From NCBI RefSeq assembly GCF_902713615.1, contig NW_024056013.1:1-64000 (forward strand): a DNA stretch of 64,000 nt, given 5' to 3'. Source of the DNA: Scyliorhinus canicula (lineage: Eukaryota). The notes under the pieces were generated by a model. It saw only the letters and a program-made list of their open reading frames with translations. It ran no database searches and was not told the origin of the DNA. Position 1 is the first letter of the stretch. The number at the start of each line of letters is the position of its first letter. A program made the translations under genes and the position numbers. Of the stretch, positions 1 through 64,000 are shown one piece after another.

Positions 1-125
1 AGGTGGATTGGGCATGATAAATTGCCCTTAAGTGTCCAACAAGGTTAGTTGGGGTGTGGGTGCGCTTTCCAAGAGCCGGTGCAGAGTCAGTGGGCAGAAT
101 GGACTCCTTCTGCACTGTAAATCCT
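1..125 (+). mobile_element. 3' part of V-domain (HE1-like) SINE
   Basis: aggtggattgg..atgataaattgcccttaagtgtcc...ccttctgcactgtaaat matches the 3' half of full copies, e.g. 7482-7830. Confidence 0.8.
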
Positions 126-1210
126 CTGGGGTAGAGAATTCCAAAGCTTCACCACATCCTCGAGTAAAGAAATCCCTCCTCATCTCAGCTTTCTCTCCAT
201 TTTCCTGCCAGTTTCCCATAACCCTCGTCGCCCTCAATTAGAAATCTGTCTGTGGGGTGGATGGGTGGGGGGTCGATTTTTTACCTCAGTCATCAGGTAT
301 GTTCAAGACAAATATTGATAGGTTTCTAGATATTGAAGATATCGAGGGATATGGGGATTGTGTGGGAAAATGGTGTTGAGAAAGATCAACCAAGGATCTC
401 GTTGAATAGTTGAACAGACTCAGTGGGCCGAATGGCATACTCTTGCTCCTATTCTAATCTCCGTCTCCTGGTCAGGAAGCAGTGAGCTGAGCTTGGATCT
501 GTCAATCAACATGAATCAGCACCTTCAGGAGAATTGGGAGGGTGAATATTAGATACAGCAGAGTGAGAATGGAGGGAGAGTGTGTGGGATGGAGATTTAC
601 AGCTTTTGGAGAACAAGACGAAATTATGTTCCATAAGAACTAGAATTGTCCTGAATTTTAATAATAATGATCTTGATTGTCACAGGTAGGCTTACATTGC
701 AATGATGTTCCTGTTAATTTCTATTCTGTACTAACTGATGACTTTTGTGAATTTAAAGGATGTTGGAAGAGGAGGAATTATAGACAGAAATCTCAAACAT
801 CTCGTCTCGATGTGACAAACTCTCTCGATTAATTCTGAACTGAATATCATTGGGTTCTGAATATCATCGGCAAGAAGGAGAAATGTTTTTCCAATCTGTC
901 GGCTTCAAAAGATTTAAATGTGAATGTGACTGGAAAAGCACCGAGACCCACACAACACACACCCGAGTGAGAGTGTTCCAGTGAACTGACTGTGGAAACA
1001 TCAGTGTGACTGGAAAAGCACCGAGACCCACACAACACACACCCGAGTGAGAGAGTTCCAGTGAACTGACTGTGAAAAGAGCTTCAACTGTTACACAGCC
1101 TGAAAAAATATCACGTCTTTCACAGTGAGGAGAGACAGTGCACATGTTCTGTGTGTAGACAAAGCTTCCACTGATTGTCCAATCTGGAGAGACACGAGGA
1201 GACCCAAAAC

Positions 1211-2095
1211 ATGGAGAAACCATGGAAATGTGGGGACTGTGGGAAGGGATTCAGAGTCCCATCTGTGCTGGAGATTCATCGCCGCAGTCACACTGGAGAG
1301 AGACCGTTCATCTGCTCTCAGTGTGAGAAGGGATTCATTGATTTATCCACCCTGCGGAAACACCAGCGCGTTCACACTGGGGAGAGGCCGTTCACCTGTT
1401 CCAAGTGTGGGAAGGAATTCACTCAAGCATCCAACCTGCAGAAACACCAGCGAGTTCACACTGGGGAGAGGCCATTCACCTGCTCTCAGTGCGGGAAGGG
1501 ATTTATTGATTCATCTACCCTGTGGAAACATCAGCAAATTCACACTGGGGAGAAGACATTCACCTGCTCTGAATGTGGGAAGGGATTCACTCAGTTATCC
1601 ACCCTGCAGACACACCAGCGAATTCACACTGGGGAGAAGCCATTCACCTGCTCTCAGTGTGGGAAGGGATTCACTCAGTTATCCACCCTGCAGTCACACC
1701 AGCGAGTTCACACTGGGGAGAAGCCATTCACCTGCTCTCAGTGTGGGAAGGGATTTATTGATTCATCCACCCTACGGAAACATAGGCGAATTCACACTGG
1801 GGAGAAGCCATTCACCTGCTCCGTCTGTGGGAATGAATTCACACAGTTATCCAGTCTGCAGTCACACCAGCGAGTTCACACTGGGGAGAAGCCATTCACC
1901 TGCTCTCAGTGTGGGAAGAGATTTGTTGATTCATCCACCCTGCGGAAACATCAGCGAATTCACACTGGTGAGAAGCCATTCACCTGCTCTCAATGTGGGA
2001 AGGGATTCACTCAGTTATCCACCCTGCAGTCACACCAGCGAATTCACACTGGGGAGAAACCATTCACCTGCTCTGTGTGGGAAGGGATTTATTGA
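1211..2095 (+). CDS. C2H2 zinc-finger protein, 10 intact fingers, then frameshifted
   Basis: ATG at 1211 ([10 protein letters not shown]); CxxC-x12-HxxxH repeats with TGE(K/R)P linkers; 2-bp loss near 2075 (tgctctgtgtgggaag) ends the frame at 2095. Confidence 0.85.
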
Positions 2096-2342
2096 TTCAT
2101 CCACCCTGCGGAAACATCAGCGAATTCACACTGGGGAGAAGCCATTCACCTGCTCGCCGTGTGGGAAGGGATTCACTCCAGCATCCAACCTGCGGAAACA
2201 TCAGCGAGTTCACACTGAGGAGAGACCATTCACCTGCTCTCAGTGTGGGAAGGAATTCCCTCAGTTATCCAGTCTGCAGAGACATCAGCGAGTTCACACT
2301 GGGGAGAGACCATTCACCTGCTCACAGTGTGGGCAGGGATTA
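2075..2342 (+). pseudogene. Out-of-frame continuation of the ZNF array (about 3.5 fingers), cut by a CR1 insertion
   Basis: ORF 1125..2354 ends [18 protein letters not shown]...FTCSQCGQG and runs into a LINE tail. Confidence 0.85.
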
Positions 2343-4480
2343 CATAGAAAATAGGAGCAGGAACAGATCATTTGGCCTTTTGCGCCTGCTCTGCCATTCA
2401 TTATGGTCATGGCTTATCATTCAACTCAATAGCCAAATCCCGCTTTCCCCTCCATATCCTTTGATCCCCTTCGCCCAAAGTGCTATATCTAAATGTTTCT
2501 TGAAAACATACAATATATTGGCCTCAACTATTTCCTGTGGTAACAAATTCCACAGACTCACCACTCTCTGGATGAAGAAATCTCTCCTCATCTCTGTCCT
2601 AAACTGGGGCAGCACGGTGGCACAGTGGGTTAGCCCTGCTGCCTCACGGCGCCGAGGTCCCAGGTTTGATCCCGGCTCTGGGTCATTGTCCATGTAGAGT
2701 TTGCATATTCTCCCCATGTCTGTGTAGGTTTTGTCCCCACAATCCAAAGATGTGCAGGTTAGGTGGATTGGCCATGCTAAATTGCCCCTTAATTGGAAAA
2801 AATTAATTGGGTACTTTAAATTTTTTTTAAAATATATGTCCTAAATGGTCTCCCCCGTATCCTCAGATGGTGACATCTGGTTCTGTACACGCCCACCATC
2901 GTGAAAATCTTTCCTGCATCTACCCTGTCAAGTCCTGTTAGAATATTATAGGTTTCAATGAGATTTCTCCCCCCCCCCCCCCCCCCCCCTTCATTCTTGT
3001 CAATGCCAGCAAATACAAACCTAACTGATTCAGTCTCTCATGCAACTGTCCCACCATGCTAGGAATCAGCTTGGAAAACCTGCGCTGTGATCCCTCTTGC
3101 GCAAGAACATCCTTCCTCAGATTCGGAGACCAAAACTGCACACAATATTCTCGGCAAGCCCCTGTATAATTGCAGCAAGATATCCCCGCTTCTGTACTCT
3201 AATCCGCTCGCAATGAAGGCTAGCATATCATTTGCTTTCTTTACCGCCTGCTGTAGCTGCATGTTTACCTTTAGCGACTGCTGTATGAGGATACCCAGAT
3301 CTCGTTGCACATTCCCTTCTAATTCATGACCAATCAGATAATAGTCTGCCTTCTTGCTTATGCTCCCAAAAGTGGATAACCTTGCATTTCTCATAATTAT
3401 ACTGCATCTGCCATTCATTTGCCCACTCACTCAACTTGTCCAAATCACTCTGAAGGATCTCTGCATCCTACTCACAGCCCCCCTCCGCCTCCCGGCCTAA
3501 GCAACTTGGTGTCATCTGCAAATTTGGAGATATTGCATTTTGTTCCCTCATCTAAATTGTTAATATATAGGGTGACACAGTGGTTTGCACTGCTCCCTCA
3601 CGGAGCTGAAGACGAGGGTTCAATCCTGGCCCTGGATCACTGTCCATGTGGAGAGAAGTTCCCCCCTGTTTGTGTGGGTCTCACTCCTATAAACCAATGA
3701 TGTGCAGGGTACGTGAATAGTTTTTGAACCAATTTTCTGACCATCTCAATACACTACCCCTAATCCCATGTGCTTTAATTTTACACGCTAATCTCTTGTG
3801 CGGGACTTTGTCAAAAGCCATCTGAGAGTCCAAATATACCACATCCACTGGCTCCCCCTCATCAACTCTACCAATTACACCCTTGAAGAATTCAGTAGAT
3901 CTGTCAAGCATGATTTCCTCTTCACAAATCCATGCTGACTCTGTCCGATCCTGCCACTGGTTTCTAAGTGCTTTGCTTTAAAATCTTTGATAATGGATTC
4001 TAAAATTTTCTCCACTGCCGATGTCAGGCTTACTGGTCTATAATTCCCTGTTTTCTCTCTGTATCCTTTTTAAATAGTTGAATTTCATAAACCACCCTCC
4101 AGTCTGCAGGAATTGTTCCAGGGTCTATGGAATCCTGGAAGATGACCACCAATGCATCCACTATTTCGAGAGCCTGAAGTACTTTGGTCGCAGATTATCA
4201 GGCCCTGGGGATTTATCAGCCTTCAATCCCATCAATTTCCCCAACACCATTTCTTTACTAATATTGATCTTCAGTTCCTCCCTCTCACTAAATCCTGCGT
4301 TCCCCAACATTTCTGGTATCTGATTTGTGGCTTCATTTGTGAAGACAGAACCAAAGTATGTATTTATTTGCTCAGCCATTTCTTTGTTCCCTATTATACA
4401 TTCCCCTGTTTCCGATTGTAAGGAACCTACATTTGTCTTCACCAATCTTTTTCTCTTCACATACTGACAGAAACTTTTAC
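2341..4480 (-). mobile_element. CR1/HER1-type LINE, 5'-truncated and decayed, with nested SINEs
   Basis: Minus-strand ORF2 peptides VDVVYLDSQMAFDKVPHKRL, KSPGPDNLRP, VQRDLGIL, FFIQRVVSLWNLLP; 3' tail at about 2341. Confidence 0.9.
2605..2830 (+). mobile_element. V-domain SINE (short variant) nested in CR1
   Basis: ggggcagcacggtggcacagtgg head, ccaggtttgatccc B-box, ttaggtggattggccatgctaaattgccc. Confidence 0.85.
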
Positions 4481-4682
4481 AATCAGCCTAATTTCCTGTT
4501 TTATGCCATTCCCAACATCACCACTCAGTTTGGGGATTTCTTTACAAATTTATTTCCACCTTGGTGTTTCTCAGCTCTACCCATACAGATTCCACATTAT
4601 CGGAGCTAATATCCTTCCTCACTATTGCATTAATTTCCTCTTTAACCAGCACTGCCACTCCACTGCCTTTTCCTTTTTGTTC

Positions 4683-4755
4683 AGGCCGTTCAGCTGCCCT
4701 CAATGTGCGAAGGGATTCATCGCTCTTTCTGAGACACCAACAAATTCACAACTGA
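4683..4755 (+). pseudogene. Stranded terminal zinc finger of the 1211 gene, followed by the family 3'UTR
   Basis: aggccgttcagctgccctcaatgtgcgaagggattc...cacaactga reads RPFSCPQCAKGF; the downstream sequence matches the 3'UTR at 50785 and 18170. Confidence 0.75.
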
Positions 4756-7481
4756 TTACAGGGATTGGATTCTGCTGTTATTGTTTCTGTTCTCAATTAC
4801 ATCCAGGACTGCATTTTGTTCATTCTGTTGGTCAATGGGGATGGTCAGAGGGTTTCTTTCTGCTGGACTGGCCGGTCTCACGGCTTCGTCTCCAGTGGGC
4901 TGATTCTCTCTGAGCCTTCTTGCGAATATCTGATTGCACATTTCACAAGGATCAAAGATTGAAAGGGTGTTTGGAGGTTAGAAGATGTTTCATTACCATT
5001 TCTGTTTGGAAACCCCCAAAATCATGCCACATCGCCATGAAGATGGGCTATGGTGGTTACATGGTTCTTTTGTTTAATATTTCTTGGTGGTCCTCAAGAG
5101 AAGAAAACTATCAGGGTATGAGGGGCATGTTGTCTGAGGTGCACTGGGAAACTACTGTAAATAGTATGGTGGGTGACAGGCAATCACTAATATTTAAGGA
5201 ATTATTACAGATTTACATGGGGTTCGGTTCGCTCAGTTGACTGGATGGCTGGTTTGTGCTGAGTGACACCAACAGCACAGGTTAAATTCCCATACCGGCT
5301 GAGGTTAGCCATGGTCTCTGTCAGTATTGATGCTGCACATTAGCCTCCACCCACCCCTTTATAACCCCCCCCCCCATCAGCATTTCCTTCTATTCCTTTC
5401 TCCCTCATGTATGTATCTAGCTTTACGTTCAATGGATTCATGCTGTTGACCTCAACCACTCGCTGTGGGAGCGAGTTCCACATTCTCACCACTCGCTGAG
5501 TAAAGAGGTTTCCACCGAAATTCTTATTGGATTATTGAATCCCTTCATAATCTCAAAGACTTTCATCAGTCTTCTCTTTTCCATAATAAAGCAGCCCCAG
5601 CCTTTCCTGAGTGTTAAATGCTCTCAGTTCTGTATATTATGAATCTTTGTTGCACCTTATCCAGTGCTTCTATTTCCTTTATCGAAATGGAGATCACCAA
5701 TGTTGACAGAGCTCCCAGTGTAGTCGAACCATCGTTTTAAACAAGTTGGGCATTTCCTCCGTGCTTTTCAATTCTATCCCTCTAGAATGGAACCCTATAT
5801 ATGGGTCCTACACTTTAGGAAATATGTGAAGTTCTTCGAGAGGTGTGGAGGACATTTACAAGAATGGGACCAGAGATGAGAGACTCCAGTTAGTTGGAGT
5901 GACTGGAGCAGCTGAATTTCTCTCCTGAGATCACAGCATCTGGAGGATGGGGAATGGGGCCATTCAGCCCTTTGGGACCGTGTGGGCTCCCTGCGGAGGA
6001 AGCCAGTCTGTCCATTGCCCCGTTCTGTCCCCAAATCCCTGTGGGTTTATTTCTCTCAGTGCTTGTCCAATTTCCTATTGCAATCCTTCGGTCATCTCTG
6101 CATCTCCTACCCTCATAGGCAGTAGGTTCCAGGTTGTTACCACTCGCTTTACATGTACACAAAGCTGCTAGAGCACAGAGGAGTCTATTTGGCCCATTTT
6201 CCTGTGCCAGCTCTTTGTACAGCGACCCATTTAATCCCAGAGTTCAACTGTTTTGTTTTATTTTTCAGAATGCATCTAATTGCATTTTGGAAGTTACAGT
6301 CCAATGAGATTCTGGCACCATTTACAGACAGTCCATTCCAAATCACAACAACTCGCTGTGTTTTACAACAAATAATTGTGGATATGGTGTGTCTGGAGTT
6401 TCACAGAGTATTGAAAATGGTGTCAATGCCATTGTTATGACACAAAATGAAGACTCGGTCTTCATCAATGATTCTGGTGAGGACACGGAGTGTAATTTAT
6501 CCTAATTTGTGAATAATTAGAACAAATGTCCATTTCTGGAAAATCTCTCACTACCACTGGACCTCCCAAAGTGTTTTAAAGCCAATGGAGTACTTTTGAA
6601 ACATATTCACTGTTGTAATGTAGGAAGCTGTAAGTACGGATGTGTAATCACATTTAGTTCTAAGATTGTTATTTTCATAGTCTATTCACTGTCATTAGTA
6701 ACAAGGTCAAAGAAGCCCTTTTATACCTCTCACACGTGGTTTCCTGCAGCCATTTTCACCTTCTGTACCTTTACTATATTAACATTTGATTTCATAGCAA
6801 AAAACAATCATTAAATTAATGATTATTCAGTCGTGAACATTGATTATCAGTAGCAAATTGGTGTATTGGGTAATTCTATTGCAAAGACTCGATCTTTATT
6901 TTAAAAAATAACACTATCAACCAAAATGTTTCCAGAAACTGCAGAGCTGTCAGAATTTGTTTGAAGAAATAAATTGCTTTATAATTTTGAGAAGTTACTA
7001 GACATCATATTCTGCCAAGTCTATGTGGGTTAGGCAGAGGCGTAATGGTATCGTTACTGAGCTAGTAATCCAGAGACTCAGGTTAATGCTGGGGTTCTGG
7101 GATCGAATCTGGCTCCAACAGATATTGTAATTGAATAAAAGTCTCAAATTAAAAGTCAAATGTTGACATTGTGGCTTGTTGTAAAAACCTGTCTGGTTCA
7201 TTAATGTCCTTCAGGAAACCTGCTCTCCTTACGTGGTCTGACTCCAGATCCACAGCAATGTTGTGGTTGACCTGAATGTGCCCCTGAAATTGCCTCAAAA
7301 GACACACCGTTCAAGGACAATTGGAATGAGCAGTAAATGCTGGTCCAGCTAGTGACACCCACCTCCCATGAGTGAATACTTTTTAAGAAGGCTCTTTGTT
7401 CAGTTTGAAGATGAGTAAGAAACTGTCTCTTTGATTGGATTTCATTTATTATCACGTGTACCGAGGTACAGTGAAAAGTAT

Positions 7482-7830
7482 TGGGGCAGCACGGTAGCAT
7501 TGTGGATAGCACAATCACTTCACAGCTCCAGGGTCCCAGGGTTGATTCCGGCTTGGGTCACTGTCTGTGCAGAGTTTGCACATCCTCCCCGTGTGTGCGT
7601 GGGTTTCCTCCGGGTGCTCCGGTTTCCTCCCACAGTCCAAAGATGTGCAGGTTAGGTGGATTGGCCATGATAAATTCCCCTTAGTGTCCAAAGTTGCCCT
7701 TAGTGTTGGGTGGGGTTACTGGGTTATGGGGATAGGGTGGAGCTGTTAACCTTGGTTAGGGTGCTCTTTCCTGGAGCCGGTCCAGACTCGATGGGCCGAA
7801 TGGCCTCCTTCTGCACTGTAAATTCTATGT
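7482..7830 (+). mobile_element. Full-length V-domain SINE, specific to copy A
   Basis: tRNA-like head, V-domain gggtttcctccgggtgctccggtttcctcccacagtccaaagatgtgc, CR1-like tail; empty site at about 22505 in copy B. Confidence 0.9.
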
Positions 7831-8750
7831 ATTGTTCTGCGTACAGTCCAGACAGACATTGCATACATGAAAAAATAAAGTGAGGATCTTGGCAGTTTGC
7901 TCAGTTCACAAAAGAAGTTAATGGCTTTGTCGACGCAGATTAATATTTTAATCACCATCCAAAAGATATTGAATGGTAATGTGTGCTCACATAGACAGAA
8001 CTGAAATGGAGGAAATAGCAGAGATTTAACTGAACCACATTTTTGAAAGTTTCGGCCTTAATGACAGAGAAACAGGAAAAGCCACTCAGGGAGATGAGGA
8101 AATCCTGGTTCAGTGCGGATTTGCTGTCACCCCTCCTTTCTTATCCATGAACGGGATTTAGGCTGCAGAATGTTTCACACCAAAACACAGAGGGGTCAAA
8201 TATAAGCAACACATAATTCTCAATTCACTTACATTTAACTCTATTTAAATTTGTTTAAAAGCTGACAGTGGTGAAACTCGACAAATATTCATGGGATTTG
8301 TATTACCCAGTGACAAGCTTTCTTTTCTTGGTCAGTCATGTGTTCAATTCAATGGTGTATATTTCAGAGTTATTCAGTGTGAAGACTCGAGAGCTATTCA
8401 ATTCAAAATGAAGTCATATATAACAAATAAATAAACTGACGTTCAACATTGAATAACAAAACATATTGAGTAAAATTGGTGGAAGATAAGAATGATGCAC
8501 TGATGATTGAACAGAAAACATTGTTCCGTTAGATATTTACTGAACAAATGCTAAAGTTCAATATAAGTCCGATATCTTATTGTCTTACAAGTTGAGACAT
8601 TGGTTTTAAAGGAACAGCTGTCTTCATGTGATCAGTGACCTGGCCTTCCAGCCGAACCATTGAAATCTACAGCAAGACTGTGCAGTTGAATGTTGCACAG
8701 GTCCATTGGTACTGTGCTTCCAGCTATTTCTGTAGCATGTACTGCCAACT

Positions 8751-8822
8751 GTTTCTGTAGTATAGCAGTTTTTACATTCGCCTAACATGAGAAAGGTGCC
8801 TGGTTCGAAACTGGCAAAAGCA
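8751..8822 (+). pseudogene. tRNA-Val(AAC) pseudogene
   Basis: gtttctgtagtatagcagtttttacattcgcctAACatgagaaaggtgcctggttcgaaactggcaaaagca aligns end to end with vertebrate tRNA-Val-AAC; D-loop and stems mutated. Confidence 0.8.
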
Positions 8823-9057
8823 ATAAATGCTTTTCATTTATTTAAAATAAATTTTGAGGGTGGGGGGCAATTTAGCGTGGCCAATCCACTTAACTCACAC
8901 ATCTTTGGGTTGTGAGGGTGAAACCCACACAGACACGGGGAGAATGTGCAAACTCCACACAGACAGTGATCCAGGGCCGGGATTTGAACCCAGGTCCTCA
9001 GCGCCGTAGGCTGCAATGCTAACCACTGCCACGTGCTGCCCAAAATGCTTCCCATAC

Positions 9058-10215
9058 ATGATGTGGCAATGCCGGCGTTGGACTGAGGTGAGCACGGTAA
9101 GAAGTCTTACAACACCAGGTTAAAGTCCAACAGGGCTGTTTCGAATCACTTGCTTTTGGAGCACAGCTCCGTCCAAGGGTAAATGAAGATGTGGGTTCCA
9201 CAAACATATGTAGAAAAATTCAATGATGCAAGACGTTAATTTGGATGTGAGTCCTTGCAGGTAATTTAAGTCTTTACAGGTCCAGATGGTGCGACTGGAG
9301 AGGGGGATAATCACAGATTAAAGAGGTGTGAATTGTATCAATCCAGGACAGTTGGTAGGGTTTTGTAAGCCCAGGACAGATGGTGGGTGGTGAATAATGC
9401 AACATGAATCCTAGGTCTTGATTGAGGCTGTCGCCATGTGTGTGGAACTTGGCTATCAGTTTCTGCTGAGCGATTCTGCATTGCAATGCGTCCTGAAGGC
9501 TGCCTTGTAGAACACTTACCTGAAGATCAGAGACTGATTGCCGTTGACTACTGAAGTGTTCCCGACTGGAAGGGAACATTCCTGCCTGGCAGTTGTCATG
9601 CAGTGGTTTAGCTCAGTGGGCTAGACAGCTTGTTTGTGGTGCAGAACAAGGCCAGCAGCGCAGGTTCAATTCCTGTACCAGCTTACCCAGACAGGCACCA
9701 GAATGTGGCGACTAGGGGCTTTTCACAGTAACGTCATACAGCGTCTGCATTGTCCCACTAATGTACCATGCTCGGGACATCCTTTCCTGCAGCATATGAG
9801 GTAGACAACGTTAGCTGAGTCGCACGAGTATGTACCGCGTACCTGGTGGTTGGTGTTCTCACGTGTAATGATGCAACCCATGTTGATGATCTGGCACATC
9901 TTGCAGAGGTTGCCATGGCAGAGTTGTGTGATGTTGTGGTCACAATATCCTGAAGGCTGTAATTTGCTGCAAACAATGGTCTGTTTGAGGTTGCGCAGTT
10001 GTTTGAAAGCAAGTAGTGGGGGTGTGGGGATGGCCTTGACAACATGTTCGTCTTCAACGATGTCTCGTTGAAGGCTGCGAAGATGATGTCATAGTTTTTC
10101 CGCTCCCGGGAATTCAGGCAAATGAGGCTCCGGGAGTTCTTCCACAGACCCCAGGAAGCCGACAGTGAACCCAATGAGACAACCAGTGAACTGGAACAGC
10201 AGACCGAGATATCTG
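9058..10215 (-). mobile_element. Penelope-like element fragment (GIY-YIG region plus pLTR end)
   Basis: Reverse complement of 28.9-29.9 kb; peptide EHFSSQ..SDLQVSVLQG..IAQQKLIAKFHTH; decayed hammerhead motif at about 9145-9185. Confidence 0.85.
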
Positions 10216-10454
10216 TGGGACTGGAAGATCCAGCCAGCAGGACGGACTGGAAAACCCCACGCATTGAAACAATCCGATCAGTTGATTCTGCTGATCCTCT
10301 TCCACTATTGCCTCGAAAGTCCTTTCTCGTCCAAATTCTGAACTCACATCTTTCTCCTCTTTTCCTGCTATCTCCCATCATGCTCTCTGAGCTCATCTTG
10401 TCTCTGATACTTACCCTTTGCTCCTTTGGCTCGATTCTCATTCAACTGTTGAGC

Positions 10455-10960
10455 ATCCAATTTCCACAATCTCTACATTTCCATGGTACCTCCATGGAGT
10501 CAGTGTCCTTGTGCATTTCCTCTTTAGACAATCAAGTGAAGCTTGGTCCTCACACAGAACACGTGTATGGTTTCTCCCCTTAGTGAATGGTGTGTTTTTT
10601 CAGGCTGTAACTAGTGAAAGCTGTTTCCACAGTCCGTCCACTGGAACACACTCACTCGGGTGCTTGTGTATCTCGGTGTTTTTCCAGTCACACATATGTT
10701 TGAAATATTTTCCCACAAACAGAACAAACATTTTTCATTCCACATTCATAGTCGAAGGATATTCAGGTCCTGATCAATTGAGTGACACAGTCAGATCTTA
10801 ATGTGATATTTCGAGTTTACAAAGGCCACACCATCAGTCCAGGTCAGAAATTCAGAACAGACAATTCCAGTTTCTGGGGAACATTTTTTTCTCTCTTCTT
10901 TCCCCAAAGCTGTAAATCTCCATCCCACACACTCTCCCTCCTCCCTGGGCTGAAATCCAA
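10455..10960 (-). pseudogene. Truncated ZNF gene relic (leader plus first half-finger)
   Basis: Minus strand reads MEVPWKCRDCGN from ATG at 10495, preceded by the family leader and intron sequence. Confidence 0.75.
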
Positions 10961-11249
10961 ATAAAGTATTTAATCGTTATTTCTGTATCCTTTTACCAAA
11001 GTTATATAATTCAAGGTAAGAATATCCGTTATAAGTCACTTCATTCATGACTGAATCTGAATCACCCTGACTGAGCAGACGGAATAACAGATGTTAACCT
11101 TGTGTCCAGAACTGGCTGTGAAGGTTTGATGAGCAATCGCGAAGGTCTTCTCTCCAAATCTGGTTCTCTTCCTGCTTCCGAAATAAATTCAATCAAATAT
11201 GGAGAAGACTGAATCCACTCTGAAGTCCCTGCTCCAACCTTCATTCCTG

Positions 11250-12032
11250 CCATACTGACACCATCCCTCTCCTTGGCAACATTCTGAGACTTAGCCAGTC
11301 TCTTTGTAAACTTGGTTTCACATTTGATCCAATATGAGCTTCTGACCTCATAGAATTTACAATGCAGAAGGAGGCCATTCAGCCCATTGTGTCTGCACCG
11401 GCCCCTGGAAAGAGCACCCTACCTAAGCACACACCTCCACCTATCCCCGTAACCCCACCTAACCTTTTTAGATACGAAGGCAATTTACCATCGCCAGATT
11501 CGACAATTCAATTACACAACTGGCTGCTCTCCCACATTCTACCTTTGTAAACTTAAATCTATCCAAAAGTTTGCGACCCATGTCATAATTCACAGCAAGT
11601 TCCTTTCCCCTAAGATCCCTGTGCGCTCAGACTTGCATTCACTCCCAGTCAATTCTCACCCTTGTTTTCAAATCCCTCCATGGCCTCCTCTCTCCCTGTG
11701 TCTGTCATCTCCTCCAGCTCCACAACCCCCTGAGATATCTGCACAGCTCTGATCCTGGACTCTTGCACACCCCCGATTCTAATTACTCCGCAACGGTTTT
11801 AAGTTCCCTCAGCCCCAAGCACTGAATTCCCTCCCGAAACCTCCCCGTCTCCACCTCACTTACCTCCTTTCAGACTCTGTAAAACTCACCTCTATGACCA
11901 AGTTTTTGGTCACCTGCCCTAATATCTCCTTTTGTGTCTGGGTTTCTCACTTTGTTTTATAATATTCCTGTGAAGTTGACTGGGATGATTTATGATGTTA
12001 AAGGTGTTATATAAATAGAAGTTGTTGTTGTT
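11250..12032 (+). mobile_element. L2-type LINE 3' fragment with nested SINE tail
   Basis: Ends cctgtgaag...gttaaaggtgttatataaatagaagttgttgttg, typical of L2 tails; no ORF. Confidence 0.6.
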
Positions 12033-12119
12033 GACTGTAACCCTGACCTCCTGTTTTACAATATCCCATTGGTTTCACAACAAACTCTATCTCTGATGTT
12101 TTGCCCCCTGCGGGTTTGC

Positions 12120-12810
12120 AGCCTCTATAAAGACGGCGGCCGTTAACTCAGGCCTGTCACCGGGAGCAGGCCACAGCTGTCCCCCCGCTCGATGCCAACC
12201 CCCGGCCAGGCGCAGCATCGGCATTGCGCATGCTCCACCTCACCATGCCCAGGGAGTGATTGACGGCAGTTCTGGGACAATAGAAAGAGAGGGGCGGGAC
12301 TGGAGGACCGAGTGGTTGCAGCGAGTCCTCCAACCAATCGTAGTAAAGGAGGGGCGGGGCTGAGCGCGGTCTCCCACGTAAAATGGAGCATGCGCAGTAC
12401 CATTGAAGTCTCACGATTCAGGCGGTCGGGTGGAAATCTTGATCCGGTCAAATTCGGTTTGGTGAGTCATGGGGGAGGGATGGAGCCGGCGGGTGCAGCG
12501 GGAGGCTTCATAAACACTCCGTAGAGGCCCAAAGCCCCGAATATGAAGCTCGGACACGGCAGCTGAACCGGCGAAAGCTGCTCGGGCTTTTCCCCGAGAC
12601 AGGCCCGGGTGGCCGGGCGCATGCGGAGGGAGCGAGAGCCCCGGCTTTGCTCCACCTATCAATCACTCTGATTGGCTGGAGGACCAGCCGCTCTTGTTCG
12701 GTCTTCCAGCCCCGCCCCCTCTTCCTATTGGTCCGAACCTGCCGTCAATCAGTCCCCGGGCAGTGTGAGCTGGAGCAAACCCTTCACCATCATTGTCAGC
12801 TCCCTGGTTT
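12120..12810. promoter_or_regulatory. CpG-island, probably bidirectional ZNF promoter
   Basis: CpG-rich; CCAAT/ATTGG boxes, GGGGCGGG boxes, NRF1-like GCGCATGCG; lies between divergent ZNF loci. Confidence 0.75.
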
Positions 12811-13976
12811 GCAGGAAACTGGGAGTGGAGGAAATAAATGGTGCAGATGGTGAGATGGGTTTGGATTTCAGCCCAGGGAGGAGGGGTGTGTGGGACGGGG
12901 ATTTACAGCTTTGGGGGAACAATAGAGAAAAAAATATGTTCCAGAGAAACTAGAATTGCCTGTTCAGAATTTCTATCCTGGACTGACAGTGATAGCTTTT
13001 GTAAACTCCTTTTACAGGGGGTTAGAATTGGAGAATTTGCACACAACAAACAACCCAACAGAAAGGTTTGTCTCTTTGTGAATTCCATCCTGCATTGACA
13101 GTGATGACTTGTGTAAAATGAGAGATTACAGCTCTCAGGAAAGATTAAATGGAGTGGGGCCTTTTTCTATCGACAACAACAAATTAAGCATTGACCTGCT
13201 ATAAATCTTTTAAATTATCAGTAGTTTGGAGAGGGGCAATGTGAGAGAGTGACCATCAATAAACAACCAGTCATCAATGCAAGAAAGTTACGAATAAAAT
13301 CCAAGTGAATAATACAGACAAAATTATTTATCACGGGTTCAGAATGTGCAACTCATTACCATGGAAAGGAGTTGAGGAAAGTGCTGAGATGTTTTCAAAA
13401 GGAAACGGGACAAGCACATGAGAGAAAATGGAATCGAAAATCAGCTGAAAGGCTGAGATTTGATAGGTGTGACAGTTGGAGATGTATGCCGAGTATTGAC
13501 AGCAGCAGAATCTGTGACAGAATGGCCTGGTTGTATCTTGTATATTCACAGTAATTCAATGTAATCTCCTTTTACAGAATATTTGCAGTTGCAAACATCA
13601 TGTTGAGATCTGACACAGTCACTTGATTCATCAGGACCGGCCTTTCAACGTGGAAGGAGAAATGTTTGTCTGTCTTTGGGAAAGCACCGAGACACAGACA
13701 TCTAAGTAATTTTCCACAGTTAGCTGGAACTGTGCTTTAACCAATCACACAGCATGCAATTAAATTGCAGCATTTACATCAGGGAGACATCTTACTCAGG
13801 CTTCAACTGATGATCCAAGTTGGAGAGACATAAGGACATTCGCACCAAAGGAATCAAGAAGCAGCAATAGGACATTCAGCCCCGTGAGCCTGTTCCACCA
13901 TTTAATAACATCACGGCTGATCTGATAGTGACCTCAAATCTGCATCCCACCTATACCTGATAACCCGTCGATAACC

Positions 13977-15335
13977 ATGGAGAAACCGTGGAAATGTGGG
14001 GACTGTGGGATGGGATGCCATTCCCCGTCTGAATTGGAAACTCATCAACGTATTCACACTGGGGAAACACCGTTCGCCTGCTCTGTGTGCGGGAAGGGAT
14101 TCACTCGGTCATCAACCCTCCTGACACACCAACTTGTTCATACTGATCAGAGACCGTTTAAGTGTGCTGACTGTGGAAAGAGCTTTAAATGCAGAAAGGA
14201 TTTATTGACACATCAACGTATTCACACTGGGGAGAGGCCATTCATCTGCTTAGTGTGTGGGAAGGGATTCACTCTGTCATCCCACCGCCTGTCACACCAA
14301 CTTGTTCATACTGATCAGAGACCTTTTAATTGTGCTGACTGTGAGAAGAGCTTTAAAAGCAGAAATAGTTTACTGTTACATCAACGCACTCACACTGGGG
14401 AGAGGCCGTTCACCTGTTTGGAATGTGGGAAGGGATTTAATGCTTCGTCAAAACTCCGGGCTCACCGTCAGGTTCACTCTGACCAGAGGCCGTTTAAATG
14501 TGCTGACTGTGAAAAGAGCTTTAAAAGCAGAAAGAATTTACTGACACATCAACGCACTCACACTGGGGAGAAGCCATTCACCTGCTCCGTGTGTGGGAAG
14601 GGATTCACTCAGCCATCATTGCTCCTGAGACACCAACTTGTTCATACTGATCAGAGACCGTTTAAATGTTCTGACTGTGAGAACAGTTTTAAAAGTGAAA
14701 AGGATTTACTGAGACACCAACGCACTCACACTGGGGAGAGGCCATTCACCTGCTCCGTGTGTGGGAAGGGATTCACTCGGTCATCCCACCTCCTGGAACA
14801 CCAACTTGTTCATACTGATCAGCGACCTTTTAAATGTGCTGACTGTGAGAAGAATTTTAAAAGTAAACCGGATTTACTGAGACATCAACGCACTCACACT
14901 GGGGAGAGGCCATTCACCTGCTCCGTGTGTGGGAAGGGATTCACTCAGTCATCAGTCCTCCTGAGACACCAACTTGTCCATACTGATCAGAGACCTTTTA
15001 AATGTGCTGACTGTGAAAAGAGCTTTAAAAGCAGAAAGGAGTTACTGACACATCAACGTACTCACACTGGAGAGAGGCCGTTCACCTGCTCCGTGTGTGA
15101 GAAGGGATTCACTCGGTCATCCCACCTTCAGCAACACCAGCGAGTTCACACTGGGCAGAGACCGTACTCTTGCCCCGTGTGTGACAAGAAATTTACTCAG
15201 TCATCCAACCTGATGACGCACCAACTTGTTCACACTGATCAGAAACCTTTTAAATGTTCTGACTGTGAAAAAAGATTTAAAAGTGAACAGCATCTGCAGA
15301 AACACCAGCGAGTTCACACTGATACAGAATCATAG
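13977..15335 (+). CDS. C2H2 zinc-finger protein, 16 fingers, alternating two-finger unit
   Basis: Intact 452-aa ORF, accATGg context; TDQRP and TGERP linkers alternate. Confidence 0.92.
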   Translation: MEKPWKCGDCGMGCHSPSELETHQRIHTGETPFACSVCGKGFTRSSTLLTHQLVHTDQRPFKCADCGKSFKCRKDLLTHQRIHTGERPFICLVCGKGFTLSSHRLSHQLVHTDQRPFNCADCEKSFKSRNSLLLHQRTHTGERPFTCLECGKGFNASSKLRAHRQVHSDQRPFKCADCEKSFKSRKNLLTHQRTHTGEKPFTCSVCGKGFTQPSLLLRHQLVHTDQRPFKCSDCENSFKSEKDLLRHQRTHTGERPFTCSVCGKGFTRSSHLLEHQLVHTDQRPFKCADCEKNFKSKPDLLRHQRTHTGERPFTCSVCGKGFTQSSVLLRHQLVHTDQRPFKCADCEKSFKSRKELLTHQRTHTGERPFTCSVCEKGFTRSSHLQQHQRVHTGQRPYSCPVCDKKFTQSSNLMTHQLVHTDQKPFKCSDCEKRFKSEQHLQKHQRVHTDTES

Positions 15336-15652
15336 AATTTACAGTGCAGAAGGACGGCATTCGGCCCATCAAGTGCGCCGGCCCTTGGAAAGGGCACCTT
15401 ACTTAAGCCCATACCTCCAACCTAACCCATAATCCCACCTCACCTTTTTGGACACTAAAGGCATTTTAGTATGCCCAATCCACCTAATCTATACATTTTT
15501 GGACTTGTGGGAGGAAACTGCAGCACCCGGGGTTAACCCACGCAGACATGGGGAGAACGTGCAAACTTCGCGCAGACAGTAAGCCAAGCCAGGAATTCTG
15601 GGACCCTGGAGCTTTGAAGCAACAGTGCTAACCACTGTGCTACCGTGTCGCC
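15326..15652 (-). mobile_element. V-domain SINE supplying the stop codon of the 13977 ORF
   Basis: agaatcatagaatttacagtgcagaagg is the reverse-complement SINE tail; head ends at about 15652. Confidence 0.85.
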
Positions 15653-15714
15653 CACATGTGGGAGCGGTACTGGGGAGAGGCTGTTTAACTGCTCCGTTTG
15701 TCGAGATTTAATTT

Positions 15715-16719
<1,005 letters not shown>

Positions 16720-16720
<1 letters not shown>

Positions 16721-17870
16721 CATAGAAAAATAGAAAATAGGAGCAGGATGAGAGCATTTGGCCCTTCGTGCCTGCTCTGCCATTCTTTATGATCATGGTT
16801 TATCATCCAACTGAATAGCTTAATCCCGATTTCCCCTCAACATCCTTTGATTCCCTTTGTCCTCAGTGCTATATCGAACTGCTTCCTGAAAACATACAAT
16901 GTATTTCCTTTAAATCCCACAGGCTCACCACTCTCTGGATGAAGAAATTACTCATCTCTGTCTAAATGGTCTCCCCCGTATCCTCAGACTGCGACCTCTC
17001 GTTCTGTACACTCCCACCATCGGGAAATTTTTTCCTGCATCTTCCCTGTCAAGTCCTGCTAGAATTTTATAGATTTATATTTCCCCCCCCCCCTCATTCT
17101 TCTGAACTCCAGTGAATACAATCTTTTAAAAAAAATTTAGAGTAGCCAATTATTTTTCTTTTCCAATTAAGGGGCAATTTAGTGTGGCCAATCCACCTAC
17201 CCAGCACATCTTTGAGTTGTGGGGTGAAACACATGCAGACATGGGGAGAATGTGCAAACTCCACACGGACAGTGACCCAGGGCCAGGATTCAAACCCAGT
17301 GCTAACCACTGTACCACATGCTGCCAGTGAATACAATCCTAACTGATTCAATCTCTCATACGTCAGTCCCAACATCCCAGGAATCAGTCTTGTAAACCTT
17401 CGCTGCACTCCCTCTAGAGCAAGAACATCCTTCCTTGGATGAAGAGATCAAAATATTCTCACAATATTCCAGGTATGGCCTTGCCAAGGCCCTGTATAAT
17501 AACAGCAAGATATTCCTGCTCCTGCACTCAAATCCGCTCGCAATGAAGGCTAGAATACCATTTACCACCTGCTGTAGCTGCATGCTTACCTTCAGTGACT
17601 GGTGCACAAGGATACTCGGATCTCGTTGCACATTTCCTTCTCCTATTTATGACAATTCAGATAATAGTCTGCCTTCTCGTTTTGCTACCAAACTGGATAA
17701 TCTCGCATTTCTCCAAATTATACTGTATCTGCCATTCATTTGCCCACTCACTCAACTTGTACAAATCACTCTGAAGGATCTCTGCATCCTCCTCACAGCT
17801 CACCCTCCCACACAACTTGTGTCATCTGCACATTTGGAGATATTGCATTTTGTTCCCTCATCTAAATCAT
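16720..17870 (-). mobile_element. CR1/HER1 LINE fragment (duplicate of the 2341 insertion)
   Basis: Same junction and sequence as 2341-3560; LYRALARPYLEYC, QRRFTRLIPG. Confidence 0.88.
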
Positions 17871-18526
17871 TAGGTGACGCAGTGGTTAGCACTGCGGTCT
17901 GACGGAGCTGAGGACCAGTGTTCAATCCTGGCCCCAGGTTACTGTCTGTGTGGAGACACGTTCTCCAAGTGTCTGCAGAAGTGCCACCCCCATAACTCAT
18001 GATGTTCACCTCTATTTACACAATTCACTCGGTTATGCCATCTGCAGTCACACCAGGGAGTTCACACTGGGGATCACTGCAGTCACACCAGGGGTTCACT
18101 TGCTCTCAATGTGCGAAGGGATTTTGTAATTCATCGCACTTCCTGAGACACCAACAAGTTCACAACTGATTACAGGGATTGGATTCTGCTGTTATTGTTT
18201 CTGTTCTCAATTACATCCAGGACTGCATTTTGTTCATTCTGTTGGTCAATGGGGATGGCCAGAGGATTTCTTTCTGCCGGACTGGCTGGTCTCACGGCTT
18301 TGCCTCCAGTGGGCTGATTCTCTCTGAGCCTTCTTGCGAATATCTGGTTTCACATTTCACAAGGATCAAGGAGTAAAAGGGTGTTTGGAGGTTAGAAGAT
18401 GTTTCATTACCATTTCTGTTTGCAAACCCGCAAAATCATGCCACATTGCCATGAAGATGGGCTGTGGTGGTTACATGATTCTTTTGTTTAATTTATCTTG
18501 GTGCTTCTCACAGAAGAAAATTATTA

Positions 18527-19574
18527 TTTTTTTTTAATAAACAATTTTATTGAGGTAGTTTTTGGCTTTATAAACAGTTACAGACATCATCAGAAAGGAA
18601 GCAAAAAAGGCAAAAATGTGCAAACATCCACGTACTTTCAATACTTCCATCGTAACATATTGCACAAGCTCGCTCCCCTCCCACCGGTACTACCCGCCAT
18701 ATTTTCCCTCCTACTCTACTCTACCCCCTCCCCCCACCCCCCTGCTGACGCTCACTCTCCCGCAAAGAAGTCAATAAATGATTGCCACCTCCGGGTGAAC
18801 CCCTGCACAGATCACCTCAAGGCGAACTTAATTTTTTCCATCCCCAGGAAACTCGACATGTCCGCAAGCCACCACTCAGTCTTCGGGGGCTTTGAGTACC
18901 TCCACGCCAATAATATTCGTCGCCGGGCTATCAGGGAAGCAAAGGCCAACACATCGGCCTCTTTCTCCCCCTGGACGCCCGGGTCTTCTGAAACCCAAAA
19001 AATTGCCACCCCTGGACTCATCACCACCCTTGTTTTTAGCACCTGGGACATGACCCCCGCAAATCCCTCCCAGTACCCCCTCAGCTCAGGGCATGCCCAA
19101 AACATGTGAACATGGTTCGCTGGTCCTCCCGCGCACCTAGCGCATTTGTCCTCTATCCCGAAAAATTTGCTCATCCGAGCCACCGTCATATGGGCCCGGT
19201 GAACGACCTTAAATTGGATCAGCCCGAGCCTAGCACATGTCGCGGTCGCGTTTACCCTACTCAGGGCCTCTGCCCACAGCCCATCCTCCATTTCCCCGCC
19301 TATCTCCTCCTCCCATTTAAGTTTCAGTTCCTCTGTCTGGGACCCTTCCTCCCTCATGAGCACCTTATATATACCCGAGACTCTGCCCTCCCCTTCTTCC
19401 CTCCTAGAGACTATTCTGTCGAGGATCCCCATTGGCGGGAGGCGCGGGAAAGATGGGACCTGTCTACGAACAAAGTCCCGCAACTGTAGGTATCTAAAAT
19501 CATTTCCCCTTACCAACCCAAATTTCTCCTCCAAGCTCCTCAAACTCGCGAAGCTCCCTTCCAGGAACATATCA
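18527..19574 (-). mobile_element. L1-clade LINE 3' end, 5'-truncated, 15-bp TSD
   Basis: ORF2 C-terminal zf-RVT-like CARC..HVHMFWAC; poly-T at 18527; TSD agaagaaaattatta at 18512-18526 and 19575-19589; absent from copy A. Confidence 0.92.
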
Positions 19575-21718
19575 AGAAGAAAATTATTAAGGTATGAGGG
19601 GGAAGTTTTCTGAGGTGCACTGGGAAACTACATTAAATAGTATGGTGGGAGACAGGAAATCTCTAATATTTAAAGAATTATTCCAGATTTACTTGGGAAT
19701 CGGTTGGCTGGTTCGTGCTGAGTGACACCAACATTACAGGTTAAATTCCCATACTGGCTGAGGTTAGCCATGGTCCGTGTCAGTATTTATGCTCCACATG
19801 AGCCTCCACTCACCCCTCTACATCTCCCCACCCCCACCCCCCCCCCCAATCAGCATCTCCTTCTATTCCTCTTTACCTTATGTATGTATCAAGCTTTACA
19901 TTCAATGTATTGATGCTGTTCACCTCAACCACTCGCTGTGGTAACGAGTTCCACATTCTCACTACTCGCTGGGTAAAGAGGTGTCTATTGAAATTCCTAT
20001 TGGATTATTGAATCCCTTCATAACCTGAAAGACTTCCATTAGGTCACCCATCAGTCTTCTCTTTTCCAGAAAAAAGCAACCCCAGCCTTTCCTGAGTAAT
20101 AAATGCTCTCAGTTCTGCATATTATGAATCTTTGTTGCACCTTATCCAGTGCCTCTATTTCCTTTTTCTAAATGGAGATCACCAATGTTGACAGAGCTCC
20201 CAGTGTAGTCTAACCCTGATTCTAAACAAGTTGAACATTTCCTCCGTGCTTTTCAATTCTATTCCTCGGCAATGGAACCCTATATGAGGGCTCCACACTT
20301 TAGGAAAGATGTGAAGTTCTTAGAGAGGGTGTAGAGGACATTTACGAGAACGGCACCAGAGATGAGGGACTCCAGGTAGTTGGAGTGACTGGAGCAGCTG
20401 AATTTCTCTCCTGAGATCACAGCATCTGGAGGGTGGGGAATGGGGCCATTCAGCCCTTTGGGACCATGTCGGCTCCCTGTGGAGGAAGCCAGTCTGCCCA
20501 TTGCCCCGGTCTTTCCCCGAATCCCTGTGTGTTTATTTCTCTCAGTGCCTGTCCAATTTCCTATTGAAATCCTTCCATCATCTCTGCATCTCCTACTCTC
20601 ATAGGCAGTAGGTTCCAGGTTGTTACCACTCCCTTTCCATGTACACAAGGCTGCTAGAGCACAGGAGTCTATTTGGCCCATTTTTCCCATGCCAGCTCTT
20701 TGTTCAGCGACCCATTTAATTCCATAGTTCGACTATTTTTTTTTAGAATGTACCAAATTCCCTTTTGGAAGTTACAGTCCAATGAGATTCCAGCACCATT
20801 TATGGACAGTGGATTCCAAATCACAACAACGCGCTGTATTTTACAACAAATGATTGTGTATATGGTGTGTCTGGAGGTTCACAGGGTATTCAAAATGGTG
20901 TCAATGACGTGGTTATTAGACAAAATTAAGACTCAATCTTTACCAAAAAATTGGTGAGGACACCGAGTGTAATATATCCTCATTTGCGAACAATTAGAAC
21001 AAATGTACATTTCTATAAAACCTCTCACTCCCACTGGACCTCCTAAAGTGTTTTAAAGCCAATGGAGTACTTTTGAAATATATTCACTGTTGTAATGTAG
21101 GAAACTGTAAGTACACATGTGTGATCACATTTAGTTTAAAATTGTTATTTTCATTATATAAAAAAAATTTAGAGTACCCAATTCAGTTCTTCCAATTAAG
21201 GAACAACTTAGCGTGGCCAATCCACCTACCCTGCACATCTATGTGTTGGGGTGAGACCTACAAAACCACGGGAAGAATGTGCAAACTCCACATGGCAGTG
21301 ACCCAGGGGATCGAACCTAGGACCTTGACGGCGTGAGGCAGCAGTGCTAACCATTGCGCCACCTTGCTGCCCGTAAATTGTTATTTTCATAGTGTATTCA
21401 CTGGCCTTAGTAATAAGGTCAAGGAAGCCCTTTTATACCTATTACATGTGCCTTTCTGCACCCATTTCACCTTCTGTACCTTTTCTATATTAACTATGTA
21501 TTGATTTCATCGCAAAAAACAACAATTAAATTCAAGTTTATTCAGTCGTGAACATTGATCATCATTAGTGAATTGGTGTATTGGGTAATTATATTGTAAA
21601 GACTAGATATTTATTTTTTAAAAATAACACGATCAACCAAAATGTTTCCAGAAACTGCAGAGCTATCAGAATTTGTTTCAAAAACTAAATTATTCGATCA
21701 TTTTGAGAAGTTATGAGA

Positions 21719-22022
21719 TGTGGTGATAAATCTGTATATATTACATGTACTCAGCAGTGTGCCTCCCACCAGTAGTTGGCATCAGGCATTAGTTAGGTGA
21801 CATCCGACTACCAGCAGAAGGTTGCCAGGCATACACGAGGCCAGTCGCACAGAAGGGTAGTTCCAAGAGACTCTAATGCAACTCTGTGATAACTTGGTCT
21901 GTAGAGCATTCCGATCATTACCTTACCACGTGTACATTAATAAATCATCGTTCTGGCTAATTCCCCAGCGGTTCTGTAGAATCATTGCAATACAAGATCA
22001 CAGAACACAACACGAAACACCA
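21719..22022. mobile_element. Possible small solo LTR (about 300 bp)
   Basis: Absent from copy A; begins tgtggtg, ends cacca, internal aataaa; no clear TSD. Confidence 0.45.
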
Positions 22023-23481
22023 TATTCTGCCAAGAATATGTGGGTAGGCATTGGAGTAATGGAATTGTTACTGTGCAAGTAATCCAGAGACCCAGGTTAA
22101 TGCTCTGGGGATCTGGGATTGAATCTGCCGAGGACAGATGCTGAAATTGAATAAAAGTTTCAAATTAAAAGTCTAATGGTGACATTTGGATTGTTGTGAA
22201 AACTCATCTGGTTCACTAATGTCCTTCAAGAAATCTGCTCTCCTTACATGGCATGGCTACACGTGACTCCAAATCTACAGCAATGTTGTGGCTGATTTGT
22301 AAGTGCCCTCGGAAATAGCCTCACAAAACACGCAGTTCAAGGGCAATTGGAATGAGCAGTAAATGCTGGTCCAGCCAGTGACACCCACCTCCCATGAATG
22401 AATAACTTTTAAGGCGGCTCATTGTTCAATCTGAAGACGAGTAAGAAACTGTCTCTTTGATTGGATTTGATTTATTGTCACGTGTGCCGAGGTACAGTGA
22501 AAAGTATTGTTCTGCATACAGTCCAGACAGATCATAGAACATTACATTACATTACAGCGCAGTACGGGCCCTTCGGCCCTCGATGTTGCGCCGACCTGTG
22601 AAACCATCTGAAGCCTATCTGACCTACACTAATTAGAACATAGAACATTACAGCGCAGTAGGGGCCCTAGATCGTTCCATACATGAAAAAACAAAGTGCG
22701 GATCTTGGCAGTTTGCTCAGTTCACAAAATAATTTAATGGCTTTGTAGATGTAGATTAACATTTTAATCACCATCCGAAACATATCTAATGGTAATGTGT
22801 GCTCATACAGACAGACACAAACGATACTGTAACTGAATTACAGGAAATTAGAGATTTAACTGAACCACATTTTTGAAAGTTTCGGCCTTAATGATGGAGA
22901 AACAGGAAAAGCCACTCAGGGAGATGAGGAAATCCAGGCTCAGTGCGGATTTGCTGTCACCCCTCCTTTCCTATACATGAACGGGATTTAGGCTGCAGAA
23001 TGTTTCACACCAAAACACAGAGGGGTCAAATATAAGCAACACATAATTCTCAATTCACTTCCATTTAACTATATTTGACTTTGTTCAAAGGCTGACTGGT
23101 CAAACTGAACAAAGCACCATGGGATTTCTGTTACCCAGTGACACACTTTCTTTTGTTGGTCAGTCATGTTTGCAATTCAATGGCAAATATTTCAGAGTGA
23201 AGACTCGAGAGCCATTCAATTCAAAATGAATTCATATATAACAAACAAATAAACTGACGTTCCACGTTGAATAATGAAACAAATATAGAGTAAAATTGGT
23301 GGAAACTGTCTGTCGGAAGTTAAGAATGATGCATTAATGATTGAACAGAGAGCATTGTTCCATTAGATATTTACTGAACAAATGCTAAAGTTCAATATAA
23401 GTTCTATATCTTATGGCCTGATGAGTTGAGACATCTGGTTTAAAGGAAAAACTGTCTTCATGTAATCAGTGACCTGGCCTC

Positions 23482-24957
23482 TGTAATTAATTTTATGGAA
23501 AGATGTGTCATTTGAAACATGGAAGTCTGGCATATCTGGTCTGAGAAAAACATGAGAGAATGTAGGGCAAGATGCCACAAAGGGTTAACAGCAGCTGCAA
23601 AAAGCAGGATTATAAAATGCAGATTCTTTCTCCCAAACAGGCTTAGCAAACACAGGATTTTTGTATGAAGCTAAAAACAATGGTTCACACCTTCATTGAA
23701 AGTAACTATTTTAGTAAGCATCTGGAAAAGCATGGATGAGGGTTTCAATTGAGCTAGGTGATAAATGTAAACCTTTCAAGTTATAACCAAGTGGATTTTA
23801 GCATTACGTTAAAAGCAATGATTCACACCTTCATTTAAATTAACTCTCTTAGTAAGCAGCTGGAAAGGAAAGGATGAGGTTCAGTTGGATTTGTTTAGAA
23901 TTCTAGGTGTGAGGTTCTGCCGATATCAGGTAAATTAAAGAAAATTGGAGACTATCAGTCTACGAGAAACATAATTTAAAGCCAAAATCAAAATTATGAG
24001 CTGGGCACACAATTGGAAAATAAAACTATAGAAATGACAGGAATTAAAAGTAACACATATTGAAACCAAAGCATTTTTGAATATCACAAAGGAACTTTGA
24101 ACATCACAAAGGAAACAATGTAATCAGAGACCTGAGAGGTGAGGTCATGTCAAAATGAATACTTAGTTGTACTAGAATGTTTAGATCAAAGATACTTTTA
24201 ACAATCAAAGTGAAATAAAAGTTACTTTACAATAAAGTCATAAAAACTTAATAACTGTTAGAAAGAGAATATAAACCCAGAGACCAGAACAGGAACTAGC
24301 AGAAGCAGAGGGAGAGAGAGAGAAGCAGAGAAGGAACAAGAGAAGCAAGCAGTCAGCTCGGTCATTGGAAAGATAAGACATAGCAGCCGAGCTAAAACAG
24401 CTAATACATCTAAGGAAGACTAGAATTTAAAGAGGAGGCAGAGTCAGCTCAGAGATAGCCAGCTCTCACAGCTCGGTACATGGGAAAGATAGGACATGGC
24501 AACCAAGCTCACCAGCGAAGACATTTAAAGTAGACCAGATTTTAAAAAGAAGGTTGATTGTCAAGTTGGGCCTGAAGGTCCCTTCAGCCAACCAGAAGGA
24601 TCCAGAAGCAAGATCTTTTTACTTTTCTGTAAAGACAGTGATTGCATCTTCGAAAAGAAAAGAATAATAATAAAATAACTTAAAAGTTTTAACCTGAAAC
24701 AATGGTTATTAGCCTACTCTACTTACTCAGCAACGCAGGACCCAGGATATCAATGCTACTGAGGGGTAAGTAGGTAAAATTCTTCGGTGAAGGTATGGGT
24801 TATACCGGGGATAATTTGAAAATATAGTTTGACCTGAATAGCACCTACCAAAGCTTGCATCGGAGTCAGGGAGTGAGAATCCCTTTTCGCCATTTAGAAT
24901 ATCGACCCTTTTTGGTACAGAGGGAATTCTAAGAACAGTGGTGAGTTTTCAACAACA
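23482..24957 (+). mobile_element. Solo LTR, 1476 bp, 4-bp TSD
   Basis: TGTAA...CAACA termini; cctc on both sides (23478-23481, 24958-24961); TATAAA 24270, AATAAA 24669; empty site at about 8645. Confidence 0.85.
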
Positions 24958-25040
24958 CCTCTCAGCTGAAGCATTGAAAGCTGCAGCAAGACTGTGCAGT
25001 TGCATGTTGCACAGGGCCATTGTGTACTGTGCTGCCAGCT

Positions 25041-25112
25041 GAATCTGTAGCGTAGAGGTTATCACATTCACCTAACGAGTGAAAGGTGTCTGATTCTAAA
25101 TTGGCCGAAGCA
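25041..25112 (+). pseudogene. tRNA-Val(AAC) pseudogene (duplicate)
   Basis: gaatctgtagcgtagaggttatcacattcacctAACgagtgaaaggtgtctgattctaaattggccgaagca; B-box destroyed. Confidence 0.75.
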
Positions 25113-25128
25113 TTAAATGCTTCTGATT

Positions 25129-26440
25129 TATGATGTGGAGATGCCGGCGTTGGACTGGGGTGGGCACAGTAAGAAGTCTTAAAACACCAGGTTAAAGTCC
25201 AACAAGGTTTGTTTCGAATCACTGGCTTTTGGAGTGTAGCTCCTTCCTCAGGTCAGTGAACATGTGAGTTCCACAAACACAGATGGGCAGCACGGTAGCA
25301 CAAGTGAATAGCACTATGGCTTCACAGCGCCAGGATCCCAGGTTCGCTTCCCCGCTGTCACTGTCTGTGCGGAGTCTGCACATTGTCCCAGTGTCTGCGT
25401 GGGTTTCATCCAGGTGCTCCGGTTTCCTCCCACAGTCCAAAGACGTGCAGGTTAGGTGGATTGGCCATGCTAAATTGCCCTTAGTGTCCAAAAGGGTTAG
25501 GTGGGGTTATTGGGTTACAGGAATAGGGTGGAAGTGAGGGCTTAAGTGGGTCAGTGCAGACTCGATGGGCTGATTGGCCTCCTTCTGTGCTGTATGTTCT
25601 ATATGCAGAAAAATTCAATGATGCAAAATGGTACTTTGAATGCGAGTCTTTGCAGGAAATTAAGTCTTTACAGGTCCATACGGTGCAACTGGAGAGAGGG
25701 ACAATCACAGGTTAAAGAGGTGTGAATTGTCTCAAGCCAGGACAGTTGGTAGGATTTTGCAAGCGCATGTAATGTGACAAGAATCCAGGGTCCCGGTTGA
25801 GGCCGTACTCACGTGTGCGGAACTTGGCTATCAGTTTCTGCTCGGCCATTCTGCGTTGCCGTGCATCCTGAAGGCCAATCGCTTACCCGAAGATCAGAGG
25901 CTGAATGCCCTTGACTGCTGAAGTGTTCCCCGGCTGGAAGGGAACATTCTTGCCTGGCAATTTTTGCGCGATGTCCGTTCGTCCGTTGTCGCAGCGTCTG
26001 CATGGCCTCGCCAATGTACCACGCCGCGGGACATCCTTTGCTGCAGAGTATGAGGTAGATAACGTTAGCCGAGTCGCACCATTACACTTGTTCTCACGTG
26101 TAATGGTGGTACCCATGTTGATGATCTGGCACGTCTTGCAGAGGTTGCCATGGCAGAGTTGTGTGGTGTCATGATCACTGTTCTCCTGAATGCTGGGTAG
26201 TTTGCTGCAATCAATGGTCTGAGGTTGTACAGTTGTTTGGAGGCAAGCAGTGTTGATGGTCTTGGCAAGATGTTTGTCTTCATCGATGACATGTCGAAGG
26301 CTGCGAAGAAGATGTCATAGTTTCTCCACTCCAGGGAATTCATCAGGCGAATGAGGCACCGGGAGTTTTTCCACAGACCCCAAGAGGCCTACAGCGAACC
26401 CAATGAGACAACCAATGAACCGGAACAGCAGACCGAGAGA
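25129..26440 (-). mobile_element. Penelope-like element fragment (duplicate of 9058) with nested V-SINE 25284-25601
   Basis: TLRQRTNGHR..SLPAGEHFSSQGHSASDLRVS; hammerhead-like motif with GAAA>AAAA at about 25215-25255. Confidence 0.85.
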
Positions 26441-26775
26441 TCTGTGGGACTGGAAGATCCAGCCAGCCGGAAGGGCTGGAAAACCTCACCCATTGAAACA
26501 ATCTGATCAGCTGATTCTACAGCTCCTCTTCCACTAAACCACTAGTAAAACTGCCTCGAAGACCTTTCTTGTACAAATTCTGAACTCACATCTTTCCCCT
26601 CTTTTCCTGCTGTTTCCCATCATGCTCTCTCAGCGCTCATCTTGTCTGTGAGACTTACCCTTTGCTCCTTTGTCGCAATTCTCACTAAACTGTTTATCAT
26701 ACAACTTCCAGAATCGTATCATTTACAGTGCAGACCAGGCCATTCGGCACATCGCGTCTGCACTGACCCTTGGTA

Positions 26776-27107
26776 ACACAGTGGTTAGCACTCTTCCTAC
26801 ACAGCTCCAGCGTCCCAGGTTTGAATCCCGGCTTGGGTCACTGTGCGGAGTGTGCACGTTGTCACAGTGTTTCTGTGGGTTTCCTCCGGGTGCTCCGGTT
26901 TCCTCCCACAGTCCAAAGATGTGCAGGTTAGGTGGACTGGCCGTGATAAATTGCCCTTAGTGTCCAAAATTGCCCTTAGTGTTGGGTGGGGTTGCTGGGT
27001 TATGGGGATAGGGTGGAGGTGTTGACCTTGGGTAGGGTGCTCTTTCCAAGAGCCGGTGCAGACTCGATTGGCCGAGTGGCCTCCTTCTGCACTGTAAATT
27101 CTATGAT
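26776..27107 (+). mobile_element. V-domain SINE at the duplication junction
   Basis: V-domain and tail tgtaaattctatgattc. Confidence 0.88.
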
Positions 27108-27148
27108 TCACTCGATGGGCCAAATGCCCTTCTTCTGCACTGTAAATT

Positions 27149-27583
27149 CTATGATTCTGTTTCAGTGTGAACTCGCTGGTGTTTCAGCAGATTCTGTTTA
27201 CTGTTAAAGATCTTCTCACAGTCAGCACAATTAAAACTCCTCTGATCAGTATGAACAAGTTGGTGTCTCAGGAGGATTGATAATTGAGTGAATCCCTTCC
27301 CACACACGGAGCAGATGAAGGGCCTCTCCCCTGTGTGAGTGCGTTGGTGTACCAGTAAATTCTTGTTACTTTTAAAACTCTTCTCACAGTCAGCACATTT
27401 AAAAGGTCTCTGATCAGTATGAACAAGTTGGTGGCTAAGGAGGTGTGATGACCGAGTGAATCCCTTCCCACACACGGAGCAGGTAAATGGCCTTTCCCCA
27501 GTGTGAATACGTCGACGAGTTTCCAATTCAGATGGGTAACTGAATCCCATCCCACAGTCCCCACATTTCCACGGTTTCTCCAT
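27149..27583 (-). CDS. C2H2 zinc-finger protein, 5 fingers (first lacks a His); short inverted paralog of 13977
   Basis: 144-aa [16 protein letters not shown]...HTETES; upstream 27584-28340 mirrors 13340-13976. Confidence 0.7.
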
Positions 27584-27964
27584 GGTTATTGACAGATTAT
27601 CAGGTGTAGGTGGGATGCAGATTTGAGGTCACGATCAGCCGTGATGTTATTAAATGGTGGAACAGGCTCAGGGGCTGAATGTCCTGTTGCTGCTTCCTGA
27701 TTCCTTTGGTGCGAATATCCTTATGTCTCTCCAACTTGGATCATCAGTTGAAGCCTGAGTACGGTGTCTCCCTGATGTCAATGCTGCAATTTAATTTCAT
27801 GCTGTGTGATTGGTTAAAGCTCAGTTCCAACTAATTGTGGACAATTACTTAGATGTCTGTGTCTCGGTGCTTTTCCAATCACAGTGATTTTTGAAATTTT
27901 TTCTGAAAGACAAAACAGACAAACATTTCTCTTTCCACGTTGAAAGGCCGGTCCTGATGAATCA

Positions 27965-28132
27965 ATGAAAAATGAAAATAGCTATTGTCATGAGTAGGCT
28001 TCAATGAAGTTACTGTGAAAAGCCCCTAGTCGCCACATTCCGGCGCCTGTCCGGGGAGGCTGGTACGGGAATCGAACTGTGCTGCTGGCTTGCTTGGTCT
28101 GCTTTAAAAGCCAGCGATTTAGCCCAGTGAGC
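27965..28132 (-). mobile_element. Short tRNA-derived SINE with (tttca)n tail
   Basis: Same family as 44421-44603 and 9600-9735; absent from the paralogous region. Confidence 0.75.
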
Positions 28133-28694
28133 TGACTCTGTCAAATACAACCAGGCCATTCTGTCACAGATTCTGCTGCTGTCAATACTCGGCACACATC
28201 TCCGACTGTCACACCTATCCAATCTCAGCCTTTCAGCTGATTTTCAATTCCATTTTCTCTCATGTGCTTGTCCCATTTCCTTTTGAAAACATCTCAGCAC
28301 TTTCCTCAACTCCTTTCCATGGTAATGAGTTGCATTCTAAATCTGTGATAAATAAATTTGTCCGAATTGCCCCCTTGGATTTACTAGTGTCAGCTCTCAT
28401 TTCTTGTTCCCAGGAGGGAGGGAGAAGCTCCACAGCTGCAAACCAGGGAGCTGACAATGATTGTGATGATGTGGAGATGCCGGCGTTGGACTGGGGTGAG
28501 CACAGTAAGAAGTCTTACAACACCAGGTTAAAGTCCAACAGGTTTGAACAAGACTTCCTCACCACACAGGACCTGCAACCGATGTTATGCACCAGATACA
28601 TCGATGACATTTTTTCCTTTGGACCCACAGCGAAGAATCACTGAAACGACTACACGATGAGATCAATAAATTCCATCCCACCATCAGACTCACC

Positions 28695-29729
28695 ATGGAC
28701 TATTCTCCAAATTCTGTTGCATTCTTGGACACACTCATCTCCATCAAGGATGGTCACCTTAGCACTTTGCTTTACCGCAAGCCCACAGAGAATCTCACGA
28801 TGCTCCACTTCTCCAGCTTTCACCCAAAACACATTAAAGAAGCCATCCCCTATGGACAAGCCCTCCGTATACACAGGATCTGCTCAGATGAGGAGGAGCG
28901 TAACAGACACCTACAGATGCTGAAAGATGCTCTCGTACGAACGGGATATGGCGCTCGACTCATCGATCGACAGTTCCAACGCGCCACAGCAAAAAACCGC
29001 ACCGACCTCCTCAGAAGACAAACACGGGACACCACTGACAGAGTACCCTTCGTCGTCCAGTACTTTCCTGGGGCGGAGAAACTACGACATCTTCTTCGCA
29101 GCCTTCAACACATCATCAATGAAGATGAACATCTTGCCAAGGTCATCCCCACACCCGCACTACTGGCCTTCAAACAACCGCGCAACCTCAAACAAACCAT
29201 TGTTTGCAGCAAATTACCCAGCCTTCAGAACAGCGACCACGACACCACACAACCCTGCCAGGGCAATCTCTGCAAGACATGCCAGATCATCGACTTGGAT
29301 ACCACCATTACACGTGGTAACACCACCCACCAGGTACACGGTACATACTCGTGCGACTCGACCAATGTAGTCTACCTCTTACGCTGCAGGAAAGGACATT
29401 GGCAGGACATGCAGACACTACAACAACAAATGAATGGGCATCATGCGACAATCACCAGGCCGGAATGTTCCCTTCCAGTCGGGGAACACTTCAGCAGTCA
29501 AGGGCATTCAGCCTCTGATCTCCGGGTAAGCGTTCTCCAAGGCGGTCTTCAGGACACGCGACAACGCAGAATTGCCGAGCAAAAACTTATAGCTAAGTTC
29601 TGCACGCATGAGTGCGGCCTCAACCGGGATCTTGGATTCATGTCGCATTACATCCACCCCCCACCATCTGGCCTGGACTTGCAAAATCCCACCAACTGTT
29701 CTGTCTTGAGACAATTCACACCTCTTTAA
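28695..29729 (+). pseudogene. PLE ORF remnant: RT thumb and GIY-YIG endonuclease
   Basis: 344 aa; CKTC linker, NVVYLLRC with the YIG segment deleted, EHF, E..LIAKF..GLNRD. Confidence 0.85.
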
Positions 29730-29850
29730 CCTGTGATTATCCCTCTCCCTGGATCTAATGATTTGATTACCTGCAAATGCTCGGATTCCAAGCATTGTCC
29801 AGCATCTCTGACTTTGTCTATATAAATGTTTCTGGAACGTACCTCACCAT

Positions 29851-29887
29851 TCACCTGAGGAAGGAGCTGCGCTCCGAAAGCTCGTGT
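29851..29887 (+). ncRNA. Minimal type I hammerhead ribozyme motif in the PLE pLTR
   Basis: CAC-CUGAGGA-A-GGAGC(UGC)GCUCC-GAAA-GCUC-GUG: intact core, 5-bp stem II, palindromic AGCU stem III, CUC cleavage triplet. Confidence 0.75.
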
Positions 29888-29946
29888 TTGAAACAAACCT
29901 GTTGGACTTTAACCTGGTGTTGTGAGACTTCTTACAATGATTGTGA

Positions 29947-30660
29947 CGGGTTTGCTCCAGCTCACAAATGCCCAGGGACTGATTGACGGCGGATTCGGAC
30001 CAATAGGAAAAGGGGGCGGGGCTTGAAGACCGAACGAGATCAGCTGGTCCTCCAGCCAATCAGAGTGAATGGGAGGCGGAGCAAAGCCGTGGTTCTCGGT
30101 CGGTCCGCATGCGCCCGGCCACCCGGGCCTGTCTTGAGAAAAGCCCGAGCAGCTTTCGCTGGTCCAACTGCCGTGTCCGAGCTTCGTATTCGGGGCCAAC
30201 ATGGAGTGTTTATGAAGCCTCCCGACCCATCCGCCGGTTCCATCCCTCCCTCATGACTCACCGGGCGCGATGTGACCGAGTTAGGATTCCCACCCGACTG
30301 CCTGAATCCTCAGTTGCCATCGGTACTGCGCATGCTGCAGCATCACGTGGGAGACCGGGCTCAGCCCCGCCCCTCATTCACTCCGATTGGTTGGACGACC
30401 CTCTGCAACCACTCGGTCCTCCTGCCCCCTCTCTTCCTATTGGTCCAGAGCTGCCGTCAATCACTCCCTGGGCATGGTGAGCTGGAGCATGTGCAGTACC
30501 GACGCTGGACTCGGCCGGGAGGTTTCACTGAAACCCGGTGGAGGTTCCAAACCCCAATAAGAAGTTTCCGGGCCCGGGTTTGCATCAAGCGGGGAACCAG
30601 CTGCGGCCTGCACACACTCACGATCCACGAACCGATGAAACCGCACCAACACCGCCCGCG
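29947..30660. promoter_or_regulatory. CpG-island promoter, inverted paralog of 12120-12810
   Basis: 30290-30490 is the reverse complement of 12230-12440; CCAAT, GC-box and GCGCATG motifs. Confidence 0.75.
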
Positions 30661-30683
30661 GCGGCTCGTTCGGCTTGGGCCTC

Positions 30684-31466
30684 CTAGCCAGAATTCTGTG
30701 GGCTCCCTCTAACTCCAGGGGACCCAGCTCCCATCAGCGAGTTTAACATAGTCACCACATAGGCCGCTAGGTCCGACCCCTCCAGCCCCTCCGTGAGGCC
30801 CAGGATCCACAAATTCTTCCTCCTCGACCAGTGGTCCAGCTCCTCAAACTGCTCCTGCCATCTTTTATGGAGCGCCTCGTGCATCTCCACCTTCCCCGTC
30901 ACGGCCACGACCTCATCCTCCCTTTCGGCTGAAGAAGGAGCCGTGCTCCGAAAGCTCGTGTTTGAAACAAACCTGTTGGACTTTAACCTGGTGTTGTAAG
31001 ACTTCTTACTGTGCTCACCCCAGTCCAACGCCGGCATCTCCACATCATCCCTTTCGGATGCCTGCTGCTGCAGCTCCCGGATCGCAGCCCCCTGGGCTGT
31101 CTGGGTCTCCATCAATTCCCTGTTGGTTACATTCAGCGACTCCAACAGCTCCAACTTAAGCTCCTGGAAGCAGCGCAGCAGAGTCGCCTGCTGCTCCTGA
31201 GCCCATTGCCTAAGCTCCTCAAGGCCTCCGCTGGCTGCCATTTTGTCTTCCTTCCCCCGCTTTTTCAGGGGTGCTTTCTCCGGTTTTCTCCTTACCCCAC
31301 TCCTGGTCCGGACCATAGGACCGTTGGGATCGACTCCTGACCTTTTCCCCCGTCGGGATTTGCCGCCACAGCTCCGTTGGGGGCCCTGAAAAGAGCCCCA
31401 AAGTCCGTTCTCAGCGGGAGCTGCCGAATGTGCGGCTTCGCTCCTCATTGCCGCCACCGGAAGTCC
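30684..31466 (-). mobile_element. L1-clade LINE 5' end (5'UTR plus ORF1 N-terminal half), 3'-truncated
   Basis: Starts ggacttccggtggcggc; coiled-coil region then SRRKNLWILGLTEGLEG (ORF1 RRM start). Confidence 0.8.
30929..31047 (+). mobile_element. Short PLE pLTR derivative with hammerhead core, 10-bp TSD
   Basis: ctgaagaaggagccgtgctccgaaagctcgtg...catctccacatca; TSD tccctttcgg at 30919-30928 and 31048-31057. Confidence 0.85.
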
Positions 31467-32466
31467 AATCCACCAGTGTTTGTAAATAGTTTACTCAATT
31501 GTTTTAGTTTGAACAAGACTTTTAATGATTAGGAAGGACAGGAATTTCAGATGGTAAATTGAAATAAATTTAGTTAAAATAAAGATACATATCAATACAG
31601 AATGAAAAGGGTAAACGTATCGATATGGAAGGAAAAAGTGTAAACTGATCGATACAGAAGGAAAAAGGGAAACTGATCGATACAAAACAGACTTTTTCCA
31701 GTTCTCTTGGCTGATCAGGCTGTATAAACATAATCCCTCTTGTACCACTTCTTTGGCAACAATAATTTTTTAAAATATAAATTTAGAGTGCCCATTTCAT
31801 TTTTTCCAATTAAGGGGCAATTTAGCGTGGCCAATCCACCTACCCTGCACCTCTTTGGGTGGTGGGGGCGAAACCCACACAAACACTGGGACAAGGTGCA
31901 AACTCCACACGGGCAGTGACCCAGAGCTGGGATCGAACCTAGGACCTCAGCGCTGTGAGGCAGCAATGTTAACCAATGCCCCACCTGCTGCCGTTTTGAC
32001 AACAATTCTGATGGGAATCTTGCTTTGGGGATTCCAGTACTTGGCTGACAATGGACCTTCTCCTCGGGTTTTAAATCCTTAAGTAGCTCCTCCCTCAGTT
32101 TGAATAAAATGATTAGAACTCAATGGTTGGTCAATTTCATTACCTAGACAGATATATGAACGGGCGGGGAACAGAGGGAAGTAGACCTTGGAAAATAGGG
32201 GACAGGTTTAGATAAAGGATCTGGATCGGCGCAGGCTGGGAGGGCCGAAGGGCCTGTTCCTGTGCTGTAATTTTCTTTGTTCTTGTTCTTACAGAAGCTA
32301 GAGTACTGAATTTAAAAGAGGCTGACATTACTTTCAGGTATAACCCAGTCTTTTAACACATACTACAAACTGATTATTAAATCTTCACAATTAAAATCAA
32401 TTGACGATCGCTATATGTTTCTGACTGGTGAGTAATGAATACACTTGATTAATACAATTGGTTAAT

Positions 32467-35223
32467 ATCAATGGGGTGTTCAGATCCTCTATAAGGGGCT
32501 ATATCGGGCGGTACCCCCTGGGGAAGCAGGCGGGATGGACCGCTTTTTGGATAAGCTGGAGTTCCCAAGAGTAGGGGACGAGCGGGTGGGGGCCCCAATT
32601 GAGCTGGAGTTGGTGGAGGTGCTGGGAAGTATGCAGACAGGGAAAGCGCTGGGGCCTGACGGGTTCCCGGTGGAATTTTATAAGAAATTTCCAGATTTGC
32701 TAGGCCCGCTGCTGGTGAGGACCCTGAATGAGGCCAGGGGGGAGGGGGGGGCTTTGCCCCCGACGATGTCCAGGGCAATTATCTCTTTGCTCCTGAAGTG
32801 GGAAAAGGACCGATGTGGGTCTTATCGACCGATCTCGCTCCTTAACGTAGATGTTAAGTTGTTGGCAAAGGTGCTGTCCAGGAGGGTGGAGGATGTGGTC
32901 CCGACGGTGATTCATGAGGACCAAACGGGGTTTGAAAAGGGGAGACAATTGAATGCCAACGTGCGGAGGCTCCTGAATGTTATGATGATGGCGCCGGTGG
33001 TTGGGGAGTCAGAAATAGTGGCGTCCATGGATGCGGAGAAAACTTTTGATAGGGTGGAGTGGAGTTACCTGTGGGAGGTGTTGCGGAGGTTTGGGTTTGG
33101 TGAGGGGTTCATTAGCTGGGTGAGGTTGCTGTCCAGCTCCCCGGTGGCGAGTGTGGTGAGGAATGGGAGGCGGTCGGAGGACTTTCGGCTTTCCAGAGGG
33201 ACGAGGCAGAGGTGCCCCTTGTCTCCCCTGCTCTTCGCATTGGCAATTGAGCCCCTGGCCATGGCGCTGGGGGACTCGAAGGGTTGGAGGGGGATTGTGC
33301 AGGGGGGCGGGGGGGTGGAGGAGCACCGGTTGGCGCTGTATGCAGATGATCTGCTGCTGTATGTCGCGGACCCGGCTGAGGGGATGCCAGAGGTGCTGAG
33401 GATACTTGAGGACTTTTCGGGATATCAGCTAAATGTGGGGAAAAGCGAGCTGTTTGTCCTGCACCCGGGGGGTCAGGAGAGGGAGATAGGGGAACTCCCG
33501 TTGAGGAGGGCTGAGAGGAGCTTTGGGTATCTTGGGGTCCACGTGGCTAGGACCTGGGGGGCTATGAATAGGCTTAACTTTTCGAGGCTGGTGGGGCAGA
33601 TGGAGGAGCAGTTCAGGAGGTGGGATGCGCTTCCGCTCTCGTTGGCGGGCAGGGTCCAGTCGGTGAAAATGACCGTGCTCCCGAGGTTTTTGTTTCTTTT
33701 CCAGTGCCTCCCCACGTTGATCCCGAAGGCTTTTGTTTAGAAGGATGAATAAGTCGATTCTGGGGTTTGTGTGGGCGCGGATGGCCCCGAGAGTAAGGAG
33801 GGTATTTTTGGAGCGAAGAAGGGAGGTGGGGGCCTGGCACTGCCCAACCTGGGTGGATATTATTGGGCGGCGAACGTGGCGATGATTCGCAGGTGGGTGA
33901 CGGAAGGGGAGGGTGATGCATGGAAGAGGTTGGAGGTGGCATCCTGTGCGGTCTGGAGGCCTTGGTGACGGCCCCACTTCCACTTCCCCCGGCAAAGTAC
34001 TCCACGAGTCCGGTGGTGGTTGCGTCCCTCAAAATCTGGGAACAGTGGAGGCGGCATAGGGGGGAAGTGAAGGCCACAGTTTGGGCCCGATATGGGGCAA
34101 TCACCGTTTTGCGCCAGGGAGAACGGGCGGGAGACTTGGGAGCTAGCACAGGGCAGGCATCAGACAGTTTGGGGACCTCTTCTTGGATGGGAAGCTCGCG
34201 ACTCTGGAGGAGCTAGTGGGGAAGTGGAACCTCCCCCCTGGGAACGCTTTTAGGTATATGCAGGTCAGGGACTTTGTTAAGAGCAGGTGGAGGTGTTTCC
34301 GCAGCTGCCGCCAAGGGGGATGCAGGACATTGTGCTTTCGGGGACGTCGGTCGGGGAAGGGAAGATCTCGGCTATCTACCAACTTATGCAGGTGGAGGAG
34401 GAGGCCTCAGTAGATGAGCTCAAAGCGAAATGGGAGGAAGAGCTAGGGGAAGAGATTGAGGATGGGACGTGGTCGGACGCCCTGGAGAGGGTGAATTCTT
34501 CCTCCTCTTGCGCACGGCTCAGCCTAATTCAGCTGAAGGTGCTGCACAGGGCTCACATGACGGGGGCAAGGATGAGCCGGTTTTTTGGAGGGGAAGACAG
34601 GTGTGGGAGGTGTTCGGGTGGCCCGGCAAACCACACCCATATGTTTTGGGCATGTCTGGCTCTGGAGGGGTTTTGGAAACGGGTGGCGGGGATTTTGTCG
34701 GAAGTAGTTGGGTCTAGGGTCAGGCCGGGCTGGGGTAGTTTCGGAGCTGGGGGTGCAGGAGGCGAGAGAGGCCGGCATTCTGGCCGTTGCGTCTCTAGTA
34801 GCCCGGCGCAGGATTCTGTTACGGTGGAGGGATACGCGGCCCCCGAGTTCGGAGACCTGGGTCAACGACACGGCTGGGTTCATTTAGTTGGAGAGGATGA
34901 AATTTGCCCTGAGGGGGTCGGTACAGGGGTTCTTTCGGCGGTGGCAGCCCTTTCTCGACTTCCTGGCGAAGGGGTAGAGAGTGGTCGGTCTCTGCAGCAA
35001 CCCAGTGGGGGGGGGGGGATGGTTGGGGGGGTGTTTGTGCGGCGGTGGGTTTGTTATGTTATTTTCTTCTTTATTGTATTGCTATTTGGTATTATTTATT
35101 TTGGGGGGGGGAAGAGTTCTTTTCTTGTTCTGTTTTGGCGTGGAAATTGTTTGTTTTAAATTGCGGGGAGAAAATTTGTTATTGTTATTAAAAAACTAGA
35201 ATAAAAATTATTTTAATAAAAAT
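32467..35223 (+). mobile_element. L1-clade LINE ORF2 (RT plus C-terminus), 5'-truncated, 15-bp TSD
   Basis: GPDGF, YRPISLLN, DAEKTFDRVEW, YADD, CGRC..HTHMFWAC; stops and frameshifts; TSD atacaattggttaat at 32452-32466 and 35224-35238. Confidence 0.93.
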
Positions 35224-35764
35224 ATACAATTGGTTAATGGCTGGATATAAAATGCCCCATTCAGGTAAATATTAGTCTCAAAATGGCTTCCTTGATCTTG
35301 TTCGCTTATCATAGAACTTACAGTGCAGAAGGAGGTCATTCGGCCCATCGAGTCTGCACCGGCTCTTGGAAAGAACACACTACCCAAGGTCAACACCTCC
35401 CCCTATCCCAATAACCCAGTAACCCCACCCAACACTAAGGGCAATTTTGTACACTAAGGGCAATTTATCATGGCCAATCCACCTAACCTGCACATCTATA
35501 AAATGGAACTTGTCTGAAAATGCATACTTTCTACTGAAATGTACTACCTAGTCCCACTTATAGGTGTCTGTAAAGACTATTGTTCATCCCCCGCTGCATG
35601 ATTCAATGGGTTAATGTGTTCAGGAGAACAACCAAAGATGTGAGAATGGAAATAATCTCGAGTTAATGATGAGGTGTTATTGTTCAATGGTTACATTCCC
35701 ATCTCTGAGTCAGGAGGATGTGGGTTCAACTTCACCTCCAGAAATCTGACCATAAAATCCAGCT

Positions 35765-37946
35765 GGTACTGAGGGAATACAGCACTGTACTGAGGGAATA
35801 CAGCACTGAGGGAGTACAGCACTGTACTGAGGGAATACAGCACTGTACTGAGGGAATACAGCAATGTACTGACAGAATACTGCACTGTACTGAGGGAATA
35901 CTGAACTGTACTGAGAGAATACTGCACTGTACTGAGGGAATACTGTACTGAGGGAGTAGAGCACTGTACTGAGGGAATACTGCACTGTACTGAGGCAATA
36001 CAGCACTGTACTGAGGGAATACAGCGCTGCACTGAGGGAATACAGTACTGTACTGAGGGAATACAGCGCTGTACTGAGGGAGTACAGCGCTGTACTGAGG
36101 GAGTACAGCGCTGTACTGAGGGAATACTGCACTGTACATAGAACATAGAACAGTACAGCGCAGAACAGGCCCTTCGGCCCTCGATGTTGTGCCGAGCAAT
36201 GATCACCCTACTCAAACCCACGTATCCACCCTATACCCGTAACCCAACAACCCCCCTTAACCTTACTTTTTAGGACACTACGGGCAATTTAGCATGGCCA
36301 ATCCACCTAACCCGCACATCTTTGGACTGTGGCAGGAAACCGGAGCACCCGGAGGAAACCCACGCACACACGGGGAGGATATGCAGACTCCGCACAGACA
36401 GTGACGCAGCCGGGAACTGAACCTGGGACCCTGGAGCTGTGAAGCATTGACGCTAACCACCATGCTGCCCCAGTGTACTGAGGGAATACAGTGCTGTACT
36501 GAGGGAATACAGTGCTGTACTGAGGGAATACAGCGCTGTACTGAGGGAATACAGCGCTGTACTGAGGGAATACAGCTCTGCATTGAGGGAATACTGTACT
36601 GAGGGAATATAGCACTGTACTGAGGGAATATAGCACTGTACTGAGGGAATACAGCACGGTACTGAGGGAGTACTGCACTGTACTGAGGGAATACAGCACT
36701 ACTGAGGGAATACTGCACTGTACTGAGGGAATACTGCACCGTACTGAGGGAATACTACACCGTACTGAGGGAATACTGCACCATACTGAGGGAATGCAGC
36801 ACTGTACTGAGGGAATGCAGCACTGTACTGAGGGAATACAGCACTGTACTGAGGGAATACAGCACTGTACTGAGGGAATACAGCACGGTACTGAGGGAGT
36901 ACTGCACTGTACTGAGGGAATACAGCACTACTGATGGAATACTGCACTGTACTGAGGGAATACTGCACCGTACTGAGGGAATACTACACCGTACTGAGGG
37001 AATACTACACCGTACTGAGGGAATACTGCACCATACTGAGGAATGCAGCACTGTACTGAGGGAATACAGCACTGTACTGAGGGAGTACTGCACTGTACTG
37101 AGGGAATACAGCACTGTACTGAGGGAATACTGCACTGTACTGAGGGAATACAGCACTGTACTGAGGGAATACAGCACGGTACTGAGGGAGTACTGCACTG
37201 TACAGAGGGAATACAGCACCGTACTGAGGGAATACTGCACTGTACTGAGGGAATACTGCACTGTACTGAGGGAATACAGCACGGTACTGAGGGAATGCAG
37301 CACTGTACTGAGGGAGTACAGCACTGTACTGAGGGAATACAGCACTGTACTGAGGGAATACAGCGCTGTACTGAGGGAATACAGCACTGTACTGAGGGAA
37401 TACAGCGCTGTATTGAGGGAATACTGCACTGTACTGAGGGAATACAGCACTGTAGTGAGGGAATACTGCACTGTACTGAGGGAATACTGCACTGTACTGA
37501 GGGAATACAGCACTGTACTGAGGGAATACAGCGCTGTATTGAGGGAATACTGCACTGTACTGAGGGAATACAGCACTGTAGTGAGGGAATACAGCACGGT
37601 ACTGAGGGAATACAGCACTGTACAGAGGGAATACTGCACCGTACTGAGGGAATACAGCACTGTACTGAGGGAATACAGCACTGTACTGAGGGAATACAGC
37701 ATGGTACCGAGGGAATACAGCACTGTACTGAGGGAATACAGCATGGTACTGAGGGAATACAGCACTGTACTGAGGGAATACAGCACGGTACTGAGTGAAT
37801 ACAGCACGGTACTGAGGGAATACAGCACTGTACTGAGGGAATACAGCACGGTACTGAGGGAATACAGCACCGTACTGAGGGAATACAGCACTGTACTGAG
37901 GGAATACAGCACGGTACTGAGGGAATACTGTACTGAGGGAATACAG
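35765..37946. repeat. 21-bp minisatellite (gtactgagggaatacagcact)n
   Basis: Head-to-tail units with minor variants over about 1.85 kb, interrupted by one SINE. Confidence 0.97.
36137..36471 (-). mobile_element. V-domain SINE inserted in the minisatellite
   Basis: (catagaa)n tail at 36137; reverse V-domain; near-identical to 43581-43903. Confidence 0.92.
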
Positions 37947-38545
37947 GATTGTCTTTCAGAAGAAACCTTCCAATCTCACCCCATCTGCTCTTGCAGCTGG
38001 ACATAAAGGTTCTGCTGATGATATTTCGAAGGAGGAAGTTCTCTCGGGTGAACTACTCACTATAAAGCCCTCGGTGATGAACACTGAACAGATAATCTGG
38101 TCATAATCACAGTTCTGTTTTGAACTCACTTTCTTGCTTCACAGATGCTGCCTGACCTGCTGAGTATTTCCAGCATCTTATTTGTGTTTGTTGGAGCCTT
38201 GTGTAAGCAATCTGGCTGCTGCATTTCCTACATTACAGCAGGGACTACACTTCAAAAGAACCTCATTGTCTGTAAAGCACTTTGGGACATCCTGAAGTTG
38301 TGAGAGGCGCTATATAAATACAAGTCTTCCATTAACAAAGGAGAAAAGACCCAACATTGGAACAGTCGGTAACAGGCCATCAATCAGTCTCCTCTTATCA
38401 AGGACTCCAACACTGCGTTTAATGCAATTCATGTCCATTCTATTAATCCCTCTAACTGGGCTGGAGTTTAACAACAAGGGAAATAAATCTGAACTGTCAG
38501 AGTGAACATGGTTCATTCCTGGGTGTAGGAATCCAATCCCTGCAA

Positions 38546-39304
38546 TCACAAGTGAACTCTCTGGTGTTTCAGACGAGCGGATGGCTGAGTGAATCCTCTG
38601 CCACACACGGGGCAGGTGAACGGCTTCTCCCCAGAATGGATTCGCTGGTGTTTCATCAAATCCCTTCTGCTTTTAAAGCTCTTCTCACAGTCAAAACATT
38701 GAAATGGTCTCTCATCAGTGTGAACAAGTGTATGTGTCCTAAGCTGCGATTTTGCAGCAAATCCCTTCCCACACTCAGCACAGGTAAAGGGTTTCTCTCC
38801 AGTGTGAATTCGCTGGTGATTCTGAAAATTCGGTAAATTAGTGAAACTCTTCCCACACTCCGTGCAGGTGAATGCTTTCTCTTCAGTGTGAACACGCTGG
38901 TGTCTAAGAAGATGCGATGATCTAATAAATCCCTTCCCACACACAGAGCAGACGAACGGCCTCTCACCAGTGTGGACACGCTTGTGTAGAGTGAGGTGGG
39001 AAGAACAAGTGAATCTCTGCCCGCACTCAGAGCAGTGGAATGGTCTCTCCCCAGTGTGAACCCGTAGATGTTCAGTGAGGTGGGATGAACACCGGAAGCT
39101 TTTCCCGCACTGAGAGCAATCGTACGGTTTCTCTCCAGTGTGAACTCGCTGGTGTGTCATTAGGCTGGATGACTGAGTGAATTCCTTTCCACAAGTGGAG
39201 CAGGTGAACAACTTCTCTCCAGTGTGCCTGCGTTTATGAGTTTCCAGTGCAGATGGGAAGCTGAAACCCTTCCCACAGACCCCACATTTCCACGGTTTCA
39301 CCAT
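38546..39304 (-). CDS. C2H2 zinc-finger protein, 9 diverse fingers
   Basis: Intact 252-aa ORF MVKPWKCGVC..., gccATGg context. Confidence 0.9.
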   Translation of the reverse strand: MVKPWKCGVCGKGFSFPSALETHKRRHTGEKLFTCSTCGKEFTQSSSLMTHQRVHTGEKPYDCSQCGKSFRCSSHLTEHLRVHTGERPFHCSECGQRFTCSSHLTLHKRVHTGERPFVCSVCGKGFIRSSHLLRHQRVHTEEKAFTCTECGKSFTNLPNFQNHQRIHTGEKPFTCAECGKGFAAKSQLRTHTLVHTDERPFQCFDCEKSFKSRRDLMKHQRIHSGEKPFTCPVCGRGFTQPSARLKHQRVHL

Positions 39305-40169
39305 GGCGTCACTAGATTGGATAATCAGTTAAAGCTTGTTGATACAGAGAATGATTGTACGGTGTCTCCCCACTGTGAATTATGTGATTTTTTTTCAGGC
39401 TGTGTAATAGTTGAAGCTCTTTCCACAGTCAGTTCACTGGAACTCTCACTCGGGTGTGTATTGTGTGGCTTTCAGTGCTTTTCCAGTCACACTGATGTTT
39501 CCAGTCAGTTCACTGGAACTCTCTCACTCGGGTGTGTGTTGTGTGGGTCTCGGTGCTTTTCCAGTCACACTGATGTTTCAGATCCTTTCCTGCTGATGTT
39601 CAACTCATGATGAATGTGTGAAAACCTCTTCTTCCAATGCCCTGTAAAAGGAGTTTACTGTGTCAGTACCACTGTCTGCCAGGATAGAAATTCAGAACAA
39701 ATAATTCTAATTTCTACGGAATATTCTTCCCTCTCTTATTTCCCCAAATATGTTGCCCAATTAAAGTAAAAGAAAGCAAAATCACAACAAAAACAAGGAA
39801 AACTTTTAAACTAAACCAAAATGTTGCTTTCAGTATCTCAGAAGCACTCTGCACCCTGAGGTAACAAACAATTGTGGAAGGTATCAAGTTTACCGGTGGA
39901 CACCTCATCTTCCCGTTCCAGGGTCACCTAAACATGGACAAGACGATGGAAGAGGGTCCAGCAGCCAGAGGAAGCCCTACGTTCTCTCCCATAGGGCTCA
40001 CCAATCTGGATCAACAAATTGGTGCTTTGAGCAGACCCTTCGCTCCGACTAGCCCAGTCCCCTCTGTGCAGCAAAGCTAGGAATGTGGAGTTAACGTTTC
40101 ACATTAATTTACAAGCAGCCCCTTCCGGTAACTATCCAGGGGCTGTAACCTCCCGAACAGAATCCCCAC

Positions 40170-40600
40170 AGTGCAGGAGGCCCGCCCATTCTCTCTTACG
40201 TCACCCAGTCTCGAGCGCATGCGCTCTTCTCCTCACTAAACCAAGATGGCGGCCGTTCACCCGGGCCTGATCCCAAGCACAGATCACAGAGCCACACACT
40301 CGCTACCTCAGAGTCTTATTTAGGGTCTGTGGCCTTCACTTAAGATTGAGAAACTATCCCCGTCCGGAGCTGGCTCCATCGCTCCCCCTGGGGTTCCATA
40401 TCCTGACCAGTTTACTGCAGCCCATCAACGCCACCACTTACCGTTTCCCTCCGACTCGGAACAGTCACCCAGAATGCCCCGCGGCGGGCTGGCCCCGGAG
40501 CATGCGCACTCAGGGTCTGGGCCATGAGAGTTTGATCGAGCGGTGTCTATGCCGCGGGGGATTGTGGGAACTATGGCCACCATTCATCAGCTCCAGTAGG
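40170..40600. promoter_or_regulatory. CpG-island promoter with CRE, NRF1, YY1 and two ZNF143-like sites
   Basis: ttacgtca 40196, gcgcatgcgc 40215, caagatggcggc 40242, cccagaatgccccgcg 40468, reverse ttcccacaatcccccgcg at about 40553-40570. Confidence 0.72.
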
Positions 40601-41039
40601 AAAGTGTTTTATTGGAGGTTGACCGCAGATCAGACCTGAACCTGTAATAATGTATCTTTCTCTACACAGATGCGGTCTAACCTGATTAGTATGTCCAGCT
40701 CTTTATATTTTGATATTCCAACATTTGCAATGTTTTTGCTTTTTAAAATGTCATTCATATGATGTTGGCGTCGCTGGCTAGCCCGTCCATAATTGCCCTT
40801 GAGCAGGTGGTGACGAGCTGCCTTGCTGAAATGCTGCAGTACATGTGGTGTAGGTACAGCCACAGTGCTATTAGGGAAAGAGTTCCAGGATCTTGGCCCT
40901 GTGAAGTGAAGGAACAGCTATATATTTCCAATTCAGGAGTGGCTTGGAGGGGACCTTCCAGGTGGTCGGATTTCCATGTTTCTGTTGCCGCTATCCTTTG
41001 TGAATGTGGCTTTGAAAAGTGCTGCATAAGGAGCCTTTA

Positions 41040-41470
41040 GAAGGATGAGAGGGGATCTTATTGAAACGTACAAGATACTGCGAGGCCTGGATAGAGTGAA
41101 TGTGGAGAGGATGTTTCCACTTGTAGGAAAAACTAGAACCAGAGGACACCATCTCAGATTAAAGGGACGATCCTTCAAAGCAGAGGTGAGGAGGAATTGT
41201 TTCAGCCAGAGAGTGGTGAATCTGTGGAACTCTTTGCCGCAGAAGGCTGTGGAGACCAACTCTTTGCCGCAGAATGCTGTGGAGACCAAGTCACTGAGTG
41301 TCTTTAAGACATTCACTGAGATAGATAGGTTCTTAATTAATAAGGGGATCAGGGGTTATGGGGAGAAGGCAGGAGAATGAGGATGAGAAAATATCAGCCA
41401 TGATTGAATGGCGGAGCAGACTCGATGGGCCAAGTGGCCTAATTCTACTCCAATATCTTATGGTCTTATG
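41040..41470 (+). mobile_element. CR1/HER1 LINE 3' end
   Basis: MRGDLIETYKILRGLD..FSQRVVNLWNSLP; (tcttatgg)n tail. Confidence 0.9.
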
Positions 41471-41623
41471 GTACACCCTGCTGCCGTTGTTCTGGAGGGA
41501 GTGGATGTTTGTGGATTGATTGCCAAGCAAACAAACTGCTTTGTCCTGGATAGTGTCACGTTTCTTGAGTGTTGTGGGAAAAAGTGAAGGGTATTCCATT
41601 ACACTCCTGACTTGTGTCTTGTA

Positions 41624-41940
41624 TGGCACGGTAGCACAGAGGTTCACACTGTTGCTTCATAGCGCCAGGGTCCCAGGTTTGATTCCCGGCTTGGGTCATA
41701 GTCTGTGCAGAGTCTGCATGTGCTCCCTGCGTCTGCGTGGGTTTCCTCCGGGTGCTCCGGTTTCCTCCCACAAGTCTCGAAAGATGTGCTGTTAGATGAA
41801 TTGGACATTCTAAATTCTCCCCCCCCCCCCCCCCCCGTGTACCAAGCAGGTGCCCAAATGTGGCGACTAGGGGCTTTTCACAGTAGCTTCATTGCAGTGT
41901 TAATGTAAGCCTACTTGTGACAATAAATATTATTATTATT
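41624..41940 (+). mobile_element. V-domain SINE with alternative tail ending (tat)n
   Basis: V-domain followed by gtggcgactaggggcttttcacagtagcttcattgcag... Confidence 0.85.
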
Positions 41941-43064
41941 GTAGATGTTGGACAGTCTTTGGGGAGCCAGGAGGAAGGTTACTTGCCACAGGATTCCTAG
42001 CTTCTGATCCGCTCTTGTAGCCATGGTATTCTATGGGTAGTCCAATCCAGGTTCAGGTGAATGGTACCGCCCACAATGTTGATAATGCTGTATTTTGTTT
42101 TATTACAGATGTTGCTCACAGAACTGAGTCTGGCAACACAGACCAATTAAAGGCTGTGTTAAAGTCAGCAAATCTATTTCAGTTGAGACTTTTTTATCCT
42201 TTTAACATCTGCAATATTTTTAAAAAGTTAATTATTGGGACATGGGCATTGCTAACATGACCAGCAACCCACCAAGCCTCTTCTGAAAGCACTTTCCAAC
42301 TCCCTTAACTTACAAGGATATGAACAGCAGGTAGCATGGGAACATCACAACCTGCAATTACCCTTCCAAGCCACACACCATTCTGACTTGTAGGTATGTT
42401 GCTGTGCCTTCACTGTCTCTGGGTTAAAGTCCTAGAATTCCTACACCAACAGTACTGAGACTGCAGCGATTAATGAAGGAAGGTCACCCCCAACTTTGGA
42501 AGGACAATTAGGATGGACAACAAATGCTGGTTTTGTCAACAATGCTCACATCCCATGAAAAAATTAAAACAATCTACTGACAATCAGCAGTTTCCCCTTG
42601 ACGGTGATGTTTAGTCAATTGCTGCAATCTGAGTGGTGAAGGTGCTCTCACAGTGGTATGAGGTAACAAGTTACAGGATTATCACCCAGGAACAATGAAT
42701 TAATGCCGATGTAAGTCCAAGTCAGGTTGGTTTGAGATTGGAAGGGGAAGTTGAAGGTGATGGTATTCCTGTGTATTTTGAGCTGATGAATGTTGTGGCT
42801 GGGGCAGGTTCTCTGAAAGTTCTTGTCGAGTTCTAGATATTTCAAGTCCTTATCGTTCATTTCCTCCCACTTTCACCTCTCGTCCTTCTCCAGTGAAGCT
42901 ACATTGTTGTGTAGGTCTAGACCGGGTGGCAGGTCCTTTCCTTGATGGACATTAGTGAAATAGTTGGATTTTTAGGACAATCCAGCAGTTTGCATGGTCT
43001 AACAGTCACTTGATGCATCACAGCCTGAACCATCAGCTTTTGTACATAACATCAAAAAGCACTA

Positions 43065-44423
43065 TTTGGGAGAATCTGTTTTTGTGTTCTGTGTGTGGAC
43101 CAAGCTTCAGCTGATCATCAAATAGGCAGCATAGTAGCACAATGATTAGCACTGTTGCTTCACAGAGCCAGGGTCCCAGGTTTGATTCCCGGTTTAGGTC
43201 ACTGTCTGTGCAGAGTCTGCACGTTCTCCACATGTCTGCGTGGGTTTCAACCAGCTGCTCTGCTTTACTCCCTCAAGAGCTGTTGGGTTATTTGGACATT
43301 CTGAATTCTCTCTGTGTGTACCCGAACAGGCATCAGAGTGTGGTGACTAGGGGCTATTCACAGTAACCTCATTGCAGTGTCAATGTAAGCCTACTTGTGA
43401 CAATAAAGATTATTAATTAAACGTGATCATGCAAATGTTGTCCCATCAGGGAGAAACCGTGAAAATGTGGAGGCTGTGGGAAGGGATTCAATTATCCATC
43501 TGAGCTGAATATTCATCAACGCAGTCACACCGGGAAGAGAGCATTCACCAGCTCTGCATGTGAGAAAGGGTTCACTAAATGGGGCCTCACGGTAGCATGG
43601 TGGTTAGCATCAATGCTTCACAGCTCCAGGGTCCCAGGTTCGATTCCCGGCTGGGTCACTGTCTGTGTGGAGTCTGCACGTCCTCCCCGTGTGTGCGTGG
43701 GTTTCCTCCGGGTGCTCCGGTTTCCTCCCACAGTCCAAAGATGTGCGGGTTAGGTGGATTGGCCATGCTAAATTGCCCGTAGTGTAAGGTTAATGGGGGG
43801 ATTGTTGGGATACGGGTTACGTGGGTTTAAGTGGGGTGATCATTGCTCGGCACAACATCGAGGGCCGAAGGGCCTGTTCTGTGCTGTACTGTTCTATGTT
43901 CTATAAATCATCCAACCTTCTGAGACACCATTGAGTTCACACTCGGGAGAGACTGTTCACCTGCTCTGTGTGTTGGAAAGGCTTCACAACCTCATCCCAC
44001 CTCCTGTCACACCACCATATTTACAATGAAGAGAGACCTTTCCAATGTTCCGACTGTGAGAAAAACTATAAAAGGAAAAGTGATCTGTTGAGCCATAAAC
44101 TCACAAACACTGGGGAGAAGCTGTTCATCTGCTCTGTTTCTGGGAAAGGATTCGCCCGTTCATTCGACCTGCTGACCTACCAACTTGTTCATACTAATAA
44201 GAGGCCGTTTAAATATCCTGACTGTGAGAAGAGCTTTAAAAGCCGGAAGGATCTGCTGACACATGAACACACTCACACCAGGGAGTCACCTTTGAGCTGC
44301 TCTTTCTGTGGGAAAGGTTTTACTTGGAAGTCCAATCTACTTAAGCACCAGTGGATTCACACTGGGGAGAGGCCGTTCATCTGCTCAGTGTGTGGGAGGG
44401 CATTCATTCACTCTCCCACATGA
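43065..44423 (+). pseudogene. ZNF pseudogene with stops, lost Cys/His residues and SINE insertions
   Basis: gagaaaccgTGAaaatgt (W>stop), no ATG, SINEs at 43124-43415 and 43581-43903, degenerate fingers in ORF 43968..44423. Confidence 0.85.
43581..43903 (+). mobile_element. Young V-domain SINE inside a ZNF finger
   Basis: Consensus-like V-domain; flanked by ctaaat / ctataaat (short TSD taaat). Confidence 0.9.
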
Positions 44424-44603
44424 AATGAAATGAAAATCGCTTATTGTCACGAGTAGGCTTCAATGAAGTTACTGTGAAAAGCCCCTAGTCGCCACATTCC
44501 GGCACCTGTCCGGGGAGGCTGGTACGGGAATCGAACCGTGCTGCTGGCCCGCTTGGTCTGCTTTAAAAGCCAGCGATTTAGCTGAGTGAGCTAAACCAGC
44601 CCC
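44421..44603 (-). mobile_element. Short tRNA-derived SINE truncating the ZNF pseudogene
   Basis: (tgaaa)n reverse tail provides TGA; head ggggctggtttagctca on the minus strand. Confidence 0.8.
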
Positions 44604-45439
44604 TCTTGATGTCCTCCTGAGGGGAAATAGCTTTTCATTATTTACCCTGTCCAAACCCCTCAGGATCTTGATTACCTCTACAACTCTCCAATCAGCCTTC
44701 TTTTCTCCAAGGAAAACAGACCCAACCTCTCCTCATAGCTCCAGTTATTTCTCCCTGGAATAATTCTTGTGAATTTTCTCTGGACTCTGTACTCCAATGC
44801 CTTCACATCCTTCCTCAAGTTTAAAAAAATAATTTCATGGGGATGTGGTGTCTCTGGCTGGGCTTTTACTGCCCATCATTAATTGCCCTTGAGCTGAGTG
44901 GTTTGCTCAGCCATTTCAGAGGGCATTTTAAGAGTCAACCACTTTGCTGTGGGTCTGGTGACACATGTGGGCCACACCAAGTAAGGGCAGGAGATTTTCT
45001 TCCCTCATTGAAGCCTACTCATGACAATAAGCGATTTTCATTTATTTCATTTCATTTAAAGGACAAGAGTGAACCAGGTGAGTTTTTAATTGATTTTTTT
45101 TGTTGTTTTCATAAATTTAGAGTACCCAATTCATTTTTGCCAATTACGAGGCAATTTAGCGTGGCCAATCTACCTAACCTACACATCTTTGTGTGTGGGG
45201 GCGAAACCTACGTAAACATGGGGAGAATGTGCATAACTCCACACGAACAGTAACCCAGCGCCGGGATTGAACCTGGGACCTCAGCGCCGTGAGGCAGCAG
45301 TGCTGCCCCCAGATAGGTTTTTCTGACAATCGACGATGGTTTCATGGTCATCATTGGACTTTCAATTCAAGATTTTAAAATATTGAATTCACAATCCACT
45401 ATTCCAAATACTAAGAAATTAATTTCTGGACGAAAAATT

Positions 45440-46965
45440 GTGAGTTCTTCCAAGATGTAACAAGCAAAGTGGATAATGGGGATCCTGTAGATGTAGTATA
45501 TCTGGACTTCGTGAAGGCGTTTGATAAGTTGCCGCACAGAAGGTTAATTGACAAGGTGAGATCACATGGGATTAGGGGTAATTTATTAGCTTAGATAGAA
45601 GACTGGCTGACAGACAGGAGACAGAGAGTCAGGATAAATGGTTCTTTTCTGGATGGGAATATGTAAATAGTGGGGTGCCACGGGGTTCAGTCCTTGGGCC
45701 CCAGCTATTTACAATCTATATTAACAACTTGGATACAGGGATAGGAGGTTCTATAGCCAAATTCGCAGATTACACGAAAATAAGTGGGACAGTAAACTGC
45801 AATGAGAAAATAAGAACCTTACAAATGGATATAGATAGGTTAGGAGAGTGGGCCAAAATGTGGCAGATGGAGTTTAATGTGGATAAGTGTGAGGCCATGC
45901 ATTTTGGTCAGAAAAAATGGAAAGGTGGCCTATTAACTAAATGGGGAGAGACTTCGGGGTGTTCCTATGCAGAGGGATCTGGGTGTCCTTGTGCATGAGT
46001 CACAGAAAACGAGCATGCAGGTGCTGCAGATAATAAGGAAAGCAAAGGGAATGTTAGCAAAAGGAACTGAGTAAGGAAGTGTTGTTGCACCTATACAAGG
46101 CATTGTCAAGACCGCACCTGGAGTATTGTGCACAGTTTTGTCCCCTTATTTGAGGAAAGATGTAGTGGCATTAGAGGCAGTTCAGAGGAGCTTCACTAGA
46201 TTGATTCTAGAGATGAGGGTTTTGTCGTATGAGGAGAGATTGAACAGTTTAGGCCTATACTCTCTAGAGTTTAGAAGAATGAGGGGAGATTTAATTGAGT
46301 TAAAGAAGATGTTAAAAGGTATGGATAGTGGGCGGCAGGTAGCACAGTGGTTCGCATTGTTGCTTCACAGCGCCAGCGTCCCAGGTTCGATTCCTGGCTT
46401 AGGTCCCTGTCTGTGCAGAGTCTGCACATTCTCCCCGTGTTGGCGTGGCTTTCCTCTGGGCGCTTCCGTTTCCTCCCGAAAGTCCCAAAAGCCGTGCTGG
46501 TGGTTAATTTGGGCATTCTGAATTCTCCCTCTATATACCTGAAAAGGTGTCGGAATGGGCGACTCGGGGATTGCCACCGTAACTTCATTACAGTGTTAAT
46601 GTAAGCCTATTTGTGCCAATAATGAAGATTATAAAGTAGACGTGGAGCTGATGCTTCCTCTTGTGGGGCATTTTAAATGAAAGTTCATAATCTTAGAATA
46701 AGAGGTCGCAAATTTAAAACAGATTTGAAGAGAAACTACTTCTCCAAAAGGGTTGTGAATCTGTGGAATTCTCTACCCCAGAGTGCGGTGGATGAAGGGA
46801 CAGTGAATGAATTCAAAGTGGAGTTAGACAGATTTTTAATTGGTAATGAGTTGAAGGCTTATGGAGGACAGTGGAATTGAGCCCAGGATGGGATCAGCCA
46901 TGATCACATTGAAAGTGTTTAGGCTTGGGAGGCTGCATTGCCTACTCCTCGGTCATGTGTTCTTA
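45440..46965 (+). mobile_element. CR1/HER1 LINE RT to 3' end, nested V-SINE 46330-46632
   Basis: PRGSVLGPQLFTIYINNLD..KFADYTK; EAVQRSFTRLI. Confidence 0.9.
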
Positions 46966-47117
46966 GGAGGAGATGCTCTGGCTGATTTTGCAATCCCGCT
47001 CTTGGTCTTTAGCATTGTAGATAGTAGATGAGGAACATATCAGCTATGATAGAATGGCAGAGCAGATTCGATGGGCCAAATGGCCTAATTCTGCTCATGT
47101 ATCTTATGAACTTATGA

Positions 47118-47303
47118 CTGCAGTAAGAAGTCTTACAACGCCACATTAAAGTCCCAACAGGTTTGTTTCAAATTACTAGCTTTCGGAGCACTGCTCCTTC
47201 CTCTGAAAGCTAGTTATTTGAAACAAACCTGTTGGAAATTAACCTGGTGTTGCAAGACTTCTTACTGTGCTCACCCCAGTCCAACAGCAGCATCTCCACA
47301 TCA
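47118..47303. mobile_element. Inverted pair of PLE pLTR ends
   Basis: cagtaagaagtctt...ctagctttcggagcactgctccttcctc joined to tgaaagctagtt...gacttcttactg. Confidence 0.8.
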
Positions 47304-47859
47304 GAACTTCTGACTGTACACAGAACAATACTTTTCATTGTACCTCAGTACATGTGACAATAAAACAAATACAATACAAACAAGCCTTGTTTACCCATCC
47401 CTATGTGCTCATTTTCCTTTTAAGAAGTTCCAAAAGTTGAAATTTCCCATTCTTCTTTTCCTATAGTTGTGATCATCCTGATCTCTGTAATCTCCTCACA
47501 CACACCTCTTCAATTTAATTTAATTCCGGCCACGACAGCATTCCTGATTTTATTCGGTCCACCATTACTGGCCTTTTATTATTTGACTGGGCTAGAAGTT
47601 CTGGAATGTCCTCCTTAAAACTCTCCGACTCACTCACTCACTTTCCTCCATTAAGGTTCTCCTTTAAATCTAATATTGCTCAGTGTCAATTGTTATTTTA
47701 TAATGTTTCTCTGAGATGTGTGAAAACGCTTTATTCTGTCAAGACACAATAAATACGAATTATTGTCACTGCCCTGGACATGTATCATTGTTCTGAGTCA
47801 TAAATAAGAATTGTAACTCAGAGTGAAACAGTCTGTCATGAAAAAACATTTAGAAAATG

Positions 47860-48560
47860 TTGCTCCCAACAATGATGGCGACTGAGCCTGAACTGCGCTG
47901 GCTGCTGCCCCCAATAAAGATGGTGGGTGTGCGTGCGCACTGCTGCCAGTGCCGCAATAAGGTTGACGACTGCGCAACCCTCCAGTGCGCGCGAGGGAGA
48001 TGGCGTCCCCATTGTCTCGTCTGTGAGAAAGCCATGTCCCCCGATAGGTTAGTTTTCCGGATTTTCGGTTTATATAACATGTTTAATAAGTGTGTCCAAC
48101 GATGTGCCTAATCGAGCTCTCCCTCCGTCCCGCCATCCCCACCTTTACGGATTGTGGATCCGAGAAAACAACTATCTGTGCCGCCATTAATCGCACTGCG
48201 CATGCTTCACACGGCCCAGTCCCGCCCCCTCATTCACTCCGATTGGCTGGAGGACCAGCCACTTTTGACCGGTCTTCCGAATCCGTCCCTGAACCCTAAT
48301 GGTCAGGAGCTGCCGTCAATCACTCTGGCCATTGTCAGGTGAGAGGTCAGTGTCGGGGGCTGGGTTTAGAATCCCGAGTGCGGCCCCAGAGCCGAATGAA
48401 ACAATGAACATTCTCCACTCTAACTGTCCGTCACTTCCGGCTTCTCTCCACAAACAACATCATAGAGACCAGCGTTGCCGCCACACAGCGGGAGATGCCG
48501 GAGTCCATGCGGCGGACCGAGGTGATCTGCAGGCTGTCTCCCGGCACAGTTGGGGAAATA
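47860..48560 (+). promoter_or_regulatory. CpG-island promoter of the 49946 ZNF gene
   Basis: Contains the family module (ccgccccctcattcactccgattggctggaggacc...gccgtcaatca) at 48195-48330, donor-like caggtgag, ETS-like cacttccgg. Confidence 0.65.
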
Positions 48561-48651
48561 TTTATACATGAAAGATGACTTCATTCTCACTCCACCATAT
48601 AAATATTTCCCACTTTCTCCCTCTTTTAGCTTTCATGTGGAGATGCTGGCG

Positions 48652-48688
48652 TTCACCTGAGGAAGGAGCTGCGCTCCGAAAGCTTGTG
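48652..48688 (+). ncRNA. Minimal hammerhead motif in a short PLE derivative (48634-48739, 10-bp TSD)
   Basis: uucac-CUGAGGA-aggagcugcgcucc-GAAA-gcuu-gug; TSD ttttagcttt at 48624-48633 and 48740-48749. Confidence 0.72.
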
Positions 48689-49945
48689 TTTGAAACAAAC
48701 CTGTTGGACTTTAACCTGGTGTTGTAAGACTTCTTACTGTTTTAGCTTTGACAAAGGGTCATCTGGACTCCAAGCGTTAACTCTTTTCTCTCCCTACAGG
48801 TGCTGCCAGACCTGCTGAGATTTTCCAGCATTTTCTCTTTGATTTGCTGTGACCTCCTGGACAGGAAGCTGTGAGCATGGATCTGTCAATCAGCCTGAAT
48901 CAGCACCTTCAGGAGAATAGGGAGGGTGAATAGCGCCGTAGTGTGGTGACTTGGGTTTTTCACAGTAACTTCATTGCAGCGTTAATGTAAGCCTACTTGT
49001 GACACTAATAAAGATTATTATTATTATTAGATACAGCAGATTCACCTGAGGAAGGAGCAGTGCTCGTGTTTGAAACAAACCTGTTGGACTTTAAACTGGT
49101 GTTGTAAGACTTCTTACAGCAGATAAAGAATTGACGGCGAGAGGCTGCACGGTGGCACAGTGGTTAGCACTGCAACCTCACTCCGCCGAGGTCCCAGGTT
49201 CGATCCTGGCTCTCGGTCACTGTTCATGTGGAGTTTGCACATTCTCCCCGTGTCTGCTTGCGTTTCGCCCCGACAACCCAAAGATGTGCAGGGTAGGTGG
49301 ATTGGCCACGCTAAGTTGCCCCTTAATTGGAAAAAAATGAATTGGGTACTTTAAATTTATTTTAAAAAGAGAATGGAGGGAGTGTGTGGGATGAAGATTT
49401 GCAGCTTTCGGGGAATAAGAGGAAGAAATATGACATAGAAACTAGAATTGTCTGTTCTGACTTTCTATCCTGTTTTGACAGTGATGAATTTTGTAAAATG
49501 TTTTTACAGGATATTAGATGAGGAGGAATTACAGACAGAAATCTCAAACGTTACATCTCGATCTGATGGTCACTCGATTCCCTGGAACCTGAATTTCCTT
49601 AAACTATGAATGTAGAATGCAAAATGTTTGCCCGAACTGTCAGCTAAAGATTTCAAACATCTGTGTGACTGGAAAAGCACCGAGACCCACACAACACACA
49701 CCCAAGTGAGAGTTTCAGTGAACTGACTGTAGAAACATCAGTGTGACTGGAAAAGCACCGAGACCCACACAACACACACCCGAGTGAGAGTTTCAGTGAA
49801 CTGACTGTAGAAATAGCTTTAACCAGTTACACAGTCTGAAAAACATAACACCATTCAGAGCGGGACGAGATCGCACCCGTGTTGTGTCTTTGGATGAGGC
49901 TTCAACTGATTGACCAGCCTGGAGAGACACAAAGAGACCCAAAAC

Positions 49946-50764
49946 ATGGAGAATCCGTGGAAATGTGGGGATTGTGGGAAGGGATATAGATTCCCATCTC
50001 AGCTGGAGGTTCATCGACACAGTCACACTGGGGAGAGGCCATTCACCTGCTCTGTATGTGGGAAAGGATTTACTCGATTATCCAATCTGCAGACACACCG
50101 GCGAGTTCACACTGGAGAGAGGCCGTTCATTTGCTCTCAGTGTGGGAAAGGATTTTGTAATTTGTCCCACCTATTGAGACACCAGCGAATTCACACGGGG
50201 GAGAGGCCCTTTACCTGCTCCCAATGTGGAAAAGGATTCCGGGATTCATCCCACCTATTGAGCCACCAGGAAGGTCACACTGAGGAGAGGTCATTCACCT
50301 GCTCTCAGTGTGGGAAAGGATTTACTCAATTATCTCACCTGCGGATCCACCAGCGAGTTCACACTGAGGAGAGGCCATTCACCTGCTCTCAGTGTGGGAA
50401 AGGATTCACTCAGTTATCCAACCTGCAGGCACATCAGCGAGTTCACACTGGGGAGAAGCCATTCACCTGCTCTCAGTGTGGGAAACGATTTACTCAAGTA
50501 TCCACCCTGCGGAGACACCAGCGAGTTCACACTGGGGAGAGGCCGTTCACCTGCTCTCGTTGTGGGAAAGGATTTACTCAGTTATCCCACCTGCGGAGAC
50601 ACCAGCGAGTTCACACTGGGGAGAGGCCGTTCACCTGCTCTCGTTGTGGGAAAGGATTTACTCAGTTATCCCACCTGCGGAGACACCAGCGAGTTCACAC
50701 TGGGGAGAAGCCGTCCACTTCTCAATGTGAGACGGGATTACCTGTTTCATCGGACCTGCTGTGA
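49946..50764 (+). CDS. C2H2 zinc-finger protein, 9 fingers plus degenerate terminal finger
   Basis: ATG 49946 [10 protein letters not shown]; acceptor-like tttttacag at about 49509. Confidence 0.9.
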
Positions 50765-51249
50765 CACCAACAATTTCACAATCGATTACAGGGGTTGGAT
50801 TTGGCTGTTATTGTTTCTGCTCTACACCCAGGACTGCATTTTGTTCATTCTGACAGGTGGTCAGTGGGGATGGTCGGAAGGTTTCTTTCTGCTGGACTGG
50901 CCGGTCTCACCACTTTGCCTCCAATGGGCTGATTCTCTCTGAGCCTTGTTGCTAATACCTGGCTTCAAATTGCACAAGGATCACAGAGTGAAAGGGTGTT
51001 TGGATGTTTGAAGATATTTAGTTTCAATTTCTGTTTCGACCCCCCCCCCCCCCTCCACCCCCAAAAAGCATGCCGTGCTGCCATGCCTATGGCCCCCTGG
51101 TGGTTAGATGGTTCTTTTGTTCAATCTATCTGGGAGTCCCTCACAGAAGAAAATTATCAGGGTGTGAAGGGCAAGTTGTCTGAGGTGGACTGGGAAACGG
51201 ATTGGTACAGGGAATACCTCATGTTTAAGGAATTATTACATATTTATCA

Positions 51250-51478
51250 GGGGTCGGTTAGCTCAGTTGGCTGGATGACTGGTTTGTGATGCAGAGCGAG
51301 GCCAACAGTGAGGATTCAACTCCCGTATTGGCTGAGTTTATTCATGAAGGCCCGGCCTTCTCAACCAGGCCCCTCGCCTGAGGTGTGCTGACCCTCGAGT
51401 TAAATCACCTCCAGTCAGCTCTCTCTCTGTCAATGGCGAGAGCAGCCTATGGTCCTCTTGGATTTTTGCAACTTTTAT
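51250..51478 (+). mobile_element. tRNA-derived SINE of a further family
   Basis: ttagctcagttgg A-box and attcaactccc B-box-like; truncated relatives at 5220 and 19700. Confidence 0.55.
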
Positions 51479-53027
51479 TTCACATATATACAACAAATAT
51501 AGATTCCTTTAAGGAATAAAAATCCAACAGGAAAAGTAATGTAACCGTGGCGAACAAGAAAAGTTAAAAGATTCCATGAGATCCATTAGAAATCAGCAAA
51601 GGAGGATCAAGAAACTGATGAGAGCAAACTGGCGAGAAACATAAAAACCGACTGGAAAAGCTTACACAGGAATGTGAAAAGGTAAAGATTAGCAAAGACC
51701 AATGTGGGTCCATTCCAGGCAGAGACAGGAGAGTTTATAATGGGGAGTAAGGAAATGGCAGAGAAACTAAACAATGTCTGTCTGTCTTCACAGAGGAAGA
51801 TACAGAAATTGTCCCCAAAACACCAGAGAACCAAGGGACTGGCAGAGATTAGTATTGGTGAAAAAGTCGTACTGAATAAATGAATGGGGTTGAAAGTGAA
51901 TAAATCTCCAAAAGCTGATTATCTGCATCCCAGAGTGTTGAACGAGGTAGCTGGAGAGATCTCTATTCCTCATTCTAAATTCTCTTGACTATCTGTAACG
52001 GACAAAACCTTTGTCAGAGCCAAACGTTTCCTTTTTACGCAACCATAGAAACTTTTACAATCCATTTTTATGTATTTTGCTAGTTCACATTCTATTCTAT
52101 TCTCCCTTTTTTTCCTCGGTGTCTTGATTGAAGAACGGAAGTAAATCCTCGGGAATGAATCATCACTTTGGACAGGTTCTGAGACAACTAAGTTTTGCCT
52201 TCCAGAACACAGTAAACTGTAATTGTGGAGTGTGATTTTAGATTGTGCAAAAGGGCAAAGTTCCAGTTTATAGTTTAATGTGTAGGTTTCCGAGTTAAAA
52301 TAGCTTCTAGTTTGTTTGTTTGTTGTTTAAAAAGTCATAAAACTTGAAGTCTTGTCGTGTGATCCTTTAATTTGTTGACTGGGAATTTGATTTTTTTATT
52401 GGAAGTTGCTGACCTTTACGGAGATCCTAATCCACAAGTTTTGTCTTCCTATTTGAGCCTCGGCCCCCTTTCTGTCTCTATTGCTCGTGTCAATGACAGC
52501 CAGGTGATGGAGCTGAGGGCCCAATCTAGGTGAGAATAACGGGGTCTGCTCCCCAGTTGGGGAACTGCCATGGTCATTGCACTGATAGAGGCAGAAAGGT
52601 GCTGGAGGACTGACTGGGAACTGGACATCCATCCAATCGGGGTTCAGGAGGGGGGGGGGGGGGGGAGACCGGGGCTGACAATGATGTGACCCCCAGGATT
52701 CAGTGCCCCCGTGTCCAAAACGAGGGGTCATGGGAACAGGGTACAGAGGAGCTGAAGGGAAACCATTTGGGACCCAGAACATTGTGAACATCCTGTTACT
52801 CGGGTTGTCTTTCATCCTCAAGTAATTTTCTGTTAGTTTTTTTTAAACCATGTTCTGTTTCGTCAATAAACTTTTAACAGTAAAATATTTGAATTTGTTG
52901 GACTTTTCCTGATTAAATTTGTTCACGTTCGGGAAAGTGAGTGGGGTTGACAGGCTCTTTAACAGAATGTGAGTCTGTCTAAGGTAATTGGCAAAAAGAG
53001 GGGGGGGGGGGGGGGAAGGGGAGATTT

Positions 53028-53356
53028 CATAGAATTTACAGTGCAGAAGGAGGCCATTCAGCCCATCGAGTCTGCACCGGCTCTTGGAAAGAGCACCCTA
53101 CCCAAGATCAACAACTCCACCCAATCCCAGTAACCCCACCCAACATTAAGGGCAATTTTGGACACTAACGGCAATTTATCATGGCCAATCCACCTAACCT
53201 GCACATCTTTGGACTGTGGGAGGAAACCGGAGGAAACCCACGCACACACGGGAAGGATGTGCAGACTCCGCACAGACAGTGGCCCAAGTCGGAATCGAAC
53301 CTGGGACCCTGGAGCTGTGAAGCGATTGTGCTATCCACAATGCTACCGTGGTGCCC
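53028..53356 (-). mobile_element. V-domain SINE
   Basis: Reverse complement of the 7482-type element. Confidence 0.9.
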
Positions 53357-53384
53357 TATTGACACAGTGTTTGAAAATGGGTTC

Positions 53385-54610
53385 AGGGAATCAATCGTGA
53401 TTGACTAATTTATGAAGGTTCTCTGAGGAAGTAACAAGGGATGTCAATAAAGGGGAACCTGTAGATGTGCTTTATCTGGATTTCCAGAAGGGATTTCCCC
53501 AAGCTATCACAGCAAAGGTTATTACACAAAATAAGAGCTCATGGTTTGGGGGCAACATATCAGTATGGATAGAGGATTGGTTAGCGAACAGGAAGCAGCC
53601 AGTCGGTATAAATGGGTCATTTCTGGGTGGGTAAGATGTGACAAGTGGAATATCACCAGGATCAGTGTTGGGCTCCCAACCATTTACAATCTGTATGAAT
53701 GTGTTGGATGATGGGATTGAATGTCTGCGGCTAAATTTTCTGATGCCTCAAAGATGGGTAGGAAAGTAATTTGTGAAGTGGATTTCAACACTCTGCAAAG
53801 GATTACAAATAGGCTGAGTGGCAAAAACCTGACAGATGGAGCATAACTTTCGAAATTGTGAATTGTCCACTTTGTAAGGAAGTATTAAATAAAACAATAT
53901 TATTTAAATAGGGAGAGATTACAAAACTCTGAGGTACAGAGGGATCAGAATGCCCTGGAATCGCAAGTTAGTCTGCAGGTATACCAAGTAATCAGGAAGG
54001 TCAATGGAATATTGTTGTTTATTCCAAACAAAATGGAATATAAAAGTAGGGATGTTTTGCTGCAGTTGTCCAGGGCCTTAGTGATACCATATTTGGAGCA
54101 CTGTGTACAGTTTGCGTCTCCTTATTTCAGTCATGAGATAAGTGCTTCAGAAGCAGTAGAGAAAAGGTTGACCCTGGATTCCTGGAATGAGGGGGTTATC
54201 CTCTGAGGAAAGGTTTGACAGGTTGGGCCTGTATCCATTGCAGTTTAGAATAATGAGAGATGATCTTATTTAAACATGCGACGCTGAATGGAATTGACAG
54301 AGAGAATGCTGAGAGGATGTTTCCTCTTGTGGCAGAGACTAGAACTAGGGGACACCATTTACAAATAAGGGGTCTCTCATTTAAGATGCTGATAATTTTT
54401 TCCCCTGATGGCTGTGGGTATATGAATCTTCCTTCCCCAGAGAGGGCTGGAGGCAGGCCCATTGAATCTGCTTGAAGGCTGAATTTGATCGATTCTTGAT
54501 TGACATCGGAGTGAAAGGATGGAGGAAGGAAAGGAGTCGAGACCACAATCAGACTAGCCCTGATTTCATTGAATGGAGGAGTAGGATCCAGGGGCCGAAT
54601 CCTCCTAATT
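53385..54610 (+). mobile_element. Old CR1 LINE fragment
   Basis: EYKSRDVLLQLSRALVIPYLEHCVQF; AERMFPLVAETRTRGH. Confidence 0.82.
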
Positions 54611-56499
54611 TATATTGACCTTCATCACCCACACTTTCCCAAACTCTGAAATGATTCACAGTGATAGCCCTTATTGGTGGCAGTGGGTAGATTTTATTCA
54701 GTATAAATAAGAGCTGACAGTCTAATGTCTGAGCAGTAGTATCTAAGTGCAGCAGCATTACCATTACACTCTGGGTAGAAGCACCATCTCCATTGATTGT
54801 TTTAAAGTCAGTTTCTCTCTGGAGTGTGTGCCAATGCCTTGATGCGGTAACAATGTTGTCTCAATCCCTTGGTCACATTAACCATTTCAGCTGCCGTGAA
54901 ATGAAATGAATTAAATTCATTTCACCATGAATTTAAACTTGCTGTTTTTCACAAGTAACAAATCACATTTACACACACCAGTATCCCAAAATCATGTCAC
55001 ACATTCTTAACTCTCAGATGTGCTGATGAAAGACCAAAGTGAGTCTATCTTCCTTATCTCCCCATGTTACGGTGCTGATATTTTATGTAGCGCCTGGACT
55101 TCTTTACAACAAAGTTCATGGACAAGGATGTAAACATTTCCAAGAGAAAGTGATAAACTCATTCATCCCATCTACACATTCCAAACTATCTGGAATTTAG
55201 GGGGATACCAGATTGACATATTCCAGACACACCCGAGGGAAAGTATTCCAATTCATTTATTGTCTAGGACAATATATTCACAATATCTTTAAAACAGAAA
55301 TTAAACGTTCCCATTTGATTTTAGACATTAACATATTCGGTTTGTTCTTTATGGTCGATGTCAGGCTGGGGTTGTTCACCTTTTCGCAAAGGAGGTTGAG
55401 GGGATATTTGATAGAGGTGGACAAGATTATGACAGGTTTCGATAAGGTGGATAAAGAAAAGTTGTTCCCATTAGCTGAAGGGACAAGGACAAGGGGGAGA
55501 CAGATTTTAGGTTTTGGGTAAAAGATGCAGAGGGAATGTGAGGGAGAATATTTTGATGCAGGGAATGGTAATGACCTGGAACTTGCTGCCTGTGAGGGGG
55601 TGGGAATGAAGACAATGGAAGATTTCAAATGGAAACTGAATGGGCATCTCGGGATCTAAACTTACACGGCTATAGGGATACAGAGACTGACTAGTTTGCT
55701 CCAGGGAGCCAACAGGGAATCAATAGGCTGAATGGCCTCCTCTGATATCACAACAGATCTCAAAACAACAATTGCAGCTGCTCCAGTCTCCCCCGCTCAC
55801 TGAAGTCCCTCATCTCTGGTACCATTCTCGTAAATCTCTGCACTCTCTCCGAGAACTTCACATCTTTCCTAAAGTGTGGGGCCCATATATAGGGTTCCAT
55901 TCCAGAGGGAGAATTGAAAAGCAGGAAGTTATGTTCAACTTGTTTCGATCCAGGGCTGGACGACACAGAGCACCGTCAACATTGGTGATCTCCATTTAGG
56001 AAAAGGAAATAGAGACTCTGGAAAAGGAACAACAAAGATTCCAAGAATATACGAGAACAGCGCATTTAATCCTTAGGAAAGACTGGGACGGCTTTTCTCT
56101 AGAAAAGAGAAAACTGAAAAGTGACCAAATGGAAGATTATGAGGAGGTTCAATAATTCAATAGGAATTTCAGCAGAAACCTCTTTACCCAGCGAGTGGTG
56201 ACAATGTGGAACTCGTTACCACAGCGAGTGGTTGAGGTGAACAGCATGAATACATTGAAGGGGAATCTGGATACAGACATGAGGGAGAAAGGAATAGAAG
56301 GCGATGCTGATGGGGGGGGGGGGGGATGAAGAGGGGTGGGTGGGGGATCATGTGGAGCATAAATATTGACACAGACCAATGGAGCCAACTGGCTGCAAAC
56401 TCAATGGATCACAGATAAATGTATTGATTTTAGATCCACCTGTACTGGTAGGAAACATCTCTATTCCTCCCACTGTGAAGGCCAACATACCATTCTATT

Positions 56500-57372
56500 A
56501 ACATAGAAAATAGAAGCAGCAGGAAGCCCTATACAATTGCAGTAAAACAGGCCCTTTGAGCCTGCTCCACCATTCATTCTGATCATCAAGTTCAATACCC
56601 GAGACCCGCTTTCCTCCCATATCCCTTGATCCATTCAGCCCCAAGAGCAATATCTCATTCCTTCTTGAAATTACACAAAGTTTTGGCCTCAACTATTTCT
56701 GTGGTAGCGAATTCCAGATTCCCCACTCTCTGGATGAAGAATTTTCTCTTCACCTCAGTCTGAAAATGTTTACCCCTTATCCTCAAACTATGACCCCTAG
56801 TTCTGGACTCCCCACCATTGGATAACATTCTTTCTGAATCTACCCTTTCTAATCCTATTAGAATTTTGGAAGTTTCAATGAGATCCCCTCTCACTATTCT
56901 AAACTCCAATAAATATAATCCTAACCGACATAGTCTCTCCTCATATGACAGTCCCACCATCCCAGGAATCAGCCTGGTAAACCTTCACTGCACTCCCTCC
57001 ATAGGAAGAACCTCCTTCCTCAGATAAGGACACCAAACTGAACAAAATACTCCTGGTGTGTCCTCACCAATGCCCTATAAAACTGCAATAAAACATCTCT
57101 ATTCCTCCCGTTATGAAGGCCATCATACCATTTGCCTTCTTTCCTGCCTGCTGTACCTGTGTGCTTACTTTCAGTGACTGATGCACGAGGACACCAAGGG
57201 CTCACTGAGTATCCACCACTCTCAAATTACACCCATTCAAATAATAATCGGCCTGTCTAATTTTGCTACTGAAGCGGACATCCACATTATACTGCATCTG
57301 CCATGCATGTGCCACTCACAGCCTGTCCAAATCCTGCTGAAGCATCTCTGCATCCTCCTCACAGCTCACCCT
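56500..57372 (-). mobile_element. CR1/HER1 LINE 3' fragment
   Basis: GLSYEERLCRLGLYLLEFRIVRGDLIET. Confidence 0.88.
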
Positions 57373-57825
57373 CAGAAGCCATTCAGCCCATCGAGTCTGC
57401 ATCGACCCTCTGAAAGAGCACTCCACCCAAGTCGACTCACCCACCCTATCCCAATGACCAAACCTACACATAGGCACAAATGGGCAATTTAGAATGGCCA
57501 ATCACCTAACCTGCACATCTGGACTGTGGGAAGAATCAGGATCACCGGGAGAAAACCCACGCTGACACGGGGAGAAAGTGCAAACTCCACACAGGCAGTC
57601 ACCCAAGGCCAGAACTGAACCCTGTACAGGATGAAATAAGTGTCCTTCATCAGCTTTTGTGGATCATTTCAGTGGGAATGTGCTCTTAAGACTCACCATC
57701 AGCCCACTGGAAGCTACGTTGGGAGTTCGGCCAGTCCAGCAGAAAGAAACTCTCCCACTTCACCAAATGTCAGAATGTCAATCCTGGATGTGATTAACAG
57801 CAGCGATAACAGCAGAATCCAGCCC

Positions 57826-58758
57826 CTATAATCGCTTGTGAACTCGCTGATGTGTCTGCAGGTTGGCTGACTGTGTGAATCCCTTCCTACAAACAGAACA
57901 GATGAATGGTCTCTCCCCGGTGTGAACTCTCTGATGTGTCAGCAGGCTAGATGACTGAGTGAATCCCTTCCCACGTTGAGAGCAGAGGAATGGCCTCTCC
58001 CCAGTGTGAACGCGCTGGTGTTTCAACAGGGTGGATGAATCTCTGAATCCCTTTCCACATGCAGGGCAGGTGAATGGTCTCTCCCCGGTGTGAATTCGCT
58101 GGTGAGAGAGCAGGGTGGAGGACTGAGTGAATCCCTTCCCACAGTCAGAACAAGTGAACGGCCTTTCCCCATTGTGAACTCGCTGGTGTATCAGCAGCTT
58201 GGATAACTGAATGAATCCCTTCCCACATGCAGAGCAGGTGAACGGCCTCTCTCCAGTGTGAACCGCCTCGTGTGTCAGTAAGTGGGTTAACTGAGTGAAT
58301 CCCTTCTCACACTGAGAGCAGGTGAATGGCCTCTCCCCCGTGTGAACCCGCTGGTGTTTCTGTAGATTGGATGAATTAGTAAATCCTTTGTCACACTGGG
58401 AGCAGGTGAAAGGCTTCTCCCCAGTGTGAACTCTCTGGTGTGACTGCAAATGGGATAACAGAGTGAACGCCTTCCCACATTCAGAGCAGGTGAATGGCCT
58501 CTCACCAGTGTGAACCCGCTGGTGTGACTGAAGGTTGGACGATCGACTGAACCCCTTCCCACAATCACAGCAGGTGTATGGCCTCACCCCGGTGTGAACT
58601 CGTTGGTGCATCAACAGGTTGGATGAATCACTGAACCCCTTCCCACAGTCAGAGCAGGTGAACGGCCTCTCTCCAGTGTGACCGCGTCGATGGATTTCCA
58701 CCTCAGATGGAGCTTTGAATCCCTTCCCACAGTCCCCACATTTCCACGGTTTCTCCAT
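57826..58758 (-). CDS. C2H2 zinc-finger protein, 11 fingers (10th has C>R)
   Basis: ATG at 58758 [10 protein letters not shown]; intact ORF; family leader 58759-59120. Confidence 0.9.
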
Positions 58759-59261
58759 AGTTAAAGTCAACTTGTAACTCTCCAGGTTCGATGATCAGTT
58801 GAAGCCTCGTCCACACACAAAACACGGGTACGGTCTTTACCCGCTGTAAATGGTATGATGTTTCTTCAGGCTGTGTAACTGGTTAAAACTCTTTCCACAG
58901 TCAGGAACAATCTCACTCGGGTGTGTGTTGTGGGTCTTGCTGCTTTTCCAGTCACACTGATGTTTGAAACCTTTAGAAGCTGACAGTTCGGACAAACATT
59001 TCTTCTAGATTCAAAGGCCGATGATATTCAGGTTCCAGGGAACTGAGTGACTGTCAGATCGAGACGTGACATTTGAGACTTCTGTCTGTAATTCTTCCTC
59101 ATCTAATATCCTGTAAAAACAATTTAGAAAATTCCTCGCTGTCAGTACAGAATAGAAACTCAGAACAGATCATTCTAGTTTGTATGGAACAATTTTTCCT
59201 CTCTCTTATTTTCCGAAAGCTGCAAATCTCCATCCCACACACTCCCTCCATTCTCACTCTG

Positions 59262-60008
59262 CTGGATCCCTGTGGTGTGCCACTGGTCACTGGCTTCCAG
59301 TCACTAAAGCAGCCGTCTGTCATCACCCTCTGTCTCCCACAGCTAAGCCAATTCTGAATCCACCCCATCATGTTACCTCTATCCCATGTGCTTTTGCCTT
59401 CTTTATAATGTCTCTCGTTTGGGATCTTGTCAAAGGCTTTGCTGAAATCCAGCAAACTGCATCAACTGCACTACCCTCATCTACACAGCCAGTCACATAA
59501 AAAATCAATTCAAAATTTGTTAGGCATAACCTCCGTCTAACAAGCCACGCTGACTATTCCTGATCACATCTTGCCCTCCAAGTGAAGATAAGTCTCTGTC
59601 CTTCTGAATTTTCTCCAATGTTTTCCCTACCACTGACGTGAGACTAACTAGTCTGTAGTTTCCTGGCTTATCTCGACAACCTTTCTTAAGGTAAGACCAC
59701 ATTAGCTGATCTCCAGTCCTCTGGCACCTCTCCGTGGCCAGAAAGGATCAAAAAATTTGGGGCAGAGCTCCTGCAGTCTCTTCCCTCATCTCTCAGAGCA
59801 TCCAGGGACACAGTTCATCCACACTTGGAGATTTGTCCACTTTTAAGCCTGCCAACACCATGTCACTCCCCACGTCAATTTGCTCAGAAACCTCAGTCTC
59901 CTTGTCCGAGTTCCATATCTATCTCCTCATTCTCTTGTGTGAAGACAGATGTGAAGTTTTCCTTCAACAGCTGACCAATATCCTCTGGTTGCCCCTTTGT
60001 CCCTAATG
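59262..60008 (-). mobile_element. CR1 LINE RT fragment
   Basis: KKGCRDKPGNYRLVSLTSVVGK; LDFSKAFDKIP; VTSGTPQGS. Confidence 0.85.
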
Positions 60009-60025
60009 GGAACACACTGTTCTTG

Positions 60026-60064
60026 ATCTGATGAAAGATCATGCTGACCTGAAACATTAACTCT
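60026..60064 (+). ncRNA. Decayed hammerhead motif of a second PLE family
   Basis: CUGAUGA-aagauca-ugc-ugaccu-GAAAC-auuaacuc; one stem II mismatch, stem III palindrome broken. Confidence 0.5.
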
Positions 60065-61467
60065 GTTTTCCTCCACAGACCAGCCTCCCGTACCAGCCTC
60101 CCCGGACAGGTGCCGGAATGTGGTGACTAGGGGCTTTTCACAGTAACTTCATTTGAAGCCTACTCGTGACAATAAGCGATTTTCATTTCATTTTCAGATG
60201 CTGCCCGTTATGCTGAAGATTTCCAGCATTTAAAAAAAAATGTCTAACCAGGATTTTATATATCTCAGTGCTTCTCCAGTCACACAGATTCTGGAAATCT
60301 TTACCGACAAACAGAACAGACCAGAAGCAATAGGGACAGGAGTCAGCCATTCAGCCTTTGAACTGCTCCACCATTTAATGAGATCACAGCTGATCTCACA
60401 CTCACTAAGTCCACTTTCCTACCTTCTCTCTATTCCCCAACCGATTAAAAACGTATCAATCTCAGCCTTGCAACTGATGAAGGACTCGGCCTCCACGTTA
60501 CCTGGGGTAAATAATTCCAAGATTCACCAGTTTGAGAGAATTCTTTCCTCATTTGGCAGACCCTCATCGTTCCTTGAAGAAGGTGATCAAGACTGTAGTG
60601 TTCTAAATGTGGCCTCACTGGCTGCTTGTACAGTTGCAGCAACACCACTTTGCTATTAGACTCCACCCTCCTTGAAATAAACAGAATAATAATAATCTTT
60701 ATTAGTGGCACAAGTAGGCTTAACACTGCAATGAAGTTACTGTGAAAATCCCCTAGTCACCACACTCCGGCATCTGTTCGGTTACACCGAGGGAGAATTC
60801 AGGATGTTCAATTCACCTAACAAGCACGTCTTTCAGGACTTGTGGGAGAAAACCGGAGCACTTTAAAGAAACACACGCAGACACAGGGAGAGCGTGCAGA
60901 CTCTGCACAGACAGTGACCCAAGCTGGGAATCGAACCCAGGTCCCTGGCGCCGTGAAGCAACAGTGCTAACCATTGTGTTACTGTGCCACCCGATAACTC
61001 GGGTGATTATTTGATTATTCTGCCCGCTGTCCCAAGGTAGCAGCAGGTGTTGACAGAGTCAGTGGATGGAAGGGGGTTGGGAAATGGGTGAGAAGAATGG
61101 ATGGGAGGACACCAAGATCCCGCTGTACAAAAGCATTTTGAAGTTTCTCTTCATTTAGATAATAAGTTGCCTTTTTATTCAATTTTGGCCCACCCACCCA
61201 ACCCATGCAAATCCATTAGTTTATTTCATATTTCCCCACTGCAACTTGTTTTCCCACCCATTTCAGTGTTATCTACAAATTTGGACATTGTATATTCTGT
61301 CTGTCCCATAATCATTAATAGAGGTTGTAAATAGATGACGCCCGAGGGCCAAACCCTGAGGCACATCACTGGTTACAGCTTGCCAACCAGAAAAAGACAG
61401 ATTAATCCTCACTCTACTGTCGGTTGGTTAGCCAATCCTTTATCCAAGCGATAGAATTTGGGAGAAT

Positions 61468-61526
61468 TTGGTTCAAGCGCCTGACTAGTTAACAGGAGAT
61501 TCTGGGTTCGAAATCCAGTGGTGCCT
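61468..61526 (+). pseudogene. 5'-truncated tRNA-Thr(AGT) pseudogene
   Basis: ttggttcaagcgcctgactAGTtaacaggagattctgggttcgaaatccagtggtgcct matches vertebrate tRNA-Thr-AGT from the D-loop to the 3' end; no CCA, T-rich flank. Confidence 0.8.
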
Positions 61527-61726
61527 ACTCTTTATTTTAAGGATGGCACAATAGCACAGTGGTTAGCACTGTTGCTTCTCAGTGCCATTCCCTTTTTTTT
61601 TGTTTTAAATCAATTTAACAGTGTTACAAGGGGAAGATTTGCAGTCAGGAAACTCAAACCAAACATTACATCAGAATCTGAGGATCGCCCAATTTGTTGC
61701 AACCTGAATATCAGTGAATTTTGAAC

Positions 61727-62503
61727 ATGGAAGGAAAAAGCACCGTTCATAGTGAGGAGAAACCATGGGAATGTGAGGAGGGATTCAGATCCACATCGCA
61801 ACTGGAAATTCATCATCCCAGACACTCTGGGGAGAGACCATTCACTTGCTCCGATTGTGGGAAGGGATTCTCTCGATCATCCAGCCTGCTGCAACACCAG
61901 CGAGTGCACACCGGGGAGAAACCATTCAACTGCTCCGTGTGTGGGAAGGGATTCGCTCAGTCGTCCAGCCTGCTGAGACACCAGCGAGTTCACACTGGGA
62001 AGAGACCATTCATCTGCTCAGAGTGTGGGAAAGGATTCATTCGGTCATCTGACTTAATGACGCACCAGCGGGTTCACACGGACGAGAGACCATTTAAATG
62101 TCCAGACTGCGGGAAGTGCTATAAAGGTTCTCGGGCTCTGATACTCCATCAACGTGTTCACACTGATGAGAGACCTTTTCAATGTCCAGACTGTGGGAAA
62201 TGCTTTAAAAGTTCCGGGGAACTTATGCGGCATCAACGTATTCACACTGACGAGAAACCGTTCAGGTGCTCTTACTGTGGGACTGGGTTCAAGACATCAT
62301 CTGACCTCACTGTACACCAGCGAACTCACACTGGGGAGAGACCGTTCACCTGCTCCCAGTGTGGGAAGACATTCACTCAGTCATCCAGCCTGCTGACACA
62401 CAAGCGGGTTCACACTGCGGAGAGGCCTTACATCTGCCCCAAGTGTGGGATGGGATTCACACAGTCATCCAACCTGATGAGACACCAGCGAATTCACAAG
62501 TAA
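61727..62503 (+). CDS. C2H2 zinc-finger protein, 8 intact fingers, MEGKS-type start
   Basis: aacATGg at 61727; intact ORF; first finger has lost CxxC. Confidence 0.88.
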
Positions 62504-63515
62504 TTACAGTGAGTGGATTTTGCTGTTAATCACATCCAGGTCTGATCCATCTTCATTGGGGTCTGTTTCTGCTGATGTTAATACATTTCAAACCAGTTAC
62601 ACAGGCTAATAGTCAAGATAACATTTAAATAAATCAGCTTAGGGTTAACATGCTATATTTAATCTTTTTTTAAAATTTAGAATGCCCGATTCATTTTTTT
62701 CCAATAAAGGGGCAGTTTAGCGTGGCCAATCTACCTAACCGGCACATCTTTTTTGTTGTGGGGGCGAAACCCACGCAAACACGGGGAGAATGTGCAAACT
62801 CCACACGGACAGTGACCCAGAACTGGGATACCTGGGACCTCGGCGCATGAGGCAGCAGTGCAATCCACTGCACCACCGTGCTGCCCCTATTTAATCTTTT
62901 TAACACCTCAAACATACGTTAGTTCCCTTTGAAGGATCCTCCTTCTCCCCTGTCTTCTCCATTCTCATCTCCAAAAACAACTGCGAGGAGCTCGTGGAGA
63001 TTCTTTGTCATGAAGATTGAGACAATCCGATCAGATACCCCTGCTGTTTTTCTCCCTTCCTCTAACCCACCATCAAAACTGTCTCAAAAAAAATGTCCCT
63101 TGTCTGAGTCATGAACTCACATCTATCTCCAGTTTCTGTCCAGTCTCCTGTCATGTCTGTCAACTCCCAATAACACCACCTAACCTGCACATCTTTGGAC
63201 TGTGAGAGGAAATCAGAGCACCTGGAGGAAACTCACAGATTTGAGGAGTATGCACAAACTACACACACTGTGATATTTGCACGTTCTCCCTGTGTCAGCG
63301 TGGGTTTCCTCCAGATGCTCTGGTTTCCTCCCACAGTCCAAAGATGCGCAGGTTAGGTGGATTGGCCATGCTAAGTTGCCCCTTAGTGTCCAATATTCGG
63401 GTGGGGTTATGGGGATAGATCGGGGGAGTGGGCCTAGGTGGGATGATCATTTAGAGGGTCAGTGCAGAATCAATGGGCTGAATGGCCTCCATCTGCACTT
63501 TGGGGATTCTATTAA

Positions 63516-64000
63516 AGACAAATGTGGGTTCATTAGAGGACGAGACAGGATTTATTTATAATGGGGAAGAGGGAAATGGCAGAGAAGCTAATTAATTACT
63601 TTGTGTCTGTCTCCACAGAGGAACGTAGAAAAACCTCCCAGAAATAAGAGAGAAACTACAGACTAATGGGAATGAGGAACTGAATGAGATGAGTGAAAAA
63701 GTAGCACTGGAGAAATTAATGGGATTGAAAGTTGATAAATACCTGGGACCCGATGATTTACATTGCAGAGTGTCAGAGGAGGTGGCTGTCGACACAGTGG
63801 ATACGCTGCTGGTCATCTTTCAACATTCTATAGACTCTGCAGATTGGAGGTTGAAAATGTAATCCCACTTTTTCAGAAACGGGGGAATAAATGCGGAACG
63901 ACAGACTTGTTATCCTGACATCAGTAATGGGAAAAATACTAGAATCTGTTACAAAGGATGTATTAACAGCAACATTTAGAAAATAATTAACTGATCTGGG
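63516..64000 (+). mobile_element. CR1 LINE ORF2 fragment running off the window
   Basis: Similar to reverse complement of 4160-4460 (aatggcagagaagcta, cctgggacccgatg). Confidence 0.8.

What the first reader, a model, noticed from the sequence alone, without database searches (positions are those of the whole stretch)
850..1213. Family-wide fossil zinc-finger 5' leader with an invariant TGA: an effector-less ZNF class
Seen: the ~350 nt upstream of the ATG translate as decayed fingers (composite reading [55 protein letters not shown]). The second stop sits at helix position -1 and is TGA in all eight loci that retain the leader: 1172, 10532(-), 13808, 27744(-), 39325(-), 43112, 49907, 58795(-). 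In four loci it lies exactly 36 nt, in frame, before the ATG. The ATG occupies the Gly of a TGEKP linker (TMEKP). Neighbouring codons drift and frameshift, and a CR1 tail inserted just before the ATG at 13848-13973 left the 16-finger ORF intact. Inference: the family descends from a gene that lost its N-terminus and was restarted in a linker. It would encode finger-only proteins with no KRAB-, SCAN- or FiNZ-type effector. The retained stop may be under selection (uORF termination and reinitiation) or may be simple inheritance.
Basis: partly seen in the sequence, partly recalled or inferred. Interest (0 to 1): 0.75.

Follow-up and report, generated by a model that had tools for sequence, protein, structure and literature searches.

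The report
Dead zinc fingers as gene leader
The stretch in front of these shark zinc-finger genes is the decayed remnant of their own former spacer and first three fingers, and its shared TGA stop is an old inherited mutation scar rather than a selected signal, so the finding is real but fairly ordinary.

Summary
All eight TGA coordinates are right. Four loci (A, B, G, H) have exactly 36 nt, in frame, between the TGA and the ATG. The ATG sits at the Gly position of a TGEKP-type linker.

The leader is old. It has the same architecture in Mustelus, Scyliorhinus, Heterodontus and Heptranchias: a 3' splice site, a former spacer, three decayed fingers, then the start.

The TGA looks inherited, not selected:
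- Basking-shark paralogues with that finger intact carry CGA there, so the stop is one CpG transition.
- It is invariant in 13 of 13 aligned copies, but so are 4.9% of leader trinucleotides.
- Out-of-frame TGAs are equally well kept.
- One Scyliorhinus copy has TGG.
- The TGA ends an AUG-initiated uORF in only 2 of 16 copies.
- In a sister pair the leader diverges as fast as the 3' flank.

"Effector-less" is supported only indirectly. The ORFs match C2H2 families alone, and spacer-bearing proteins share no N-terminal domain. A conserved 3' splice site implies upstream, probably non-coding, exons. The start is ACG in four Heterodontus and Heptranchias copies.

No RNA data could be used. The scan noted the same leader on three other pieces of this genome.

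The parts
716..758 (+). Locus A: end of the intron-like block (pyrimidine tract and AG) just 5' of the finger exon
   Evidence: Aligns to the conserved branch-point/PPT/YAG|G block of other copies. In A the site reads TTTAAAG|G.
759..1210 (+). Locus A: non-coding leader part of the finger exon. It comprises a former spacer and three decayed fingers (F-3, F-2, F-1).
   Evidence: Three-frame translation and alignment. It has stops in all frames and 6 upstream ATGs.
883..885 (+). Conserved upstream ATG at the start of decayed finger F-3
   Evidence: Invariant in 12 of 12 copies that keep the site. uORF length ranges from 7 to 45 codons, and in Het3 the uORF has no stop within the stretch read.
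925..1084 (+). 80-nt tandem duplication inside the leader (two units, 97% identical); also present in E and G
   Evidence: blastn self-hits 925-998 and 1005-1078; alignment.
982..984 (+). TGA at the first Cys of decayed finger F-2 (repeated at 1062-1064).
   Evidence: TGA only in A, E and G; TGG in B; TGC or TAC in other species.
1172..1174 (+). TGA at helix position -1 of decayed finger F-1, 36 nt in frame before the ATG
   Evidence: Homologous codon is CGA, CAA or TGA in Cetorhinus copies.
1211..2095 (+). Locus A ORF (294 aa, 10 fingers) starting [11 protein letters not shown]. The array continues out of frame after 2095.
10442..10895 (-). Locus B: leader (TGA 10532-10534) and a dead ORF of 17 aa from ATG 10495
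13592..15335 (+). Locus C: leader (TGA 13808-13810), repeat insertion 13848-13973, ORF 13977-15335 (452 aa, 16 fingers)
27149..27950 (-). Locus D: inverted duplicate of C (TGA 27744-27746, same insertion), ORF 27149-27583 (144 aa, 4 fingers)
38546..39735 (-). Locus E: leader with a deletion between the TGA (39325-39327) and the ATG (39304); ORF of 252 aa, 9 fingers
43068..43122 (+). Locus F: fragment of decayed finger F-1 with the TGA (43112-43114), cut off by foreign sequence. A dead first finger follows at about 43444.
49418..50764 (+). Locus G: leader (TGA 49907-49909) and ORF 49946-50764 (272 aa, 9 fingers)
57826..59203 (-). Locus H: leader (TGA 58795-58797) and ORF 57826-58758 (310 aa, 10 fingers)
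61573..62503 (+). Locus I: sister subfamily. It has a pyrimidine tract and AACAG|, a spacer with an in-frame stop, ATG 61727 (MEGKS) at the end of the spacer, and an ORF of 258 aa.
   Evidence: Same architecture as Cetorhinus copies.

Best explanation
This is a cluster of an old, elasmobranch-wide family of finger-only C2H2 zinc-finger genes.

Ancestral gene (inferred). Upstream exon(s) were spliced to a large last exon that read spacer (..DLTESLDSSGPEYHRPLNVEGE) followed directly by fingers.

How the leader arose. In the lineage seen here the first three fingers died, and the spacer plus those fingers became about 360-450 nt of untranslated leader inside the finger exon. The family-wide TGA in the last dead finger is a single ancestral CGA(Arg)>TGA CpG transition, passed on by gene duplication and speciation.

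Translation (inferred). It starts at an ATG in a good Kozak context (A at -3, G at +4), 13 codons after that stop, at the Gly position of the linker. That codon is itself one CpG transition away from the ACG seen in other sharks.

Product and current state. The protein is a bare finger array with no KRAB, SCAN, BTB or other recognisable effector. The leader now drifts neutrally through indels, an 80-nt duplication and a repeat insertion. The finger exon keeps its 3' splice site, so transcripts probably begin in upstream non-coding exon(s).

Shown: the anatomy, the cross-species depth, the CGA ancestry, and the absence of excess conservation. Inferred: use of the ATG, the non-coding nature of the upstream exons, and expression.
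For: 1. Same leader in other sharks. It occurs in the same order at 75-90% identity in Mustelus asterias, Heterodontus francisci, Heptranchias perlo, Scyliorhinus torazame and an ENA contig. In Heptranchias the whole leader is still one frame, broken only by two TGAs.

2. Ancestral codon. Cetorhinus paralogues with finger F-1 intact have CGA (4 copies) or CAA (1) at the TGA position. One further Cetorhinus copy reads TGA there. Annotated proteins read GFSRSS or GFSQSS there.

3. Single origin. All 16 type-1 copies that keep a stop have TGA and none has CAA, the other product of CpG decay. This points to one ancestral event.

4. No excess conservation.
- 12 of 244 leader trinucleotides are invariant.
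- The 8 TGA trinucleotides of the consensus, in any frame, average 0.885 intact against 0.679 for the rest.
- In the seven non-window copies 28.6% of trinucleotides are intact in all.
- The S. torazame copy has TGG at both leader TGAs.

5. No coding signal. The leader shows no codon periodicity (0.877/0.859/0.859), whereas the CDS shows 0.870/0.844/0.809.

6. Neutral rate. In the ENA1/Mus1 sister pair the leader is 91.6% identical, against 93.6-94.9% for the 3' flank.

7. Start at the same codon elsewhere. RefSeq-type models start at MEKPW in Pristiophorus, Mustelus and Chiloscyllium. The Chiloscyllium copy has an unrelated upstream sequence yet the same ATG.

8. No effector found. The window ORFs match only C2H2 Pfam families. 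A spacer profile searched against 1.84 billion proteins gave 33 hits. The ten scanned against Pfam showed no non-finger (effector) domain, and the 11 N-terminal parts long enough to compare shared no similarity.

9. Splice site. YAG|G with a pyrimidine tract is kept in about 20 of 24 copies in two subfamilies whose intron sequences differ. The S. torazame model XP_072362140.1 uses it.
Against: - No transcript, CAGE or ribosome data could be consulted. Use of the ATG, the transcription start site and splicing are all inferred.
- Four Heterodontus and Heptranchias copies have ACG in place of ATG. Three of them have open ORFs of 6-12 fingers and one is truncated (Het4). The ancestor may have lacked the ATG, which the simple 'restart' story does not explain.
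- The two ancestral in-frame TGAs and the upstream ATG are all among the 4.9% of invariant trinucleotides. That is a mild hint of constraint.
- Paralogue homology stops abruptly about 100-160 nt 5' of the splice site and about 50-170 nt 3' of the stop codon. This fits constraint on the unit, or a fixed duplication or insertion boundary, better than plain neutral decay.
- Several window copies (A, B, D, F, G) are truncated or frameshifted, so part of the cluster is dead.
Confidence: 0.7

Rival explanations
1. The leader is a selected translational control module. The conserved upstream ATG and the TGAs define uORFs that throttle the main ORF or allow reinitiation on it, and the TGA 36 nt before the ATG is kept for that purpose.
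For: - The upstream ATG (-243) and the TGAs at -198 and -39 are all invariant in the 14-copy alignment, and only 4.9% of trinucleotides are.
- The 36-nt spacing is kept in A, B, G, H and in six copies from other species.
- The S. torazame copy that lost the TGA has a new in-frame TAG 4 codons before the ATG.
- A Carcharodon RefSeq model is an ORF through the leader whose last residues are ..CGQGFN, the residues that precede the TGA codon in the other copies. Its DNA was not read.
Against: - The TGA at -39 ends an AUG-started uORF in only 2 of 16 copies.
- uORF length from the conserved ATG ranges from 7 to 45 codons, and in Het3 the uORF has no stop within the stretch read.
- Out-of-frame TGAs are as well kept.
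- In independent copies 28.6% of trinucleotides are fully kept.
- The leader diverges as fast as the 3' flank in a sister pair.
- An 80-nt duplication, a 125-nt repeat insertion and deletions are tolerated.
Confidence: 0.1
2. The real proteins are not finger-only. A coding upstream exon is spliced in frame to an acceptor between the TGA and the ATG/ACG, and the CTGAT around the stop serves as branch point. The fingers would then carry an N-terminal part, possibly an effector.
For: - The start position is ACG in four Heterodontus and Heptranchias copies. Three have long open ORFs and one is truncated; none has an early in-frame ATG (Het4).
- Annotated models in those species place acceptors in exactly this 36-nt stretch.
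- CTGAT fits the yUnAy branch consensus (my own knowledge), and AG dinucleotides follow 15-24 nt later (sequence).
Against: - The three models use three different acceptors and three unrelated N-termini. One of those N-termini is a partial copy of the leader itself, and none has a Pfam domain or any similarity to another.
- The pyrimidine tract is weak.
- Models in Pristiophorus, Mustelus and Chiloscyllium start at the ATG.
- No upstream block within 6 kb is shared by the paralogues.
Confidence: 0.1
3. The TGAs are recoded, by selenocysteine insertion, programmed readthrough or A-to-I editing to UGG, so that the dead fingers are in fact translated.
For: - Both ancestral in-frame stops are TGA.
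- In Heptranchias the leader is a single frame with no other defect.
- TGG replaces both TGAs in one Scyliorhinus copy.
Against: - Most copies carry frameshifts, an 80-nt duplication (not a multiple of 3) or insertions between the TGAs and the start.
- There is no codon periodicity in the leader.
- The second His of finger F-1 is replaced by Arg or another residue.
- Rfam finds no SECIS or other family anywhere in the window at gathering score.
Confidence: 0.02

Closest known systems
Finger-only (effector-less) poly-C2H2 zinc-finger genes of vertebrates, including those that arose by loss of KRAB or SCAN exons (Tadepally et al. 2008, PMC2443715; Emerson and Thomas 2009, PMC2604467)
   Same: - Tandem arrays of C2H2 fingers with TGEKP-type linkers, encoded in one large last exon.
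- Clustered, with tandem and inverted duplicates and frequent dead copies.
- No recognisable N-terminal domain.
- Origin by loss of a former N-terminal coding part.
   Different: - This is an elasmobranch family for which I found no description in the papers searched.
- The lost N-terminal part is still present as a recognisable leader: a spacer plus three fingers.
- That leader is shared across shark orders, and the start codon lies inside a linker.
Degenerate or atypical fingers at the 5' end of KRAB-ZFP finger arrays in mammals
   Same: The first fingers of the array lose zinc ligands and decay while the downstream fingers stay intact.
   Different: In KZFPs the degenerate fingers stay in frame and are translated as part of the spacer (my own knowledge). 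Here they carry stops and frameshifts and lie 5' of the start codon.
FiNZ zinc-finger genes of cyprinid fish (Wells et al. 2023, PMC10547256)
   Same: Lineage-specific, clustered, rapidly duplicating poly-ZNF families in a fish genome rich in transposons.
   Different: FiNZ proteins are defined by an N-terminal FiNZ domain. The ORFs here begin at the linker before the first finger and have no N-terminal domain at all.
uORF-bearing 5' leaders with reinitiation (GCN4/ATF4 type)
   Same: A long leader with several upstream AUGs and an in-frame stop shortly before the main AUG.
   Different: Number, length and frame of the uORFs are not conserved between copies, and the TGA rarely ends one.

Membership tests
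Poly-C2H2 (Krueppel-type) zinc-finger genes | Tandem C-x2-C-x12-H-x3-H fingers joined by TGEKP-like linkers | tested here: met
   4-16 fingers per ORF by regular expression. Pfam zf-C2H2 and zf-H2C2_2 match at E 1e-53 to 1e-114.
KRAB zinc-finger proteins | N-terminal KRAB domain (PF01352) | tested here: not met
   No KRAB hit in the four window ORFs scanned or in ten spacer-bearing shark proteins. Intergenic DNA was not scanned in six frames.
SCAN or BTB zinc-finger proteins | N-terminal SCAN (PF02023) or BTB (PF00651) domain | tested here: not met
   Absent from the same Pfam scans.
FiNZ zinc-finger proteins | N-terminal FiNZ domain before the fingers | tested here: not met
   The ORFs start 5 residues before the first Cys of finger 1 (MEKPWKC), so there is no room for a domain. 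No FiNZ profile was available, so upstream exons could not be screened for it.
uORF/reinitiation leaders | uORF start, stop and spacing conserved among homologues | tested here: not met
   The upstream ATG is kept in 12 of 12 copies, but uORF length ranges from 7 to 45 codons. The TGA at -39 ends an AUG-uORF in 2 of 16 copies.
uORF/reinitiation leaders | Ribosome occupancy of the uORF and dependence of main-ORF output on it | not testable with these tools
Recoded UGA (selenoprotein or readthrough) | Open frame on both sides of the UGA in all homologues, and a SECIS or readthrough signal | tested here: not met
   Frameshifts, a duplication and insertions break the frame in most copies. There is no Rfam family in the window at gathering score.
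Spliced multi-exon ZNF gene with the finger exon last | Branch point, pyrimidine tract and YAG|G at the 5' edge of the finger exon | tested here: met
   Kept in about 20 of 24 copies in two subfamilies and used by the S. torazame model XP_072362140.1. Actual splicing in this genome was not tested.

The most novel reading that the evidence does not exclude
The leader is not inert. Two CpG transitions 39 nt apart (CGA>TGA and ACG>ATG) turned an internal finger-linker junction into a stop-plus-restart. Copies that still read ACG, in a strong ACC-ACG-G context, would then be translated by non-AUG initiation. The uORF-rich fossil leader would act as a family-wide brake that keeps these DNA-binding proteins at low dosage.
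Probability: 0.08. Interest if true: 0.55.

Novelty: new member of a known kind. Interest (0 to 1): 0.3.

Why it matters
It documents how a large transcription-factor family can shed its N-terminal part and carry on as bare finger arrays. In sharks, whose genomes change slowly, the discarded coding sequence is still readable across orders that I take to have separated well over 200 million years ago (my own knowledge). This gives a clean case of start-codon relocation into a linker. It is also a caution for annotation: pipelines build spurious N-termini or leader ORFs at these loci.

It does not reveal a new mechanism. Finger-only ZNFs and loss of effector exons are well known, and the TGA behaves as an inherited scar.

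Tried and rejected

2. Exact look-up of five window ORFs in the protein collection: none is on record.

3. Whole-protein homology search: swamped by generic ZNFs and uninformative. Searches restricted to residues 1-40 did find the shark relatives.

4. Search for a shared upstream exon or promoter within 6 kb of each start, and with the S. torazame upstream exon as query. Only dispersed repeats were shared.

5. Spacer profile against 1.84 billion proteins, to find an ancestral N-terminal domain: none found.

6. ML tree of 16 leaders, to polarise ATG against ACG. The tree is star-like and the ancestral state is unresolved.

7. Rfam over the whole window: no family at gathering score.

8. Literature: no description of this shark family. 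The catshark genome paper does not mention zinc fingers.

9. I first read protein P0159 as a copy that had lost the TGA. Its 'M' is a TTG called by a prokaryote-style gene caller directly after the TGA, so I withdrew that reading.

10. The 'CR1 tail' identity of the C/D insertion could not be checked because no repeat library was available. It is a dispersed repeat.

Full report
WHAT IS THERE

The window has no N runs. It holds nine loci of one C2H2 zinc-finger family in mixed orientation, separated by transposon debris.

Seven loci (A, B, C, D, E, G, H) have an ATG followed by GAG AAA CCN TGG AAA TGT, that is [11 protein letters not shown]. Their open arrays are:
- 4 to 16 fingers in A, C, D, E, G and H;
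- a dead 17-codon ORF in B.

F is a fragment. I is a sister type.

Upstream of each ATG lies a homologous block. The 36-nt in-frame spacing holds in A, B, G and H. E has a deletion there. C and D share a 125-nt insertion that is a dispersed repeat found in five other shark loci.

ANATOMY OF THE LEADER

I fetched related loci through annotated shark proteins:
- Mustelus asterias (L001);
- Heterodontus francisci (L002, L003);
- Heptranchias perlo (L004);
- Cetorhinus maximus (L005, L006);
- Chiloscyllium punctatum (L007);
- an ENA contig (L008);
- Scyliorhinus torazame (L009).

The block is shared from roughly 450-520 nt before the start down to the start, at 70-93% identity. From 5' to 3' it holds:

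1. About 100-160 nt of intron-like sequence. It ends in a branch-point-like TACTGAC, a pyrimidine tract and YAG|G.
2. A spacer that is still an open frame in some copies (..DLTESLDSSGPEYHRPLNVEGE).
3. Decayed finger F-3. It begins at a conserved ATG and has a TGA at helix position +3.
4. Decayed finger F-2.
5. Decayed finger F-1, with the TGA at helix position -1.
6. Twelve codons, then the start.

In Heptranchias the whole stretch from the spacer to the start is one frame, broken only by the two TGAs. Other copies add frameshifts. A, E and G carry an 80-nt tandem duplication.

It is TGC in Heptranchias and Mustelus, TAC in two Heterodontus copies and TGG in B.

ORIGIN OF THE TGA

Cetorhinus carries a sister subfamily in which F-3 and F-2 are absent and F-1 is intact. 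Four of its copies have CGA at the homologous codon, one has CAA and one has TGA. The annotated proteins read GFSRSS or GFSQSS there. The stop is therefore a CGA>TGA CpG transition.

All 16 type-1 copies that have a stop there have TGA, and none has CAA. A single ancestral event is far more likely than parallel decay. It predates the split of the lineages that hold Heptranchias and the galeomorph sharks.

IS THE TGA KEPT MORE THAN EXPECTED?

- In a 14-copy alignment the TGA is intact in 13 of 13 copies. So are 12 of 244 leader trinucleotides (4.9%). Among those 12 are the F-3 TGA, the upstream ATG and an out-of-frame TGA.
- All eight TGA trinucleotides of the consensus, whatever their frame, are above average: 0.885 intact against 0.679. 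This points to composition or mutation bias, not to a reading-frame function.
In them 28.6% of trinucleotides are intact in every copy.
- The S. torazame copy has TGG at both leader TGAs. An ENA-derived protein has Trp at the F-3 site.
- The TGA at -39 closes an AUG-started uORF in only 2 of 16 copies. uORFs from the conserved ATG range from 7 to 45 codons.
- The leader shows no codon periodicity.
- In the one sister pair with alignable flanks (ENA1 and Mus1) the leader is 91.6% identical, against 93.6-94.9% for the 3' flank.

I conclude that the TGA is inherited, not maintained. The mild excess is that both ancestral TGAs and the upstream ATG fall in the invariant 5%. I record that as a residual hint.

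THE START CODON

The ATG has A at -3 and G at +4 in every window copy, and reads ACCATGG in several species. Models in Pristiophorus, Mustelus and Chiloscyllium begin at it. Chiloscyllium has an unrelated, C-rich upstream sequence but the same ATG.

Four Heterodontus and Heptranchias copies read ACG there. Three of them have open ORFs of 6-12 fingers, and one is truncated (Het4). Proteins from Pristiophorus and Heterodontus also read TTEK at that point.

ACG>ATG is a CpG transition. A tree of 16 leaders is star-like and does not polarise the change. How the ACG copies are expressed, if they are, remains open.

IS THE FAMILY EFFECTOR-LESS?

- The ORFs match only C2H2-type Pfam families.
- A profile of the spacer searched against 1.84 billion representative proteins found 33 proteins. 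The members whose source I looked up come from sharks or from ENA and JGI contigs. The 11 N-terminal parts long enough to compare are mutually unrelated, and the ten proteins scanned carry no non-finger Pfam domain.
- Gene models in Heterodontus and Heptranchias reach the fingers through three different acceptors and three unrelated N-termini. That looks like model-building around the stop.
- No upstream block is shared by the paralogues within 6 kb.

On the other side, the 3' splice-site signature is kept in about 20 of 24 copies in both subfamilies, although their intron sequences differ. The S. torazame RefSeq model XP_072362140.1 joins an upstream exon to exactly this site.

The likeliest structure is therefore one or more non-coding upstream exons plus a finger exon whose first 360-450 nt are untranslated.

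Locus I (ATG 61727, MEGKS) and the Cetorhinus copies start at a second internal ATG, at the end of the spacer. In many of them the spacer holds stops. The loss of the upstream reading frame has thus been met by two different internal starts.

WHAT STAYS UNEXPLAINED

Homology among paralogues ends abruptly about 100-160 nt 5' of the splice site. This is true even in the close ENA1/Mus1 pair. At the 3' end, homology among the older paralogues ends about 50-170 nt after the stop codon, whereas in that close pair the 3' flank stays alignable for more than 1 kb. A 129-nt repeat, 90% identical between species, abuts the 5' edge in several copies and in either orientation. Repeated insertion into an intron or promoter-proximal site would explain this, but I did not test it.

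COMPARISON AND VERDICT

Finger-only poly-ZNF genes, and the loss of effector exons, are established (PMC2443715, PMC2604467). I found no paper that describes this shark family or its leader.

Three earlier notes of this scan describe the same leader on other pieces of this genome and reached the same reading. I treat them as leads only, but my own tests agree with them.

The finding is real and well observed. It extends across shark orders, with one of its two stops being private to this genome. It is best filed as a new member of a known kind.

Transcript evidence is the missing piece.

Noticed in passing
window 61573-62503 (+): Locus I belongs to a second subfamily, also seen in Cetorhinus. 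Fingers F-3 to F-1 are absent, the start is MEGKS at the end of the spacer, the spacer holds an in-frame TGA, and the first finger lacks its second Cys.
   Followed up: partly
window 488-615, 10900-10941, 59204-59264; L001 286-414, 1771-1899, 9289-9417; L009 4837-4968: A repeat of about 129 nt, roughly 90% identical between Scyliorhinus, Mustelus and this genome, sits directly 5' of the leader block in several copies, in either orientation.
   Followed up: partly
window 1-64000: Rfam at gathering score finds no RNA family anywhere in the window. The hammerhead motifs noted at 29851-29887 and 48624-49124 therefore do not reach a curated threshold.
   Followed up: no
L009 7464-7816 (Scyliorhinus torazame): This copy has TGG at both leader TGAs but a new in-frame TAG four codons before the ATG. 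RefSeq annotates a 332-aa 'uncharacterized protein' that is an ORF through an upstream exon and the leader.
   Followed up: partly
window 32535-33740 (+) and 28695-38000: A G+C-rich stretch with a reverse-transcriptase ORF (RVT_1, E 2e-31) and several long ORFs without Pfam matches. It is probably retrotransposon debris between ZNF loci D and E.
   Followed up: no
window 1211-2697 (+) and 49946-50942 (+): The arrays of loci A and G continue in another frame after their ORFs end (overlapping ORFs 1993-2697 and 50310-50942). These genes are therefore frameshifted late in the array.
   Followed up: no
L001 10001-11257 (Mustelus asterias): The annotated 418-aa protein runs from six fingers straight into a reverse-transcriptase-like tail, so a transposon insertion has been read as coding sequence.
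   Followed up: no
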